Source: Rebecca billardiae RCC1528 (lineage: Eukaryota > Protista > Haptophyta). Taken from it: a stretch of 64,000 nucleotides of DNA. This document shows positions 1 through 64,000 of this stretch, one piece after another (position 1 is the first letter of the stretch; every line of letters begins with the position of its first letter). The translations under genes and the position numbers were made by a program. Below the pieces are notes generated by a model. The model saw only the letters and a program-made list of their open reading frames with translations, ran no database searches and had not been told where the DNA came from. The stretch is from positions 4,340,001 through 4,404,000 of the forward strand of contig OZ251224.1 in assembly GCA_965240325.2 (NCBI GenBank). The letters are read 5' to 3'.

Positions 1-416
1 GCTGCGCGTGCCCCGGCCGTGCAGCGCACGAGCAGGCGCCGCCGCCGCTCCACGCCGCGTCCGGGCGTGGCGATGCGCCGACGGGCGATGGGTTCTCTGC
101 CGCTTCCATCCGCGCGCGGCGTCGCGCGGCGTCGGCGATCGCGATCGGCGACGGTCCGAGCGGGTGGCAGGGTCCGGTCCTGTGACCGCACTCGCGGTCC
201 GTGCAGACCGCGGGCGTGATTGATCTGGCCTCCGCAGACTGAGTGATGAGACTATCCGCTGCCACTCCCGAGTCCCGGACTCCGCGGACGGCTCCGTTGC
301 GGACAGTGATCAAGTTCACCGCCACGTATCCTGACGACGGGCGGAAAGTGCTTAAGCCTTAATGCAGCTGCGCCAGTGAGTATCAGAGTTGGCCGAGCCA
401 CTCGGCCCGCGCCACC

Positions 417-1738
417 GGGTGGAATTCCCATTTTCTGGCGCACTTCCGCACTGGGGAGGCGGAAAAGCGTCATTTAATACGCGAATAAGGAATAAATAAT
501 AAAGGGAATATAAAGCGCACGCGCAGTGCGAAGAAATTTTTCCGGGTGTATCCGCGTAGTTATTATGCGAAGCACCCGAGCTGCTGCGAGGCGGCCTGCT
601 TGCGCACGCGGCGTCCCGAGTACCCTCGGGGCTCACCTGCGGCTCGGCCTGCGCACGCTTAGCAAGCTCGCGTGCGGCCTGCACCTTGCCCGCCGCCTCG
701 ACTCTCGAGCAAGAGGATCGACGTATGAGTGAGCGTGTGCCGCCGAGCTGCTGTCCGGCAGCCACCCGCGACTGCAGCCGCTGGCCGCGGTGCCTGGCCT
801 CGGCGCGGCCCCACAGGCTCAGCGCTGTGAGCTCCTCCTCCTTCTGCGCTCCTCCTCCAGGCGTTTGGGCCGCCGCCGCCTTGGCCGCCTCGTCCTCGTC
901 GATCAGCTGAACGGCGGGAGTGATGTCTCTGCTCAGCTGAGTGTGACGTGACAAGCGAGGCGACGAGCGACGGCAGCCCGGTGACCAAGCCGACGAGCTC
1001 ATCGTACGAGCCGTCACGCGTGCGCTCGTGCCGTGTCTGAGCTGGCTCGCGCTCGTACGCCGACCAGGCTTTGCTCGGACTGAACGCGTCTGCTCGGGCG
1101 TCCTTGCGTGTGCGCTTGGACGGCCGCGGGCCGTCATCTGGTCCGACCGCGCGCAGCTCGATCTCGGAAGCGTTGAGCTGCTCCGCGGTTGACTCGCCCT
1201 CTACCTCAGGCTCGACCACGGCAGCAGGCCCCGCAGCAGCCGCCAGATAGCATCGGCAGGGGCCCCTGCGCCACCCGCCGCCGTCCGCACATCGGCCAGC
1301 TTGCCGCACACGCGCTGGACCACGGCTTGACGCGGATGTGGTGCCAGGTCGTCGTGCCAATCGCTTGGCTATCGACAACGGGCACGGGCACCTCGATCAC
1401 GACAACGCCTGTCGCGTAGGCTGTGTAGCGATGTCCGTCCACGACTCCGTCGTGTGTGGACGGCGCACGCCATCGCGGCCGTGGGCGCAAGTGTCTCGTG
1501 AATTGTTTTTTTAATTCACGAATTCGCCCAGCCGCTACATCGAACTCGACAACGGTTGCTTTTACACCCGCGATCTTTTGACTGTGCAAATGGGGCGCCG
1601 CCCCATGCTCAAATCCGAAGAGAACGAAGATGTAAAAGTGTCTGGTCCCTAGATACTGTGCTGTCCGGGTCCCGGTCCGGTCAGATCTGAGCAGCCGGAT
1701 TTTCCGCCCGGACAGGCCAGAAAATGGGATTTTCACCC
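417..1738. mobile_element. Non-autonomous DNA transposon with terminal inverted repeats (~1.3 kb)
   Basis: Left end 417-439 GGGTGGAATTCCCATTTTCTGGC vs reverse complement of 1716-1738 GGGTGAAAATCCCATTTTCTGGC (21/23 identical). Subterminal GGCGGAAAA (468-476) is inverted at 1700-1708. Flanking direct repeat CACC (413-416, 1739-1742), or CCACCG if the ends are taken as 418/1737. Confidence 0.8.
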
Positions 1739-1823
1739 CACCGTACCGTGACCGTGTTCCGACTATAAATAAAAAGTGACTAATTATATATTATTCGTCA
1801 TCATGACAGCAGCTAGTCGTCTG

Positions 1824-1824
<1 letters not shown>

Positions 1825-1916
<92 letters not shown>
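1825..1916. repeat. (TA)46 microsatellite
   Basis: Pure TA dinucleotide run read directly. Confidence 0.98.
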
Positions 1917-1919
<3 letters not shown>

Positions 1920-2219
1920 CATGACGAGAACTGACGATTATCATCATCATATCGTCATCATCAGCCAGCCAGCCAGGCCGCGGGAGCAGTGACGCCTGCT
2001 TGACACTTGACAGCTGAGTGCTGTGGCCTGTCACCCTGACCCTGTGCGCCACAGTACCGCCCTCATCAGTCGCCAGACGGACGCGTCATCGCCGCGTGAT
2101 CGTCGGCGCCGTATGGTGCCTGCGCTCTGCGCGCCCGCCTACGCCATCACTGCGCCTTGCGGTTTGTGCGTGGTCCACTCGTCGGCGCGGCCCTCATCGT
2201 GGTCGCCGCGCAGTTGCCT

Positions 2220-2317
2220 GCCCGATCAACCGGTGTGTCGGTCAGCCGCACGCTGCACCCACCAGGCGGTGGGCCTATGCAGCTGTCGCGCGGAGACGTC
2301 ATGCGACGATGATGGGC
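2220..2317 (-). promoter_or_regulatory. Candidate SECIS element in the 3' UTR of the SelU-like gene
   Basis: Minus strand: helix I GCCC-AUCA-UCG / CGG-U-UGAU-C-GGGC; AUGAC (plus 2298-2302) ... CGAC (plus 2237-2240) GA quartet; helix II GUC/GAC and CCGCGC/GUGCGG; apical stems GCUGCA/UGCAGC and CCCACC/GGUGGG. The AUGA lies about 50 nt after the stop. Confidence 0.7.
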
Positions 2318-2350
2318 GCCGACTCGCGCCACGCCTGGAGCGGGGCGCAC

Positions 2351-3031
2351 TCACGCCAGCGCCTCGCCAACCCCGGCGGCGCGGAGCACGTCCTCCACCT
2401 CCGGGTGGTCGCCGGGGATCTCGTCCGCCCAGCCGAAGAGCACCGACTCGGCGTCGAGCACAAACGTGCCGCCCAGCCGCAGCACGCCCTCGGGCACCTG
2501 GCCAAAGCCCTCGATGGTGGGCATCACCTTGCCCACGTTGCCCAGATACTTGAGCCACGGGACGTCGGTTGGGGCGCGCAGCTTTGCCGTGGGCTCGCCC
2601 TGCTCCCCGATCTTGCCGAACCCCGCCGCCGCGTACGCGTCGAAGGACTCGCTCGCGTCCGCAAACAGCAGCTCGCGCGGGATCTCGGGGTTGTTGTCGA
2701 GGAAGGTGGTCATCTTCTCGGCGTCGCCGACGGTGACCATGACGGGCCCCGCCATGCCGATGGCCTCGAGCGCGGGGCGCTGCTCGGCCATCTCGTTGGC
2801 GAAGCTCCAGCAGTACGGTCAGCCGAGGTGCCTGAGGAAGACGAGCACGCCGCGCTCGCCGAGCGCCTCGTCGACCGAGAGCCGCGCGCCGTTGCAGTCG
2901 ACGAGCTGCCCGGCGCGGATGTCGGCGGTGGCGATGCTGCGCCCGTTCACGATCACGCCGCCGATCGCGGTCTGGCAGGCGATGCCGTGCGACGCCATGC
3001 CGCCGACTAGCGCGGCAAGTGCGGCCGACAT
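2351..3031 (-). CDS. Selenoprotein, SelU/PRXL2 (AhpC-TSA-like) thioredoxin-fold redoxin, 226 aa with Sec at codon 71
   Basis: ORFs 2819..3031 and 2351..2791 are in the same frame, separated only by TGA at 2819-2821: VLVFLRHLG-U-PYCWSFANEMAEQ (UxxC). C-terminal LRLGGTFVL...DHPEVEDVL is typical of the family. SECIS-like hairpin downstream. Confidence 0.88.
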
Positions 3032-3960
3032 CTTCGAGGTCCAGCGCCCGGCGGCCGCGGAGCTTCGCCTTCGGCGTCCTTCCGCCCAGGACGTACGGTG
3101 ATGAGCGGTGACATCATGCGAAGACTGTGGGCTGCTGCGGATGATTTACAATTCCGTGATGAATGATATGGTATAGTAGTACGATGGCGGCGCCACCGCG
3201 CCAGCGTGGTGGCGCACGCAGCCAGTGCATTCGCCAACGCCGGCTGGGGAACGGCGCAACACAGGAGGTGATTGGTGATTTGCTGGCGCACGGAGGTACA
3301 GTCGGACGGAGTAACGTCGGTGAAGAGTTCGGCGAGGCGCGCATATGATCTGCATTGCGGCGCGACGGAGCCGGGCCCGGAGGCACTCCCCGGCCCGAGT
3401 TTGAGTTAGTGGCCGTGGCCGCGCGGTTGCCGCGAATGACTGGCAATGAGCCACGGCACGCGCCCGATTCACTCGAGCGGGACGGATCATCTGACTTGAC
3501 AGTGCGACCGCGCCTGAGTCACATGGGACGTCGCCGCCTGCCCTCCACGGCAACAGCTCCGCTTTAGACTGCGGTTGAGGCCGGTCGTGCCGGTGTCGCG
3601 TCTACTCACTGGGGCAGACGGGCAACATCGGAGCACCTGCCGAGAGCGCATAGTGTGTACCGAAGGCGCTCTGCCTTCGCCAAATGGCGGCCTGCCCACC
3701 GCGCACGTTGTTCCACGTTGCCGGCCGAGCGGGTCCAGCGGAGAGGCGGCGACGACGGCCTCTTGCTGCAGCGCGCTCGCTCGGGCCGAGAGCCTGAGAG
3801 CCAGGCCAAACTGACTACAGCAAAGAGGAAACTTCAGTCCGGCGTGCGGCTGAAACGCACGACACGGCCTGCCCAAGACGGGACCGGACCACACGCCCCT
3901 CAACCAGGGCAAACGCGCCCAACCACTCGCAGCGGGCCGACGGGCGCGCGCGATCTTGCG

Positions 3961-5350
3961 ATGGCTGACGCTGAGAGCGCGTCGGCAGCTGCCGCCTCGA
4001 ACACCGCCGCCGGCGGCAAGCCGCATGGCGGCGGCCCTTCCTCCAACTTTGTGGAGCACGAGCACACCATCACGCCGCGCGGCACCAAGCTGTACAACAT
4101 CTGCGGCATGCGGTTTGAGGTGGACAAGAAGTACGCAGTGAAGAAGGCGGTGGGGCAGGGGGCGTACGGGCTGGTGTGCTCGGCGCGGATCACGGCGACT
4201 GGCGAGGGCGTGGCCATCAAGAAGATCCCCAAGGCCTTCGACGACCTCATCGACTGCAAGCGGCTGCTCCGAGAGATTAAGATCCTGAAGCACTTCAAGC
4301 ACGACAACGTGCTCGGCATCAAGGACATCATGATGCCGCCGTCGAAGGCGTGGAAGGACGTGGTGCGTGCCTTCGGCCTCGCACCGCCTCGCGCGCGCAC
4401 GCCGGGGCGTGGCGTGCTCGGCGGCCGTGGGCCGGCCGCGTGCGCTGATCCATCCAGCAACCGCCCCCGCGCCCGGCCCGCTGCCGGACGGCTCGGCGGC
4501 CGCGCTGCCCCGCTCTCTCGCGCGCGCGCTTGCGCAGTACATCGTCTCCGAGCTGGCGGACACCGACCTGCACTACATCATCCACTCGAAGCAGCCGCTG
4601 ACCGAGGAGCACAACAAGTACTTCCTGTACCAGATCCTGCGCGGCGTGAAGGTAATCCACTCGGCACACGTGCTGCACCGCGACCTCAAGCCGGGCAACC
4701 TGCTGGTGAACAAGAACTGCGACCTGAAGGTGTGCGACTTCGGGCTCGCGCGCGGGATCATGAGGCCGGGCGAGTCCGGGCCGGTGGGCCAGCTCACAGA
4801 GTACGTCGTCACGCGCTGGTACCGCGCGCCCGAGCTGCTGGTCGAGGCGGACACGTACTCGGCGCCCATCGACATGTGGGCGACCGGCTGCATCTTTGCG
4901 GAGATGCTCGGCCGCAAGGCCGTGTTCCCGGGGCGGGACTACCTCGACCAGCTCAAGCGCATCATCGAGGTGTTGGGCACGCCGTCCGACGAGGACATGC
5001 GCGCCATCTCCAACCCGCAGGCCGCGTCCTTCCTGCGCTCGCTGCCGCGCAAGACGAAGCGGCCGTGGAGCGACATCTACCCCAAGGCGACGCCGCAGGC
5101 GCTCGAGCTGCTCGACAAGATGCTCGCGTTCAACCCGGCCAAGCGCATCTCGGTGGTGGACGCGCTCGCGCACCCGTACCTCGCGCAGCTGCACAACGCC
5201 GCGCACGAGGCGACCGCGCCCGCCTTCTCCTTCGACTTCGACCGGCCCGACGTGACCAAGGCCGACCTCACCTCGCAGATCTGGGCGGAGATGCTGCACT
5301 TCCACCCGGAGGCAAAAGACCTGCCCGACACACACACGGAGGACGACTGA
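3961..5350 (+). CDS. Mitogen-activated protein kinase (TEY); exons 3961-4362, 4538-5350
   Basis: GQGAYGLV, VAIKK, HRDLKPGN, DFG, LTEYVVTRWYRAPE motifs; GT-AG intron 4363-4537 joins KDV|YIVSEL. Confidence 0.95.
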
Positions 5351-6033
5351 GGGTGGGGCCGGCGGCGCGCGGCGGTGGGCCGCACGGGCCGAGGCTCCGC
5401 CGCTGGGGCGGGCCGCGCGCTGCGCCGCGCGGCTGGGGCTGCGCTGCGCTTCAGGCCCCCGCCTGTCGACTGTCTCGGCTGCGCTCGCTGTGTGACTCGG
5501 CCGGCGGGTTGCGGTTCGATCGGGCGGCGGCGGCCCGATCGCTGGGCTGTCGGTCCCCGTCAGGATTCGGCAGCGGCTGTGGCTTGCGGTCAAGAGGAGG
5601 CTGCAGCCAAGCGGGCAGCGTGCCCGGAGTCGCCGGGTCGGACGGTGCGGTCGGGCAACGGGTCACGAGCACGCACTCGGAGCATCAGCGCCAGCGCGAT
5701 ACCAGTCGTCCCGAGCGGCGGCGCCAGTGCTGAGCTGTGCTGAGCCTGAGTGCAGCGCGGGGCCGGGCGCCGAGCGCGCTGCCGGCTGCTGGTCTGCGCG
5801 GGCGGGTCATCCGATACTTCCGATAGTTATATAGCAGCTATATTAAATTATTGGGTGATGATTCGCATATCGATTACTTTTTCTTTTAAATACTACGCCG
5901 AATAATAATCTGATTTACACGGTCTTAGAATTAACCCGTGGCTGACGAGGATCAGCAGTGCTCATATGCCAGCGGCTGCTGCGGGCAGCGGCGTCGGCCG
6001 TGGCGCCGTGCCCGCGAGGCAGAGGGTCCGCCG

Positions 6034-7190
6034 TCACAGCCGGTCATCGTGGTTGCGGTTGCCGCCCTTCACCGGCTTGCTCCCGCCGCCGTCGCCGCCG
6101 CCGTCGCCGCCTGCGAACCACTGGATGTACACGATGAGGCAGATGAACGCGATGAGCGCGATGATGATGCCGATCATGATGAACTTGTTCGCGATCGCGC
6201 GGCGCGCCATGCCCTGCAGAATCCTGCGGCTGCGCGCCAGGTCTGTGTCCGCCCCTCTCAACTGCGGCACAGCCGGGGGCGCGGGCGGGCGGGCGCGCGG
6301 CGCACTCAGCGTGGCGGCGCGCGGACTCGCTGGGCAGCGCGCGGCGCGCGCGCGCGCGCACCTTGTCCCGCGTGCTCTCGAGCGTCTCGCGCTGCGAGCT
6401 CAGGTCGCCGAGGATGCCCTCCCCGATCTGCTCCGTCTCGAGCACGATGCGGTGCGCCTCCTCGAGCCGGGTGGAGGACTTGTGCAGCGACTCGGTCTGG
6501 GCGAGCAGCCGCGCGCGCTGGGACTGCGCCTCGGCCTTGAGCGCGGCGGATTCGGAGGAGCGCGCGCCGCCGAGGAGCTCGTCGCGAGCGGCGACGGTCG
6601 AGGGGAACGCGGCGCGCGCGTCCTTGTACCCTGCGCGCGCGCCAGCGCGCAGCGGCTCGTGTGAGCGCAGGCGAGTGGCAGCGCGCGAGAGGCGCGCGCG
6701 CGCGCTGCGGCACTCACGGCTCTTCATGTCGGCGAGCGTGGCCTTGTACCCGCGCACCCGCGTCTGCAGCTCACTCCGCTTCTCGCCCGTCATCGAGCGC
6801 ACCTCGAGGTCCATCTGCTGCACCTGCGCGCGCGCGGGCACACACACGCACGCGCGCGCGGCGCCGGGCTCGCCCGCGCGTGAGTGCGCGCTCGCGAGGG
6901 GCGCGCGGGCGGGAGCGCGGCGGTTGGAGCCTCGCGCGGCGCGCACCAGGGACTCAGCCTCGCCAATCTCCTTCTCCACCTTTGACGCCGTCTTGGCGCG
7001 CTCGTCTGAGCGAGGCAGCGCGAGGGTGGGGTGGGGTGTGTCGGCGCGCATCCGCGCATCGGCGCTCGCGCGACGGCGCGCGCTCGCGCGCACCACCAGT
7101 CGCATTCGGCAGGGCGGCCACGCTGCTGTTGATGACAGTGGTCGTGTTCTTGAACTCCTGCTCGTAGTTGTCGAACATGTTCTCGGCCAT
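6034..7190 (-). CDS. VTI1: Qb-SNARE Vti1; exons 7190-7094, 7005-6947, 6823-6718, 6630-6362, 6261-6034
   Basis: MFDNYEQEF start, QMDLEVRS, ETEQIGEGILGDLSSQRETL SNARE motif, C-terminal TM helix KFIMIGIIIALIAFICLIVYI; four GT-AG introns restore the frame. Confidence 0.9.
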
Positions 7191-7473
7191 CAGGCGCGCT
7201 GAGCACGGCTTGCGGCGCGGCGGCTGGGGAGGGCGGCCACGCCCGCCGCCTGGCGCCTGGGTCTTCAGGATGGCTCCACAGCTCCAGCGCTGGCCCTTCC
7301 ACAGTCAAGGTTTCGTCAGCGAGCCATTGTACCAGGCCATCACTCGATCACGATGGCGGCTTCAGGACGTGACGCCATCATGGGGCATGGTAGTCAAGAT
7401 ACTGTGACAGCTTGCTGATGGCAGCACTGCCAGTCTCAAAGTGGCATGAGGCGCATCACATCATCCCCGAGCG

Positions 7474-10400
7474 TCAGATCGCGATGGCGGGCAGGTGCGT
7501 GCGCTGCCGCCGCCCCCTGTCGCGCTTGCCCCCGCTGTACCCCTTGCCCGAGGCCGCGTGCAGCTGCGGTGGCGGGGAGGTCCCGTACACGCGCTCGAGG
7601 GGCGGCAGCTGCGGCGGGGGCGAGCCGTTGCGCACCTCCTCCGCCTCGCGCAGCCGCCGCGCCACCTCGGCGCGCCGCCGCTCGCCCGCCAGCCGCTGCT
7701 CCTCGTGCAGCCGCCGCCTCCTCCACTCGACTTTCTCGATGGCCTCCTGCTGCAGCCTGCGCCCACGGCGCGCACGCCAGGGCGCGGCGCGCGGCGGGCG
7801 CGCACCGGGCGGCGCGGCGCGGCGCGGCGCGGCGTGAGCGACTGCGCTGGCGCGGCGCGCGCGCGCGCGGGAGCGCGGGGGCGTGGACGGGCGCGGCGGC
7901 GGCGCGCGCGGCGCTGGTGCGCGCTGCACCTCCGCTGCTGGCGGAACGCCTCCCTCGCGTCCTGGACGGACTGCTCGAGCACGTACTGGCGGCGCGCGAG
8001 GAAGTCCGCCTCCTTCTTGCGCCGCTCCGCCGCCTCCGCCTCCCGCTGCGCCGCGCGCAGCCGCTCGCGCTCGGCGGCGATGCCCGAGCGCTTCTGCCGC
8101 GCGCGTCGGATCGCCGCGTGCTCGCGCGCCAGCCGCTCGCGCTGCAGCTGCTCGACGCGCGCCTGCATCGCGCTCATGCTCGCCTCCCACTCCTCCTCGG
8201 CGCTCATCCCGCGCTCGCGCGGCTGGCGGCTGCGCGCGGCGCGCGGCGCGCGGCGCGGGCGCGCGGGGCCGCGGCGGGCGCGCGCGCTCGGCACACGGGC
8301 GCGCGCGCGCGCCGTGGCACGGCGCGCGGCGCGCGCGCGCGGCATGCGCGGCAGCGCGCGCGCAGCGCACCTGGAGCGATGGCTGGCGTGCGCGCTCTCC
8401 GCGCCGGGCGGGAGCAGGTGCGTCGGCAGACTCCACGCCGCCTCGGGCGGGCCCGGCCGCACGAGCGTCTGACGCGGCGCGCCGCCCGCGGCCGGCGGCG
8501 TCGCGTCCTGTCTCGCCTTGCGCACAGCGCGCAGGAAGCTCTCAGCCGCGCCCGCGCGCTGCCCCGCCGCGCGCGCGTCCAGCCTGGGCCCGTCGTGCGC
8601 GCCCTGCTCGTCGCCGAGCGCGCTGGAGTCGGAGCCCGAGCTGCCGGACTCTGCCCGCTCCTCCGGCTGCGCACGGGGCGCGGGCCCCGCCTCCGACGGC
8701 GCAGGCACCGGCAGCGAGGGCCTGGCCAGCGGGGGCGCGGGCATGCGCGCATGTGCGCGCGCCCAGATGGTGCGCACGCGCGCGTCGAGGGCGGCGGGCT
8801 GCGGGCCCTGCTCGGGGCGCAGCGCGTCGAGGGTCGCGAGCAGCGCCTGCACTTGCGGCACCGCGACGGCGAGCGCGGCGTCACTCACCGCCACCGTGAG
8901 GCCGGCCGCTCCCGGCGCCGCGGGGTCAGCATGGCCGCCCGGGGCGGCGGCGGCGGCGTTCACGGCAGCGGCGGTGGCGGCGGGGTTGACGAGCGCGTCC
9001 GTCGCGTGCCACTCGTGCGCGAGCACGTCGAGCAGCGCCGCGCCCGCGTCGGTGCTCCCCTCCAGCATCTCCTCGGGCACCACCGTGCCCTCGTCCGCCC
9101 AGCGCACCGAGCTGGCGACCGCGGCCGCGGCGTCCGCGGCGCCGCCCCAGTCGCCGCCGGCGCCGGCGCCGGCGTCCGCCTCGGGGCCAAAGTCGAAGGC
9201 GACGCTGAGCTGGGCGGCGGCGGCGAGCGCGGCGAGGCCGGGCGTGCCCGCCGAGCCGGCGGGCGCGGCGGGCGCGCTGCGCTCGCGCAGCCGCACGCTC
9301 ACGCGCGCGCCGGCCGCGCCGCCGCGCACGGCGGCGCGCGCGGCCGCGCCGCGCCGCGCCGCGCCGCGCGCGCGCGCCTGCCGCGCGGCGCTGCTCGTCG
9401 CGAGGCCGACGACGAGCGCGCGCGCGAGCGCGGCGCGCGCGTGCTGCGCCCGCGCCTCGGCCGCCGCGCCGTCGCCGCCCTCCGCCTCCGTGCCGCCGCC
9501 GCCGCCGCCGGAGGCGGAGGCGACGGTGGTGGGCGCGGCCGCGCCCAGCGCGCGCGCGAGGCGCAGCAACTCGAGCGGGCGGCGCGCGGCGCGCATGCGC
9601 GCGGCGCCCTGCAGCCGCCTCGCCGCCGCCTCGCCCACCGCGCCCGCGCGCGTGCGCTGCACCATCCCCGCGCGCGCCGCCAGCCGCCGCCGCGCCGCGC
9701 GCCGCCTCGCCGCCGCCTGGATGGTCCGGATCTGCGCCATGTGCCGCGCCATCGCGTGCTCGCGGTACCGCTGCTGCACGACGCGCGCGGCGCGGGCCTC
9801 GCGGAGGCGCAGCGCCTGCGCGTTGAGCACCGCCTGCTCCGCCTCGGTGCGCTTGCGCTCGCGCCGCTCCTTCGCCTTCTTCGGCGCCACGCTCGCCATC
9901 ACGCCGCCCCTCGAGTTGATGTTGATCACGTGCTGCAGCGCGCGCGCCGCGTACTCGATGGCGCGCTCGTCGGGCGAGGTGTCGAGGACGCGCTGCAGGT
10001 CGGCCTCGACGCCGAGCTTGCGCAGCTTGCGCGCCGCGCCCACCTGGTTCGACATGTTGCGCACGCCCGCCACCACGTACAGCGCCACCGTCGTGTCCGC
10101 CATCGCCTCGGTGTCGCGCAGCAGCTCGGCCATCAGCTCGACGCCGCCCGCGTCGGAGAGCTGGCGGTGGCCGTTGAGGCAGGCGATGTTGGTGAGCGTG
10201 GAGAGGGCGAGCACGACGGGGCGCGACGACGCGGGCTCGCCCGCGCGCCGGTGGTTGCGCACCAGCCGCACCATCAGCGGCGCCACGCGCTCCGCCTCGC
10301 ACAGCTCGAGCGCGCGCGCGCTGTGCTGCTCGCCCGACACCTTGGCGAGGATGAAGGAGAGCTCCTGCAGAGGGCGGCGGTCGGTGACCAGGCCCGTGCC

Positions 10401-10688
10401 GCCGCTTGGCGAGTGCGGCCGCTTCGGCGAGCGCGGGAGCAGCTGCTTCCGGGCCCCCTTGGCGCCCGGCGCCGCGCCGTCCGCGCCGCCGGGCGCGTCG
10501 AGCTGCGCGCGGACCTTGGCCGCGTACTGCGGCAGGTCGGCGAGGGAGGACTCGACGCGCTTGGCGTCCTCCGCGCTGAGCGCGCTGGCCTTGTGCTCCC
10601 GCGCGTCGTTGAGCAGGCCGAGGATCGCGCCCGCGTGCGTCACCTCCTTCTTGGTCGGCGAGGGGGCGCCGCCCCCGGCCGACGCCAT
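7474..10688 (-). CDS. Armadillo-like repeat + IQ-motif + coiled-coil protein; probable introns 8230-8370 and 7757-7929
   Basis: ARM-like helices (LSTLTNIA, AGGVELMAELL, EYAARALQHV); three IQ-like motifs (VVQQRYREH, IQAAARRRAARR, LQGAARMRAARR); charged coiled-coil C-terminus after GT-AG introns. Confidence 0.65.
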
Positions 10689-11474
10689 TGGCTCGGCTGC
10701 AGGGCGGAGCTGGTGCCTTGCGCGCGAGGGAGTAACGCGAAACAACAGCGCGCTGTAACCGGTGCGGGTAACGACGAGGAACGTCGCCATCAAAATCGGT
10801 TCGTGGGTCTTGACTGATCACGAACCGGTTAAGGTTTCATAGTGCTCGAATATGATTGAACAGCACAGTCAATCAGCGCAGCGCGGTTACACAGCCCTGA
10901 CGAGGAATCATCCGAATTGATGTCAACGGCTCAGGGCGCTCAACGGCAGCTGAGCGGCACGGTGCAGTTAGAGCAGTGCAGGGCCCGTGGGCGTGGCGGC
11001 ACCAGTCTCCCCGCTCCCCGGAACCGCACAAGCCCGTGACTCGGACAGTGTTGACTAGTGCGAACGGCCCGCGCCGCCCAGCGACACACAGTGGAGCCAG
11101 AGGTTGCCAAGGCTGAGCCGACAGCGCCCCCGCCCCGCCTGCGCGGTCTGGGCAGCCCGGCGGTCCGCAGCTCGGGCGGATAGCGCCCATTGCGATGGGC
11201 AGCCCCTGCGGGCCGCCGAATCGCACCATCGAGACTGACCGAGTCTATTCGACATCGGGCCAGGCGGCCCCCGCGAGCTCGCTGCATCACGTGTGGCGAG
11301 TCCGAGCGCCGCGCCTTGTCGGAGCCCGCCCGAGCTGCCCGCCGGCCGCGTCCGCAAGCTGCCCGCCGGCCGTGCACGTCCGCACACAACCGCCCGACCA
11401 CGAGCCGGCGGCGGCGCGGTGGGCGGTCGCGCCTCCGCCGAGCGCCGGTGCGCGCGCAGCCGAGCGCTGGGCGC

Positions 11475-12718
11475 TCAGCCCCTCTTGGCCTTCTTGGCGC
11501 TGCGGTTGGGCTTGGGCTCGTCCATGTCGGGCAGCGTCGCCTCGAGCGCCTCCTGCTCCGTGTCCACCGGCACCTTGGGGTGCGGCAGCAGCGCGGTCGT
11601 GACGTTTGGCCAGTAGCCGTCGTGCTGCTTGTACCAGCGGATGGTCTCGCGCAGCCCCTCGTCCCAGGCGACCTCCTCCTTCCAGCCGAGCGCCTGCAGC
11701 TTGGACGAGTCCATGTAGTAGCGCTGGTCGTTGAAGATGCGGTCCTCCACGTGCTTGATCCGCTCGAGCGGCACGTCGAGCTCCTCCGCGATCGTGTTCA
11801 CCACGTCGAGCACCGTGCGGTCCACGTTGGTGCCGATGTTGTACCGCTCGCCCAGCACGCCCTTGTGCACGATCGCGTCGAACGCGGAGGCGACGTCGGT
11901 GACGTGCAGGTAGCTGCGCCGCTGCTGCCCGTTGCCGTGGATCCACAGCGGCATGCCGCGCAGCGCGAGCGTCACCATCTTCGGGATCTGCGCCCGGGTG
12001 CCGTCAGACGGGCGGTGGGCGCGGCAGCGCGGCGGCGGCTCAGCGGCGCGGCCGCGCGGCGGCGCGCGGCCGCGGCGGCGCGCGGCCGCGGCGGCGCGCG
12101 CGCGCGCGCGCGCACGAGCTTCTCGGGATATTGGCGCGGGCCGTACACGTTGTTGCCGCGCGTGACGATCACGGGCAGCTTGTACGAGTGCCAGTACCCG
12201 ATGATGAGCATCTCGGCGGACGCCTTGGTCGCCGCGTACGGGTTGGTCGGCTCCATCTTGGAGTGCTCGTGGAAGGCGTCGGTCTCCTCGCCCGGGTTCT
12301 CGCCGTAGACCTCGTCGGTCGAGACGTGCACGAACCGCTTCAGCGTCGGCATCGCGCGCTTCGCCGCCTCGAGCATCACGTGCGTGCCCACGACGTTGTT
12401 GGTCGTGAACACGACCGAGTTGCCAAACGAGTTGTCCACGTGCGTCTGCGCGGCGAAGTGGATGATCGTGTCGATCTCCTCGGACTCGAGGAGGTAGTTG
12501 AGCAGGTCGCCGCTCGTGATGTCGCCCTTGATGAACTTGAAGTTGTGCACGCCCTCCAGCTCGGCGAGGTGCTTGCGCGAGGCGCAGTAGTCGAGCTTGT
12601 CGAGCACCACCAGCTTGTAGTGCGGGTACTTCTTGGCGAAGTGCAGCACGGTGGCCGAGCCGATGAAGCCCGCGCCGCCCGTCATCAGCACATTCTTCGG
12701 CACGTAGTCGTCGGGCAT
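11475..12718 (-). CDS. dTDP/UDP-glucose 4,6-dehydratase (RmlB/RHM N-terminal type); intron 11988-12115
   Basis: TGGAGFIG, LDKLDYC, HFAAQTHVDNSFG, STDEVYG, YAATK, NVYGPRQYPEKL|IPK, RIFNDQRY. Confidence 0.95.
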
Positions 12719-12989
12719 CCTCTGCCGGCTGTGCCGCGCCGCTGCGTCGGTGCGCCTGCTCTGGGCGTTAGGGCGCCACCGGCCCGATCAGCCGCCGTCG
12801 ATCTTGCGACACGGCTCGGGTGCCGAAGTTGTGGTCCGGGCGATGTTCATGAGTCTGAGCTAGTGAGCTCGCCGTTTTGCGGCGGGCGTGAGTCCTGTTG
12901 TGACGAAATCGGCCATACGGCCCCGCGCCCCGCCGAACGCTCCAGTAGACGCCGTTGTCGCACGCCGCCCCGTGACCCCATCCGAGAGC

Positions 12990-13808
12990 ATGGCGCCGAT
13001 CGCAAAGTTTGAGACGTCGCTGGGTACGTTCGAGGCGGAGCTCTACCTCGACCAGATGCCGATCACCGTGAGCAGCTTCATGTGCGCGCTCATGCGCCGC
13101 CGCCGCCTTGTGCGCCCGTGCGCGCGTGCCGCGCCGCGCCGGCTCCCGCCGAGCGCGGACGCGGCCCCCGTCACCGACAGCCCCCTTGCCGCTCGCGCCG
13201 CGCCGGGCCCACACGCAGCGACCTCGCGAACACCGGCTTCTACAACGGCGTCCACTTCCACCGCGTGATCAAGGACTTCATGCTGCAGTTCGGCTGCCCG
13301 CACGCCAAGGACGCGAAGAGCTCGCGCGCCGGCACGGGCGGGCCGCCGGGCGGCTCGAGCTTCACCAACCTGAAGACGCAGGAGGTGATCAAGCGCGACC
13401 GCGAGGGCAACATCCCCGACGAGCTCGTCTTCAAGGCCTCCAACGAGCCCGGCACCCTCTCGATGGCCAACACGGGCGCGCCCAACTCGGGCGGCTCGCA
13501 GTTCTTTGTGAACACGGTGCACAACGACTTCCTCGACTGGTTCAGCCCCGGCGAGTCGAAGCACCCGGTGCGCGGCGCGAGGGGCGGGCGGGCGCGGTGG
13601 GGCGGCGCGCGTACCCGCCGGCGCGACCAGCCGGCGCCCGCTCTCAACTCGCGCGCGTGGCCCTGCCCGTGCGGCGGCGGCCCCGCAGGTGTTTGGCAAG
13701 GTGGTGAGCGGGATGGACGTGGTGAAGAAGATCGAGGCGACGCGCACAGACCCCAACGACAACCCGGTCACGCCCGTCAAGATGGTCTCGGTCACGGTGG
13801 CCATGTGA
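12990..13808 (+). CDS. Cyclophilin-type peptidyl-prolyl isomerase; exons 12990-13081, 13219-13567, 13689-13808
   Basis: [38 protein letters not shown]|VFGKVV; two GT-AG introns. Confidence 0.93.
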
Positions 13809-14281
13809 GCGGCGCGCACGGCGCCCACGGCAGCCGTGGGCGACGTCACGCCAGGCTCGCGGTAGCAGATTCGCGTCTCGGTGCTGTGGGCGGCCTGTCG
13901 ACGCGCTGAGTGCGGTCGGATCGCGGATTCTCGGCTGTCAATGATCCACTGCGCGGCGCGCAGAGTCCGAGCCAGCGGCCTCCGGCGGTCTGTGGACAGT
14001 GTGGAGTGTGGTGCCTGCACCCTTCACTGGACCGTGGTTGTAGTTAGTAACACGGCATGAACATGATTGAAGACTCTCGGCGGAGTGTCAGGACGAGGGA
14101 CTTCTGCCAGCACAGCTCGTAACGCAGCTGACCGTGACGGGCTGCGCCGAGGCCGGGGCGGGCACGACTGGCCGCCCCGGACCACAGTCGCCCACCGGAT
14201 TATGCGATGTCCACCGGTGGACGGCGCAGCGCACGCCCTCACTTCGAAAGTCGTCGCCGCACCGATCCGTCCCGCCGCGCC

Positions 14282-16828
14282 ATGGACTCGCTCAGCGACG
14301 CCGACCTCTCCTTCTCCATCGTGTTCGATGATGCGCTGGCCCCGGCCCTCGTGGATCCCGTGTCGTACGAGATCATCCGTAACCCTGTGCGCGCCACGCG
14401 CGCCGGTGAGATCTTCGACGCGGGAGCTCTCGCGCGGTACAACATGGAGAATGACAACGCGGCCGGGATGTCACCCGTGAGTGGCGTGGAGCTCGGGGCC
14501 ATCGTGGCCGCGGACGACGTCGCCAAGCAGCTCGCCGAGCTGCGGCTGCGTTTGCGCGGGAATCTCCCGGCCGCCGCCAGCCCAGGCGCCGCGGGCACAC
14601 CAGGCCAAGCAGCCGCGGCACGCGCTCGCTCGATGGAGGATGTGGCGGGCATCTTCCGTTGCCTCGACAAGATGCGCCCGGTGCTCGGCGACATGCTCGG
14701 CGGGTGGGAGCCGCCGCGCATCGTCGTCGTGGGCTCGACGAGCGTCGGCAAGAGCACGCTGCTCGAGCGCCTCGCGATGATGCCGCTCTTCCCGCGCGAC
14801 CGCACGCTGTGCACGCGCGCGCCCATCCACCTCCGGCTGCGCCGCTGCGCGCCCAAGGACTCGCACGCGCGAATCGCCGTGCTCAACACGAAGACGCGCG
14901 AGGAGCAACCGCCCGGCGGGCGCATGATCGCGATCGACAGCGGCTGGCGGCAGGTGAGCGAGCGGATGGCCGAGATGCTCGCAGATGCCGACGAGCGGGC
15001 GGTGAGCGGCTCTCACGCCATCGTGCTGACCGTGCACCACTCCTGCGCGCCGCTCATCGACCTCGTCGACCTGCCGGGCGTGCAGAGCGACTCCGCCGCC
15101 AGCCGCGAGCTCACCGAGGGGATCGTGCGGGCGCACGTGGGCAAGCGCACGGACGACATGTACCTGCTCGTCGCGAAGTGGGCGACGAACTGCCGGACGA
15201 ACGACGCGGGCGGCCTGCTGTTCCTCGGAGATGGCGCGACCAAGGCGCGCACGGTTGGCGTGCTCACGCACTGCGACAAGGTGCGCGACGCTGAGGACCG
15301 CGAGTGGCTGGGCTCGATCCTGCAGCGCGAGCCGGGCGAGCAGCTGGCCGGCTCGCACGGCATCGCCCGCCTCGAGCCGAATGGCTGGGTGGCCGTCGCC
15401 AGCGCAGAGCGAGCGCCGGTGGCGGCCACACCCGGGCGGCTGCAGCCCACGGCCGGGCTGCAGCGGCTGCTGGGGCTGCGCCGCTCGGAGCTCGAGCACT
15501 TCCGCTCGCACGAGGAGCTGCGCGAGCTGGTCGACGAGGGCAGCGCGACGTGTGACGCGCTCGTGCAGCGGCTCGAGGGCATGTATCTGCGCGTGCTCGA
15601 GGACGAGTGGCTGCCGAAAACGCTCCGCCGGATCAGCGAGCACGCGCGCGAGCTCGAGCGCGAGCTGACGCGGCTGGGGTCGCCCGCGCAGCCGACGGAC
15701 GAGGAGGCGCGCGCCGAGGTGGATCTGCTGCTCGAGCAGGGCTACGGGGAGCTTATGAAGGCATGCTGGCGCGAGGTGTTCGATGTCGTGACGCCCATCA
15801 AGGCGAATGCGCGACATTTTGGCCACCCCTTCCCGAGGCAGACCAACGCCTCCGAGCTGCGTGTCGAGTGCGGCATACTCGAGTGGCAGCTGCGCATGCT
15901 TGCAGACGCGATGCTCGATGACCTGCTCTCGGTCTGCACGCACAGGCTGCGCACACTCCTGCTCTCGTCGCCTGCCGAGAGGCCGACTCCCTTCCGCATC
16001 GAGCGCTTCAAAGCGTACGCCGCGCACATACTGGACGCGCTGCAGCCGGTGGTCTCAGCAGCCGTCGGGCGAGCCCGCGTAGCGTGCGCTGCTGTCCTCA
16101 CGAGTACCTTTGACCTGGTGAGCTCCAGGTTGTTCAACGCCGAATTCGACGTGAGCTCTGAGCGCGTGACTCTGCGCGGCTCCCAGGCTGCCTTCATCGA
16201 CGCCATCCTCACCGCGTGCGCGCTCCACCTCCCATCGCTCGCGGAGCTGCGCAGCGCGCTCACCACGGTGGCGGCGCTGGGCGGGGAGCGCGAGGCCTGC
16301 AGCGCCGAGCGCGCGCGGCTCGAGGAGCAGCGCGCGCTGGCGCACGCGACCGGCGCGGAGCTGTGCGCCGGCGTCTGCCGGGCTGCGCTCCAGCCGCTCT
16401 GCGTGTCGCTCGGGGCGAGCGGTGCCCAGCTGATGCGCCGGCGCGGCATCTCAATCTGGCTGCCGCTGCCGCGCTACTATATGGAGCGAGTGCAGCCTGG
16501 GCTGCTGCTGGTGCTCAAGTTTGGGGCATTGGAGAAGCTCCACCTCACCTGCGGCAGCATCGGCGACCCCGAGGCAGCTGCCATTGCGGCCGCGCTGCGT
16601 GGCAACAGCTCGCTGACGGCGCTCAACCTCTCCAGCAACAAGATCGGTGACCAGGGCGCAGCCGCGATCGTCGACATGCTGCGGCACAACTTCAAGGAAA
16701 ACACCGACTTCGTCCTGAAGACGCTGGATCTGAAGGCCAACCCCATCGGCGACTCGTGCAAGAACAACCTTCGCGAGATCGTGCGCGTGAATTCATCCAA
16801 GCTGCCGCTGGAGCTGCTGCTGGACTGA
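14282..16828 (+). CDS. Dynamin/Mx-family GTPase with N-terminal U-box-like domain and C-terminal RI-type LRRs (intronless)
   Basis: PRIVVVGSTSVGKS (G1), FPRDRTLCTRAP (G2), DLPG (G3), THCD (G4 variant); N-terminal LVDPVSYEIIRNPV...GEIFD...SPVSGVEL; C-terminal LTALNLSSNKIGDQGAAAI and LKTLDLKANPIGD. Confidence 0.88.
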   Translation: MDSLSDADLSFSIVFDDALAPALVDPVSYEIIRNPVRATRAGEIFDAGALARYNMENDNAAGMSPVSGVELGAIVAADDVAKQLAELRLRLRGNLPAAASPGAAGTPGQAAAARARSMEDVAGIFRCLDKMRPVLGDMLGGWEPPRIVVVGSTSVGKSTLLERLAMMPLFPRDRTLCTRAPIHLRLRRCAPKDSHARIAVLNTKTREEQPPGGRMIAIDSGWRQVSERMAEMLADADERAVSGSHAIVLTVHHSCAPLIDLVDLPGVQSDSAASRELTEGIVRAHVGKRTDDMYLLVAKWATNCRTNDAGGLLFLGDGATKARTVGVLTHCDKVRDAEDREWLGSILQREPGEQLAGSHGIARLEPNGWVAVASAERAPVAATPGRLQPTAGLQRLLGLRRSELEHFRSHEELRELVDEGSATCDALVQRLEGMYLRVLEDEWLPKTLRRISEHARELERELTRLGSPAQPTDEEARAEVDLLLEQGYGELMKACWREVFDVVTPIKANARHFGHPFPRQTNASELRVECGILEWQLRMLADAMLDDLLSVCTHRLRTLLLSSPAERPTPFRIERFKAYAAHILDALQPVVSAAVGRARVACAAVLTSTFDLVSSRLFNAEFDVSSERVTLRGSQAAFIDAILTACALHLPSLAELRSALTTVAALGGEREACSAERARLEEQRALAHATGAELCAGVCRAALQPLCVSLGASGAQLMRRRGISIWLPLPRYYMERVQPGLLLVLKFGALEKLHLTCGSIGDPEAAAIAAALRGNSSLTALNLSSNKIGDQGAAAIVDMLRHNFKENTDFVLKTLDLKANPIGDSCKNNLREIVRVNSSKLPLELLLD

Positions 16829-17200
16829 TGACCGAGCGCGTCCTTCGAAACAGCATCAACGGCAGACAACGGGACAGCAGGCGACACCTCGTTGGGCGTG
16901 ATGGTTCGAAGGGCGCATGCATGCTGCAAGTCGGCGCGGTAGGTGGTGATGCGCAAGTCGGTACGTGGTGCGCGCACCACCTGGCCCGCGGTCGGCGGGC
17001 TCGCAGCCGCCGCTGGCCACCGCAGTCCATTCACTGCGCCATCGCGCGCGCGCGTCATCATCGACCTCATCTATGATCTCTCTCTCTCAATCCGAGTCAC
17101 TCTAGCACTCGCGCGCGTGACGCGCTCGGCGCTCGCGAGCGCGCGTGCGCGCACACACGCACACATGATGCACGTAGCATACAGTCATTGGACGAGGGCG

Positions 17201-17329
<129 letters not shown>

Positions 17330-17617
17330 CAGCTAGCAGACGTCGTACGGTAGTACTTCTTGCGATCATGGATGCATGCACTCAGGATTTTACGTGCTGC
17401 CGATACGATTCCGTCACAGTCCGTACGGTAGCTACTGCCCGGTACGTAAGCCCTGTACAATGCTACAATAGGGACAACTAGAACGGTAGAACTGCTCGTC
17501 GTACAATCGTCGTGGCGCATCAACATGCAGTTGACAGTTCTGACAGTCGTCGGCTGAAGACTCGCAGCTTGCGTGCTGGCGGCTTGTGTGGCCCTGCTTG
17601 GCGGGCGAGGCTCGGCG

Positions 17618-19200
17618 ATGGCGGCGCCCGCCGAGCGCTCGGGGCTCTCGGTCGACGCCTTCGGCGTGCAGGCGACGGCGGCGGTGAGCGGCGGCGTGTC
17701 GTGCGCGGCGGTGAGCGGCGTGAGCGTGTACGTCGGCACCCTCGACGGCGCGCTGCTCCACTTCCACGCGCTACCTGCGACGGGCGGCGGCGCCGATGGC
17801 GGCGGCGGCGGCGGCGGCACCGCCGCTGACGACGGCGGCGAGCTCTCGCTCACGCTGCAGACGCGCCACTCGCTCGGCGTGGGGCGGCGCGCGCTGGAGA
17901 CGCTGGAGGTGATCCCCTCGCTCGGCCTCCTCGTCGTCCTCGCCGACGGCTCCGTCAGCCTGCACGACGCCTCGACGCTGGAGCCGCGCGGCCGGCTCGA
18001 GGGCGCCAAGGGCGCGTCGGCGATGTGCGTGCGCGGCGCGGCGGACGGCACGCACCGCGTGTGCGTGGCGCTGCGCAAGGGCAAGCCGCTCAAGCTCGCG
18101 CTGTACGAGCTCACGCCCGACGCGCTCGGCGCGGCGCGCGGCCGCGTGCAGCCGTACTCGTGCCTCGTAACGCCCGAGGCGGCGCTCGGGCTCGCGTGGG
18201 GCGCGGCGCGGCTGTGCGCCGGGTACGCGGGCGAGTACGCGCTGGTGCACGACACGACGGGCGACGTGGTCGAGCTGCTCGCGCTCGAGGACGGCGAGCC
18301 GCCGCTCATGCTCCCGCTGCCGCGCGACGAGCTCCTCGTCGTCACCGGCCGCGTCGGCACGTTTGTGGACCTGCAGCGCGCGGTGCCGTCCGCGCGCTCG
18401 CCCCTCGCGTGGCCGAGCCGGCCGCGCGCGCTCGCGCACTGCCGGCCGTACGTGTGCGCGCTGGTGCGCGGCGCGGTCGAGGTGCACGTGCTCGGCGAGG
18501 CGCACCACCTGCACGCGCAGCGCGTGCTGCTGGGCGCGCACGTCTCCGGCCTCTTCGCCGGCCAGCTCAGCGCCCAGCTCGGCGGCGGCGGCGTTGCGGC
18601 CGAGGGGCGCGGCGCCGCGGCCGCGGCCGGCGCGCCCGACGGCGGCGGCGCCGCGCGCGCCGCGCGCGACGAGGCGCGCGCGGCCGTCGTGCTGTGCGCC
18701 GCGCGCGACCGGCTGCTCGTGCTGAGGCAGCGCCCGCTGCCCGAGCAGCTCGCGCAGCTCGCGGACGGCGGGCGCGCGGACGGCGCGCTCGAGCTGCTGC
18801 GGCGCAGCCTGGCGCCGCCCGCGCGCGCGCCGGGCGCGGGCGGCGGCGCGGCGGGCGCCGCGCGCGCCGCGGCGCTGCGCGCGGCGGTGCACGCGCGCGC
18901 GGCGCGCGCGGCGCTGCGCACGCGCGCGCTGGCCGCCGCGCCCGCCGCGCTGCACCACCTCTCGCGCTCGCGCGTGCACCCCGCCGCCGTGCTCGCCTTC
19001 TTCCAGCCGTGGGCCGCGGTGCCGCCGGGCGCGTGCGCGCAGGCGGTGGCCGAGGCGGCGCCGCCGCTGCTCGGCAGAGCGCCGGCTGGCTCGGCCCCGC
19101 CGGGCGCGGCCGAGCTGCTGGGCGCGGCCGAGCCCGCCTCCGCCGAGGGCCGCGCCGCGCGGCTGGCGCTGCTCGACTACTTGGCGGCGGTGCTCGCGAA

Positions 19201-19235
<35 letters not shown>

Positions 19236-21255
19236 CGGGCGGCGCGCGCGCGCTCGCGCCGCTGCCGCCGCCGCCGCCGCTGCCGCCGCTCGTGCGGCGC
19301 GCGCTCGAGGCGAGCGTGGTCGTGGCCTCCGCCGAGCTGGGCAGCGCGCACTGGCGCGCGCTGCTCGAGGCGCCGCTGCTCGCCGCGCTGCCGCGCGAGG
19401 GGCTGGCGCGCCTGCGCGCGCGCACGCAGCTGCGCGTGGCAGACGTGGCGGCCGCGCTCAGCGGCGCGGCGCGCGCGCACGCGCTCGCGTGCGCGCACGC
19501 GTGCGCGCCCGACGGCCGGCTCGCCGAGGCGCTGCGCGGCTGGGAGGCGCTGGGCGCGCGCGCGGAGGACGACGCGACGCGCCGCGCCGCGCTGCGCTGC
19601 GCCGTCGAGGTGCTGCGCTGCGCGGAGGGCGAGGGCGGCGCCGAGCTCCTCGGCGCGCACGCCGCGTGGGCGCTGCGCGCGGCGCCGCGCGCGGCGCTGC
19701 CCCTGCTCACGCACCGCCCGGCGCACGCCGCGCCGCTCCGCCCCGAGCGCGCCCTCGCCCTCGCCGAGGCCGCCGGCGCGCCCATCGCCACGCTCTACCT
19801 GCACTGGCTCGTCGCAGACGGCGGCGCAGCCGGGCCGACGCGCGAGGTGGGCGCGCACACGAGGCTGGGCGTGCTGCTCGCGCGCGCGGCGACCGAGGCG
19901 GCCACCGAGGCGGCGACCGAGGCGCGCGGCCGCGGCGGCGGCGCGGCCGACGCGGCGCGCGGCTCGCTGCGCGAGTTCCTCGCGTGGTCGGCGCACTACG
20001 ACGCGGCCGCGCTGCTCGAGGCGCTCGGCGGGTGCGCGCACGCGCACCCGAATGGCTGCCCCCTGTCCGAGGAGGCGGCCATGCTGCATTCGCGGCTGGG
20101 CGCGCACGCGGCCGCGCTGCGCTGCCTTGCGCTCGGCGCGCGCGACGTCGGCGCCGCCCTCGACTACTGCGACGCGCACGCCGCGCGCGGCGGCGGCGCG
20201 GGCTGGGCGCCGCCGCCGCTCGGGCCGCCGAGGCCGGAGCCGGCCGGCGCGGACGGCGCGGACGGCGCGCCGCCGCCGCCGCGGCTCGGCGGCGCGGCGC
20301 CGCCGGCGGCGGGCGCGGACGGCGGCGGCGCGGCGCGCGGGCGCGACGGCGCGACCGCCGCCGCCGCCGCCGGCGGCTGTGTCGACGAGTCCGCGCGGCG
20401 CGAGCTGCTGCTCAGCCTGCTCGCAGAGCTGCTGCGCGCGCGCCAGCCCGACGAGGCGGCGCACCCGCCCACGCCCACGCCCACGCCCGCGCCTCTCGAC
20501 TCCCCCGCCGAGCCGTCGCTCGCGTCGCTCCCGTGGGCGGTGCGCGCGGCCGTGGCCGTGCTCGAGGCGCGGGCCGTCTGCCTGCCGCCCGAGCAGGTGC
20601 TGCCGCTGCTGCCGCCCTCGCTGCCCATCGCCGCGCTGCGCCGCTACCTGCGCGCGGCGCTCGCGCGCGCGGGCGCGGACGCGCGCCGGCTGCAGGCGGC
20701 GCGCGCGCTGCAGCGCGCAGACGCCAACATCGTGCGTGCGCGGCGCGCGGGCGCGCGCTCGCGGCCTCGCGCTCGGCGCGCGGCCGGCCGCGCGCCTGCG
20801 CGGCCGGCGCGCGCCGCCCACCCATCACCGCCGCCGCGCGCCGCCGCGCGCCGCCGCGCCCCCTGCAGGTGCGCGCGCAGCTCGTCGCGTGGCAGCGCGC
20901 GAGCGTGCACGTGGCCGAGGACACGCGCTGCGCGGTGTGCGCGCGCCCTCTCGGCGCCGCGCCGTTCGGCGCGTTCCCCGACGGCGCGCTCGCGCACCTG
21001 GCGTGCTGCGCACCCGCGCACAGCGGCGGCGGTGCGGGCGGCAGCGGCGGCGGTGCGGGCGGCAGCGGTGGCGGCGCGGGTGGCAGCGGCGGCGGTGCGG
21101 GCGGCAGCGGTGGCGGCGCGGGCGGCAGCGGTGGCGGCGCGGGTGGCAGCGGCGGCGGTGCGGGCGGCTCGGCGCTGTACGCCATCTCGCCGCTCAGCGG
21201 CCGCGACTTTCGGAAGCAGCCCGCGACGTCGCCACCCGGGCAGCAGGGCAGCTGA
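17618..21255 (+). CDS. Vps39/TGFBRAP1(Vps3)-like HOPS/CORVET subunit (CNH-like propeller, helical repeat, C-terminal Zn finger); intron 20732-20868
   Basis: VYVGTLDGALL N-terminus, EEAAMLHSRLGAHAAAL...ALDYC, VLPLLPPSLPI...YL; spliced last exon gives VHVAEDTRCAVCARPLG...FPDG..AHLAC. Confidence 0.8.
21022..21168 (+). repeat. 21-bp coding minisatellite encoding (SGGGAGG)n, about 7 copies
   Basis: Repeating AGCGGYGGCGGYGCGGGYGGC units in the last exon of the Vps39-like gene. Confidence 0.9.
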
Positions 21256-22203
21256 ACTGCCGTGTCTCAGACTCAGTCTGCTGAGCCTGAGGTCGTATAG
21301 CATCTAAGATGACAGATATGACATATACTATCAGCAGCAGCCGCAGATATGATATATATGACGATATGACGCGATAACCGTTCTCCGGACCGTCGGGCGG
21401 CGACTGACCGTGCAGTATAGTGTCAGTAGCCGCCCTCTACTCAGCTGCCCATGCGGCGCGGCGCCGAGCGGTTACGGAAGAGTGTGAGAGCAGCCGCTCA
21501 GGTCGGACCAGACCGCGTATATGTGCCAACAGCAGCGCGCGCTGTATAGTGTGAGCGCCGGCGCGATGATGTCTGATGAGCGTGGCCCGTGTGAGCGCGG
21601 CAGCGGCGAGTGAGCGGGCCCGCCACCGCCGCACCGGCGTCGCCGCGGCCGAGTAAGCCGCCGCGCGTCACATCATCCGTCATCATCACGCTGGCGCGCC
21701 GCCCCTCTGCTCGCCTGCCTAAGCTGTGATGTGCGTCATCTCTATTTATTCGGCTTCATTTACGTCGTCACTGTCTCAGTCGTCTGAATGCTAATTATAT
21801 ATCATCATATCATATATATATATTTAACGACGTGGCAGCATCGGACAAGCGTCAGGCTCAAGAGTGCAACAGACACATATAGAATGCGTCCGCGCCTTCC
21901 GACCAGGTCAGACAGTGCGCCACCCGCAGCCCTGCCCCCCTACGGGAGCGGGGCCGGGATGGAGCACCGCCTCGGCCTGGGGCACGCGGCGGCGACGGCA
22001 GATGCCACCGCGGCCGAGCGCCTTCCGGAGCACTTGGATGAGGCATGAGCGGGTGAGGTCGTAGTCGATGTCGCGACCGCCCGCCGACCTAGCGGCGAGC
22101 AGCTCCGGCAAGCGGCAGCCGCGGCTGTCGCCCCCGTGCGCCCGCGTAGGCGCCTGGATGAGGATGACGAGGTCGTAGCGCGCGTCGCCGCGCGCCGGCC
22201 AAG

Positions 22204-22206
<3 letters not shown>

Positions 22207-22246
<40 letters not shown>
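22207..22246. repeat. (AT)20 microsatellite
   Basis: Read directly. Confidence 0.97.
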
Positions 22247-22248
<2 letters not shown>

Positions 22249-22441
22249 TATATATTATATATGTACTATTAATAATAATAAACTGTATAACTGATGACCG
22301 GCTTGCCGCGGCCCCGGGCCTCCCCTCCGGCCCCGCGCGCCGCGGCGCGGCTCACTCACGTACAGACAGCGGTCTGTCGCCTGGCAATCGCCAATCGGTG
22401 TGGCCCGTGGCCGTAGTGGATTACGTAGTAGTCAGTCGGCG

Positions 22442-23380
22442 TCAAGTTTCAGTTTGATGGCCATCGTCATTGGCGTATCCAAGCTGCACGTCCTGCGCGC
22501 GCTCGGCGCACGCTTCGTACAGCACGGCGTGTGCGTCTGCGCCATAGCAGCCCAGCCGGCCGAGCAGCGCGTTGATGCGCAGCACCGTGTCGCGTGTGTG
22601 CCCGTGGCTGTTGCTGTCCGGGATCTTGGCGCGTGTGCGCGCGCGGCGCATGGGCACGGCGTCGGGTGTCGTGACGAGGGCGAGCGCCTGCTTCCGTTCC
22701 TGCGGGTTCCGCCGCGTCACCCAGTCGAGCACCATGTTGAGCTCGCTCGGCGCCATCCCCTCCACGTCCACGACCGCGAACCTGTTGCGCAGCTGCGCGC
22801 TCGAGTTGAAGTGGTCGAGCACCGCGCGCTGGTGGCGCGCCTGCCGCAGCAGCCAGGCCTGGATCGCCGCGTCGGTGTTGTCGACGAAGCCCGACTGCGC
22901 GCCGGGGCACGCGCGGCCCCATGGGCTGCAGTGCCCTTGGCGCCTGTTGCGCTGCGCGTGGTCCGCCTTGGACACGAGCCACGCACGCAGCGCGCGCGTG
23001 TTGAGCACAAACCGCGCGTCTGGGAACTTATTGGCGAGCCACTCGAAGTCAGCGGCGTCGCCGTGGTCCATGTACGCGTCGCGCTTGGCGAACTTGCTCG
23101 CGTCGTGCGCTCTGGTCGCCAGCGCCCAGTTGCCCAGCGGGTTGCACTCGCCGTGGCAGGGCGTGTAGCCGCGCGCTTTCATCGTGTCGCGCAGCGAGCT
23201 CGTGCCCGTCTTCATCGGGCCGATGAAGAAGACCGGGTCGCGCAGCGCGAGCGCGTGGGGCCACGCGCCGAAGAGCGGGAGGACGAGGCTGAGCAGCGCG
23301 CGTGAGCGCGTCGTGCGTCGTCGCCGGTGGTCGTGGCGCTTCGCCGTGCGGCGTGCGCGCTCGCCGCTGAGCCCCGCCAT
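22442..23380 (-). CDS. Sulfotransferase-like P-loop protein with N-terminal hydrophobic anchor
   Basis: VFFIGPMKTGTSSL (5'-PSB loop) and FPDARFVLNTR...AWLVS (3'-PB motif). Confidence 0.8.
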   Translation of the reverse strand: MAGLSGERARRTAKRHDHRRRRTTRSRALLSLVLPLFGAWPHALALRDPVFFIGPMKTGTSSLRDTMKARGYTPCHGECNPLGNWALATRAHDASKFAKRDAYMDHGDAADFEWLANKFPDARFVLNTRALRAWLVSKADHAQRNRRQGHCSPWGRACPGAQSGFVDNTDAAIQAWLLRQARHQRAVLDHFNSSAQLRNRFAVVDVEGMAPSELNMVLDWVTRRNPQERKQALALVTTPDAVPMRRARTRAKIPDSNSHGHTRDTVLRINALLGRLGCYGADAHAVLYEACAERAQDVQLGYANDDGHQTET

Positions 23381-23776
23381 GCTGCGCACCCCTGCGCACA
23401 TGAGAGACCGGGCGGTTGACGGTGTGCTGTACGACCACCCTTGGTTTAGCGCATCAGTGTTTTTTTACCACAGCAAGATGCGGCCCGTAGTCTCAGCCGT
23501 CTCTGGGCTCTGGCAGACTGAGACTGGTGAGCAGGGGTCAACCGAAGCGCCATGGATCCATCAGGAGTTAACAGTTCGTCCGATGACATTATAAGGTATA
23601 GCGCACAAGCTCTGACCGACATCGACATTCCACCCTGAGACCGTCGAGCAGTGTTGCTGTCAGCCTTAACGGAGCGAGTGCACGGCGCAGTGCGCCGGTG
23701 CCCGTTGATATTAGTATTATTATCCGCCCGGGCGGCCGCGGGCAGCGTGACCGTGAGCCGCCGGCGTGCTGGCTGC

Positions 23777-26700
23777 TCAGATGTCGATCTCGCGCTGCAC
23801 GGGCCTCCGGATATGCCGCATCGTCGAGCCCGCCTCGGTCGGCTTGAACGGCGCGAGCTGGCCGTACGGCTTGGGGATGCCCAGGTCGTCCGGGATGTAC
23901 GCGTTGGGCCTCGGCTCTGCGGAGGTCGCAACCATCGCGCCGTCGCGCGCGACGCTGTCGCCCATCCCCGCGGCGGCGGCGGCGGCGGCGGCGACGGTCT
24001 CGTCCGCTTTCCTGTCCAGCGTGAAGGAGTAGCGCTGCCACTCGAGCTCCACCTCGTCCGAGGGCGGCTGTCCCTGCTGCAGCCGCTCGCGCATGCTGCG
24101 CGCGGCGGCGCGTGTCGCGCGGGCGGGCGGCGCGGCGCGGTGCGGTGAGCGCTCGCGCGCGCGCGCGGCGCGGCGCTTGCGCGCGCGGCGCGGCGCTTGC
24201 GCGGGGCCGCGCCCGTCCCGGCGCGCACCCGTCGAGCTCCTGCGAGGCGGCGGTGTTGTCGTGCGTGAGCTTCATCGCGCTCGCCTGGTACATGCTCAGC
24301 TCCGAGACGGCGGCCATCATCTTGCGCGTGGTCGCCTTGAGCCGCGCCTGCACGTCGTTGACGCCCTTGGCGAGCTCGAGCGTGCCGTCTCTGCGCTCGA
24401 TGGCGTGCGCGCGCAGCTTGGCGGCGAGGTTGGTGACCTCCTCGAGGACGAGCTCCTTCTCGAGGAGCTGCTCCTTCTTGTCCGTCAGCCGCTCGTCGAG
24501 CAGCGCGATCTTGGCCGCCAGGTCCTCCGGCTCGGCGTCGCGCCCCTCGAGCCTGCGCCACCGCCGGTCCTGCGTGGGCGCCTCGAGTTTGGACGAGAGC
24601 GCGGCCGTGCGCGCGCGCTCGGCCTCAAGCTCCTCCTGCAGCGCGTGCAGCCGCTCCTCGAACGAGGGCATCTTGGGCACCACCCTGCGCACCGCCTCCA
24701 CCTCGCGCACCAGCCTGGCCAGCTCGAGGTCGAGCACGCGCACCTCCTCGTTGCGCTGCTGCAGCTGCAGCTCGCCGCGCGTGAGCGTGCCCTGCTGCAC
24801 GTTCGACTTCTCGTACAGGATGCACAGCTCGTCGTTGCGGTCGATGAGCTGCACGCCCGTGTAGTTGCGGTCGTCGATCGCGAGCTCGTACTGCCGCTTC
24901 AGCCGCAGCATCTCGCGCTCGATCGTCGAGATGATCGCGTTGAGGTTGCGCACCTCCTCCGCCTGCTGCTTGAGCACGCCCTGCCGCTCCGAGAGCGTGG
25001 CGGCCGCCTTGTTCAGCTCGATGCGCAGCGCGTCGCGCGCGTACGTGGAGGACTGGTGCTCGAGGTGCTCCTTGGAGAAGAACGCGTCCTTCTGCGCGGA
25101 CTCGCGCCGCAGGATGTCCACCTGCAACGCAGCAACGGGGGGAGGGGGGGGAGGGGGAGCGCGGGCTGAGCCGGCCAGCCGGCCAGCCAGCCAGCCGCGC
25201 GCACGCGCGCAGCGCTCTCCCTCTGCGTGTCTCTCTCGCGCGCGCGCGCGGCCCCCGCGCGGCGCGCACCTCGTTCTGCAGGATCTTGATCTTCTCCTTC
25301 ATCTCGGCGAGCGCCTGCGCCGACTCCTGGATCAGGTGCACGTACTTGTTCCGCTCGTTCTTGACGACGTCGTACAGCTTGGAGAACTCGGCCAGCCGCG
25401 TCTTCGTCTCGGACAGCTTCTTCGAGAGGTCGAGCAGCGCGAGCTGGCGCACCTTGAGCTCCTCGTTCGCGTCGCGCGTCTGCTGCAGCGTCTTCGCCAC
25501 CTCGCGGCTCTTCGCCTCGCGCGCGGCGTTCAGCTCGGCGATGCGCGCGTACAGCCCCTTGTCCGCGTCGCCCAGCGCCTTGAGCTCGGCCTGGTGCTCG
25601 CCCACCTCCGCGTGCAGCTGCTGCAGCCAGAGCAGCTGGTCCTGCTCCGAGTCCTCCTGCTTGAGGAAGTTGTTGATGAAGATGTCCACCTCGCGCCGCA
25701 TCTCCTCGATCGCCTCGAGCTGCCGCCGCTTCTCGTCGCGCTTCGAGCCCAGCTGGCGGTGCGCCTCGTCCAGCTGCAGCCGCGCGTGCGGCAGCAGCCC
25801 CTGCGCGCCGTGCATCGACACCTCGGCGCGGCGCGCGCGCTTGAGCGCGACGTTGTACTCCTTCACGCGGCGGTTGAGCCCGTCCTGCTCGCGCTTCAGC
25901 TCGAGCATCACCGCCTTCTGCTCCACCTCGAGCCGCACGCGCTCGGTCAGCGCGCCCTGCGTCTCGGCGCGCGCGAGCTCGATGCGCTTGCTCAGCGAGT
26001 CGATCTCGCGCTGCTTGGTGTCCGCCTGCGCGCGCGAGCGCTCGGCGGCCATCGCGTGCTCGGTGCGCTGCTCGTCGAGCTCCTTCCGCCGGCGCGACTG
26101 CAGCGCCACCTCGCCGTCCAGCATCCCCACCGTCTGCGCCAGCTTGCCCACGTCCGCCTCGACCGCCTGCGCGGCGCCGAGCACCGCGTCCGCCTGCTTC
26201 TTGAGCTTGTCCGGCTCGGAGCGCACCTTGACAAAGGTGGCGTTGAGCGAGCCCTTCTCGGCCTCGGCGTCGTGCTTGGCGGCGCGGCACGCGCTCGTCC
26301 GCTCGTTCAGCTCGCGCCGCTCGCCCTGCAGCCGCGTGAGCGCCGCCTGCTGCCGGTGCAGCTCGGTGCTCGCGTCGCCGACCGCGCGCTCGAGCGCGTC
26401 AATCTGCGGCTGCAGCAGCTCGGCCTGCATGCGCTCGTTGGCGGCGGCCTCGCGCTCGAGCTCGGTCTTCTGCCGCACGAGCGAGTCCGCCTCGAGCTGC
26501 AGGCTCGTCTCCTTCTCCTCGCGCGCCGCGAGCTCCGCCTGCCCCTTGGAGAGCTCGTCGCGCAGCGAGGCGATCGTGTCCGAGTCCTCCTGCGCGCGCG
26601 CCGTCTGCTTGTCGAGCTTCATCTTCTCGGCGAGCAGGTCCTGGTTGAGCTGCTTCGCGCGCTTGAGCAGCGTCTTCTCGTGGTCGTACGTCCGGAGCAC

Positions 26701-26910
26701 CACGTCGTGCAGCTTGGCGTACTTGGCCTTGTGCATCGACGCCTGCGCGTCGGTGAGCATCGACTGCGAGACGAGCGTGTCCAGGTGCGCGTACGCGGGC
26801 GAGTTGGCGATGTTGCTCACGTCGCCGCCGGCGGCGCCGGTGGCGGCGCCGGCCGTCGGCCCGCCACCGCCGGCGCCGCCGCCCGGCGCGCCCCCGCCCG
26901 TCGACGCCAT
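23777..26910 (-). CDS. CCDC146: Flagellar coiled-coil protein CCDC146/MBO2; introns 25122-25269 and 24096-24228
   Basis: Long coiled coil, [30 protein letters not shown], and C-terminal [25 protein letters not shown]...MRHIRRP signature. Confidence 0.88.
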
Positions 26911-28860
26911 GGCCGCGCGGCCGCCCCGCGCCGGGCTAACAGGCGCTCGGCGGGGTGCCCTCGCCCCGCTGGTGTGACCAGCCAGTGCAACGTCGGAACG
27001 ATGGCGGCCGCGCGTTCAAAGCTGTAACGGCCAAGGCGGCAAGGCCGCAAGTATGGTAGGGGCAATCAGCCAATCAACGGGGTGGGCTCGGCACGATGGC
27101 GGCGGCGACAGGCGGCCGCATGCCCGAGCACGTGCTCGGGCGAAGAAACCGCGCGCCAAGTCAGGCACGCGTCGCACGCGCGTGTGCTCGCGCCGCGCCA
27201 ATGCGTGCGACGCGGGGCAACGCCTGGCCCGTCCGTACATGCGACGCGTCGACCGCGGCCGTGAGTCGACGCGTCGCATGTGGCGGACGGGCGGCGGGGC
27301 CTCTCCCGTATCCGGCTGAGTATGCAGTCTGTCGACGCCCGTGTCCGCACAGCCGAGCGCATGCGCGCAGGCCTCATTTCGACAGACTGCTCGCCCGCGC
27401 ACGACCATCGCGGGATGAGGGCGCCCGGGCTGTCCGACTTCGGTCAGTTGCGCGCGCCTGCGCATGCCCCATTGCTGGTCAGCCACGAGCGTCGCTACTT
27501 GTCCGCATCACATTCAGCCCGCGGCGAGGTCGCCTGAATCCGCGCGTGCGTCACCGGGACAAGCAAGGGCTGCCACCGGCAGGAGCAGAAACGGCCCGAT
27601 CGTGCCCGCGCGGGCGCTCGGCCGAGTCCGGCCCGGGCTCGGCGGGGGGTCGGTGCGGCCACCGGTGCCAGCCCGTACTCATCGTGACGCATCTCACGCG
27701 ACTTGCAGGCGTGGAGAGGCTGGGGCCGCGCGCGCCGCGCCAGGGCGTGCGCGCGCGCGAGTGGGGCCTCGAAGGGCGTGCCACCCGCGAGTTGGTGAGA
27801 CGCATCACGCCCGGTGACATTGTCACATTTTGTCATTTTCCCCCATACGGCCATACCCCCATACAGTTTACTAAGAATAAGAGACGCACACAGCTCAGGC
27901 AGGCGAGTACCTTCTTTCCTTCATCTGAAAAACAACCGAATCATGATGAAACACCTCGCGAGCGGTTGAGATGTGAGATGTTACCCATCACGGTTGGACA
28001 AAAGAAATACTGAACCGGTTTGACGGCCGGCCAACCGTGTTGATCACCATACGAATATGATACTATCATATATGATACATATATATACATATATATATAT
28101 ATATAGTATATGAAGTCACCGCCTGTAGCGTCGAAAATATCGAACCGCATTACTTGGTTGTTCTCACTGAGCACCGAACCCACACTGCCCGAGTAACGGG
28201 CAAGTAATTGTGCTGGTTGAGAAAAATCGCCACACAATTACTCCGCTGTGATGACAATGAACTAGGCCTTTTTAAGGTTCGCATTGTTTGCGCCGCTTCG
28301 GTGGAGAGCAATTGTTCGCTCGTGCGAAACAGTATTCTTTCGGACAAAAACTGGCGAATCGTTGTAATCGATCTGTCTCAAGATTCTGATGAAGCCGGGT
28401 ACGGCTCGAGGCTGGTCCACACTAGCACGCGGGCCAGATTACCCAGACCAGTGATATGTCAGTACACTGGCCTGGAATCGCCCTATTCATCCCCCCAGCG
28501 CGTCAGTTTGGTCGATCCCCAGAGGCGGGTGCGGTTGAATGCATTTGTATGGTCATTTTCCAGGGTGAAGCTCCTCGCAGGTCGGAACGACATCAATGGC
28601 CAGGTCGTCATCACGCCCTCTTCCCACTCATACTTGTTTATGCGAGTAAGCGCAGACGTCGTTTTTAGCCTCGGTTACTTGCGTTACTTGGCGAGCCTGG
28701 CCAGCCGGCCAATCACACGCGCGCTCTCGCCGGCAACCATCTATTTGCTTCGCCTCAGTGGCGAAGGCTTGCGAAGCTTGAGCTTCTCACCTTCGCCCGA
28801 GCAGCGTCCCGCTTGACCCTGGCACACACCACAGAAGCCGAGAAGCGAACTCCACCCATC

Positions 28861-31800
28861 ATGCTCCCCCAGCCTCACGCGGGCCGCGCGCGCGCAGTGG
28901 AGGCGGCGGACAAGGCGCGCCCAAGCGGCGCTGGCGACGCGCAACACGTCGTACTGAGCGATGCCGGCGACCCAGCAGTCGACCTGGGCGCGCTCGGGCC
29001 GGACGGCTCCGGCTCGGGCACCGACACGGCCAACAACGGCTCGTCGTCGCCGCACGGCGGCAACTCGCGGGCAGCGGAGCCTGTCGCCCTCGGCGGCTCC
29101 GAGGGCGACGCCACGGACGGCTCGCCCGCAAGCGCCGAGCTCGTCGGCGCCGCGCACGACGACGACGCCGACATGGACACCGACGCAGGCGTCGACGCAG
29201 ACGCGGACGCCGAGCACGACGCGTACGCGCAAGAGGGCGCGAGCTCCGACGCCGTCGACCTCTCGAGCGGCGCCGCCGCCGCGGCGGCCGCCAAGCGCTG
29301 CAAGATCTCGAAGGAGCAGGCTGCCGTGCTGATGCAGACCTTCCTGCGCGAGCCCATGCCCTCGCCGCGCATGCGCTTCGCGCTCGCACGCGCGCTCAGC
29401 CTCAACCCGCGCACAGTGCAAGTCTGGTTCCAGAACCGGCGGCAGCGGCTCAAGGGGCGCTACCCGAGCTACCACGCCGGCGCGCCGGGCCACGCCGCCG
29501 CCTTCATCAACCAGCACGGCTACCCGCACGCCGGCCCCGCCGGCCCCATGCCGCCGAGCGCGCCCGTGCCGCCAAGCCGGCTCGGGGCGCTGCCGCCGCT
29601 CGCCGGCGCGATGAGCGGCATGGCGCCGATGGCGCCGGCGCAGCACGCGCCGCCGGCGCCGCCGCCGTACGGCTGGGCGGCGCCGCCGCTGTCAACCACC
29701 GCTGCGCTCTCGTCGGGCTACCCGCCCCAGCTGCCCTTCACGAGTGTTGCGCCGGGCAGCGCGGTGCTCGCGCCCTCCATGCTCGTGTTTGGTGGCGGCG
29801 GCGGCGGCGGCGCAGTCGAGGCGGCGCAGCCGGGCTTCAGCGCCTCCGCGCCGATGAGCGGGGTGTACGCACCGGCCGGCGCGTACATGCCGGCGCCGCA
29901 GCTGCAGCAGCCCATGTACGCGCCGCAGCAGCCGCAGCCGCAGCCGCAGCCGCAGCCGCAGCCGCAGCCGCAGCCGCAGCCCACGCCGAGCGAGCATCAG
30001 CCGCAGCCGCAGCAGTGGGCGCCGCAGCCGCAGCGGCAGCCGCAACAATTCCAGCAGTGGCAGCCTGAGCAGCAGCAGCGCCAGCAGCCGCCGTGGCAGC
30101 CAGCGCCGCAGCCACAGCCGCAGCCGCACTGGCAGCCAGAGCCACAGCAGCCATCCTGGCAGCCCGCCCCGCAGCCGCCGCCGCAGCAGCCGCCGCAGCA
30201 GCCGCCAGCGCACGTGCAGCCGCACTGGGCGCAGCCGCAGCCGCAGCCGCAGCCGCAGCCGCAGCAGATGCTTCCGCAGCACCCGCAGCAGCTCGCGCCG
30301 CAAGCGCCGCCGCAGTATGCGCCGCCGCCGCCGCACGCGCAGCAGCCGCCGCCGCACATGCTCGTGGCACAGGCTCCGCCCTCGGTGGCGCACACGCAGG
30401 CGCCGATGCCGTCCGCGTCCGCGGGCATGAGCTACGTCGGCTGCGGGCCGCCGACGATGCCGAACATGGCGCAGCAGTGCGGGCCGAGCCACGGGGCGAT
30501 GTCGTACGTGCCGATCCAGCCGGCGTGCGTGCCCACCGCAGCGCAGGGCGCGGCCGTGCCGACGGCGCCCTACCCGCCGGCTGTGAGCGCCGGGCACGGC
30601 CAGGACCCGTCCCTCGCGCACGCTGGCGGCGTGAGCGGCATGTCGCAGCAGGGCAACATCCCCGCGGCGGCGGCGGCGGCGGCAGCGGCGGCGGCGCAGG
30701 CGGACGCGCTCGCCGCCGCCGCCATGCGCGCCCGCGCCGAAGCGGCCGCGGTCGCGATGCAGACCGCCCTGCTGTACGCGCAGCAGCAGCTGCAGCCGCA
30801 GCAGCAGCAGCAGCCGCAGCCGCCGCCGCAGCCGCTGCAGCCCCGGCAGCAGCCGGCGCAGCAGCAGCAGCCCGCGCAGCAGCAGCAGCTGCTGCTGCTG
30901 CTGCCGCAGACCATGGCGATGCAGCAGCCGCCGCCGCCGCTCCCGCCGCAGTACCAGCAGCCGCTGCCGCTGCCGCCGCCCTCGCTGCCGCCGTCGCTGT
31001 CCATGGGCGCGACCGCGGCCGCCGCGCCCGACGCTCTGCCGCCCGCGCAGGCGGTGTGCCAGCCGATCGCGATGGCGCCGATGCAGCCGCAGTCGACCAC
31101 GGCGTCCGACCCGCAGTGCCCGGCGCAGTGGGCGGGGCCGATGATGCAGCTCACGCTACCGATGGCACCACCCGCGGCGCGCGAGCTGACGTCGCCCTCG
31201 GCGAGCCTCAGCCAGGCCGCACAGGCCCCGCCACCGGCCGCCGCGCCTGCCCTACCGCCGCCGCCCCCGTCGCTCGGCGCGGGCGGCGCGGCCACGTGCG
31301 CCCCCGCGCCGTTCGTGCAGATGGTGGTTCCGCCGCTGTGCACCACCACCACGCCCACCGTCATGGTGGCGGACGCGCGGGCGTGCACGAGCGCGCTCAC
31401 CGCTCTCCCCGACGCGCCGGCCGCGGCCCAGACCTCGACGCCCACGCCGACGTGCGAGCCGCCGTGGGTGCCGGGCGGCGTGACGCTCGGCGCGCTCGAG
31501 CAGCTGCGCGCGCGGATCAGCCCGGCGCAGCCGCGCACGGCGGCGCCCTCTGCGGCGCAGCTGGCGCCGTCGGTCGCGCCGCCGCAGCCCACGCCGCCGC
31601 ACGCGCCGGCCGCGCTGCGGCCGCCCATGCCGCCGCGGCCGCACGCCACGCAGCAGCCGGCGCGGCGCAAGCAGCGCACGAGCGCGCCGGTGCTCGGCGT
31701 CGCGCCGCCGTCCGTGCTCGGCACCGACGCGCGCGCGCTGCTCATGGCGGGCGCGGGCGGGGAGGGCGCGAGCACCGCGCAGCTGGCGCGCCAGCTGGCG

Positions 31801-32106
31801 AGCGGATTGTCATACACGGGCGCGCACGCCCCCTCCGCGCAGCCGAGGCCGCTCTCCTCCGCGGCGGCGGACGGGCTGAGTCTGCTCTCCGCCATCGCCT
31901 TCATGCAGAACGACGGCGCGCCGCAGCAGCAGCACACGCAGCGCGCGCTCCCGCCGCACGCGCACGCGATCGTCGGCATGGACATGCACGCCGGCGGCGC
32001 GCAGTACGAGATGCGCTCGCCGATGTACGGCCCGCAGGGCGATGGGCCGCTCGCCTTCGAGCAGCACGAGCGGTCGGACGCGGGCGTGACCGTCCAGTCA
32101 AATTGA
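28861..32106 (+). CDS. Homeodomain transcription factor with long Q/P-rich low-complexity region
   Basis: KRCKISKEQ...L...F...P.P....R..LA..L.L.PRTVQVWFQNRRQR at about 29293-29454; intronless ORF; first in-frame ATG at 28861. Confidence 0.9.
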   Translation: MLPQPHAGRARAVEAADKARPSGAGDAQHVVLSDAGDPAVDLGALGPDGSGSGTDTANNGSSSPHGGNSRAAEPVALGGSEGDATDGSPASAELVGAAHDDDADMDTDAGVDADADAEHDAYAQEGASSDAVDLSSGAAAAAAAKRCKISKEQAAVLMQTFLREPMPSPRMRFALARALSLNPRTVQVWFQNRRQRLKGRYPSYHAGAPGHAAAFINQHGYPHAGPAGPMPPSAPVPPSRLGALPPLAGAMSGMAPMAPAQHAPPAPPPYGWAAPPLSTTAALSSGYPPQLPFTSVAPGSAVLAPSMLVFGGGGGGGAVEAAQPGFSASAPMSGVYAPAGAYMPAPQLQQPMYAPQQPQPQPQPQPQPQPQPQPTPSEHQPQPQQWAPQPQRQPQQFQQWQPEQQQRQQPPWQPAPQPQPQPHWQPEPQQPSWQPAPQPPPQQPPQQPPAHVQPHWAQPQPQPQPQPQQMLPQHPQQLAPQAPPQYAPPPPHAQQPPPHMLVAQAPPSVAHTQAPMPSASAGMSYVGCGPPTMPNMAQQCGPSHGAMSYVPIQPACVPTAAQGAAVPTAPYPPAVSAGHGQDPSLAHAGGVSGMSQQGNIPAAAAAAAAAAAQADALAAAAMRARAEAAAVAMQTALLYAQQQLQPQQQQQPQPPPQPLQPRQQPAQQQQPAQQQQLLLLLPQTMAMQQPPPPLPPQYQQPLPLPPPSLPPSLSMGATAAAAPDALPPAQAVCQPIAMAPMQPQSTTASDPQCPAQWAGPMMQLTLPMAPPAARELTSPSASLSQAAQAPPPAAAPALPPPPPSLGAGGAATCAPAPFVQMVVPPLCTTTTPTVMVADARACTSALTALPDAPAAAQTSTPTPTCEPPWVPGGVTLGALEQLRARISPAQPRTAAPSAAQLAPSVAPPQPTPPHAPAALRPPMPPRPHATQQPARRKQRTSAPVLGVAPPSVLGTDARALLMAGAGGEGASTAQLARQLASGLSYTGAHAPSAQPRPLSSAAADGLSLLSAIAFMQNDGAPQQQHTQRALPPHAHAIVGMDMHAGGAQYEMRSPMYGPQGDGPLAFEQHERSDAGVTVQSN

Positions 32107-33011
32107 TCGGCGCGTGCAGTGCCGACCAGACCCGGCTCGGCGCGGGCCGACGGACCGCGCGCTTATTGGCAGCTCGCAGGATCCGCTAAATAGTAGCTAG
32201 CCTCGCAGACCAGACTGCTCGGCGCCTCACACCATCAGTGACTCATCATTCCAGTGCGAACTAGTCGCCTAGAGTCTGCCGATGCCGCGGATTAGACGAA
32301 CTTTGATGTCAGACTGAGTAGTCAAGCGCCTTAGGATAGTCAGTCTAGTCACGGCGTGATGAAGCGGCTGGTGCCACTCCTTCACAGTGGCAGCACAGCG
32401 TCGTCATCACTTGACGAATGAGAACTCTTGATGTTGATGACAGGATCAATTCTCTCATCACACCAAACGACGTCAGTTCACTTTCTGTCTTGCACCAAGC
32501 GGTGCCTTTTCTTCATTGGGTCGAATGTATGAGTATCAGCTCGGTAAACTGAAGCGACATGGGCGGAACGCTTCGACCGAGGTGATGACGATAATTGCGT
32601 GATAGTCATCCATGGATCGGTTTTCACAAGCCGGATTGCGAGCGCAACTTGATCACCCGCCGCCTACCACAAGTGAGATGTCAAGCGACACCAGTGCAAT
32701 CACGACATACGCACGTTGAGTATATTCATGATGTGGAAAGCGAATGTCTCACAACACACGCAGGGGTACAACTATTGGGGAAACTGGAAACGCGAGTAAT
32801 GTACCTACCAAACATTCATCATCACTTTTGAGCACCCGTGTACTCTCAAGATCAAAGTTGAAATGATGAAGGCTGTAGTTATTTCCGCAACAAAGCCACC
32901 CTGCCTGCGCTTGCGCATTTTCAATTTGATCACGACTTCACGAGTCACGACCCGGAAATCGCATCCGAATGAGCCGCCATACTGAAACCGAAATCGCGCG
33001 CAATATATATT

Positions 33012-34169
33012 ATGGCGGTGCGGGCATGCCCGTGGCTGCCGGCGGCGTTGCTGCTGGCCACCCTCGGCCTGCCTCGGCGCGTGGCTGGCGTGCTCGACGT
33101 GGCGGTCGTGGGAGCAGGCCCCGCAGGCCTGGCCCTCGCCAGTGCTCTGGTGCGGCGCGGGCTTGCCGTGCGCGTCTTTGAGAAGCGCGACACGCTCGCG
33201 CCGACCGGCTCAGCCGTCTTCCTGTGGCCGTTCGGCGTGGGCGCGTTGCGAGCGGTCGACGCGCGTCTCTGCGAGTCGCTCTTGGCAGAGGCCACCGTGA
33301 TCGAGCGCATCCGGTACAACAGCGTCGCCTTCAGCCTGCGCGGCGCGGAGGCCGCGCTGGGCGCGCCGTTTGTCGCGTTGCGCTTTGCCGACATCGTGCG
33401 CATCCTCCGAGCGCCGCTGCCGGAGGGGGCGGTGGCGCTCTCGCACGGGGTGCGGCGGTACGTGCAGCTCGAGGAGGGCGGCGTCGAGCTGCACTTTGAC
33501 CGCCAGCCCGCCTGCCGCGCGCGGTACCTCGTCGATGCGGGCGGCATCGGCTCGGCGGTGCGCCGCCAGCTGCGCGCCGACCGGCCGATCAAGCTCGCAC
33601 GCGCCGTGTACGCGGTCTCCGAGGCCGCCGGGGCGGCCGCGCCTGCGGTGGCCGCGGGGCGAGGGCCAGAGGCCCCGCCCGCGCGCCGCGTGGCAGGCGA
33701 GCTCGGCTTCGACGTGTACCGCTCGACCGGCCTGGTGACGGCGACGCTGGGCGACGGCGCCATCTGGTGGACGCAGACGCGCTTTGCGCCAGACGCCGTC
33801 GACCTGCCCGCCTTCCGCGAGGGCGGCTCGCGCGTGTCCGTGCAGATGGGCGAGCTCCCGCTGAGCTGGACGTGGGGCAGGGCGGACGCCACGCTCATCG
33901 GCGACGCCGCCCACGCCGCCACACCCGCGCTCGGGCTGGGCATCTCGAGCGCCTTCGAGGACGTCGCCGAGCTCGTGGCGCGCATCGACGCCGCCGCCGC
34001 CCGGGGCGATGCCGAGGGCGGCGGGCTGAGCAGGCAGACGCTGCGCGAGTACGAGGACAGCCGGAAGCTCGGCTGCGCGGTGCGGCAGCTCGCCAGCCGG
34101 GGCGCGTACCGAATCTCCGAGCTGCTCGCTCGCATCACGCCTGAGCCATCCGCTGAGGCTGCAGTGTGA
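33012..34169 (+). CDS. FAD-dependent monooxygenase (salicylate hydroxylase/zeaxanthin epoxidase-like fold) with signal peptide
   Basis: VAVVGAGPAGL, VRVFEK, DAGGIGSAVR (DG motif variant), LIGDAAHA..P.LGLG...AFED. Confidence 0.88.
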   Translation: MAVRACPWLPAALLLATLGLPRRVAGVLDVAVVGAGPAGLALASALVRRGLAVRVFEKRDTLAPTGSAVFLWPFGVGALRAVDARLCESLLAEATVIERIRYNSVAFSLRGAEAALGAPFVALRFADIVRILRAPLPEGAVALSHGVRRYVQLEEGGVELHFDRQPACRARYLVDAGGIGSAVRRQLRADRPIKLARAVYAVSEAAGAAAPAVAAGRGPEAPPARRVAGELGFDVYRSTGLVTATLGDGAIWWTQTRFAPDAVDLPAFREGGSRVSVQMGELPLSWTWGRADATLIGDAAHAATPALGLGISSAFEDVAELVARIDAAAARGDAEGGGLSRQTLREYEDSRKLGCAVRQLASRGAYRISELLARITPEPSAEAAV

Positions 34170-35084
34170 CTGATACAATCATCAGCTGCCCAAGTCGATC
34201 GGCTGCGGACACTGCGGTCAGGACTCAGGGTCAGGGCAGACGCGCCGCCACGCGCGCGTGCCCCGGCTGCTGACGGAATGCATGATGGTGCCCCACTCTA
34301 GCGGCTACGCCGCCAGCGCCACTAGGTATACCACAGGTTACTCACTCCGCCGAGTATACCAGTAGCCCTGGCCTTATTACTCCGGCGCCCGCGCGGGCGG
34401 CCGCGGGCCGCCCTTACTCTGAGTCTGATGCCACGACGGACCGGGTATACGGTCGTAGCTATAGTAGTATATAGCGCAGGCCCGGACCGACGGTCAGGGC
34501 TCCGCGAGCCTCCGCGCCAGCGCCAGCGGCCCACAGACGGCCGGAGGCTGAGTGCCCACTGGCACTGTGGCCCGTCACACCCCGCCGCGACGCCGCACTG
34601 CTGTACAGACAGTCTGGCGGAGCACCGCAGTAAGCAGTCGCGGACCCGGATTTGCCGGTGGCGGGCGGTACCGTTCGTTCACATGCGCCAGCGTTGACGC
34701 GACGACTTCGACGAAGAATTAAGCCATCACGATGAGGATCGCGCGATGTTATTGAATGATGTATTGCGGGCCGCTCGCGTCGATCCCGGCGGCCGGCAGT
34801 GCAGAGCGGTGCCGCGCACTCACTCTGCGCACCGGCGGATGCTGATTCAGACGTGCGCGCGCGCCCGAGGCGGATGATGCCGTGACGCGGCGCGCCGTCG
34901 GTGTGCGCTGCGTCGTCGCCCGGGTGCTCGTCGACATGAAACGCGGCCGCCTCGCAGCGCACGGCTGCCCATGCGACCAGAGCGCAGGGGCCGTGCGTGC
35001 CAGGGCACTGACTCCCGCAGCGCGATCGGGCGCGCGCGCTCAGCCGCCCGCGGGCGCGCGCTCGCGCCGCGCGCCCGCGGTGGC

Positions 35085-36146
35085 TCAGGCTGCGGCGGCG
35101 GCGAGGAAGGGCACGATGGCGTCCTGCACGGCTGGCGCGGTCTCGGGGTCCAGGTGCGCGTAGTGGGAGCCCGCCTCCAGCTCGTGCACCCGCAGCAGCC
35201 CCTCGCGCATCGCGCGCGTGCGCCGGCTGAAGCCGGGCTCAGGCGTTGGCCAGCCGTGCGGCGCCTGCAGCAGCAGCGTGGGGCACGCGATCGAGTGCAG
35301 CACGCCGAGGACCTGCGCCTCGTGCCACGTGTGCGCGCTGGGGTGCGCGAGGCGGCGGTCGTGCGAGAAGCGCAGCAGCGGCGCCTCGTCCGAGCCGCCG
35401 CCGCCGCCGCGGGCGCCATCGGCCGCGCCGCCGCCGCGCGCGCCGCCCGCCTCCGCAGCGGGCACGTGCTCCGTGCCGCGCGACGCGAGCAGGCGCGCCG
35501 CCTCGAGCGAGAGGAACTGCTCGCCCGGGAGGCGCTTGGCGCCGTTGACGCGCACCGCCGCCGCGTCGTCGAGCGTCGCGTACAGTCTTTCGCGCCCGCG
35601 CTCGCCGGTGCACGCCGCGTGCCGCTTGCGCAGCGCGTCCGCCAGGTTGGGCGCAAACGTGCCGGGCGCGCGCGAGAGCGGCCCGAAGCCCTCGACGAGG
35701 GCGAGGCGGCGGACGTGCTCGGGGAACGCGGCGGCGAGGAGGCACGCGACGCCGCCGCCCATCGAGTGCCCCAGCAGCGCGTACCCGCCCTCGCGCTCGT
35801 CCGCCCAGCCGAGCGCGTGCGCCGCCTCATACGCGGCCCACGCGTGCTCCGTCTGCGAGTACGCGGCGCTGAGGGGCGCGTGGGGCGAGCGGCCGTGGCC
35901 GGGGAGGTCGAGCGCGACGACGCGGCAGCTCGGCGAGAGCGCCGGCGCGAGCGCGCTCCACGTCGCCGCGTTGTCCATCCAGCCATGCAGCGCGAGCACG
36001 CGCACGGGCGCGTGCGCGTCGCCCCACGCGAGCGCGGCGAGGCGGGCGCCGGAGCGGCACGCGAGGGTGAGCTCCTCGGCGTGCGAGGCGGCCATCTGCG
36101 CGCTCGCCGCGACGCCCAGCAGGCTCAGCAAGCGCCTCCCCAGCAT
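35085..36146 (-). CDS. Alpha/beta hydrolase (serine hydrolase-like)
   Basis: LHGWMDNA, DLPGHGRS, GHSMGG nucleophile elbow, GSHYAHLD catalytic His. Confidence 0.92.
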   Translation of the reverse strand: MLGRRLLSLLGVAASAQMAASHAEELTLACRSGARLAALAWGDAHAPVRVLALHGWMDNAATWSALAPALSPSCRVVALDLPGHGRSPHAPLSAAYSQTEHAWAAYEAAHALGWADEREGGYALLGHSMGGGVACLLAAAFPEHVRRLALVEGFGPLSRAPGTFAPNLADALRKRHAACTGERGRERLYATLDDAAAVRVNGAKRLPGEQFLSLEAARLLASRGTEHVPAAEAGGARGGGAADGARGGGGGSDEAPLLRFSHDRRLAHPSAHTWHEAQVLGVLHSIACPTLLLQAPHGWPTPEPGFSRRTRAMREGLLRVHELEAGSHYAHLDPETAPAVQDAIVPFLAAAAA

Positions 36147-36180
36147 TCGCGCGTCCTAGACCGAGTGATGGTCGAGGATA

Positions 36181-38166
36181 ATGATCGCCGCCGCGCTGCC
36201 GGCCGGCACAGACGACGCCGCTCGGAGCCTCGACGGCGGGACGGACTCGAGCGCAGTCCGGTTGGGCGCCCCGGGCCACGTCGTGGGACACATGGCGGCG
36301 CGCCGCGCGCCGCTGCTCTCGCCGCTCTCGCCGCCGCCGGCGGTGCTGGTCGCGATGTTCCTCGTCGCGACGTCTGCGCTCGCCGCGGCGGCGACGATCA
36401 GGCGCACGGCGAGCCGCCCCGCGCGGCGCGCGCTCTCGTGCTGCGCCGCCGGCGCGCGCGCGCCCGCGGCGGCCGGCTCGGCCTCCGCCTCGGCCGCGCT
36501 GCTCGCGCACGTCGAGCGGCGGATCGGCGCCGCGCTGGCCGAGGCTGGCGAGGGGCTCGGCCCCACGCCGCCCTCGCCGACGCTCGCGCCCACCATCACG
36601 ACCCACCTCCACGACCTCGCCGCGCGCCTCCACGCCGCCGCCGCGCCGGGTGCGGCCGTCCCCGCCGCCGAGCCGATCGCCGACGCCGCGCTCGTGAACC
36701 GGCGGCTGAGCGACCTGTGCGAGCTGATGTGCGGCGTGCTCGGCACGAGCAGCGCGGAGGAGCTGCGCCCGCTCCTCCAGCCCGCCAGCCGCGGCGGCCC
36801 CCCCGAGGAGCGCGTGCGCGCGCTCGTCGCCCAGCTCGCGCGCGCGCAGGCGGCGCGGCGCGCGCAGTCCGTGCGCATGTACGCGACGATAGCGGGGCAG
36901 CACCACGCGCTGCGGGAGTCGTGCGCGGCGGGCGGCGGCTCGGAGCGCGGCGCGCCGCCGCCGCCCGCCGGCGGCGCGGCGTGGGCCGCCGCCGTCGAGC
37001 AGCCCGGCGCGCTCCGCTCGTACGCGGCCGCGGCCACGCAGATGGGCGAGCGGCCGTGGGTGCAGGCGGGGCTGCGCTGGTGCGCGCGCACGGCGCAGGG
37101 GTTCTTCTTCGAGGGCGGCTGGCTCAAGGCGGCGCGCCGGCCGCACCGGGCGCCCGCGTGGGCCGCGCAGCCGCGCGAGTACCCGCCCGAGACGCGCGCG
37201 TGCTTCGACGCGCGCATCGCCGCCGCGCCGAGCGTGCCGGCCGAGCCGCAGCCGGCAGCGGCGCCGGCCGGCGGCGGCGGCGGCGCGCCGGGCGCGCTGC
37301 CTGGCTGGCCGCGTGCGCGCCGCCGGCTGCGGCTGTGCGACGTGGGCTCGTGCTACAACCCGTTCGGCGCGGCGGAGTACGCGCAGCGCTTCGACGTGTG
37401 CGCGCTCGACCTCTGGCCCGGCGCGGCCGACGTGCTCCGCTGCGACTTCTTGACCGTGCCCATCGAGGCGGCGCCGGTCGAGGCGGCGCCCATGGGGCCT
37501 GGGCGGCCGGTCGGGGCGGCCGCGCCGCGCGCCGCCGACGCGCGGCCCGCGGCGCGCGGGGCGGGCGCGGGCGCGGAGGCCGATGCTGCGCGCGGCGCCG
37601 CGGGGCGGGGCATGGTGCTGCGCGAGGAGGCGTACACCGCGCCGGACGGCACGCCGATGCGCGCGGCGGGCGCGCTGCGCGCGCACAGCGCGGACGTGCT
37701 CGTGCTCAGCCTGGTGCTCTCCTACCTGCCCACAGCGCAGCAGCGCGCACTCGCGGTGCAGCAGGCGCGCAAGCTGCTGCGCGCGCCGAGCGCGGACTCG
37801 CCGCACGAGGCCGGGCTGCTGCTGATCGTGGACGCGGGCTCGATCTCGCGGCCCGCGTCGCTCTCGAAGGCGGCGCGGCCGGACGACGCGCTCCCGCGCT
37901 GGCTGGGCGCCATCGAGGCGGCGGGCTTCCGGCTCGTCCGGTACGAGGAGGTGGGCGGGCCGGGCCGCGCGCACGCGCTCGCCTTCCAGACGACGCCGCT
38001 GCCCGCCGGCGCACAGCCGGCGCTCGTGCCGATGCCCGTGCGCAAGGAGCTGCTCGGTGAGGCGGGGGCGGCCGAGCCGCGCGTGGCCGACCGCTGGGCG
38101 GCCGTGCGCGACGTCGCCGAGCTCGCCGTGGCCGCCTCCGACGTTGATCATCCTCAAGGAGGCTGA
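36181..38166 (+). CDS. SAMTOR/BMT2-family SAM-binding methyltransferase-fold protein (start could be 36292)
   Basis: RLCDVGSCYNPF, LDLWP...VLRCDFL, VLSLVLSYLP...QR, GLLLIV, W..AIEAAGF motifs. Confidence 0.8.
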   Translation: MIAAALPAGTDDAARSLDGGTDSSAVRLGAPGHVVGHMAARRAPLLSPLSPPPAVLVAMFLVATSALAAAATIRRTASRPARRALSCCAAGARAPAAAGSASASAALLAHVERRIGAALAEAGEGLGPTPPSPTLAPTITTHLHDLAARLHAAAAPGAAVPAAEPIADAALVNRRLSDLCELMCGVLGTSSAEELRPLLQPASRGGPPEERVRALVAQLARAQAARRAQSVRMYATIAGQHHALRESCAAGGGSERGAPPPPAGGAAWAAAVEQPGALRSYAAAATQMGERPWVQAGLRWCARTAQGFFFEGGWLKAARRPHRAPAWAAQPREYPPETRACFDARIAAAPSVPAEPQPAAAPAGGGGGAPGALPGWPRARRRLRLCDVGSCYNPFGAAEYAQRFDVCALDLWPGAADVLRCDFLTVPIEAAPVEAAPMGPGRPVGAAAPRAADARPAARGAGAGAEADAARGAAGRGMVLREEAYTAPDGTPMRAAGALRAHSADVLVLSLVLSYLPTAQQRALAVQQARKLLRAPSADSPHEAGLLLIVDAGSISRPASLSKAARPDDALPRWLGAIEAAGFRLVRYEEVGGPGRAHALAFQTTPLPAGAQPALVPMPVRKELLGEAGAAEPRVADRWAAVRDVAELAVAASDVDHPQGG

Positions 38167-38703
38167 TGAGTCACTTGACCGTCGGGATGGGAGTGTGAAG
38201 TGAGCAAGGTCAGTCAGGCGGGAGAGGTCATCGGAGTAATCGGAGTAAGATTGGGCCAAATTCCGCAACCGTAGATTTCAGTCCGTCGTCGAGGCAAATG
38301 CGAGTTGTGGGTAAAGTGAAGGCGTACTCGATGGTTGTCATTATCTCATCAAACCGCTTCGGGTCAACGTCAATATGATCGAGGTATACTACAAGGGGAG
38401 AGCCAGATCTAACTTGAGAGAACAAGAGAAGGCGGGAGAAGGACGAGTTCGTCCAATTAGGCTTGCCTAAAAAGATCATCATACTATACGCTCCTAAGTA
38501 GACCCCCCAGGCCGGTACGGAGATGCCAATCTCCCGCGTTCCCGAGCGCTTTCCGCCGACTGAACTCGCGAAGCCGTCAGGAAGTCACTCCATCTCCCGA
38601 GCGGGGGCCCGAGCGTCGACGACTGGGGTGAGAAGACGAACGAGGGCCGCAGACGCCAAACGCGGCTTTCCCTCGCGGATCTGGCGTCCACCCGCCGGGC
38701 GCC

Positions 38704-40851
38704 ACGGGGCCCAACCAGGGGGCCTCGAACGCCCCCCTAGGCGACACCGGGGGGGCGTACACGCCGACTCCTCTCCCCGCAGCGCCGCCAGCCGCGTCGC
38801 GTCGTGCCGGCGCCGCGTTCAGCAGCGGCGCCGCGCCGGCGCGTGCAGTCGCCTACCCGTCCTACGCGGCCGCCGCCTCGGCCGCCGAGCCCGCCGCGCC
38901 CTCCGCCGCGGCGGAGGGCCACGCGCGGCTGAGCAAAGGGCAGAAGAAGAACCTGCGCAAGAAGAAGCAGCGGCTCGCCCTGCAGGAGGCCGAGGCCAAG
39001 CTCCTCCTGCAGCAGCACGCGAACGCGGCGCTCACGGCCGAGCAGCGCTCGCTCACCGCGCAGATTGTGAGCGCGGCGGCCGCGGCGAATGGCGGGTACG
39101 CCGCGTACAACCCGATGGTCGCGGCGGCGACCGCCGCCGCGGCCGCCGCGCTCGGCATGCAGGGCCTGCCGCCCCAGCAGCCCTGTTACCCGTACGGCGC
39201 GCTGCCGCCGTACGGCGCAGTGCCGCAGCCGCAGCCGCCGCTGCCGCTGCACTCGATGGCGCAGGGCGGCAGTGCCGCGCAGTACGCGCACGCGCACCTG
39301 CCGCCGGCGCATCAGCAGCAGCCGCAGCAGCCGCAGCAGCACGCCAGCTTCGTCGTCCTCGCGCTCGGCCCCGAGCTCGGCGCCGAGGCCGCCGACGCCG
39401 AGCTCGCGTCCGTGCTCGTGGACGGCCCCTCGCTGCAGCCGCTGGCGCACTTCCACGCGCGCGTGGCGCCGAGCGCGGCGGCGCGGCGCGAGGGCGAGGG
39501 CGTGGTGTCGCTGCCCACCGCGCTCGCGCGCTGGGAGCAGTGGCTCGTCGCGCTCGGCGTGCACGCGGGCGGCGCGCGCGCGCGCTGCGTGGCGGTGTGC
39601 CGTGTGGATGCGGAGCTGAGCACGCAGCTGCCGCGCGCGTGCGCGCGCGCGGCCGTGCTCGTGCCGCCGCTGCTCTCGAGCTGGGTGGCGGTTGTGAGCG
39701 CGTTCGTCCGCGCGTACGGCTGGCCGGTGGGCGCCCCCATCGGCGCGCCGCCCGCCTTCGAGCAGGTCGCCGCCGCCGCCGGCGTCGCCGTGCCCGCGGG
39801 CGCGCTCGCGCAGGCGTACGCTGCGTGGGCGGTGCTGCGGCAGCTGCTGGCGGACGGCGCGGCGCTGCAGCCCAGCGGGTTTGCTGCTGCGCACGCGCAC
39901 GGGCGGCATGCGGGCGCGCAGGGGCCGCCGCCGCCGCACAAGACGAGCGCCATGCCCGCCGCCACGACGAGCGCGCTGCCCTCGCCGCCAGCGCAGCGCG
40001 CGGCGCCCTCGCCCTCGCCCTCGCCGCCGCAGCCGCAGCCGCAGCCGCTGCCGTGGCTGTCGGCGCAGCAGCTCGGCTCGAGCGGCCTCGGCGCTGACGG
40101 CCTGGGCGCGTGCGGCAGCGCGGCGCAGGCGTACGGTGGAGGCGCGACGACGGGCGTGCAGCCCGCGCCCACCTACGCCTGCGCAGGCGGCGCGCCGCCG
40201 CGCCTGCCGCCGGGCAACGGCCGCGCCGCCGCCGGCTCCCACCAGGCGGCGGCAGCGCCCGCGCTCTCGGCAAGGCCCACGCCCGCGGCCGCGCCCGGCG
40301 GCAGAGTGCCGCACAGCGGGGCGCCGCCGAGCTCGCAGTGGGAGCCGGACGCGTTCCTGATGCTGGGGCTGCAAGGTGCGCCGCCCGCCCCGCGCGCGCG
40401 CGCCGCCCGCCCCGCGCGCTCGCACCGCTCACTCAAGGCTTTGCTGCCGCGCGCGCGGACCGCCCTCGCGCAGGCCTGAGCCTGGGCATGGGCCACCCGG
40501 GGCTGGCGGGGGTGAGCGTCGCGCGGCCGAGCAGCGGGCAGCGCGCACTGCCCTCCGCGCTCAGCCTCGACTCCGGCCTCGGCGCCCGCCGGCGGGGCGC
40601 GTGCTCCCCCGCGTGCTGCTCCCCCGCGTGCGCGTGCGAGGAGGGCGGGGGCGAGGACGAGTGCGTCGAGTGCGCTGGCCTCGACCAGCTCGTGCTGCCC
40701 GTGCTCAACGACGTGTGCGCGTGCGTGCGCGCGCGCGCGCGCCGCCGCGCGGCCAGACGCGGCGGCCGCTGCTGAGCCGCACGTGCGCCCCGCCCTCCGC
40801 CGCGCGCAGGTGCTGCCGCCCGAGGACGAGATCCTGCCGCTCACGCGCTGA
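38704..40851 (+). CDS. Low-complexity protein with degenerate ERI1-like exonuclease fold; start uncertain; introns about 40376-40473 and 40713-40809
   Basis: Frame is open from 38632 with coding-like codons (SKGQKKNLRKKKQR). ELASVLVD...FHARV, LARWEQWL, L..QLPRAC, W...F...Y resemble the ERI1 DEDDh scaffold. Last exon VLPPEDEILPLTR*. Confidence 0.6.
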
Positions 40852-42021
40852 GGGCGCGCTGAGGGCACGCCCAGCCGCGCCCCGCGCGGGGGGGCGGAGC
40901 CGTGCCGAGCCCTGCGCGCTCTGGGGCGGGCCGCGCGCGCCGAGGCCGCAGCGCTGGACATGGGCCGCCGGCGCCTCGCCTGTGCCACGGCTAGGCGGCG
41001 CGCGCTGCCACCCGCGCCCAGGCCGCCCAGCCGCGGGCAGGCTGGGCGCGTGTGCGCGCGCGTGCTGCTGTGTTGGCGGCAGGGTGCGGCGCCATGTGCC
41101 GCATGCAATTTAGGTCGGGCGAGCTGGTGGCGCCGGGGGAGGCGGCCCTCCCCTCAGCCTCAGCCTCGCCATGCCACTCTGTTCCATCTCCGTTTTGCTT
41201 CGAAATGGCTTCATCTGCTTCTCTGCACCTCCGCAGCTCCCCAGCTCCGCAGCTCGAGCTCGGCCGGGCGCCGCCACGCCACGCGGCTGCTCGTCGTCGA
41301 CCGGAGCGGCGATGCTGCCCGCCGACTCGGCTCCTGCGGAAACCCAGCCCGCTGCGGGGCCCACGGCACCTGTGGGCATGTCGCCCATCGGCATCGATCC
41401 GCGCGCGGACCGGCCGGACGGCTCGGGGCCCCCGGCCAGGGCCGCAGTGCAAGTCGCACCGCCGGGTGGCCGCGAGGGCAGTGGCTCCGAGCGCGAGTCG
41501 CGGAGAGTACGTCGCCAGCGCGCAGGACCCAGCACTTAGGTTAGGTCATAGTTCTAGAGTTGCGACGCGTGCTACATCCTGCGCGGACTGCCGCTGCTGT
41601 CATGGTCCCACCGCTTACGCCTACAGACAGAGTACAAACATTAACACGGTGATCGCGTCACCGGACGTCGCACAATTATTAGCAGTTACTAGATAACTAG
41701 TCTTAATCAGGATCCGGGGTGATGAGATTGCGCCGCGAGGCGGCCGCAGCCCTCATCCAGGCCTCGCAGGCGGACGGCTGAACGAATTTTTCCGGCGGCG
41801 CTACCATCGGCGACGGCTTCATGGGCGGTGACAGTTGGCGGGCGTCAATCTCGCCTGCCTGAGCTGTGTGCGTCTCTTATTCTTAGTAAACTGTAGTTGT
41901 CGTCACGGTCACGGATGTTCACCCAGCAGTCGTTCAGCTCACTTCAGCATCAGTCTTCGAGAGAATTCGTCTTGCGCGCAACCGTCCGCACCGCGCGTCC
42001 GCGCCCATCCTCGCCGCGCCG

Positions 42022-42738
42022 ATGGTCATGCGTCGCAGCCCACTCCTCACTCTGGCAGCGACGGCAGCAGCCATCACGCGCGCGAGCGCGATGGCACAGG
42101 GCAGCTGGGACTTTGGGCGCTTCGTCTCCACGGCGGCGACGTTCAACTCGCCCTTTGCCGCGCTGCAGAGCATGGCGGGCGCGGCTGGCACGCCGCTGCG
42201 GGTCGCAAAGGGCGATGTCGTGTGGTCGCCAACGCAGCAGAACGGCGCGGAGTGGGCCACGCTGGACGACGTGGTCATGGGCGGGCGCAGCGAGAGCCGC
42301 GTGGCGCTCAGCTCGGCGGGCCTGGACTGGGGCGGCCTCGTCACGACCGACGGCGGCGGCGGCTTTGCCGGCATGCGCACCAAGCCCCTGCCGCGCCCGC
42401 TCGACCTGTCCGCGTGCAGCGGCATCGAGCTGAAGGTGCTCGGCGACGGCTTCCGGTACAAGTGCATCTTGCGCGACTCGACCGACTGGAACGGCGTTGC
42501 GTGGACCGTCTCCTTCAACACGAAGAAGTCGCGCGCCGAGACGCGCGTGCGGCTGCCCTTCACGGCGTTCACGCCCACCCGGTTTGCGCGCACGCTGGCT
42601 GACGCGCCGCCGCTCGCGACGGAACGCGTGAGCACGCTGCAGCTCACGCTGTCCAAGTTTGAGTACGACGACGGGCTCAACCCTACGTTCCGAGAGGGGG
42701 AGTTCGGCCTGACGCTGCTCGAGGTGCGAGCATTCTAA
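42022..42738 (+). CDS. CIA30-domain protein with targeting presequence
   Basis: W..LDDVVMGGRSES, GGGFAGMR, GIELKVLGDG.RYK, LPF..F.P..., LSKFEYD..LNP.F.EG.F.L. Confidence 0.9.
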   Translation: MVMRRSPLLTLAATAAAITRASAMAQGSWDFGRFVSTAATFNSPFAALQSMAGAAGTPLRVAKGDVVWSPTQQNGAEWATLDDVVMGGRSESRVALSSAGLDWGGLVTTDGGGGFAGMRTKPLPRPLDLSACSGIELKVLGDGFRYKCILRDSTDWNGVAWTVSFNTKKSRAETRVRLPFTAFTPTRFARTLADAPPLATERVSTLQLTLSKFEYDDGLNPTFREGEFGLTLLEVRAF

Positions 42739-43103
42739 TGACCTGTGACCCGATCGCCGAGCGCGCGCTTAGGAGTTTCCAGTTTCCGGCGAGTCTGAGG
42801 AATCTGGGCCGTGTCATGAGTCATCTACTCCGACTACCGCGACGTCGACTGAGACTGCGTCAAAGGAGTAGCCGCGGCTGAGGGGCGTGGACGTGGAGCG
42901 GCTGCGTATCAACCTCGACCGCCTCGAGGAGCAGGCGCTCATCTGCCCTCATCTGCCGCACGGGCTAAAGTAGCCGGTCCGGTCACCAGTCAACCTGACG
43001 AACCAGACTCGAGTACTCGACAAAGCCGTCCGGACTCACCGACGACGGCCGGTGCAGCGCCGCGGCTTCATCAACGCGCGACACGCGGCGTCATCGAGGC
43101 AGC

Positions 43104-44046
43104 ATGGCAATCGCCCTTCTCCTGCTCTCCACGCATGCGGCCTCGCGCGGCGCCAGCCTGGCGCGCGTGTCGGCGCTGCGCGGCGCCTCGGCGCTGCGCA
43201 TGTCGCTCCCGACGGCCAAGCCCGACGGCGAGCTCGGCACGGAGGAGTTCAAGGTCAACTTCTTCGATGGCTCGAGCCCCAAGTCGCCGTGGCACGACGT
43301 GCCGCTCGAGGCGGGCAACGGGCTGTACAACTTCGTGAACGAGATCCCCAAGTACACGACGGCGAAGATGGAGGTCGACACGAAGGCGCCCAACAACCCG
43401 ATCGTGCAGGACGAGAAGAAGGGCAAGCTCCGCTACTACCACGGCTGCATCTTCTGGAACTACGGCTGCCTGCCTCAGACGTGGGAGGACCCGAACGTGA
43501 AGGGCGCGGACGAGGTGGGCGGCGCGTTCGGCGACAACGACCCGATCGACGTCGTCGAGATCGGGTCGCAGCGTCTCGAGATGGGTGCGCGCGGGGGCGC
43601 GTGCGCTGCCTCGCCCCCGTGGCGCGCGCCGTCTCGTCTCACCGCGCGGCCGGTGGCGCGCCGCTCGCCCGCACGCGCACGCGCTCGCGCGCGCGCGCGC
43701 GCACGCAGGCTCGATCACGCCGGTGAAGCCATTGGGCGTGCTGGCGATGATCGACGACGGCGAGCTCGACTGGAAGGTGATCGCGATCGCCGCCACCGAC
43801 CCGATGGCCTCGGAGCTCAACGACGTCGCCGACCTCGAGGCGAAGATGCCGGGCGTCGTCTCAGGCATCCGCGAGTGGTTCCGGTGGTACAAGACGCCTG
43901 ACGACAAGCCGCTCAACGGCTTCGGCTTCGGCGAGAAGTGCCTCGGCGCGAGCCACGCGAAGGAGGTGATCGCCGAGACGCACGGCTTCTACAAGGCGCT
44001 GCTCGAGGGCAAGACCGACAAGGGCAAGCTGTGGCTGCCCAACTGA
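43104..44046 (+). CDS. Soluble family I inorganic pyrophosphatase, probably plastid-targeted; intron 43585-43708
   Basis: [12 protein letters not shown]...[49 protein letters not shown]; signal-peptide-like MAIALLLLS leader. Confidence 0.95.
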
Positions 44047-44699
44047 GCGCCGGCCCGGCCGGAGTGCGGCCGCGCTCGTGGCTGGCCCGCGGCCGCTGGC
44101 TGCGGCCGGCCGAGCGCGCGCGCGCTGATGAGGCGGCCGGCTGATGAGCCCACCCAGCTGCCGCATCAGCTCTCCATGACCGAGGCTGCCGCGCTACTCC
44201 GCTGCGTCCTGCGCCGCCGACTGCGCACTCTGCACCCATCCGTCAGTGTGAGTGTCACCAACGGCCTGGCCGCGGGCGGCACGGATCTTTATCTGGATTC
44301 TGGGGCCGCTGCGCCCACCGCCGCCGTGGTTAATCCGATATCACCTTCATGGTGGAGACCGTCGTCGATGGGATCGCGCGCGCGGATGAGAAGTGCAAGT
44401 AGTACGTATCGTCCGCAGCTGATGATTGCACCCGTACGATAGCGCAAAGCAGTATCATCCTGCTGCATACGCCTTTAAAAGGATCATGTTGAAACAGTCA
44501 CTCTGCTAAGACTAAGTCGACACTACGACGACGCTGGCCGCTGAGTAATTCTGCGACACTGAAGGACTGCTCACTGCTCACCAGGCGGCGGCGGCGGCGG
44601 CAGGATTTTCTCTCCAGCCAATCGCCGCTGCGCATTCTCTTTCTCACGAACGTCCGGCTCGCCCTCGAGACGCGCGCTCGGCGGGCATCAGCAATCGCG

Positions 44700-47600
44700 A
44701 TGGCGCCTCCCCGCGCGAGGCCCGCGAGGAAGCCGCTCGTCACGAGCGGCGACGGCGCGCTGCCCAACTCGCGGGGCGACTCGCCGTTGCACGCGGGTAA
44801 GCAGCGCACGCGCACAGGGGACGTCGAGCGGCACATCGTCGCGCAGATCTCGGTGTGGCGCGCGCGCGCGCATGCGCGCGCTCCGCGCGGGCGCGGGCGC
44901 GGCGCGCGCTCGCGCGATCCCGCGCGCGGCCGCGGCCGACGCGGCCGGCGTGCACGGTGGCGGGGATGCCAAGCTCACTCCCCACGCGCCGCGCCGCGCC
45001 CGCGGCTCCCGCGCCCCGCGCGCGCCGCCCGCGCGCCCGTCGGCGCGCAGGAGCTGCAGAGGCAGCTGACGAGCGAGCGGCAGCGGCAGCAGGACGTGAA
45101 GGCGCACGCGGACGAGCGGCAGTCGAAGGAGACGTGCCTGATCATCGTGGCGAACCGGCTGCCCGTCTCGCTCTCGCGCCTGCCCTCGGGCGACTGGAAC
45201 GCCGACATGTCCCACGGCGGGCTCGTGTCGGCGCTGATGGGCGTGCGCAACCTGCGGATGACGTGGGTGGGCTGGCCGGGGCTCGAGGTGCCGAAGGAGG
45301 ACCAGCAGGCGGTGTCGGAGCAGCTGCAGCGGCTGCTGCAGTGCGTGCCCGTCTTCCTCGACGCGAAGACCTCGGGCCTGTACTACGACGGCTTCTGCAA
45401 CAACGTGCTCTGGCCGCTGCTGCACTACGTGCCGCTCTCGTCCCTCGGCACCGAGATGCGCGAGGACGAGTGGGACGCGTACCGGCGCGCGAACGCGGCG
45501 TTCGCCGACGCGATCTGCTCGGTGGCGGACGAGGCGGACATGGTGTGGCTGCAGGACTACCACCTCATGCTCCTCCCGCAGCTCCTGCGCGAGCGCCGCC
45601 CGCGCGCCAAGATCGGCTGGTTCCTGCACGTGCCGTGGTGCGCGGCCGAGATCTACGCGTCCTTCCCCAAGCGCAAGCAGATTCTGCGCGGGCTGCTCGG
45701 CGCGGACCTGATCGGCTTCCACGTGTACGACTACGCGCGGCACTTCACCGAGTCGCTGCAGCGCGTGCTCGGCGTCGAGGTCGCCGTGCACCGCGAGACG
45801 TACGTGCGCGACCTCGCGCGCGGCCACTGCCTCGCGGTCGGCGCGTTCCCGATCGGCATCGAGCCCGCGCGCTTTGACCAGCTGCTCGACTCGCTCGAGG
45901 TGAAGGACCGGATCATCGACCTGCGCCGGCGGTTCGACGGGAAGCTGGTGCTGCTCGGGATCGACCGGCTCGACTACATCAAGGGGCTGCCGCACAAGCT
46001 CGCGGGCATGCACCGCTTCCTCTCGCAGCAGCCGCACATGCGGCGGCGCGTCGTGCTGCTGCAGATTGCCGTGCCGTCGCGCGTCGCCGTCCCCGGCTAC
46101 CAGAAGCTGCGCGACTCGGTGCACCGGCTGGTGGCGCAGATCAACGGGCAGTTCGGCACGCTGGGCGACGTGCCCGTGCACTACCTCGACCGCTCGTGCG
46201 ACCTCACCGAGCTCGCCGCGCTCTACTTCGTCGCGGACGCGCTGATCGTCACCTCCCTGCGCGACGGCATGAACCTCGTCTCGTTCGAGTACGTGGCGTG
46301 CCAGCGGCCCAGGGACCCGGGCGTGCTCATCCTGTCGGACTTCGCGGGGGCGGCGCAGTGCCTGCGCGCGGGCGCGCTGGTGGTGAACCCGCACGACGCG
46401 CAGGAGATCGCCAACGCCATCGCGCAGGCCGTCGCCATGCCCTCCGCCGAGCGCGCCGAGCGGCACGCGCACATGGCAGCGTACGTGCGGCGGCACACGG
46501 CGCAGGCGTGGGCGGAGGAGTTCGCGCTCTCGCTCACGCACCTCGAGGCGGAGCTGAGCGAGGCGGGGTTCGCGCGGCGCAACCCGGCGCTGCCGCTGCC
46601 CGCCGGCGCGGTGTGCGCCGGCTTCGCCGCCGCCGCCGCCGCCTCCTCCCAGCGGCTGCTCGTGCTGGGCGTGCTGCACACGCTGCTCGACTGGCGCGCC
46701 TTCCGGGCGGCGGTCGACGCGCGCGCGCTGCCCCGCCGCGTGCGCGACGCGGTGGCCGCGCTCGCGACGGCGCCGCACACGACGGTGGTGATCGTCTCGG
46801 CGCGCGAGCGCGCGCTGCTCGCCGAGTGGTTCGCCGGCATCCCCGTCTGGCTCGTCGCGGAGAACGGCCTCTTCATCTCGGACCGCACCGTGGGCGCGGA
46901 CGCGCCGTGGGAGTGCACCGACGAGAACGCGCTCGGCGCGCCGTGGCTGGCGCACGTGCGGCCCATCTTCGACTTCTTCGAGCAGCGCACGCCGCACACG
47001 TGCATCGAGGCGCACGAGTGCTCGATCACGTGGCACCACGCGAGCGACCTCGACGGCGGCGCCGCCGTCGACGCGGCGGGCGCCGCCGCCTCGGCCGCCG
47101 CGTCGGCGGGCGGCGAGCGCGCGCGCGGCGTGAGCGCTGACGCGGCCGCGGCCGCGGCCGCGTCCGCGGGCATGGCGGGCTCCGGCCGGCCGCTGCGCGC
47201 GCCGGTGGGCGAGATCTCGCACGCCGACTTCGCGGCGTACATGGCCTCCGAGCTGTACGCCCACCTCGCCCGCGCCCTCCGCTCCGCGCGCGTGGAGGTG
47301 CACCTGGACGCAGACCGCGTGGAGGTGCGCCCCTCCGCCGTCTCCAAGGGCTCCGCCATCGAGCTCATCCTCGACAGGTGCGCGCGCGAGCGTGCGCGCA
47401 CGCGCACGCGCACGCGCGGCGCAGGCGCGCGCGCGCGGAGGCGCGCGCGGAGGGGCGCACGCCGAGGGGCGCACAGGCGCGCGGACGCACGTGCGGAGGG
47501 GCGCACGCGCGGCGCAGCGGCACACGCGCTCGGGCGCACGCAGCCTGTGCGCACGGTGCGCACGCGGAGGGGCTGCGCCGCGCGCGCCGAGGCTGAGCGG

Positions 47601-49418
47601 ACGGCCGCCCCGCGCGCGCCACCCGCCGCACGCGCGCGCGCCCGCCCGCCGCACGCGCGCGCGCCCCGCCCTCCGTGCGCGCGGCAGGCTGCCGTGGGAC
47701 GCCGCCTTCGTGCTGTGCGTGAGCGCGGCGTCCGCGCGAGACGCGGACCTCTTCACCGCGCTGCAGTCTCTGGACGCGGCGCAGCTGTTCACCTCCACGG
47801 TGAGCGTGGGCGGCTCGGTCGCGGAGTCGGGCGCGCACTACTTCGTGCCCAACCAGGCGGCGGCGGGGCACGTGCTCGGGCAGCTGGCGGAGCTCGCGCG
47901 CGCGCAGCAGGCCGCCGCGCGCTCGGCGGGCGCGCTGCCGCCGCCGGGGCCGGCGGCGGCCGCGCCGTCCGCGCTGCGCTCGGTGCGCGCGATCGCGCGC
48001 CGCATCGCGCTCGCGCAGGCCGCGGTCGAGCCCGCCGCCGCGGCCGCGAGCGGCGCGGTGCGCACGTGCGCGGCGGTGTGCATCCTCGAGCTGGACGGCT
48101 CCGCCTCCGCCGTCGCGGCGGAGACGCTCGAGGCGCTGCTGCCCAAGCTGCACGTGGCGTACATCGAGCGCGCGGCGCACAGCGCGCGGCCGGCGCTCGG
48201 CGCGGCCGCGGCCGCGGCCGCGGCCGCGCAGCCGGCGGCGCTGGGCGCGGGCGCGGCGGCGGGCGCGGGCGCGGGCGCGGAGGCGGACGCGCGGCGCGCG
48301 GCGCGGTGGGCGCGCACCGCGCCGCCGCACGGCGCGGGCGGCGCTGGCGCGGGCGGCGGCGCTGGCGCGGGCGGCGGCGACTTGGGCGCTGGCGCGGCGC
48401 GCGCGGCCGCGGCGGGCGGCGCGGCGGGCGGCGCGCGCGCACCGCCCTCCGACCGCGAGAGCGTGCGCCTCAAGCTGTGGGCGCGCCGCCCGCCCGCGGG
48501 CGGCGCAGACGAGCCCGCCGCGCCGGGCGGCGGCGCGCGCCGCGCCCGGCCGAGCGGCGGCGACGGGTCGGGCGGCGGCGGCACGGCCGCCCCCGCGTTG
48601 GCCCCGTCCTTGGCGCTCGGCGCGCCCTCCGCCGCCGAGCGCCGCTCGGCCGGCGGCGGCGCGTGCCCGGCGGAGCTGCCCGGCTCGCCCTGCCTGCTCA
48701 GCGCGGCCTCTGCGTTCGCTCCGGCGCTGGACGAGCTGGCCGCAGCGCTCGGCCCGCAGCTGGCCGGGCTGGCCGCGGTCGAGCGCGAGGAGGGCGCGTG
48801 CTGCGTGCGCGTCGGCGCGGCAGGGACCGCCGCGTCCGCCACGCAGGCGGCCGAGCGCGCGGTCGCCAGCGCCGTGAGCGGCCTTCCGATGCTCACGCGC
48901 ACGCGCAGCAGCAGCAGCGCCGAGGTGCGCGCGCGCGCGCCGCGCGCCCCTTTGCGCGCGCGCGGCGGCTCACCGCGCCGCGCGCCGCGCCGCCCTCCCC
49001 GTGTGCGCAGGGCCTCGCGATCGGCGCGGACGCGGGCTGGGCGGAGTCTGTGCACGCGGTGCCGTACCTGCTGCGCCGCCTCTCCGCCTCGCTGTGCGTG
49101 GAGGACGTGCTGCCCGTGCTGATCGGAGACCGCCACTCCGAGCCCACCTTCAGGGCGCTGCGCGAGGCGTTCGGCGTGGACGCGGCGCAGCAGCCGCTGC
49201 CGCCCGTGCCCGCGCCCGGCCGCGCGGCGACCACGCAGCACGGCGGCGGCGTGGGCGCCATCTCGATCGGCGTGGGGCTGGACACGGACGCGCCCACCGC
49301 CGCCATGTACAGGCTGGCCGACGCCGCCGAGCTCGACGCGTTTCTGCGCGCGCTCGCGCACGCGCTGCCGGACGTGCCGGTGGGCGGCTGGGTGCGCGCC
49401 ACGTACGCGCACGTCTGA
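44700..49418 (+). CDS. TPS: Trehalose-6-phosphate synthase (GT20) with degenerate phosphatase-like C-terminal domains; introns 44853-45050, 47378-47687, 48925-49010
   Basis: VANRLP, SHGGLVSAL, WVGWPG, YYDGFCNNVLWPLLHY, QDYHL, FLHVPW, GIDRLDYIKG, RDGMNLVSFEY. Confidence 0.92.
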   Translation: MAPPRARPARKPLVTSGDGALPNSRGDSPLHAGKQRTRTGDVERHIVAQISVWRARAHARAPRGRGRGARSRDPARGRGRRGRRARWRGCQAHSPRAAPRPRLPRPARAARAPVGAQELQRQLTSERQRQQDVKAHADERQSKETCLIIVANRLPVSLSRLPSGDWNADMSHGGLVSALMGVRNLRMTWVGWPGLEVPKEDQQAVSEQLQRLLQCVPVFLDAKTSGLYYDGFCNNVLWPLLHYVPLSSLGTEMREDEWDAYRRANAAFADAICSVADEADMVWLQDYHLMLLPQLLRERRPRAKIGWFLHVPWCAAEIYASFPKRKQILRGLLGADLIGFHVYDYARHFTESLQRVLGVEVAVHRETYVRDLARGHCLAVGAFPIGIEPARFDQLLDSLEVKDRIIDLRRRFDGKLVLLGIDRLDYIKGLPHKLAGMHRFLSQQPHMRRRVVLLQIAVPSRVAVPGYQKLRDSVHRLVAQINGQFGTLGDVPVHYLDRSCDLTELAALYFVADALIVTSLRDGMNLVSFEYVACQRPRDPGVLILSDFAGAAQCLRAGALVVNPHDAQEIANAIAQAVAMPSAERAERHAHMAAYVRRHTAQAWAEEFALSLTHLEAELSEAGFARRNPALPLPAGAVCAGFAAAAAASSQRLLVLGVLHTLLDWRAFRAAVDARALPRRVRDAVAALATAPHTTVVIVSARERALLAEWFAGIPVWLVAENGLFISDRTVGADAPWECTDENALGAPWLAHVRPIFDFFEQRTPHTCIEAHECSITWHHASDLDGGAAVDAAGAAASAAASAGGERARGVSADAAAAAAASAGMAGSGRPLRAPVGEISHADFAAYMASELYAHLARALRSARVEVHLDADRVEVRPSAVSKGSAIELILDRCARERARTRTRTRGAGARARRRARRGARRGAHRRADARAEGRTRGAAAHALGRTQPVRTVRTRRGCAARAEAERTAAPRAPPAARARARPPHARAPRPPCARQAAVGRRLRAVRERGVRARRGPLHRAAVSGRGAAVHLHGERGRLGRGVGRALLRAQPGGGGARARAAGGARARAAGRRALGGRAAAAGAGGGRAVRAALGARDRAPHRARAGRGRARRRGRERRGAHVRGGVHPRAGRLRLRRRGGDARGAAAQAARGVHRARGAQRAAGARRGRGRGRGRAAGGAGRGRGGGRGRGRGGGRAARGAVGAHRAAARRGRRWRGRRRWRGRRRLGRWRGARGRGGRRGGRRARTALRPRERAPQAVGAPPARGRRRRARRAGRRRAPRPAERRRRVGRRRHGRPRVGPVLGARRALRRRAPLGRRRRVPGGAARLALPAQRGLCVRSGAGRAGRSARPAAGRAGRGRARGGRVLRARRRGRDRRVRHAGGRARGRQRRERPSDAHAHAQQQQRRGARARAARPFARARRLTAPRAAPPSPCAQGLAIGADAGWAESVHAVPYLLRRLSASLCVEDVLPVLIGDRHSEPTFRALREAFGVDAAQQPLPPVPAPGRAATTQHGGGVGAISIGVGLDTDAPTAAMYRLADAAELDAFLRALAHALPDVPVGGWVRATYAHV

Positions 49419-49936
49419 CGGACGCGCCGGGCGGCGCTCGACGACGACGGCGCGGGTGCGGCGGTCCGCGCGAGTCGGGGCGGCGTGCCCTCACGGCCTG
49501 ACGGCTGACGCTGCTGGAGGGCACACGGCAGGCTCAGCGCGCGGTCGTCACCACTTCGTCACTGGCGCCAGCGCGCATCAGCCGCATGGTCGACAGTGCC
49601 GCAGTCGTGCCGACAGCAATCAGCAGGCGACGATGCTCTGCGCGGTGCGGCGCGCGCGACGATGTATGCTGCGCATATTCATCATATCGTCGTCAGGCTT
49701 TTATATTTAATTATCAACAGTCGCAGCACTTCGCATACAATAGCAAGCAGCAGCGGCGCGCAAGCACTTTTGGCCCGCCCGGTCGCCGGGATGATGACTA
49801 CTGACGCAGTCAAACTCGAGAATCAGACCACAGACGCGCGACGAGAATGAGCTGCGGCTGCTGCGAGGGTGGCAGGGTTCCCTGGCTGCGCAGAAAAGCG
49901 CACCGGGCACACACCTCCGGACGCGCGCATCTACTA

Positions 49937-51474
49937 ATGGCGACGACGACGACGGCGCGCGCGCTAGTCGTCACGATCGCGGCGCTGCCGCTGCTGCTAC
50001 TGCTGCTGCTGCCAATGGCGGCGCGCGCGCCCTTCTGCCCGAACGGGCCGATGCACGTGGACGCACGCGCGCGCCCGCTGCTGCTCGCGCACCACGCGCA
50101 GCTGCGCTCGCGGCCGTGGGCGTACGGGCCGCTCCCCGCGCCCGCGCCGGACGGCGCAGAGCGCGGCAGCGGGCGCGGGCGCGAGGCGCCGCGGCAGCTG
50201 TGGGACGCGGGCGCGTGGGCGGGCGAGACGATGCCCAAGTTCGAGGACGCCGACTGGCCCAAGCCCCGCGGCTGCCCCCCCGTCCCCGCCTCCCTCAGCC
50301 CGCTCAGCTGCCTGCCGCACAATGGCTACCTGCTGGGGCACGTGGGCGGCGCGGGCGGCACCGCGCTGCTCGTGCACCTGGGGCTGAAGACGGGGACGTC
50401 GGCGATGCGCGCGTTCTGGCGCTGCGCGTTCGGCGGCGAGGAGCGGCGGTACCGCGCCCTCCCGCGCGCCGCCCTCGCGCCCTCCAGCCGCATGCTGCAC
50501 GCGGCGATGGTGCGCGCCCCGCTCGAGCGCCTGCTGGCGGGGTACGTGGAGCTGCTGCTGCGCAACACGCGCGCCGTGCGCGCGCACGGCTCGGGCCGCG
50601 TGTTCCGGCTGCCCACCGCGGCGCACATGGCGAGGATGCTCGAGGAGACGTTCGACGACGGCCTCGCGCGCGTCAACCAGGCGCTGGCGCGCGCGCGCGC
50701 ACCCCACGGCGACGGCGGTGCGCCGGGCTCGTCCGCCTCGGATGCGGCCGCGTTCGCGGCCGCGCTGCGCACCACCGCGGCCGGCTGGCTCGTGGCGGGC
50801 TACACGCGCGCCGACGGCCGCGACGGCGGCTGGCCCACGCGCACGGCGCCCGAGTCCGCCGCCTCCCCCGAGGGCGTGCCGGGCGAGCTGGACGAGCTGC
50901 AGCGCTTCCGCGCGTTTGTGCGCTCGCTGTCGTGCGGAGGGCGGTGGCACGGCGTGGGCCACGTCGAGTCGCTGAGCGCGCAGCTGAGCGTCTCGCCGCT
51001 CGCGCCCGCCAACCACGCGCTGCTCGGCGCGCGCAAGCGGCAGCACCGGCAGCGGCAGCGCGGCGCGTGCCCGCTTGGCGCGCTGGGCGACACGGTGCCC
51101 CCGCCCATCCAGATGCTCATCCGACAGGAGGCGCTGCGCGAGGACCTCAAGCGCGTGCTGGGCGCGCTCAACGCGACGCACGCGCTGCGCAGCTGCCCGC
51201 TGCCGCGCCGGCGGCAGGACAACCGCCCGCCCGAGCTGGAGGACAAGCTGCGCGCCAAGCGGCGCGAGGGCGGCGGCGGCGCGCCCAACCAGAACCAGAC
51301 GGAGGCGGCGGTGGCCTCCGCCGTCTCGGGGCTGCCGGACAGGGGCGCGCTGCGGCGTGCGCTGGCGGAGGAGCCCGAGCTCGTGCGCGCCGTGTGCCGC
51401 GTGTACGCGCAGGACTACGCGTGCCTGCCCTACCCGCTGCCGTACAGCTGCAACGAGCTGATGCGCCCGCCCGC

Positions 51475-51516
<42 letters not shown>

Positions 51517-51942
51517 GCAGCAGCCGCAGCCGCAGCCGCCGCCCGGCTGGGGCCGCGCCAACGGCGGCGCGATGGCGGCTGGCTTCCCGAGGCAGCCGAT
51601 GGGCGCGGGCGCAGCCGCCTTCCCGCACGGCGGCGGAGGCGCCCGCGCGTGGTGGGCCGGCGGGGCCGCGCCGCAGCCGCCGACGGCGCAGCCGCTGTGG
51701 CAGCGCCACGTGCAGCGGCCGCCGCCGCAGCAGCGGCCGTTCAGGCACAAGCCGCGCGCGCCGCCTGCGCCAGCAGCGGGCCACGGTGACTGGGGGCGCG
51801 GCTGGTCGCACCGAGCGCCGCGCCCGCAGCAGCCCGCCTGGGCGGCGCACGGTGGCACGATCGGTGGCGGGGCGCCGATGCGGCCGGCCGCGGCCCCGCT
51901 CGGCACGAGATTCGGCGGCGGCAGCGGCCGGGCCGGGCCAGC

Positions 51943-51976
<34 letters not shown>

Positions 51977-52117
51977 TCTCCCATCAGCCTTCCTGGGCTC
52001 GCGGGCGGGCAGCTCGCCCCGCTGCTCAGCTCGCTCAAGGAGGGGCTGGCGGGGCTGCAGCACATCCTGAAGGGCCCGGGCATCGCTCGGCAGAGTCCGC
52101 AGCGTGAGCGGTCGTAG
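49937..52117 (+). CDS. Membrane-anchored sulfotransferase-like protein (Sulfotransfer_2-like) with Q/P/G-rich tail
   Basis: N-terminal poly-Leu TM; LKTGTSAM PAPS loop; VRAPLERLLAGY; VCRVYAQDYACLPY. Confidence 0.75.
51476..51514 (+). repeat. (CAG)n polyglutamine tract
   Basis: Read directly within the CDS. Confidence 0.9.
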
Positions 52118-54006
52118 GGCGCCATATCACAATCACATCGCGTAGTAGTCTCACAGTGCGCTAACACGGGCCGAAAGTTGAATGAGAGGCGTCACGATGG
52201 CTGCCGACGCGCGCGCTGGCCGACCGTCCTCAAGAGGCCGTGATCGGCGGCGTAGACCGCGCGGCGGACCTCGCGAGAGAGCCTAGTCCTAGTCTTCAGC
52301 GGCGCTGATCAACGCCTTCCTCCTCCTTCGCCTCGAGAGCAGCTCCACATGACACGCGCCGAGACGGCCGCAAAGCGACTCCGAAGCGACTCTGCGAGCG
52401 CGCCGCCGGCTGCTCTGAGCATGCGGAGATGGTCAGCTCTTTCGGGTGCGCGGCATGCGCGCTAGATTGCTGACTTTCATGGTACAGCTCGGCTGCTCGA
52501 AACGTGCACGTCTGCTCTCGCGTGCTGGCACGACTCACGCTCTCCAAACTGACCGCCGCTCATGTCAGGGCATGCTGCCGCAAGCTCTCATCCTCAATCG
52601 CATCCCAGCGGCACCCGGGCACAGACGCAGGTGCACATCGACCTGGAGTGGCTGTCGTCGTCGCCACTACCTCTCGGCTGGCGCTCAGCACCAAGTTGCC
52701 GCGTAAATGAACGCGCGCGCGACGGCTTTCTGACCACGGCCCGTGTTGTGCAGGTCGTGGTCACACGTGAGCGCGGCGCTGCGGAGACGGGGCGGGGCCT
52801 CGCTTGTCCGTGACGCTGGCAGCGTGTCACGCGGGCCCACCGCCACGCCGCGCCGCAGGCCGCAACGCGCCGCGCCGTGCTGCGCTGCTCGCAAGTGCTG
52901 CCGTCAGCCAGGTCGGAGTTCGCGGTCGGTCGTCATGATGTCACGGACACGGTCAGCGGCTCCCGCCAGCCGTCGTCGCACCCGACGGCCCGAGCTCAGC
53001 TGAGAGTGAGGCGCGCGTCTACGAAGAGGCGATGCGCAACTACAGCATGCAACAGCGTGGCGTGCCGCGCTCGCGGGCTCCCCAAGCCTGCCGACTCATC
53101 CGCCAGCCAGCCAGCCGCCGACACGACGCGACGAGCTGAGTGGCCGTGGTCCGTGGCCGGTGCCTTCGCCGCGCGCGGGCACGCTGGAATCCATTCGGTC
53201 CGTCAGAGCCGATCATATCACGCGTATATTTTATTAGCAGCAGGCGAGCAGGCCGCTTGATACGACGCGTCTACTCCTCCTCCTTTACGCGCGCATATCA
53301 AGCTACGACCGGGCTATAGCCATAGGCCGCTACTCTGCTGCGAGTCTCAGCTGCGCCTACGCGGACACGGTGCGGTCAGAGCGGACCGTCAGCACACGGT
53401 CACGGGCGCGGTCGGGGCGCCGCAGCCAGCAGGCGACGTCGGCCGCGAAGTCAGCACAGTGATGGTGATGCGCCGAAAACGTGCAAGCGCGCCACGAGGA
53501 GACCCCAGACACATCACGTCAGCCACTCGTCGTGCGTCTTTCGTCGCCTGCTCCACCCAGCCCTCAAGTCAAGCTCAGGTGCCCCTGTGGCGGCAACCCG
53601 ACCCCCTCATGCACTCCTCGGGAATCGGCAGCGCGCGCGTACGCGCGCAGATCATCTCTTTGGCCGTGAGCGCATGGAGGCCGAAAGATACGACTGGATG
53701 GCGAGAACGCGTGCTCTTGACACCTTTGATGCGCAACGCAGGGTGCTCGTGCATCAGCTACGCCCGGTAAGCCGCTCGCACGCCAGCTGGGATGCTCGGG
53801 CTCCTCGCACGGCCGGACTGCTCGAGTGCCCGTCGTGTGCCGTATGCTCAGCAGCACAGCCGACGGGGCACACCTGATGCAGCGTCTTCTGACACTGCGC
53901 GTGTAGTGAGCTCGTACGCCAGCCCACTGCCTGCGCAGCCCGCTTGATCCCGATGATCGAGCCAACACGTGGATCCCATGCGCCTGCGCGAGCGCGGCCG
54001 CGGCGC

Positions 54007-54720
54007 GCCCGCGAATGCAAGGGGGTGCAGCTCGTGAACAGTGGAACGCAGCTGTGATGCACTTGGCCATGCGTGTACACCGAACAATTTCAGCCACGTA
54101 ACTTTCTGCGATGCCCTCCTAGACCCCGCTGTGAGCCGCCGTGTGGCGCGGCGCGCGCGAGGTGCGCGCGCAGGCTGCCGAGCGCCCGGCACGCGCACTC
54201 CGGTCAGAGGCGGACGGAGGCGGCCGCGATGGGAGGCATGACCCGCGAGCCCGAACGAGCGTGAGTGATGCAGAACTCAGCCGCCCCCCGTCTTGGCGCA
54301 CGCCATGCGGCTGGCGTCTCTGCGCGCGCATGTTCGCGTGCGGATTTCAGATGTTCCTGCTCGCGAAGCAACCGCGGGGAGCCCGCGAATTGAGGGGGGG
54401 TGCAGCTCGTCAACGGCGAAACGCAGCTGTGCTACCTTTGATGATGCGTGTACACCGAACAATTTCAGCCACGTAACTTTCTGCGATTCCCTCCTAGACC
54501 CCCTGTCAGCCGCGGTGTGGCGCGGCGCGCGGCCAGGCGATGTCGCAGACTGCTGGCGCACCTGCACGCGCACTCTGGTCAAAGGCGGACGGAGGCGGCC
54601 GCAATGGGAGGCATGACCCGCGAGCCCGAACGAGCGCAGGTGATGCAGAACTCAGCCGCCCCCCGTCTTGGCGCACGCCATGCGGCTGGCGTCGCTGCGC
54701 GCGCGTGTTCGCGCGCGGAT
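54007..54720. repeat. Imperfect tandem duplication, period about 375 bp (copies 54007-54345 and 54381-54720)
   Basis: Both copies start GCCCGCGAAT and share identical blocks such as ATGCGTGTACACCGAACAATTTCAGCCACGTAACTTTCTGCGAT and GTGATGCAGAACTCAGCCGCC...GCGGCTGGCGTC. Confidence 0.95.
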
Positions 54721-55246
54721 GGCTGCGCCAGCGATGGCGGCCGGCCGCCGCGAAAACGTCCCTGATCGCGGAATCGGCCGATTCTGCCAATTCAACTTTC
54801 GGTGCCGGTTAGCGCACTGTGTATTGATGATTCAGCCTGAATGGCGGCCCCGATGCCCGCCATGGCACGGGCACTCGGGCTCGGCCGTCGGCGCCGACGG
54901 TGGTCGCCGGCGGCCGCGCACTCACCGACGAGTGAATTCGTTCGAGAGAATCCGAGTTCAGTAGTTCACTGACACTACTCACTAGTCTAAGCAGGTTAAC
55001 ATATATATATACATATATATACAATGCTCACTTCACAGCCAGCCAGCAGTGTCAGCAGCAGCGCAAATCTATATTTGATGATTGTCAGTGGTCGTCGCGC
55101 GTCCATATCAGCAGGCGGTCGGACTGAGGGTGAATACTGCCAGCTGGGACCATACTACGTCCGCATGCCGCTGGCGCGGGCCTGGCCGCCGGCCCGTTGT
55201 CGTCGGCCGCCAGGCCCGCCGAGCGCACCGCGATCCGGGCTGCTGC

Positions 55247-56140
55247 TCAGTCCTCGCCGGTGGGCATCGTCGGCACGGCCTGCGGGTGCGCGCTGGTCTC
55301 CCAGTGCCAGAGCGCCGGCACCTTAGGCCCGGCCACCTCCTCGACGGGGAAGCGCTTGAGCAGCGTGTGCAGCTCCGCCTCCGTGCCGACTGTGTGCAGG
55401 TCGCCGCCCGCCTGCGGGCCCGGCCAGCGCTCGGCGGCCTGCGCGATGCCGGCGGTGAGCATGCCGATGTGCGCGGTCATCGGCATGGCGGACGGGTCCT
55501 TGGAGAGCTCGGGGTAGTTCCGGATGGGCAGCTTGCCCACGCGCACCTCGGACATGAACACCGAGTCCGCCTTGGACTTGGCCTCGGCGCGCAGCGCGGA
55601 CGCGAGCCCGGAGACGTGGTGCGCGTTGATGCGCGTGAGCGAGGAGAGCTGGCGCTGCGTCACGGCGGAGGTGCCCGTGATGTAGGTGTACGAGGCGCCC
55701 TCCATGTGGCGCAGCTTCGGGATCAGCGCCTGCGCCACGCCGAAGTGCAGGTCGACGAGCACGCCGGCGTTGTGCCGGAAGATGTCGCGCTCCATCTCCA
55801 GGATGGAGGCGCCCTGCTTGGGGATGGTGAGGGTGCCGGTCTCGTCCTCGTCGCCCGCCTGGCCCCACCAGGCGACGCCGCAGTGCGCGACCACGTGCGT
55901 CGGCGTGCCGATGTCGAAGACGCGCTCCATCGTTTTGTCCAGCCCGGACGGCAGCATCGTGCCGTGCACGCAGTGCAGCCGCTCCGGGTGGCCGAGGTCC
56001 TCGTGGAGCTGCACGAGCTTCGCCTCGGAGCGCGAGTTGATCGTGACGGTCGCGCCGGCCTGGAGCAGCCCGCGCGCGATCGCGCGGCCCACCGGGCCCA
56101 CGCCGCCCACCACGAGCGCTGCCTTGCCGGTGAGGCTCAT
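55247..56140 (-). CDS. Atypical short-chain dehydrogenase/reductase
   Basis: LTGKAALVVGGVGPVGRAIA Rossmann start, SRSEAKL; no YxxxK at the expected position. Confidence 0.85.
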   Translation of the reverse strand: MSLTGKAALVVGGVGPVGRAIARGLLQAGATVTINSRSEAKLVQLHEDLGHPERLHCVHGTMLPSGLDKTMERVFDIGTPTHVVAHCGVAWWGQAGDEDETGTLTIPKQGASILEMERDIFRHNAGVLVDLHFGVAQALIPKLRHMEGASYTYITGTSAVTQRQLSSLTRINAHHVSGLASALRAEAKSKADSVFMSEVRVGKLPIRNYPELSKDPSAMPMTAHIGMLTAGIAQAAERWPGPQAGGDLHTVGTEAELHTLLKRFPVEEVAGPKVPALWHWETSAHPQAVPTMPTGED

Positions 56141-56740
56141 CGCTGGCGACGACGACGAGAGGGCAGGCGCCGGGCGTGGACTTCGTCAACGCGATGAATC
56201 AGCGCATCAGCTGCTTGATCTCGCGTTGCGAGGTGTAATTACGTCGTGGCCCGAGCAGTGAATTCGGGGCCTGCTGCTAATGTTTCCAGCGCGGCTTGAT
56301 GATAATCGCCGCGATTCCGGGCGGTGTCCGGTGCCGAACGGCCGCTCGGCACCGTGTGGACCCGTTGGCGCAGGCCGTTCGGCGTTCAAGTTCAACTACT
56401 TTGCCACAATCATGCCACTTGGCGACCGGTTGGCGACTGCCGTGCCGCTGCCGCTAGTCGCTGGACGCCGTCGTCACAGGCACCGGCACAGGAGCACAGT
56501 CTGTGCGTGATGACGGCCGATGGCGGCGAGCTGGCCGGCGGCGTGTCCAGCCTCTTCACCACGCCAGCCCATCCAGCGCTGCGCCAGTCCCGCGTGCGGG
56601 CCCTGGGCGCGAGTGCTGCCCGCTGGCCAGGGTCACGCGTGCGCAGGTCGCAGCCTCACGGGGCGGCCTCAGGCTCAGGGTCAGTGTGAGTGTCAGTGTG
56701 AGTGTCAGTCAGCGCAGCCTGGCAGGGCCGCGGCACGGCC

Positions 56741-58833
56741 TCAGAGCAGCAGCGACTTGAGGTACGCGCGCAGCTCCACGCTCTGCGGCACGGCAGCCGG
56801 AGCGGTAGGGGAGGGGCGGGGAGACGCACGCGCCGAGACGCTGAGCACGCACCCCGCACGCGCAGCGGCGCGCGCAGCGGCACGCGCAGCGCTCGGCGGC
56901 GCGTGCCGCGGCGCGTGTGTGCGCGCTGGGTGCGCACACGTTCATCTTGGAGCCGAGCAGCACGGCGGAGCGGCCCTCCACCAGCTTGAGCCGGCGCAGC
57001 TGGTCGCGCACCTCGTCTGCACGCGGCGGGGACGGCGGCCGGGCGGACGGGGCACGCGCGGCGCGCGCAAGGCCCAGGGCGCAGGCAGGGGCGGGCGGGC
57101 GGAGGCGGCGGCAGCGGTTGGCTCGACGACAGCGCACGCGCCGCACACCGGGGGCGCGCGAGGCGCGGGGCAGGCGGCGGGCGGCGCGATGGGCGCGCGC
57201 GTCACGCACCGCGCGTGCGCAGCGCGTCCACCTCCTCCGCCGAGCCCACGCGGCGCAGGCCGCGCAGCCGCTCGAGCTCAGCAGCCGCGCCGCCCCCCTG
57301 CGGCCGCGCTCGCGCGCCGGGCGGCGCGCGCTGCCGGCCGGGCGCGCGCGCTCGGCTGCCGCGCGGCGCGGAGCCGCGAGCGGCGCGCGAGCGCGCCGAC
57401 TTGGGCGCGGGCGCTGCGGGCTCCGACTCGTCCGCCGCGCCGAGCGGCGCGGTGGGGGGCGGCCGTGCGAACGTCCCGTCCTCCTCCTCCTCCTCCTCCT
57501 CCTCCTCCTGCTGCTGCTGCTGCTGCTGAGCAGCAGGGGCGGCAGCGGCAGCAGCAGGGGCGGCAGCGGCCTCTGACGCGGCCTCTGAAGGGGCACCGGC
57601 CGAGGCGGGTGTGCCCGCCGCCGCGCCGCGCGCCGCCCCGCCCCCGCCCCGCGCCCCGCCCGCCGCCTCCGCCGCCTCGAGCTTCGCCTCCGCCGCCTCG
57701 AGCTGTGCCCGCAGCCCCGCGGCCGCCTGCGCGGCAATGTCTCGCTCCCTCTGCGCGCACCCCAGCGCCTCGTCCTGCTGCGCGGAGGCGGAGGCGTAGG
57801 AGGAGACGGCGGACTCGGCCTCGGCGCGCGCGCGCGCCTCGGCGGCGCGCGCGGCCTCCGCCTCGGCGCGCAGGCCGCCCAGCTCCGCCTCCGCCGCGCT
57901 CGCCCGCGCCTCGGCCGCCTGCAGCGACGCGGCGGCCGCGTCGGTGGCCGCCGCCGCCTCGGCCGCCGCCGCCGCCGCGTGCGGCGCCGCCTCGGCCGCG
58001 GCGGCCTCGGCGGCGGCGCAGCGCTTCTGCGCGTCGGCGGCCATGGCCTCCGCCTCCACCGCGCGCGCCTCCGCCACCGCGGCCCGCTCGTCCGCCTTCG
58101 CCGCCTTCGCCGCCGCCTCCGCCGCCTCCGCGGCCGCGGCCGCGTGCCGCGCGCCCGCCGCCTCGGCCGCGGCGACGCGCGCGCCGAGCGCCGCGGCGCT
58201 GGCCTCGGCCTCGGTCGCGCGCGCGCGCGCCTCGGCCGCGCGCGCCTCCGCCTCCGCCTCCGCGCGCCGCGCGCCCTCCTCCGCCGCCGCGTGCTCGCCC
58301 AGCGCGCCGCGCAGCTCGTCGAGGTGCGCGCGCAGCTTGGCCAGCTGGGCCTCGAGGGACGAGCAGCGCTCGGCCGAGCGCGCGAGCTGCGCGCGGAGCT
58401 CGGCGCCGCCGGCCTCCGCGCTCTCGGAGGCGCGCGCGAGCGCGGACTCCGCCGCCTCCGCGCGCGCGCGCGCCGCGCCCAGCTCGCGCTCGAACCGCGC
58501 GACGGTCGACTCGGCCGCGCGCGCGCGCGCGCCGAGCGCGGACGCCTCGCTCGCGTTCAGCGCGCCGGGCTCGGCGCCGGACTGGGAGGTGACGAGCGCG
58601 GCGAGGGGCAGCGCCGCGCCCGCCGCCGCCGCGGCGAGCAGCGACGCCGCCTCGGCGCCCGCGACCATGTGCACCGCCGGCAGCGCGCCGTGCCGCGCGG
58701 GCACGCACGCGCGGGCCAGCCGTGTGCGCCCGCGCGCGCACACCGGCGCGGCGCGCGAGCTCTCGGCGCGGCGCGCGAGCAGCGCGAGCAGCGCGAGCAG
58801 CGCGAGCCGCGAGCCGCCGCGCACGGGCCGCAT
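56741..58833 (-). CDS. Ala/Glu-rich coiled-coil protein with signal peptide and small helical C-terminal domain; introns 57017-57209 and 56783-56939
   Basis: RLALLALLALLARRAES leader; long AEA heptads; two GT-AG introns join ...ALRTR|DEVRDQLRR...SKMN|SVELRAYLKSLLL*. Confidence 0.7.
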
Positions 58834-59134
58834 CTGCGCGCGCCTCGAGGCTCGCCCGCGGGGCCGAGGCTCGTCGGGCCGACCGGCCGTCTCGACCGCC
58901 GCGTCGGCAGCGCGTGCGCTCGTCGGCGTGCGTCGCGACCCTCAACTCTGCAACTCGTCACAGGCGAAAGCCGCGCCAGTGGCGGGAGCCCCGGACACGC
59001 GGGCCCGGGCGGGGGCGCGGGGCCGTCTGCCAACCGAGTGCCAACGGACGGCGAAGAGCTTCAAGCATGGCGGAGTGTGGCGGACGGCATGCACCGTCAA
59101 TCATGGCAAGCGGTTTCAAGCGAGTGGTGGTCAT

Positions 59135-62100
59135 CTAGAGCCACGAGGCAGGCGGCGTGGTCAGCCCCCCGGCCGACGCCGCCAGCGGCACGACCGCCAT
59201 CTGCGGCGCGCCCTCGCCCTCGAGCAGCCGCGCGAGCGCGCCGACCAGCTCGTCGTCAGTCGGGTAGCGGCGCGCGTGCAGCCGCGAGAAGAGCAGCACG
59301 CTGCTGCGACCGCCGCCGCCGCCGCCGCCCAGGAGGTCGGCGCCGTCCGCGCCGTCGCTATCGGGCCCCTCGCCACCCTCCTCCTCCTCCTCCTCCTCCT
59401 CCTCCTCCGCCGCCGCCTGCTCCCCTCCGGACTGTGCGCGCGCGCACACCCAGAGCAGCTCGAACGCACCGGCGCACGCGCTGCCCGGCACGGCGCGCGC
59501 GCGCAGGCCCGCCCAGCGCGCGCGCAGCGTGCGCACGGCCGCGTCGGCGTGCTCCGCCGGCGTGCGCGCCGCGCGCGACGGGGGCAGCCGCTCCGCCGCG
59601 CCCAGCGCCGCCGCCGTCTCGCAGTACAGCAGACAGACGCGGCCGCGCAGCCGCGCGCACAGCACGGCGCTCAGCGCGGCGTGCGCGCGCCACTGCCCGC
59701 GCGCGAGCGCGGCGCCGAGGGCGGTCGCGCCGTCGGGGCCGCGCGCGAGCAGCGCGCCGCGCGGCGCGGCGGCGGCGACGGCCTCGACCACCTCCGCCGA
59801 GCCGCCCTCCGCCGCCGCGCGCAGCAGCCGCGCGTGCGCGCCCGCGTGCGCGCCGCGCGCCGCGCCGTCGCCGCCGAGCGCGCCGAGCGCTGCGAGCGCG
59901 GCGCGCACCGCGCCGGCCGCGCCCAGCGTGGCGGCGCGCGCGCCGAGCTCGAGCAGGGCGGCGGCGTCGGGCTCGGCCGCGCCCGCGCCCGCGCCCGCCG
60001 CGCCGGGGCCCGCGCCGCCCGCGGCCGCGGCCGCGCCCCCTCCGCGCAGCTGCAGCTGCAGCGCCAGCGCGCACGCCAGCCTGCCCGCGCGCAGCGCGCT
60101 GTCGACCGCACCCTCCGCCTCGGCCGCGGCGGCCTCGGGCGCGGCCGGCACGGCGGCGGGCGCGTGCGCACGCGCGCGCAGCAGCTCGAGCGCGAGCTGC
60201 GCGTGGCCGGCCGCCGCGGCGAGCTGCGCCGCCGAGCGTCTGCGCGCGTCGGTTGCGCCCGCGTCCGCGCGCGCCTGGAGGAGCGCGCGCGCGCACTCCG
60301 CCTCGCCCGCGGCCGCGGCGCAGAGCAGCGGGGTGGCGCCCGCGCTGTCGCGCGCGCCCAGCTGCGCGGCCAGCGCGCCCTCGCCCGCGGCGCGCGCCGC
60401 GTCGAGCAGCACGCCGACGAGCTGCGCGCCGCCGGCCGTGCCCGCGGCGAGCGCGAGCGCGCTCGCGCCGCGCGCGTCCGCGGCGCTCGGGTCGGCGCGC
60501 GCGCCGAGCAGCGCGCGCGCCGCGCCGGCCGCCTCGTCGGCCGAGCGCGTTGCGCCGAGCGCGGCGCACATGAGCGCGGTGCGCGCCGCGGGCGTGCGCG
60601 TGCGCCCGTCCGGCTCGATGCGCGCCGCCGCGCCCGGCGGCGGCAGCAGCGCGAACGGCGGCGCGCCGGCGCGCTGCGGCGCGGCGTGCGCCGCCGCCTC
60701 GTCCGCGGCCGTCCACGCGCGCGCGGCCACGCTGATCGTGAGCGCGCCGATCTCGGCCTCGAAGTCCTGGTCGCGCAGAGGCACGCGCGCGGCGCTGAGG
60801 GGCAGCAGCGCCGGCGTGAGGCACAGCCCAACCTCCTTCGAGCGGCCGTCCTCGTCCACGCCCACGAGGTACAGCTCGAGCTGCGACTCGAGCTGCGACT
60901 CGAGCGCGGACGATGGCTCGGACGATGGCGCGGACGGCTGCACGCCGCCTGCGGCCGCCGCTGCGCCGTCGGCCGCCGCCCCCTCGGGCGGGCCGAGGGC
61001 TGCTGCTGCCTCGCGCGCGCCCAGCTCGATGGGCGCGCCCCGCACGGACAGGCCCACGCCCTCCCACACGCTGGCGCGCGGAGGGACGGCGCCGCCCGCC
61101 GGCGGGGCGGGCGGGTCGGCGGGCGGCGGGAGGGGCGGCGGGATGGGGTGCGGGAGGGGCAGCGTGTCGGAGCGCACACGCCCCTCGTCCGCCTCCGCCT
61201 CCGCCTCGCCCGGCAGGTCGAGCTCGAGGCGCAGCGCGCAGATCGGGCCGAGCACCGCGCGCCCGCTGCGGTCGGGCGGCGGCTGCAGCGCCGACACGGC
61301 CGCGCTCAGCTCCAGCGTGTGCACGCTCACGCTGAGGCGCACACGCACGGACGCGGCCGCGGCGCCGGCCCGCTGCGGCGCGCGCGGCTGCGGCGGCGCG
61401 TGCTGCAGCAGCAGCGACACGCACGCGGCCGAGGGCGCGAGGGCCGCGTGCTGCAGCGCGCTGAGCCCCGTGCGGCCGCCGTACGCGCACGCCCACGACC
61501 GCTCGGGCCACGCGCGCAGCAGCGCGGCCGCGGCCTCCGCGCCGCCCGCTGCGCACGCGGCGTGCAGCGCGCTCGCGGGCAGCGCGTGCTCCGACACCGC
61601 GCCGTGCAGCCCGGCGCGCACCGCCGCGGCGTCGGGCGGCGCGACGTGCTGACACAGCGCGTCCGCCAGCAGCTGCGTGGCGGCGGCGTGCGCGCTCGCC
61701 GCCGCGCACACGAGCGCGCCGCGCAGCGCCTGCGCCTGCGCCGAGCCGTGCGCGTGCGCGTGCGCGGACGAGCCGCCGTCGTCCGCCGCGCCGGGCGCGG
61801 CCGCCGCCGCGCCGGGCGCGGCCGCCGCGGCCGCGTCGTGCGCGCGCGGCAGCAGGCGCGCGTGCCCTAGCAGCGTGCGCAGCAGCTCGGCGGACGCGTC
61901 GTCCGAGCGCGCCGCGGCCGCGCTGAGCGCGCCCTCCCCGCCCGCGCCGCACGCGAGCACGGCCGCGGCCGCGCCGCCGCCCAGGTGCTGCAGCAGCGCA
62001 CCGACGCAGCGCGCGGACGCGTCCACGCGCGAGCGCGCGTCCGCGCGCCCGAGCTCGCGCGCGCGCGCGGCGCACACGTCGGCAAAGTCGGGGAGCCGCG

Positions 62101-64000
62101 GGGGCGTGGCGTTGCTCGCCGCGCCCTCCGCGCGCGGCGCGCCCGCGTCGCCGTCGGCGGTGGCAGCAGCGGCGGCGGCGCCGTCGGCGCCGCGCTGCGC
62201 CTCCGCGGCCGCTCCGTACCACCCCGCGGACCCCGCGGACCACTCGGCGCTGCCGCGCGCGCCCAGCGGCGGCGGCAGCGGCCCGGCCTCGCCGTGCAGG
62301 CGCGCGAGCGCGTGGTACAGCGCGCCCCGCCCGCGCGCGTCCGCGCCGTCCGCGTGCGCGCGCGCCGCGAGCAGCAGCTGCACGCACTCGGCGCTGCGAG
62401 CGCGCGCGGCGTGGTGCAGCGCGCTCAGGCCGGCGCTGTCGCGCGCGCGCACGGCGCGCAGCGCGGCGCCGCCGTCCGCGGCGCCGCCGTCCGCGCCGGA
62501 CAGCGCGCCGAGCAGCGCGCGCACCGCCTCGGCGCGCCCCGCGGCCGCGGCGTAGCTCAGCGGCGCTCGGCCGTGCGCGTCCGCGGCGCCGTCGCCCGCG
62601 GGCGGCGCGCCGCGCTGCAGCAGCAGCAGCACGCTGCCGCCGTCCGCGCGCGCGGCCGCGGCGCAGAGCGGCGTGAGGCCCGAGGGCACGCAGCGCAAGC
62701 GCAGCGCGTCGTCGAGCGCGCTCGGCGGCGCACCCGAGCCCGCCCCCGCGCCCCGCTGCGCCGCGCCCTGCGGCAGCTGCTGCGGCAGCTGCTGCGGCAG
62801 CATGGCCGCCAGCAGCGCGCCGCTCAGCGCGGGTGCGCGCACACACGCCGCCAGTGCGAGCGGAGACGCGCTGCACCCGTCGGCTGCTCCGCCGAGGTCG
62901 AGCAGCGCGCGCGGGCCCGCCGCGCCGAGGAGCAGGCGCACGATGGCGCCGAGCGCGCTGCCGAGCTCAGCGGGCGGCGCTGGGGCTCGCGCCGCGCCGC
63001 CGCCCTCCGCGTCCGCGTCCGCGTCCGCGTCCGCCGCCTCCGCCTCCGCCGCCTCCGCCGCCTCGTGTGCGGCCAGGCAGCACAGCTGCAGCGGGCTCTC
63101 GCGGCCGGGCGTGCGCGCGCGCGCGCGCGCGAGCGCCGCCGCGCCGCCCGGCCCGCCGCCCGCCGCCGCCGCGTCGAGCAGCAGCGCGAGCGCCGCGCCG
63201 TCGAGCGGCCAGCGCGGCGCGCCGTGCGCGGTGCGGTGCAGGCACGCGTGCACGGCGCCCCAGCCCGCGCGGTCGGTGGCGGCCGCGTCCGCGCGCGCGC
63301 GCAGCAGCGCGCGCACCACCTCGGCGCGCGCGCCCGCCGCGTCGGCGCGCGCGCCCACCGGCGAGGTGAGCGCGGCGTGCAGCGGCGTGCCCCCGTCCGC
63401 GCCCGCCCTCGCGTTCACGTGCGCGCGCGCGCCCAGCAGCGCCGCCACCACCGCGCCGTCCGCGCCGTACGCGGCCTTGTGCAGCGCCGTGTCGCGCAGG
63501 TCGGGGTCGACGGCGGAGGGGTCGGCGCGCGCGGCGCAGAGGAGGCGGACGCACTCGTCGCGCGGCTCGCACGCCGCCTTCTCCGACGTCGCCGCGAGGT
63601 GCACCAGCGGCGTGCCGTCCGCCGCGCGCAGCCGCGCCGCCTCCGCGCGCGGCACGCCCGCGGCCTCGCACGCGCGCAGCAGCACGGCGAGCTGCTCCGC
63701 GGACACCACGCCCTCGCTGTCGCTCAGCGCGCCGACGAGCGCGGCGCGCGCGGACGCGGCGGACTGCGCGGCGTCGGCGCGCGCCGCGCGCGCGGACGCG
63801 CTCGAGCGCGGCGACGGCGGCGCCGCGCGGCCGCGCGCGCTCGGCGGGCGCGCGGCGCGCGCGGCCGCGGCCGACCTCGCAGCCGCCTGCGCGGCGCTCG
63901 GCGGCCGCGCGGCGCCGCGCGCACCGGCGGCACTCGTCGGGCCGGCCGGCGGCTCGGGGTGCGGCACCGGCGCCGCTGCCGCCGCCTCGCTCGGCGCCGC
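59135..64000 (-). CDS. Large ankyrin-repeat protein, 5' end probably beyond the window
   Basis: Many ANK motifs (GTPLVHLAA, DTALHKAA, GTPLHAAL, GLTPLCAAA, GLSALHHAA, GATPLLCAAA, LLQARADA); the frame stays open to the window edge. Confidence 0.88.
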   Translation of the reverse strand, partial: AAPSEAAAAAPVPHPEPPAGPTSAAGARGAARPPSAAQAAARSAAAARAARPPSARGRAAPPSPRSSASARAARADAAQSAASARAALVGALSDSEGVVSAEQLAVLLRACEAAGVPRAEAARLRAADGTPLVHLAATSEKAACEPRDECVRLLCAARADPSAVDPDLRDTALHKAAYGADGAVVAALLGARAHVNARAGADGGTPLHAALTSPVGARADAAGARAEVVRALLRARADAAATDRAGWGAVHACLHRTAHGAPRWPLDGAALALLLDAAAAGGGPGGAAALARARARTPGRESPLQLCCLAAHEAAEAAEAEAADADADADAEGGGAARAPAPPAELGSALGAIVRLLLGAAGPRALLDLGGAADGCSASPLALAACVRAPALSGALLAAMLPQQLPQQLPQGAAQRGAGAGSGAPPSALDDALRLRCVPSGLTPLCAAAARADGGSVLLLLQRGAPPAGDGAADAHGRAPLSYAAAAGRAEAVRALLGALSGADGGAADGGAALRAVRARDSAGLSALHHAARARSAECVQLLLAARAHADGADARGRGALYHALARLHGEAGPLPPPLGARGSAEWSAGSAGWYGAAAEAQRGADGAAAAAATADGDAGAPRAEGAASNATPPRLPDFADVCAARARELGRADARSRVDASARCVGALLQHLGGGAAAAVLACGAGGEGALSAAAARSDDASAELLRTLLGHARLLPRAHDAAAAAAPGAAAAAPGAADDGGSSAHAHAHGSAQAQALRGALVCAAASAHAAATQLLADALCQHVAPPDAAAVRAGLHGAVSEHALPASALHAACAAGGAEAAAALLRAWPERSWACAYGGRTGLSALQHAALAPSAACVSLLLQHAPPQPRAPQRAGAAAASVRVRLSVSVHTLELSAAVSALQPPPDRSGRAVLGPICALRLELDLPGEAEAEADEGRVRSDTLPLPHPIPPPLPPPADPPAPPAGGAVPPRASVWEGVGLSVRGAPIELGAREAAAALGPPEGAAADGAAAAAGGVQPSAPSSEPSSALESQLESQLELYLVGVDEDGRSKEVGLCLTPALLPLSAARVPLRDQDFEAEIGALTISVAARAWTAADEAAAHAAPQRAGAPPFALLPPPGAAARIEPDGRTRTPAARTALMCAALGATRSADEAAGAARALLGARADPSAADARGASALALAAGTAGGAQLVGVLLDAARAAGEGALAAQLGARDSAGATPLLCAAAAGEAECARALLQARADAGATDARRRSAAQLAAAAGHAQLALELLRARAHAPAAVPAAPEAAAAEAEGAVDSALRAGRLACALALQLQLRGGGAAAAAGGAGPGAAGAGAGAAEPDAAALLELGARAATLGAAGAVRAALAALGALGGDGAARGAHAGAHARLLRAAAEGGSAEVVEAVAAAAPRGALLARGPDGATALGAALARGQWRAHAALSAVLCARLRGRVCLLYCETAAALGAAERLPPSRAARTPAEHADAAVRTLRARWAGLRARAVPGSACAGAFELLWVCARAQSGGEQAAAEEEEEEEEEEGGEGPDSDGADGADLLGGGGGGGRSSVLLFSRLHARRYPTDDELVGALARLLEGEGAPQMAVVPLAASAGGLTTPPASWL

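Follow-up and report, generated by a model that had tools for sequence, protein, structure and literature searches.

Within the window, by which we mean the whole 64,000-nucleotide stretch of DNA that was analysed, the minus strand carried a gene whose reading frame was broken by one UGA, followed in its predicted 3' UTR by a hairpin with the features of a SECIS element (Table 1). The AUGA core of the hairpin started 49 nt downstream of the gene's stop codon, and the in-frame UGA lay approximately 520 nt upstream of the element.

Table 1. Coordinates of the host gene and of the parts of the hairpin, listed 5' to 3' on the minus strand; model A is the fold in which GA 2239-2238 closes the quartet.
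Feature	Position	Strand	Details
Host gene	ATG 3031 to stop 2353-2351	-	Translation; frame broken by one UGA
In-frame UGA (Sec codon)	2821-2819	-	Motif VLVFLRHLG-U-PYCWSFA
Helix I, 5' strand	2317-2307	-	GCCCAUCAUCG; partner 2232-2220; sequence and model A
Internal loop, 5' side (UCGC)	2306-2303	-	Immediately precedes the core; unpaired in model A
SECIS core, 5' half (AUGA)	2302-2299	-	Sequence; C2298 is next and forms a C.C mismatch with C2240
Helix II, 5' strand	2297-2288	-	GUC 2297-2295; U2294 unpaired or U.U; CCGCGC 2293-2288
Bulge GACA	2287-2284	-	Place of the AAR motif; unpaired in the MFE and constrained folds
Helix III, long mini-stem	2283-2252	-	MFE and every constrained fold
Helix II, 3' strand	2251-2241	-	GUGCGG 2251-2246; CU 2245-2244 unpaired; GAC 2243-2241; model A
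SECIS core, 3' half (GA)	2239-2238	-	Partner of G2300 and A2299 in putative sheared G.A/A.G pairs
Internal loop, 3' side (CACAC)	2237-2233	-	Model A
Helix I, 3' strand (CGG-U-UGAU-C-GGGC)	2232-2220	-	11 bp, two 1-nt bulges, both on the 3' strand; model A

The C-terminal piece of the host protein matched the Pfam family AhpC-TSA_2 (SelU/PRXL2 family) with an E value of 7e-5 and 23.5 bits, the gathering score being 27 bits, and the gene possessed a UPYC motif of the U/CxxC redox type. A word search returned 118 homologues, mostly of about 140 residues, a length suggesting that gene callers cut these proteins at the same UGA; many homologues of the host protein were pre-annotated as PF13911, and those with names belonged to stramenopile algae (Florenciella, Chrysophaeum and Pelagophyceae sp. 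CCMP2097). In the 90 loci that were fetched, as in the roughly 80 orthologous loci, nearly all had UGA at the same position of the motif and one had Cys. As the in-frame UGA is kept at the same site in orthologues, the host gene needs a SECIS. It might be argued that the gene is instead a decaying pseudogene, or is untranslated past the UGA, and that the hairpin is a functionless relic, with an apical motif and a helix II that depart from the textbook form. We find this barely credible, since both halves of the reading frame were intact with the invariant family residues present, the gene and the hairpin were unchanged in three independent assemblies of the same species, and an orthologue known from marine transcriptome assemblies (L008) had the same ACA variant in its apical motif. 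Strain variants showed zero substitutions within the hairpin, so that no population-level covariation was usable.

The preliminary description, which had been made from the sequence alone, had proposed a hairpin with a helix I, an AUGA...GA core, the tetranucleotide GACA and the stems GCUGCA/UGCAGC and CCCACC/GGUGGG. All of these were found in the minus-strand sequence, each in its described place, in a hairpin at exactly 2220-2317. AUGA and GA flanked helix II in register for a quartet, with a purine (A) before the UGA, placed so that the quartet could adopt the tandem G.A/A.G non-Watson-Crick geometry. Helix II occupied 12 positions on its 5' strand in model A, with nine pairs of Watson-Crick or G.U type, one U.U and, on the 3' strand, a bulge of 1 nt; above the C2298/C2240 mismatch came GUC/GAC, then U2294.U2244 with C2245 bulged, then CCGCGC/GUGCGG. 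The AUGA...GA core with a helix II of about 10 bp was present as described; in model A the GA that closes the quartet is 2239-2238 and the helix is divided into 3 and 6 bp. Where the description had noted the lack of AA at the canonical spot, nucleotides 12-15 after AUGA read G-A-C-A, and A2286, nucleotide 13, is kept. Helix III consisted of a lower stem of 6 bp (GCUGCA 2283-2278 with UGCAGC 2257-2252) and an upper stem of 6 bp (CCCACC 2273-2268 with GGUGGG 2263-2258), the two being separated by the 4-nt bulge UAGG and the upper one closed by the tetraloop GCCU (2267-2264). The criteria for SECIS form 2 include a helix II of roughly 9-13 bp, a helix I and an additional helix 3 above an A-rich bulge; the length of helix II lay within this range, and both of the other helices were found in the hairpin.

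Two GA dinucleotides could close the quartet, either 2239-2238 (model A) or 2243-2242 (model B). Constrained folding gave -44.8 kcal/mol for model A and -36.7 kcal/mol for model B; the unconstrained minimum free energy (MFE) was -50.1 kcal/mol, in a fold that retained upper helix II and the whole apex, which places the SECIS conformation of model A 5.3 kcal/mol above the MFE. Model A had the top helix II score among all choices of GA, with 10 pairs and no mismatch, and its 3' strand reads GAC-C-GA-CA, the 3' motif of the gene family; GAC-[C/U]-GA-CA on the 3' strand agrees with the orthologue 3' consensus GACUGACA. The same hairpin might still be a SECIS with its quartet formed through the upstream GA 2243-2242, which sits in CUGAC, the commonest orthologue 3' motif being CUGA-C, and for which model B can be drawn with the helices GUC/GGC and GCGC/GUGC, a 3-nt 5' bulge and the helix I GUCG/CGAC. 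We hold this register to be quite improbable, as model B is 8 kcal/mol less stable with a lower helix II score, as a covariance model built from orthologues selected the GA 2239-2238 register, and as model A matches the layout of the two closest orthologues, described below.

Support for the SECIS reading also came from the 3' UTRs of orthologous genes, in which a common element recurred: AUGA, a C facing U or C, a helix started by G-C, and GAC-[U/C]-GA-C on the 3' side. AUGA followed by C and then G was invariant or nearly so in the orthologue alignment. From 32 of these elements RNAalifold predicted that a helix II of 10 bp sits immediately on the core, with compensatory changes at 10 of the 10 pairs. 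When 51 elements, all of them model matches in orthologous UTRs, were aligned to the model, 84% of cells were paired compared to 56.5% after shuffling, and the covariation score was 0.752 compared to 0.27 for shuffled and 0.12-0.19 for slid registers. That the orthologous elements form a SECIS family is therefore well supported. The element in the window shares the family core, AUGA-C-G ... GAC-[C/U]-GA-CA, and in the close orthologues examined the core started 53-113 nt after the stop codon. Published consensus for the 3' core is K-GA-W (PMC3753652, PMC2647825), from which C-GA-C in the window deviates; the orthologues mostly have U-GA-C or C-GA-C, with C-GA also in the pelagophyte orthologues L093, L096 and L097, which makes this deviation a trait of the gene family rather than of the window copy alone. 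Beyond short core motifs, local alignments of the window UTR with the UTRs of six orthologues were at or near background, with two exceptions: L093, where the alignment fell on the 5' arm of the SECIS (z of about 2.3), and L097, whose unexplained match is described below. Six prasinophyte-like orthologues located on large metagenome contigs (L019, L023, L036, L054, L084 and L090) had a GUGA core instead of AUGA, and several of these carried single-A bulges (UCGA, UCAC) in place of AA.

The closest comparison was with L008, whose protein is 56% identical to the window protein, and L004, a genomic contig with an intron whose protein is 57% identical. In constrained folds these two and the window element shared one architecture: a mismatch, 3 bp, a small internal loop, 6-7 bp, a 5' bulge of 3-4 nt beginning at nucleotide 12-13, and helix III. 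The bulges were aligned with one another and read ACAC in L008, the canonical CAA in L004 and GACA in the window, so that position 13 was A in all three, while position 14 was A in L004 and C in both L008 and the window. The extra length of the window apex is an added 6-bp stem below the CCCACC/GGUGGG hairpin, which itself resembles CCAC/GUGG in L008. The apparent intron in L004 (L004:1296-1378) lies in the coding sequence right after U-PYCW; the window gene was without an intron there.

Stability and chance were evaluated for the hairpin and for the UTR that contains it. The fold energy was ordinary for a sequence of about 70% GC (z = -1.38), so stability alone proves nothing. When the 421-nt UTR was shuffled 500 times with its dinucleotides preserved, 2.2% of the shuffles gave AUGA...GA with an equally good helix II, and three comparable AUGA/GA pairs were found in 128 kb, the two strands of the 64-kb window being counted together. 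A covariance model (R1) trained on 32 orthologous SECIS scored the window element at 7.7 bits with an E value of 0.22 in a search of 1 kb, where it ranked second overall and best on the strand of the gene; when R1 was run over the whole window with E values up to 10, the element was not among the matches. Of the evidence that speaks against a SECIS, this low score weighs most, but it is not decisive, R1 being dominated by AT-rich seeds and true GC-rich orthologues also scoring only 11-20 bits. A second model from GC-rich orthologues only was abandoned: MAFFT misaligned the 3' arms, and the model-guided alignment included three likely false matches. Rfam cmscan of positions 1-8000 and of 1930-2360 (a 431-nt search), with E values up to 10, returned no SECIS. 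The Rfam SECIS model also detected 0 of 18 orthologous loci, including those with a canonical AA, and its silence on the window element is for this reason uninformative.

A rival reading takes the hairpin for a chance GC-rich stem-loop, with the real SECIS situated elsewhere in the transcript, for example at GUGA 2150-2147 with GA 2067-2066 or past the (AT)n repeat. Any stretch of a genome with about 70% GC folds stably, the model trained on orthologues gave only 7.7 bits, and the GUGA 2150/GA 2067 pair reached a helix II score of 7, GUGA cores being known from the prasinophyte-like orthologues. Nevertheless, among the AUGA and GUGA cores scored from 2353 to about 2030, the core of the hairpin had a helix II score of 8 and all others scored 7 or less, and no ungapped canonical helix II was found down to position 1500. 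The fold at GUGA 2150 left 2 and 4 nt unpaired beside the core and had a branched, Y-shaped apex, a shape excluded by published SECIS filters (PMC2375036). It also lacked the family motifs AUGA-C-G and GAC-N-GA-C, and every pelagophyte-like orthologue examined had AUGA, not GUGA. A further AUGA at 2089 had no pairing 3' arm (score -2), and past 1930 the sequence is the (AT)n repeat. A chance stem-loop, with the SECIS located outside it, is on this evidence unlikely.

The UTR contained other sequences of interest. At 2066-2089 on the minus strand, a second AUGA-CGCG stretch matched the SECIS 5' arm of L097 at 22 of 25 positions, with an alignment score for 2089-2066 of 33, where none of 200 shuffles exceeded 27; the stretch lacks a pairing 3' arm and a GA that could serve, and may be coincidental or the relic of an element. 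Because the region around AUGA 2089 aligns along the hairpin, a tandem duplication was considered; it was rejected, as its score was not above that of shuffles (76/1000) or of the genomic background (83/633). About 430 nt after the stop codon lies a long (AT)n microsatellite (1815-1925), at which all public contigs of the species break and which draws spurious Rfam matches to miRNA and snoRNA. Public records gave no RNA run for this sequence. A 244-nt contig from a public run whose kind is unstated spans 2143-2386 unbroken, including the stop codon and the entire hairpin, and a second contig of the same run covers 2870-3038. The predicted mRNA contains both, although the ends of a transcript cannot be read from contigs. 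Same-species Logan contigs were colinear with the genome and ended at the (AT)n repeat; being genomic and stopping there, they are uninformative on where the UTR ends.

Given its position, its AUGA/GA core, both helices and the architecture that it has in common with orthologues, the minus-strand hairpin 2220-2317 very probably works as a SECIS, as the preliminary description had considered possible. On this reading it is the form-2 (type II) element that serves the AhpC-TSA_2/SelU-like selenoprotein gene upstream of it, and GA 2239-2238 makes up the 3' half of its core. If it acts within the general eukaryotic Sec pathway, AUGA 2302-2299 and GA 2239-2238 would form the kink-turn quartet in the 3' UTR of the mRNA, and this quartet would be recognised, probably by a SECIS-binding protein of the SBP2 family. 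The 12 positions of helix II would set the unpaired GACA at the usual place of the AAR motif, with A13 kept and the second A changed to C. The SECIS-binding protein would recruit eEFSec and Sec-tRNA(Sec), and as a result the ribosome would then decode UGA 2821-2819 as selenocysteine.

Replacement of apical adenines by cytosines is a natural feature of CC-type SECIS, examples of which are mammalian SelM and SelO. The window element is like this type (the NTGA__CC__GA pattern, PMC2375036) in that cytosine takes the place of an apical adenine, but it replaces the second A only, giving the mixed run A-C-A. It is also like form 2 or type II SECIS (Rfam SECIS_1, RF00031) in its location in the predicted 3' UTR, its helix I, internal loop and AUGA/GA core and its helix II of about 12 positions, and like form 2 as described in PMC2647825 in its unpaired A/C-rich bulge on the 5' strand, extra helix 3 and small apical loop. 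In contrast to form 2, the bulge is GACA rather than AAR, the 3' core is C-GA-C rather than K-GA-W, a C.C mismatch stands right next to the quartet, and helix II contains a U.U and a 1-nt bulge. Long apical mini-stems are known for the SECIS of Ostreococcus, of Chlamydomonas and of a deiodinase-like gene in Dictyostelium (Lobanov et al. 2007, PMC2375036), which the window element resembles in its apical helix 3, far longer than the 2-7 bp usual in animals; its host, like Ostreococcus and Chlamydomonas, is an alga. Ostreococcus SECIS have G before the quartet (GUGA) whereas the window has A, and the window mini-stem, unlike the long mini-stems of PMC2375036, is split by a 4-nt bulge.

SECISaln gives the apical consensus as a 'run of Ms', M standing for A or C (PMC2647825), and ACA, as a run of A and C, falls inside this published consensus. 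In the literature we found no published description of the exact A-C-A variant. Bulges such as ACA, ACAC, UCAC, UCGA and AUA recurred in pelagophyte-like and prasinophyte-like orthologues, including those with GUGA cores. The classic SECISearch primary pattern is NTGA, AA or CC after 10-13 nt, and GA after 15-39 nt (PMC2375036). Neither part of it is matched by the window element, as GACA contains neither AA nor CC and the GA comes about 44 nt after the bulge; among 62 distinct orthologous SECIS, drawn from several algal lineages, only 19 fitted the AA spacing rule and 30 a loosened version of it. The earlier proposal of a lineage-specific SECIS form is thus not borne out: ACA lies within the published A/C consensus with A13 kept, long mini-stems were already known, the ACA of L008 belongs to another species, and most orthologous SECIS depart from the AA rule. 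The element is an ordinary two-part SECIS with ACA for AA and a long tip, traits that are common to related algae. The SECIS biology here appears standard, an A-to-C change in the apical motif being tolerated, and this change does not make the element one of a new kind.

Mutations of the AAR motif in mammals prevent Sec insertion, and the partner of this motif is unknown (PMC2792357). A tentative possibility is that many marine algae do without the AAR motif at the apex. If so, the algal Sec machinery would read the SECIS apex unlike the animal one, and selenoproteome surveys filtered on AA or CC would undercount algal selenoproteins. The practical value of the element lies in annotation. With a plausible SECIS for its in-frame UGA, the argument that the alga has an unannotated selenoprotein gene is complete, and both pieces of the ORF should be joined in the annotation as a single Sec-containing protein of roughly 226 residues. 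Filters that need AA or CC at 10-13 nt and an apex of no more than 39 nt would reject the window element and about two thirds of its orthologues. Since AA/CC pattern filters and Rfam miss the window element and most of its relatives, annotation of the selenoproteomes of GC-rich marine algae needs lineage-trained models.

Two further hairpins with SECIS-like features were observed on the plus strand of the window. At 32529-32600, AUGA was followed by a helix II of about 13 positions, the canonical bulge AAA, a 7-bp helix III with a 12-nt loop, and GA; a homeobox ORF rich in Q and P ends (stop codon 32106) about 420 nt before this hairpin, no selenoprotein ORF was found upstream of it, and Rfam gave no SECIS match. 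At 34756-34806, AUGA and GA stood around a near-perfect GC-rich hairpin that had no unpaired A and whose helix II score equalled that of the main candidate.

What the first reader, a model, noticed from the sequence alone, without database searches (positions are those of the whole stretch)
2351..3031. Hidden selenoprotein: in-frame UGA in a UxxC redox motif splits the ORF track
Seen: FLRHLG-TGA-PYC, with the frame continuing 155 codons to a real stop. The UGA sits exactly at the first Cys of the CxxC motif of SelU/PRXL2 (AhpC-TSA_2) proteins, the established position for Sec in this family. Standard gene callers would truncate the gene or invent an intron here.
Basis: partly seen in the sequence, partly recalled or inferred. 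Interest (0 to 1): 0.8.

Follow-up and report, generated by a model that had tools for sequence, protein, structure and literature searches.

The report
Algal selenoprotein U-like gene, UPYC

Summary
On the minus strand, 3031..2351 is one frame of 226 codons, with TGA at 2821-2819 in ...VFLRHLG-TGA-PYCW... and 155 codons before the terminal stop.

- **Base call:** the TGA is not an error. Three independently assembled public read sets carry it.
- **Coding signal:** GC3 is 0.96 upstream and 0.95 downstream of the TGA, against about 0.68 in the flanks.
- **Homologues:** eight contigs, five from JGI samples whose proteins carry MMETSP transcript names, have TGA at the same codon. Nine database relatives have Cys there (CPYC). 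Eleven have a spurious 'W'; three were checked and are TGA.
- **Truncation:** 194 of 214 family entries start after the motif.
- **SECIS:** a SECIS-like hairpin (AUGA 2302-2299, ACA bulge, GA 2239-2238) lies 48 nt past the stop. All nine 3'UTRs have one.
- **Machinery:** the genome has tRNA-Sec, SepSecS, SelD/SPS and eEFSec.
- **Family:** the fold and profile point to PRXL2B. Feature search points to AAED1/PRXL2C.

SELENOU is among the commonest algal selenoproteins, so this is a new member of a known kind. The scan had already noted this gene's SECIS (s1-343787) and another SelU gene in the same genome (s1-353048). There is no RNA or protein evidence from this organism itself.

The parts
2351..3031 (-). 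Whole coding sequence: a single exon of 226 codons (Sec at codon 71) plus a terminal TGA stop at 2353-2351
   Evidence: Translation. GC3 is 0.96/0.95 on the two sides of the internal TGA against 0.68 in the UTR. An in-frame stop lies upstream of the ATG.
2822..3031 (-). N-terminal piece, 70 codons: a short hydrophobic leader, then the beta strand VLVFLRHLG that leads into the redox motif
   Evidence: 47% identical to the N piece of MMETSP transcript L006, E 1e-16. It aligns with full-length homologues.
2819..2821 (-). In-frame UGA, read as selenocysteine (U71), the first position of the UPYC motif
   Evidence: The same column holds Cys or TGA in homologues. The TGA is present in three independent assemblies.
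2810..2812 (-). TGC codon for Cys74, the second (resolving) residue of the UxxC motif
   Evidence: codon list. PYCW is invariant in the family alignment.
2354..2818 (-). C-terminal piece, 155 codons: the rest of the thioredoxin-like AhpC-TSA_2 domain, including the GGTFV...PGDHP motif
   Evidence: PF13911 at 23.5 bits. 118 homologues. The GGtfv/PGD block aligns to PRXL2B.
2214..2326 (-). SECIS-like hairpin in the 3'UTR: helix I, AUGA 2302-2299, a helix II of about 9 bp, an unpaired (G)ACA at 2286-2284, two apical stems, and the GA partner at 2239-2238 (alternative 2243-2242)
   Evidence: Constrained folds. The same architecture is found in the nearest homologues L006 (ACA) and L009 (AAG), with compensatory changes in the first three pairs of helix II. 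9 of 9 homologue UTRs have a hit against 3-26% of shuffles. Rfam SECIS_1 does not detect it.

Best explanation
A single-exon gene on the minus strand (3031..2351) encodes a 226-residue thioredoxin-fold oxidoreductase of the SelU/PRXL2 (AhpC-TSA_2) superfamily. Its active-site motif is U71-P-Y-C74. The UGA at 2821-2819 is recoded to selenocysteine. A SECIS hairpin in the 3'UTR (core 2302-2238) recruits the Sec-insertion machinery (SBP2, eEFSec and Sec-tRNA[Ser]Sec) to the ribosome at that codon. The second UGA, at 2353-2351 and only 48 nt before the SECIS core, ends translation. The selenolate at the N-terminus of helix 1 is the attacking residue. It reduces a peroxide or disulfide substrate, forms a selenenylsulfide with C74, and is regenerated by a thiol reductant. 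Shown here: the frame, the conserved TGA, the Sec/Cys pairing, the Sec machinery and the family fold. Inferred: that the SECIS functions, the catalytic cycle, the substrate and any targeting role of the leader.
For: - **Frame and coding signal:** one frame with one internal TGA. GC3 is 0.96 and 0.95 on its two sides against 0.68 in the UTR.
- **Base call:** the TGA is present in three independently assembled read sets that differ from the window only outside the gene.
- **Conservation:** the same codon is TGA in 8 of 8 readable homologue contigs, five of them from JGI samples whose proteins carry MMETSP transcript names, all reading VFLRH[LM]G*PYCW. It is Cys in nine CPYC homologues. Both sides of the TGA are conserved.
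- **Truncation in databases:** 194 of 214 family entries start after the motif, with a median length of 144.5 aa, as expected for calls cut at the UGA.
- **SECIS:** a SECIS-like hairpin lies 48 nt after the stop. Its architecture is shared with the nearest homologues, with compensatory changes. 9 of 9 UTRs have a hit, against 1 of 9 reverse complements and 3-26% of dinucleotide shuffles.
- **Machinery:** tRNA-Sec at 72 bits with anticodon TCA; SepSecS at 357 bits; SelD in three exon pieces; eEFSec GTPase plus euk_SelB_III plus eEFSec_4th adjacent on C23.
- **Paralogues:** two other AhpC-TSA_2 genes in the genome also have TGA at the first motif position, UFFC and UPLC.
- **Family:** PF13911; PRXL2B by profile at E 0.01 with the motif aligned and by fold at E 4.7e-8, TM 0.74-0.78; ESM clusters AAED1/PRXL2C at 0.95.
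Against: - There is no RNA or protein evidence from this organism. The only run offered by the reads tools (X1) does not cover the TGA. The three Logan contigs are probably genomic DNA.
- Rfam SECIS_1 finds nothing here. It also misses all eight homologue SECIS candidates, so it appears blind to these elements.
- My own SECIS descriptor is loose and was partly designed after seeing the candidates. It gives 65 hits in 128 kb of this window and hits 25% of shuffles of this UTR. The SECIS argument therefore rests on the comparison across species.
- The SECIS has ACA where the canonical motif is AA.
- PF13911 is below its cut-off for the window's C piece alone (23.5 against 27).
- SBP2 and PSTK were not sought.
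Confidence: 0.9

Rival explanations
1. The gene is a pseudogene or carries a recent nonsense mutation (TGC/TGT to TGA), or the TGA is an assembly error. Translation then stops at codon 71.
For: A single base separates TGA from a Cys codon, and Cys forms of the family exist. There are no transcript data for this organism.
Against: The TGA is in three independent assemblies. The same codon is TGA in eight homologue contigs from other organisms. GC3 of 0.95 is fully kept over the 155 codons after the TGA. There are no other disruptions. A SECIS-like element is present.
Confidence: 0.03
2. The real product is the 146-aa protein that starts at Met81 (ATG 2791), as databases annotate it. The upstream 70 codons are a uORF or leader.
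For: Gene callers produce exactly this ORF (P0001), and most database relatives have this length.
Against: Such a product would lack the first beta strand and the whole redox motif of the thioredoxin fold. The N piece is conserved at the protein level and has coding GC3 of 0.96 in the same frame. Full-length Cys homologues run continuously across the site. Gene callers cannot read through UGA, which explains the truncated entries.
Confidence: 0.03
3. The UGA is read through without selenium, by near-cognate Trp/Cys/Arg insertion or a reassigned code, so the protein is full length but not a selenoprotein.
For: Eleven database entries show W at this position.
Against: In the three cases checked at the DNA level, those W residues come from TGA codons. 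The same gene ends with UGA as a true stop. The genome has a complete set of the Sec markers tested. The position is the catalytic Cys column, where Trp would abolish redox chemistry.
Confidence: 0.02

Closest known systems
Selenoprotein U (SELENOU) of algae, fish and birds; Cys paralogues PRXL2A, PRXL2C (AAED1) and PRXL2B in mammals
   Same: Thioredoxin-like AhpC-TSA_2 domain. Sec or Cys at the first position of a U/CxxC motif just after the first beta strand. A C-terminal GG..V...PGD block. A SECIS in the 3'UTR. Wide occurrence as a Sec form in marine algae (PMC7539508, PMC2375036). The SELENOU1/2/3 = PRXL2A/C/B nomenclature is from PMC13134290.
   Different: The motif is UPYC in the context FLRHLG-U-PYCW, not the RRPG-U-xxCR type seen in this genome's own paralogue L038. 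The Pfam score is only marginal (23.5-28.5 bits), whereas the two Sec-containing paralogues (L037, L038) score 58-80 bits. ESM features place it nearest AAED1/PRXL2C rather than the SELENOU1 branch, which holds all vertebrate Sec forms (PMC13134290). The subfamily placement was not resolved by a tree.
Human prostamide/prostaglandin F synthase PRXL2B (PDB 9us9, 9usa)
   Same: It is the best fold match of the modelled Cys homologue (E 4.7e-8, TM by target 0.74-0.78) and the only sequence-level PDB hit. Its CvvC aligns to the family's (U/C)PYC.
   Different: Only 16-20% identity. It is a Cys protein, not a Sec protein. The algal protein has an extra insertion of about 40 residues (the low-pLDDT region 140-190 of the model). 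There is no evidence for a prostaglandin substrate.
AhpC_b, a UxxC selenoprotein reported from Thalassiosira oceanica (PMC7539508)
   Same: An algal selenoprotein with an AhpC/TSA-type domain and a UxxC motif.
   Different: AhpC_b was described as having only prokaryotic Cys homologues. The family here has hundreds of eukaryotic relatives. No AhpC_b sequence was available, so identity with it could be neither shown nor excluded.

Membership tests
Eukaryotic selenoprotein gene (UGA-Sec recoding) | In-frame UGA aligned with Cys (or Sec) in homologues | tested here: met
   CPYC in nine homologues and TGA in eight homologue contigs at the same column
Eukaryotic selenoprotein gene (UGA-Sec recoding) | Protein-level conservation and coding signal on both sides of the UGA | tested here: met
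   N piece 47% identical (E 1e-16) and C piece 58% (E 7e-63) to L006. GC3 is 0.96/0.95
Eukaryotic selenoprotein gene (UGA-Sec recoding) | SECIS element in the 3'UTR (AUGA/GA quartet, helix II, unpaired A motif) | tested here: inconclusive
   The quartet, a helix II of about 9 bp and an ACA bulge lie 48 nt after the stop, with homologues sharing the architecture. However, Rfam SECIS_1 is negative, my own descriptor has a 25% chance rate on this UTR, and ACA replaces AA
Eukaryotic selenoprotein gene (UGA-Sec recoding) | Genome encodes the Sec machinery | tested here: met
   tRNA-Sec, SepSecS, SelD/SPS and eEFSec with its two specific domains. SBP2 and PSTK were not sought
Eukaryotic selenoprotein gene (UGA-Sec recoding) | Selenium actually incorporated at the UGA | not testable with these tools
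   Needs 75Se labelling or mass spectrometry
SelU / PRXL2 (Pfam AhpC-TSA_2, PF13911) | Match to PF13911 above the gathering score | tested here: inconclusive
   The window's C piece alone scores 23.5 bits against a cut-off of 27. The read-through protein could not be submitted. Full-length Cys homologues score 27.5 and 28.5 bits
SelU / PRXL2 (Pfam AhpC-TSA_2, PF13911) | Thioredoxin/peroxiredoxin-like fold closest to a PRXL2 protein | tested here: met
   AF2 model of Cys homologue P0024 (pLDDT 70.8). The top Foldseek hits are PRXL2B 9usa and 9us9. This was tested on a 43%-identical homologue, not on the window protein itself
SelU / PRXL2 (Pfam AhpC-TSA_2, PF13911) | U/CxxC motif at the end of the first strand, with Sec at the first position | tested here: met
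   The UPYC column aligns with CvvC of PRXL2B. Paralogues L037 (UFFC) and L038 (UPLC) have TGA at the same position
SELENOU1 / PRXL2A branch specifically | Phylogenetic placement within the SELENOU1 clade | not tested
   No named PRXL2A/B/C sequences were retrieved (one search returned only the UPYC subfamily). ESM features point to AAED1/PRXL2C instead

The most novel reading that the evidence does not exclude
The FLRHLG-U-PYCW proteins form a separate branch of the SelU/PRXL2 superfamily in haptophyte and ochrophyte algae. This branch is mostly Sec-containing and is closer to PRXL2C/AAED1 than to SELENOU1. Sec use in the superfamily would then not be confined to the SELENOU1 branch, as it appears to be in animals. 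Most members are recorded in public databases only as truncated proteins of about 140 aa with no recognised function.
Probability: 0.35. Interest if true: 0.4.

Novelty: new member of a known kind. Interest (0 to 1): 0.3.

Why it matters
The main value is for annotation. The gene should be called as a 226-residue selenoprotein, not as a 146-residue fragment. The same correction applies to most of its roughly 200 database relatives. Eleven of those relatives instead carry a false Trp at the Sec position. With two further Sec-containing SelU paralogues and a complete set of the Sec markers tested, the gene adds to the picture of large selenoproteomes in marine algae. It also provides another natural SECIS with ACA in place of AA, and it shows that Rfam's SECIS model misses these algal elements.

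Tried and rejected
- **Rfam:** scans of 1-6000, of 2200-2350 and of eight homologue contigs gave no SECIS hit. RF00031 over the whole genome gave one sub-threshold hit elsewhere. I take this as a lack of sensitivity, not as absence.
- **Covariance model:** MAFFT could not align the eight homologue SECIS candidates in register, so no model was built and the count of structure pairs was not run.
- **Reads:** the only run offered (X1) holds contigs at 2143-2386 and 2870-3038. These are identical to the window but do not cover the TGA.
- **eEFSec search:** the best bacterial-selB matches were wrong. L018 is an organellar-type EF-Tu, L021 is HBS1-like and L024 is IF2. The real eEFSec was found with PF21208 and PF21131.
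- **Paralogues:** a search of the genome with the C piece found only the gene itself.
- **Named relatives:** a profile word search meant to reach named PRXL2 proteins returned only the same subfamily.
- **Supplement search:** the supplement of the algal selenoproteome paper has no 'PYCW' string.
- **Not done:** the large representative-protein search was not used, because the protein was not left open.

Full report
**Observation**

The gene lies on the minus strand. The plus strand reads TCA at 2819-2821, which is TGA on the coding strand. Translating window:2351-3031:- gives MSAAL...VLVFLRHLG, a stop, then PYCWSFANEM...GEALA and a stop. That is 70 codons, TGA, 155 codons, TGA. The mechanical ORF list splits this into a 70-aa ORF (2819..3031) and a 146-aa ORF that starts at the next Met (2351..2791). 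The 146-aa ORF is what protein databases hold, as P0001. ATG 3031-3029 is the first ATG after an upstream in-frame stop.

**Is the TGA real, and are both sides coding?**

- GC at third codon positions is 0.96 in the N piece and 0.95 in the C piece, in the same frame. The 3' flank shows about 0.68 and the 5' flank about 0.63 in every phase.
- Three Logan assemblies from three different runs carry the locus. L034 and L035 span window 4828..1894/1916 at 99.9% identity, and L036 spans 2831..1928 at 100%. All read ...CTCGGCTGACCGTAC....
- The few differences from the window lie at 4385-4654, outside this gene. These are therefore not copies of the same consensus.
- The contigs run collinear across the intergenic region into the neighbouring gene. 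I infer they are genomic DNA rather than RNA.
- The one run offered by the reads tools (X1) covers 2143-2386 and 2870-3038 only, so it says nothing about the TGA.

**Comparative evidence**

The C piece finds 118 relatives, most of about 140 aa. I fetched DNA for nine of them.

- In eight, extending the called ORF upstream in frame runs through a single TGA, in the context (V/I)(V/I)FLRH(L/M)G*PYCW. Five of these contigs come from JGI samples whose proteins carry MMETSP transcript names (L006, L026, L027, L028, L030), so in those organisms the mRNA keeps the TGA.
- The ninth (L009, genomic) changes frame upstream and was not resolved.
- The full-length relatives P0013, P0024 and P0028 have Cys at that column (ACPYCW).
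- Among the 214 family proteins retrieved in two searches, 9 have Cys and 11 have 'W' at the position. For P0005, P0008 and P0017 I checked the DNA, and the W is a TGA.
- The other 194 lack the motif altogether and have a median length of 144.5 aa. That is what truncation at the UGA would produce.
- The window's N piece is 47% identical to that of transcript L006 (E 1e-16), and the C piece is 58% identical (E 7e-63).

This is the classical Sec/Cys-pair signature, with conservation on both sides of the codon.

**SECIS**

Rfam's SECIS_1 finds nothing in 1-6000 or in 2200-2350. It also finds nothing in the eight homologue contigs, and it gives only one sub-threshold hit in the whole genome. Its silence is therefore uninformative.

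A constrained fold of the 3'UTR gives the following element:
- helix I;
- AUGA at 2302-2299;
- a helix II of about 9 bp (3 bp, a 1-nt bulge, then 6 bp);
- an unpaired GACA, with the ACA at 2286-2284, 12 nt after the AUGA;
- two further stems with a tetraloop;
- the GA partner at 2239-2238 (alternative 2243-2242).

The two nearest homologues have the same plan. L006 has a 12-nt arm followed by ACA. L009 has a 12-nt arm followed by the canonical AAG. The three pairs next to the quartet read GUC/GAC, GCC/GGC and ACC/GGU, so two of the three pairs change on both sides.

I applied a simple descriptor: AUGA, GA, a single hairpin, at least 8 paired bases in each arm, and helix I of -8 kcal or better.
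- It hits all nine 3'UTRs within 300 nt of the stop.
- It hits 1 of 9 reverse complements and 3-26% of dinucleotide shuffles.
- It is loose, with 65 sites in both strands of this 64-kb window, and it was partly shaped after I had seen the candidates.

For the window alone the hairpin is only suggestive. The nine-fold recurrence is what carries weight. MAFFT could not put the elements in register, so no covariance model was built.

**Sec machinery**

- **tRNA-Sec:** G000:C12:287885-287971, 72.2 bits against a cut-off of 47. ARAGORN calls it tRNA-SeC with anticodon TCA.
- **SepSecS:** C22, 356.8 bits.
- **SelD/SPS:** C23:1192671-1193941, in three exon-like pieces of 29, 88 and 110 bits.
- **eEFSec:** the best selB-like hits turned out to be an organellar-type EF-Tu, an HBS1-like protein and IF2. 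However, C23:743190-743987 (selB GTPase, 147 bits) is followed on the same strand by euk_SelB_III (742646-742987, 72.8 bits) and eEFSec_4th (742397-742597, 72.9 bits). Neither of those families rings in any of the 14 prokaryotic controls. That is an eEFSec gene.
- SBP2 and PSTK were not sought.

**What the protein is**

- The C piece matches PF13911 (AhpC-TSA_2) at 23.5 bits, below the cut-off of 27. The piece lacks the first strand and the motif.
- Full-length Cys homologues reach 27.5 and 28.5 bits, with weaker AhpC-TSA and Redoxin matches.
- A profile of six full-length relatives finds one meaningful PDB sequence, human prostamide/prostaglandin F synthase (PRXL2B, 9us9), at E 0.01. The alignment puts rhl(a/g)(C/U)PyC over rrfgCvvC, and GGtfvv..Gd...PGd over GGLLVV..GD...PGD.
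- An AlphaFold model of P0024 has mean pLDDT 70.8 and pTM 0.71, with a thioredoxin-like strand/helix order. Its best Foldseek matches are PRXL2B (9usa E 4.7e-8; TM by target 0.74-0.78), followed by Sco, Tpx, BCP/PrxQ and TlpA proteins.
- The language-model search puts it nearest clusters named AAED1 and peroxiredoxin-like 2C (score 0.95).

The genome has three other AhpC-TSA_2 genes.
- L037 reads VVAFFRSFG*FFCQ.
- L038 reads VLVLRRPG*PLCR.
- L039 has no CxxC.

So this alga has three Sec-containing members of the superfamily. The one in this window is the most divergent from the Pfam model.

**Mechanism**

By analogy with PRXL2 and peroxiredoxin-like proteins, U71 at the start of helix 1 attacks the oxidised substrate. 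C74 resolves the intermediate as a selenenylsulfide, and a thiol reductant recycles the enzyme. This cycle is inferred, not shown here. The substrate is unknown.

The terminal stop is also UGA and lies 48 nt before the SECIS core. From memory of the deiodinase spacing work (Martin, Harney and Berry, 1996), a UGA needs roughly 50-110 nt or more before the SECIS to be decoded as Sec. That would fit this second UGA acting as a stop. I did not check that paper here.

**Comparison with what is known**

- SelU was described as a selenoprotein of fish, birds and unicellular eukaryotes. It was found in Ostreococcus (one gene) and Thalassiosira pseudonana (two genes) (PMC2375036).
- In a survey of 36 algal genomes, SELENOU is among the four Sec proteins present in more than half of them. 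With GPX it is one of the two largest families in the authors' database. The haptophyte Emiliania huxleyi has 96 selenoprotein genes, including clustered SELENOU genes (PMC7539508).
- The human Cys paralogues are SELENOU1/PRXL2A, SELENOU2/PRXL2C and SELENOU3/PRXL2B. In vertebrates, and in the invertebrates sampled, all Sec forms fall in the SELENOU1 branch (PMC13134290; PMC3316567).

The present gene is therefore a new member of a known kind. Which branch of the family the UPYC proteins belong to remains open. It is also open whether they are the 'second SelU' of diatoms, or related to the AhpC_b of T. oceanica. My profile search returned only the subfamily itself, largely from diatoms (Cylindrotheca, Attheya, Fistulifera, Cyclotella).

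**Organism**

Earlier notes of the scan call the organism a haptophyte (s1-358026). I did not test that.

**Limits**

There is no transcript or protein evidence from this organism. The SECIS has not been validated by a dedicated program. The structure model is of a homologue 43% identical to the window's C piece, not of the window protein. The two pieces were searched apart, and scripts only displayed the frame with '*'.

Noticed in passing
window 2351-2353 (minus strand): The gene's true stop codon is also UGA, only 48 nt upstream of the SECIS core. One mRNA therefore uses UGA both as Sec (519 nt before the SECIS) and as a stop.
   Followed up: partly
L037 (G000:C5:804805-805173), L038 (G000:C13:368273-368614), L039 (G000:C5:1710809-1711465): Three further AhpC-TSA_2 genes are present in the genome. 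Two have TGA at the first motif position (FRSFG*FFCQ and LRRPG*PLCR). One has no CxxC at all.
   Followed up: partly
P0005, P0008, P0017 and eight more database proteins: Public protein entries of this family carry Trp at the Sec position (GWPYCW). In the three cases checked, the DNA has TGA, so a gene caller translated TGA as Trp.
   Followed up: partly
L005, L006, L009, L026-L030 and window 2200-2350: Rfam SECIS_1 (RF00031) detects none of nine SECIS-like elements of this algal family, even with E up to 10. The model seems blind to these algal SECIS forms.
   Followed up: partly
window 1822-1925: A long (TA)n microsatellite lies about 430 nt downstream of the gene. The L034 and L035 Logan contigs run into it and break off there, and L036 ends just short of it. 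It produces spurious Rfam miRNA and snoRNA matches.
   Followed up: no
window 4385-4654: All differences between the window and the independent assemblies L034 and L035 (3-4 single-base changes) cluster here, in the 5' part of the neighbouring plus-strand MAP-kinase-like gene. The stretch is probably an intron or an allelic region.
   Followed up: no
G000:C23:742397-743987 (minus strand): An eEFSec gene: a selB-like GTPase domain followed by euk_SelB_III and eEFSec_4th. SelD/SPS lies on the same contig at 1192671-1193941.
   Followed up: partly
L009:1086-1816: The closest genomic homologue (57% identity) has its N-terminal and C-terminal parts in different frames. The cause could be an intron or a frameshift near the motif. 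Its SECIS has the canonical AAG.
   Followed up: no

Follow-up and report, generated by a model that had tools for sequence, protein, structure and literature searches.

A haptophyte protein probably combining a U-box, an Mx-like GTPase and LRRs, and its relatives in marine algae and protists

Introduction

Dynamin-superfamily proteins and RING/U-box ubiquitin ligases are both well studied. Among the former, the Mx proteins (MxA/Mx1, MxB/Mx2, and the Mx-like protist lineages, PMC11789081) consist of a G domain, a bundle-signaling element (BSE) and a four-helix stalk, and lack a PH domain. According to Langley et al. (2025, PMC11789081), Mx-like lineages are ancient and occur in haptophytes as well. 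Recent surveys have followed their history via the GTPase domain alone (PMC11789081) and, hence, could not see extra modules; in two recent surveys of the dynamin superfamily, a U-box is never mentioned. The described U-box E3 ligases, on the other side, comprise CHIP, UBE4B/Ufd2, Prp19, the plant PUBs, and LubX of Legionella, none of which is fused to a GTPase.

The gene analyzed here is located in a 64-kb stretch of DNA, in the following referred to as the window. Its deduced product shares the G domain–BSE–stalk layout and the missing PH domain with Mx, whereas the latter bears neither a U-box nor a C-terminal repeat module. It shares with the U-box ligases the fold and sequence profile of its residues 21 to 95, approximately. 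We consider it highly probable that a U-box, a dynamin/Mx-type GTPase and LRRs are indeed joined in this protein, and that it belongs to a family of similarly built proteins.

Results

Gene and Coding Signal

The locus represents a nuclear gene with a single exon, belonging to a pavlovophyte haptophyte; its features are listed in Table 1. An in-frame ATG at 14207 would enlarge the open frame to 14207..16828 (+) and the protein by 25 residues to 873 aa. However, the 25 codons 5' of 14282 have a GC3 of only 0.68, compared to values between 0.83 and 0.96 in every segment within the gene, and the start at 14282 is therefore preferred. Base composition fits the host, with a GC3 of 0.90 (0.896 for the whole gene) and a window GC of 73.17% versus 73.25% in Diacronema lutheri (PMC8379373). 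Homology to relatives spans the frame from the U-box to the LRRs with no stop in between. Look-ups for the exact 848-aa and 873-aa products gave no record of either, and no relative of the gene was found when metagenome contigs were scanned for transcripts of the same species.

Table 1. Features of the U-box–GTPase–LRR gene and its downstream spacer (positions in the window).
Feature	Residues	Position	Strand	Basis
Whole CDS, single exon	848 aa + stop	14282..16828	+	One uninterrupted ORF
Diverged U-box (predicted)	~21-95	14342..14566	+	Profile vs PDB U-boxes, fold match
Ala/Pro/Gly-rich flexible linker	~96-106	14567..14599	+	pLDDT <50 at 98-105
Long helix at the position of the first BSE helix of dynamin/Mx	107-138	14600..14695	+	Model; conserved in relatives
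Dynamin-superfamily G domain	~145-372	14714..15397	+	Pfam Dynamin_N, PDB matches
Helical stalk (middle + GED-like)	~390-702	15449..16387	+	Model; aligns with Mx and dynamin stalks
Stalk-LRR junction	~703-748	16388..16525	+	pLDDT <50; coding-type GC3
Three RI-type LRRs and short tail	~749-848	16526..16825	+	Pfam LRR_6, PDB LRR matches
(AT)62 microsatellite, downstream spacer; neighbor, not part of the gene		17203..17326	.	

A Diverged U-Box at the N-Terminus

The N-terminus of the window protein taken alone is not matched by the Pfam U-box model (PF04564), even at E ≤ 10. A profile built from three N-terminal sequences (the window protein and two relatives) matches U-boxes of the PDB, namely LubX (4.8e-8), PUB12, Prp19, and UBE4B; two of the three sequences, the N-terminus of P0003 and, by elimination, the orthologue from Pavlovales sp. 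CCMP2436, are also found by the Pfam model. With a profile of 55 family sequences, the solved U-boxes of LubX (1e-15), PUB12 (3e-14), and CHIP (6e-7) are retrieved. Modeled alone, the N-terminus attains a pLDDT of 82–92 over residues 21–90, and in the full-length AlphaFold model, built from the 55-row family alignment, values of 91–96 are predicted for the U-box. The modeled segment shows a layout of β-hairpin, helix, short strand and C-terminal helix in a RING-like cross-brace fold without zinc ligands, and its best Foldseek matches are the U-boxes of LubX, E4B, CHIP, and Prp19 (target-normalised TM 0.74–0.79, rmsd 1.8–2.0 Å).

At columns that are nearly invariant in the family, the window sequence departs from the majority residue, the changes including D for C25, A for both D41 and R47, and Y for W53, and one residue is inserted relative to the family. 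Judged from this alignment, the U-box is degenerate and more diverged than those of most family members, and, with near-invariant residues missing, its activity as a ligase may be reduced or even absent. Three positions are taken by us as E2 contacts, based on the complexes of CHIP and E4B: P65, an invariant residue of the family, is kept, and V27 and Y53 are conservative. The closest U-box match is the Pavlovales protein P0150 (JGI); the CCMP2436 paralogue P0153 belongs to its 90% cluster. A U-box-like N-terminus is also encoded by the CCMP2436 gene at L001, indicating that the module is kept across species. In CCMP2436, the U-box ORF and the G-domain ORF lie in different frames.

An Mx-Like GTPase and a C-Terminal LRR Tail

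Pfam Dynamin_N matches residues 147–329 of the 848-aa protein (E 1.5e-16; 61 bits versus a cut-off of 27), and PDB matches of the G domain include Mx1, Mx2, and DRP1A. The GTP-binding motifs are intact (G1 GSTSVGKS at 151–158, G2 T178, G3 DLPG at 263–266, and G4 THCD at 329–332) and conserved in 53–55 of 55 relatives, with G4 reading T-H-C-D in the window protein versus T-K-x-D in dynamin and Mx. The AlphaFold pLDDT exceeds 90 across the G domain and is mostly above 88 in the stalk, and Foldseek superposes the model on dynamin 1/3, MxA, MxB, and Drp1 over 620–760 columns. Pfam Dynamin_M remains sub-threshold (19 bits versus a cut-off of 28.5) and GED is not matched, the divergence of the stalk being too great for recognition by these models; PH domain, proline-rich domain and transmembrane segment are all absent from the protein. 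The family profile aligns with Mx over 150–715, thus covering G domain and stalk, and scores higher against Mx2/Mx1 (141–148 bits) than against Dnm1, Vps1, Drp1, dynamin-1, and OPA1. By this ranking of profile scores, which is not a phylogeny, the GTPase appears closest to Mx among the solved structures.

Behind the stalk, three repeats are readable at about residues 749–840. The C-terminal piece matches Pfam LRR_6 at E 8.6e-13 (39–48 bits versus a cut-off of 23.4), gives PDB matches to the LRRs of ribonuclease inhibitor, NLR, and DRC5, and corresponds repeat by repeat to the LRRs of the relatives P0079 and P0053. As the pLDDT is below 50 over residues 704–848, the assignment relies on the sequence rather than on the model; in the alignment used for the latter, one row besides the window protein had an LRR_6 match. 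No LRR was seen in the closest relative, from Pavlovales sp. CCMP2436, and it is only the LRR tail that, in the sequences compared, is lineage-variable within the family.

The initial annotation had placed these three modules in a single ORF, and this is borne out: the U-box, proposed there from a residue pattern, is recovered by profile and predicted fold, the full dynamin G domain by Dynamin_N with G1–G4, the helical stalk by its alignment with dynamin, MxA, and MxB, and the repeats, given as about three of RI-like type, by LRR_6 and three readable units. Its designation of the GTPase as Mx-like agrees with the profile ranking.

A Large Family With Variable Tails

Word searches were run with full-length queries: the window protein retrieved just five relatives, and the 55-sequence alignment added none within a limit of 8000 candidates. 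The exhaustive profile search, which applies no length filter, yielded 340 cluster representatives at E ≤ 1e-30. In the best 150 sequences (149 relatives and the window protein), which were scanned with Pfam, Dynamin_N is present throughout (150/150) and a U-box precedes the GTPase in 92. Of the 80 representatives reaching the stalk end, 39 extend beyond it by 100 aa or more, and the modules present at this position among the relatives are NHL, WD40, Kelch, filamin, LRR_6, Arm, Ank, pentapeptide, and ubiquitin-like, with a filamin plus NHL tail in P0191. The succession of U-box, GTPase and LRR recurs in one other protein, P0053, and P0079 combines the GTPase with LRRs, both as one ORF. Members were found in haptophytes, in green algae and in one dinoflagellate (Pavlovales sp. 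CCMP2436, Prymnesium parvum, Cymbomonas, Tetraselmis, and Noctiluca). At least four paralogues exist in Cymbomonas, which are only 38–40% identical to the query paralogue and, hence, old and not recently expanded; within the 64-kb window, no paralogue of the gene was found. Judged from the relatives, the core of U-box and GTPase represents a family of old age and wide distribution and did not arise by recent shuffling at this locus. This family is large and uncharacterized, and its tail modules vary much as in animal TRIM ligases. The window gene is a fairly diverged member, its U-box being weak and its LRR short. No characterized protein and no paper with the U-box–GTPase–LRR combination was found in the literature, as the initial annotation had already stated for characterized proteins.

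Genomic Setting

The flanking genes encode a cyclophilin and a Vps39-like protein, i.e., housekeeping functions, and the gene is therefore not part of a defense cluster. Absence of introns, relaxed codon bias and vicinity to the longest (AT)n tract had been put forward as signs of a shuffled, fast-evolving defense gene. As observations these hold, since the gene is a single ORF, its codon bias is slightly weaker than that of the cyclophilin gene (ENC 34 versus 27; GC3 0.896 versus 0.95–0.99), and (AT)62 is the longest tract. As arguments, however, they are uninformative: 45% of the D. lutheri genes are single-exon (PMC8379373), the GC3 is 0.90 anyway, and spacers of the window contain further (AT)n tracts, two more being located at 1825 and 22207. 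With an old and widespread core, housekeeping neighbors and three side arguments of this kind, the proposed status as a shuffled, fast-evolving defense gene is not supported.

Discussion

In the best explanation, to which, mode of action included, we assign a probability of about 0.5, the window protein is a member of a family of U-box plus Mx-like GTPase proteins that often carry a variable C-terminal binding module, here three RI-type LRRs; this membership taken by itself is highly probable. Such a protein might function as an E3 ligase under the control of self-assembly and nucleotide binding, although we put this forward tentatively and would not bet on it at even odds. Like Mx and dynamin, the protein would self-assemble by means of its stalk and GTP-bound G domains, and the C-terminal module would pick the partner. 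Assembly would then bring the N-terminal U-boxes together, so that an E2 could be engaged and ubiquitin be transferred either to the partner bound or to the assembly. The logic would be that of a TRIM ligase having a nucleotide-driven dynamin scaffold in place of the coiled coil.

An antiviral role appears unlikely by present evidence. As a restriction factor, the protein would sense a viral component via the LRRs, polymerize like Mx and mark for degradation by means of the U-box, for which the proximity of the family profile to Mx among solved structures, the reported age of Mx-like lineages, haptophytes included (PMC11789081), and the resemblance of the variable recognition-type C-termini and diverged paralogues (at least four in Cymbomonas) to innate-immune families can be adduced. 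However, the Cymbomonas paralogues, being 38–40% identical, are old, the neighbors are housekeeping genes, the codon, intron and (AT)n arguments contribute nothing, and in the PADLOC scan the LeoA model was matched only at the P-loop (22 residues, 21 bits), not over its full length. Rather doubtful is also a marine-protist innate-immune E3 family analogous to TRIM proteins, in which an Mx-like scaffold would polymerize on a target that an exchangeable module at the C-terminus (LRR, NHL, WD40, Kelch, or filamin) recognizes and GTP-dependent assembly would activate the U-box.

Most dynamin-superfamily proteins remodel membranes. Together with the full G domain–BSE–stalk layout and the intact GTPase motifs, this would fit a dynamin of membrane or organelle remodeling, whose U-box would link ubiquitin signaling with fission or trafficking and whose C-terminal module would serve as compartment adaptor. 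Yet, PH domain, transmembrane segment and Pfam GED are missing, Dynamin_M stays below threshold, the NHL, WD40, Kelch, filamin, and LRR tails are of protein- or RNA-binding and not of lipid-binding type, and the relatives found are patchily distributed among taxa; the odds for such a function are accordingly low. Failure of the window U-box in the Pfam search on its own and the loss of several near-invariant residues might also mean that the module is a relic in this gene, whose product would then be an Mx-like GTPase that bears a small LRR adaptor but is inactive as a ligase. This is improbable, as the fold is still predicted with high pLDDT and matches U-box structures, the putative E2-contact positions V27, Y53, and P65 are conservative or invariant, and the U-box is kept across species (P0150, CCMP2436 L001). 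Finally, GC-rich DNA does yield long spurious ORFs, such as 14471..16027 on the minus strand, but a chance ORF or an assembly chimera is essentially refuted by significant homology over the whole frame, coding-type GC3 in every segment and the independent occurrence of comparable combinations in P0079 and P0053.

For the preferred reading as a U-box and Mx-like GTPase family protein, the wider interest is that the covalent fusion between the dynamin superfamily and a U-box, of which no description was found by us, occurs commonly among marine algae and protists (92 of the best 150 sequences), and that the family is relevant to how Mx-like proteins evolved early on. If GTPase assembly controls the ligase, nucleotide-driven polymerization would be coupled to ubiquitination in a new way, and the interchangeable tails would represent a natural set of programmable ligases. 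If the innate-immune interpretation were true, the Mx- and TRIM5-type antiviral principles of animals would be united in one ancient protein.

Among known systems, the giant-virus dynamin-related proteins (MADS, MidX) and bacterial LeoA of the Eleos defense have the dynamin-superfamily G domain in common with the window protein. A viral origin or counterpart of the fusion was considered and dropped: two weak matches to viral contigs in the IMG/VR scan are classical proteins with Dynamin_N, Dynamin_M, and GED but without U-box, and a BFVD fold search gave giant-virus dynamins only. An NCBIfam scan was uninformative. NLR/STAND receptors are alike in the LRR_6 repeat type and in joining an NTPase to LRRs; however, their NTPase is NACHT or NB-ARC, whereas the window protein has Dynamin_N and only three repeats. 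The TRIM E3 ligases show a similar logic, i.e., an N-terminal RING-type E3, a central self-assembly module and a variable C-terminal recognition module (filamin-NHL, SPRY). Of the TRIM parts, RING, B-box and coiled coil have no Pfam match in the window protein, which has a GTPase scaffold instead, and the resemblance would thus be one of analogy, not of membership.

Domain Architecture of the Fusion Protein

An uninterrupted frame of 873 codons extends over window positions 14207..16828 (+), and its second in-frame ATG at 14282 opens a protein of 848 aa, to which all residue numbers refer. This ATG, already chosen in the initial annotation, is preferred as start, since GC3 is 0.68 in the 25 codons before it versus 0.83–0.96 in each segment within the gene and since in relatives the protein starts some 20 residues upstream of the U-box. 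Minus-strand ORFs overlapping the gene, for example 14471..16027, were dismissed as the usual by-product of DNA with 73% GC.

Features of the window protein (residues) and its surroundings (window positions)
Feature	Position	Strand	Evidence or remark
Long pre-G helix	residues 107-138		AlphaFold2 model
Dynamin_N	residues 147-329		Pfam, E 1.5e-16
G1 GSTSVGKS	residues 151-158		
G2 / switch-I T178	residue 178		
G3 DLPG	residues 263-266		
G4 THCD	residues 329-332		
Helical stalk	residues 390-702		AlphaFold2 model
(AT)n/(TA)n microsatellite	1825-1917		
Cyclophilin gene	about 13002-13809		upstream neighbor
(AT)n/(TA)n microsatellite	17203-17326		
Vps39/Vam6-like gene	17573-21307	+	downstream neighbor; CNH domain, zf-Vps39_C finger
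(AT)n/(TA)n microsatellite	22207-22262		

The dynamin G domain and helical stalk initially read from the sequence are borne out by the Dynamin_N match and by structure prediction. In the Pfam scan, Dynamin_M remained below threshold and GED was not matched; PH domain and proline-rich tail are absent. As all GTP-binding motifs are present and invariant or nearly so among 55 aligned relatives, the GTPase looks competent. An AlphaFold2 model based on an alignment of 55 relatives (mean pLDDT 78.8, pTM 0.72) exceeds pLDDT 90 over the U-box, the pre-G helix, the G domain and most of the stalk, with a confident bundle-signaling element (BSE), and Foldseek aligns 620–760 of its columns with dynamin 1/3, MxA, MxB and Drp1. 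In a comparison of the family profile with all PDB sequences, Mx2 (148 bits) and full-length chains of Mx1 (141–145 bits) rank ahead of C. merolae Dnm1 (133), Vps1 (109), Drp1 (106), Mgm1 (100), dynamin-1 (93) and OPA1 (75–83), the Mx alignments spanning G domain and stalk. Hence, "Mx-like" is the best label among characterized proteins, though in the sense of a score ranking and not of a tree.

Taken alone, the N-terminus gives no Pfam match, so that the U-box pattern noted initially is not self-evident. However, in relatives retrieved by word search, Pfam recognizes a U-box at the corresponding position (P0003, E 8e-12; weakly also the Tetraselmis protein P0002), and a profile of three N-terminal sequences matches the solved U-boxes of LubX (4.8e-8), PUB12, Prp19 and UBE4B, while the 55-sequence family profile reaches 1e-15 for LubX, 3e-14 for PUB12 and about 1e-6 for CHIP. 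Moreover, the N-terminal 113 residues modeled separately (pLDDT 82–92 over residues 21–90) form a hairpin, helix, strand and C-terminal helix, and the top PDB fold matches are the U-boxes of LubX, E4B, CHIP, Prp19 and Ufd2 (target-normalized TM 0.74–0.79, rmsd about 1.9 Å), with RING domains ranking next. Together, these results support the assignment as U-box.

The C-terminal part, initially described as about three ribonuclease inhibitor-like LRRs, indeed shows three readable repeats at about residues 749–840. Its last 142 residues match Pfam LRR_6 (E 8.6e-13) and, in the PDB, ribonuclease inhibitor, NLR and axonemal LRR proteins. The LRR lies in the same frame as the rest of the gene with a coding-type GC3 of 0.87; as the region is modeled poorly (pLDDT <50), its assignment rests on sequence evidence.

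A Widespread Family With Variable C-Terminal Modules

An exhaustive profile search with U-box, G domain and stalk, omitting the LRR to avoid LRR noise, returned 7431 representatives at E ≤ 1e-3, a count including dynamins in general, and 340 at E ≤ 1e-30. Among the matches listed, the top 150 score above 183 bits without exception, many matching from the U-box onward. In a Pfam scan of 150 sequences (149 of these top matches plus the window protein), Dynamin_N was found in all and a U-box in 92; many of those lacking the latter begin inside the profile and look N-truncated. C-terminal modules in this set comprise NHL, WD40, Kelch, filamin, Arm, Ank, pentapeptide, ubiquitin-like, TLDc and Neuralized domains as well as LRR_6, the last in three of the 150, window protein included. 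At least 100 residues follow the stalk in 39 of the 80 representatives reaching its end, and fewer than 50 in 25. The order U-box, GTPase, LRR recurs in P0053, a 1021-aa protein encoded by a single ORF on a 3.7-kb contig, and P0079 from Cymbomonas joins the GTPase to a longer LRR_6 array with a repeat unit resembling that of the window. Among the related proteins P0191, P0196, P0197 and P0111, the stalk is followed by filamin plus NHL, by Armadillo repeats or by a ubiquitin/SUMO-like domain.

Hosts are Pavlovales sp. CCMP2436 (two genes), Prymnesium parvum, Tetraselmis striata, Noctiluca scintillans and the green alga Cymbomonas tetramitiformis; further members come from MMETSP transcriptomes and from numerous contigs of marine metagenomes. 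Cymbomonas tetramitiformis holds at least four paralogues (P0028, P0055, P0064, P0079), three of them 38–40% identical to P0028 as query and with differing tails. The closest relative, P0001 from CCMP2436, shares 47–52% identity with the window protein. At its locus (5478-7857 of the stretch on MU631317.1), the gene model as annotated begins inside the G domain, and immediately upstream, in a frame other than that of the G-domain ORF, a U-box-like N-terminus with canonical Cys-Pro start is encoded; either the assembly is in error, a short intron was missed by the annotation or the gene is disrupted. Downstream of this gene, no LRR is detectable in the locus, so even within Pavlovales the LRR tail is not a shared feature, as far as the CCMP2436 assembly shows.

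The window gene belongs, as a diverged member, to a family that is widespread and appears undescribed. Mx-like, PADS and MADS lineages have been described that include haptophytes, among them Diacronema lutheri (Langley et al., PMC11789081), from an analysis based on the GTPase domain whose text nowhere mentions a U-box; the same holds for Sheikh et al. (PMC10280142). In line with the initial statement that no characterized protein is known to combine all three modules, no paper on a U-box/dynamin fusion was found in searches of open-access papers.

Genomic Surroundings

The gene lies between ordinary housekeeping genes, the Vps39-like one probably containing introns, as its two domains are in different frames. 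Three side arguments initially advanced for a shuffled, fast-evolving defense gene do not favor this view. Intronlessness is common in Diacronema lutheri, a species of 73.25% GC (window, 73.17%) with 45% single-exon genes (PMC8379373); these values, along with the best match in Pavlovales, suggest that species or a near relative as source of the window. Codon bias (GC3 0.896, ENC 34, compared with 0.95–0.99 and 27 in the cyclophilin exons) differs as would be expected of a gene with lower expression. Finally, three (AT)n/(TA)n tracts of 56–124 bp, perfect or nearly so, lie in spacers of this 73% GC genome and seem to be a recurring trait of intergenic DNA rather than one particular to the fusion gene.

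Elsewhere in the window, a 375-bp unit is tandemly duplicated at 53998-54720 (1.9 copies, 88% match), and blocks of 82–85% GC with GC-rich short tandem repeats (8001-10000, 18001-20000, 58001-64000) contain ORFs >1000 aa on both strands, mostly without Pfam match. Minus-strand ORFs encode a Sulfotransfer_4 domain (22445-23401) and a CFAP58-like coiled-coil protein (24628-26910).

Possible Function

While the fusion itself is confirmed, its reading as an antiviral effector-sensor is supported only in part. Mx proteins lead the score ranking. No viral link to the fusion was found in IMG/VR, BFVD or PADLOC. In IMG/VR, the two G-domain matches were weak and came from classical dynamins with Dynamin_N, Dynamin_M and GED, devoid of a U-box; the BFVD fold search retrieved giant-virus dynamins only, and a LeoA match in PADLOC was confined to the P-loop. 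An antiviral role is rather unlikely, and a membrane or organelle role equally so. Still more doubtful is the view of the U-box in this protein as a relic. It has diverged from the family majority (C25 to D, as in 8 of 42 relatives, D41 to A, Y45 to F, R47 to A, W53 to Y, one residue inserted), and its ligase activity may be reduced or absent. P65 is invariant in the family, and at what we take to be the E2 contacts, placed from CHIP and E4B complexes, the residues are conservative.

We tentatively favor an assembly-coupled E3 ligase (probability about 0.4). As in Mx and dynamin, stalks would polymerize and GTP-bound G domains dimerize. In these proteins, the BSE next to the G domain is where the first helix joins the last; if this geometry holds here, U-box and C-terminal module would exit at the same molecular end. 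Assembly on a tail-bound partner could then pair U-boxes and direct ubiquitin to this partner, the paired state being the active one in many RING and U-box ligases. TRIM ligases follow the same logic, and the filamin and NHL tail of P0191 is that of TRIM-NHL proteins; here, a nucleotide-driven scaffold would replace the TRIM coiled coil.
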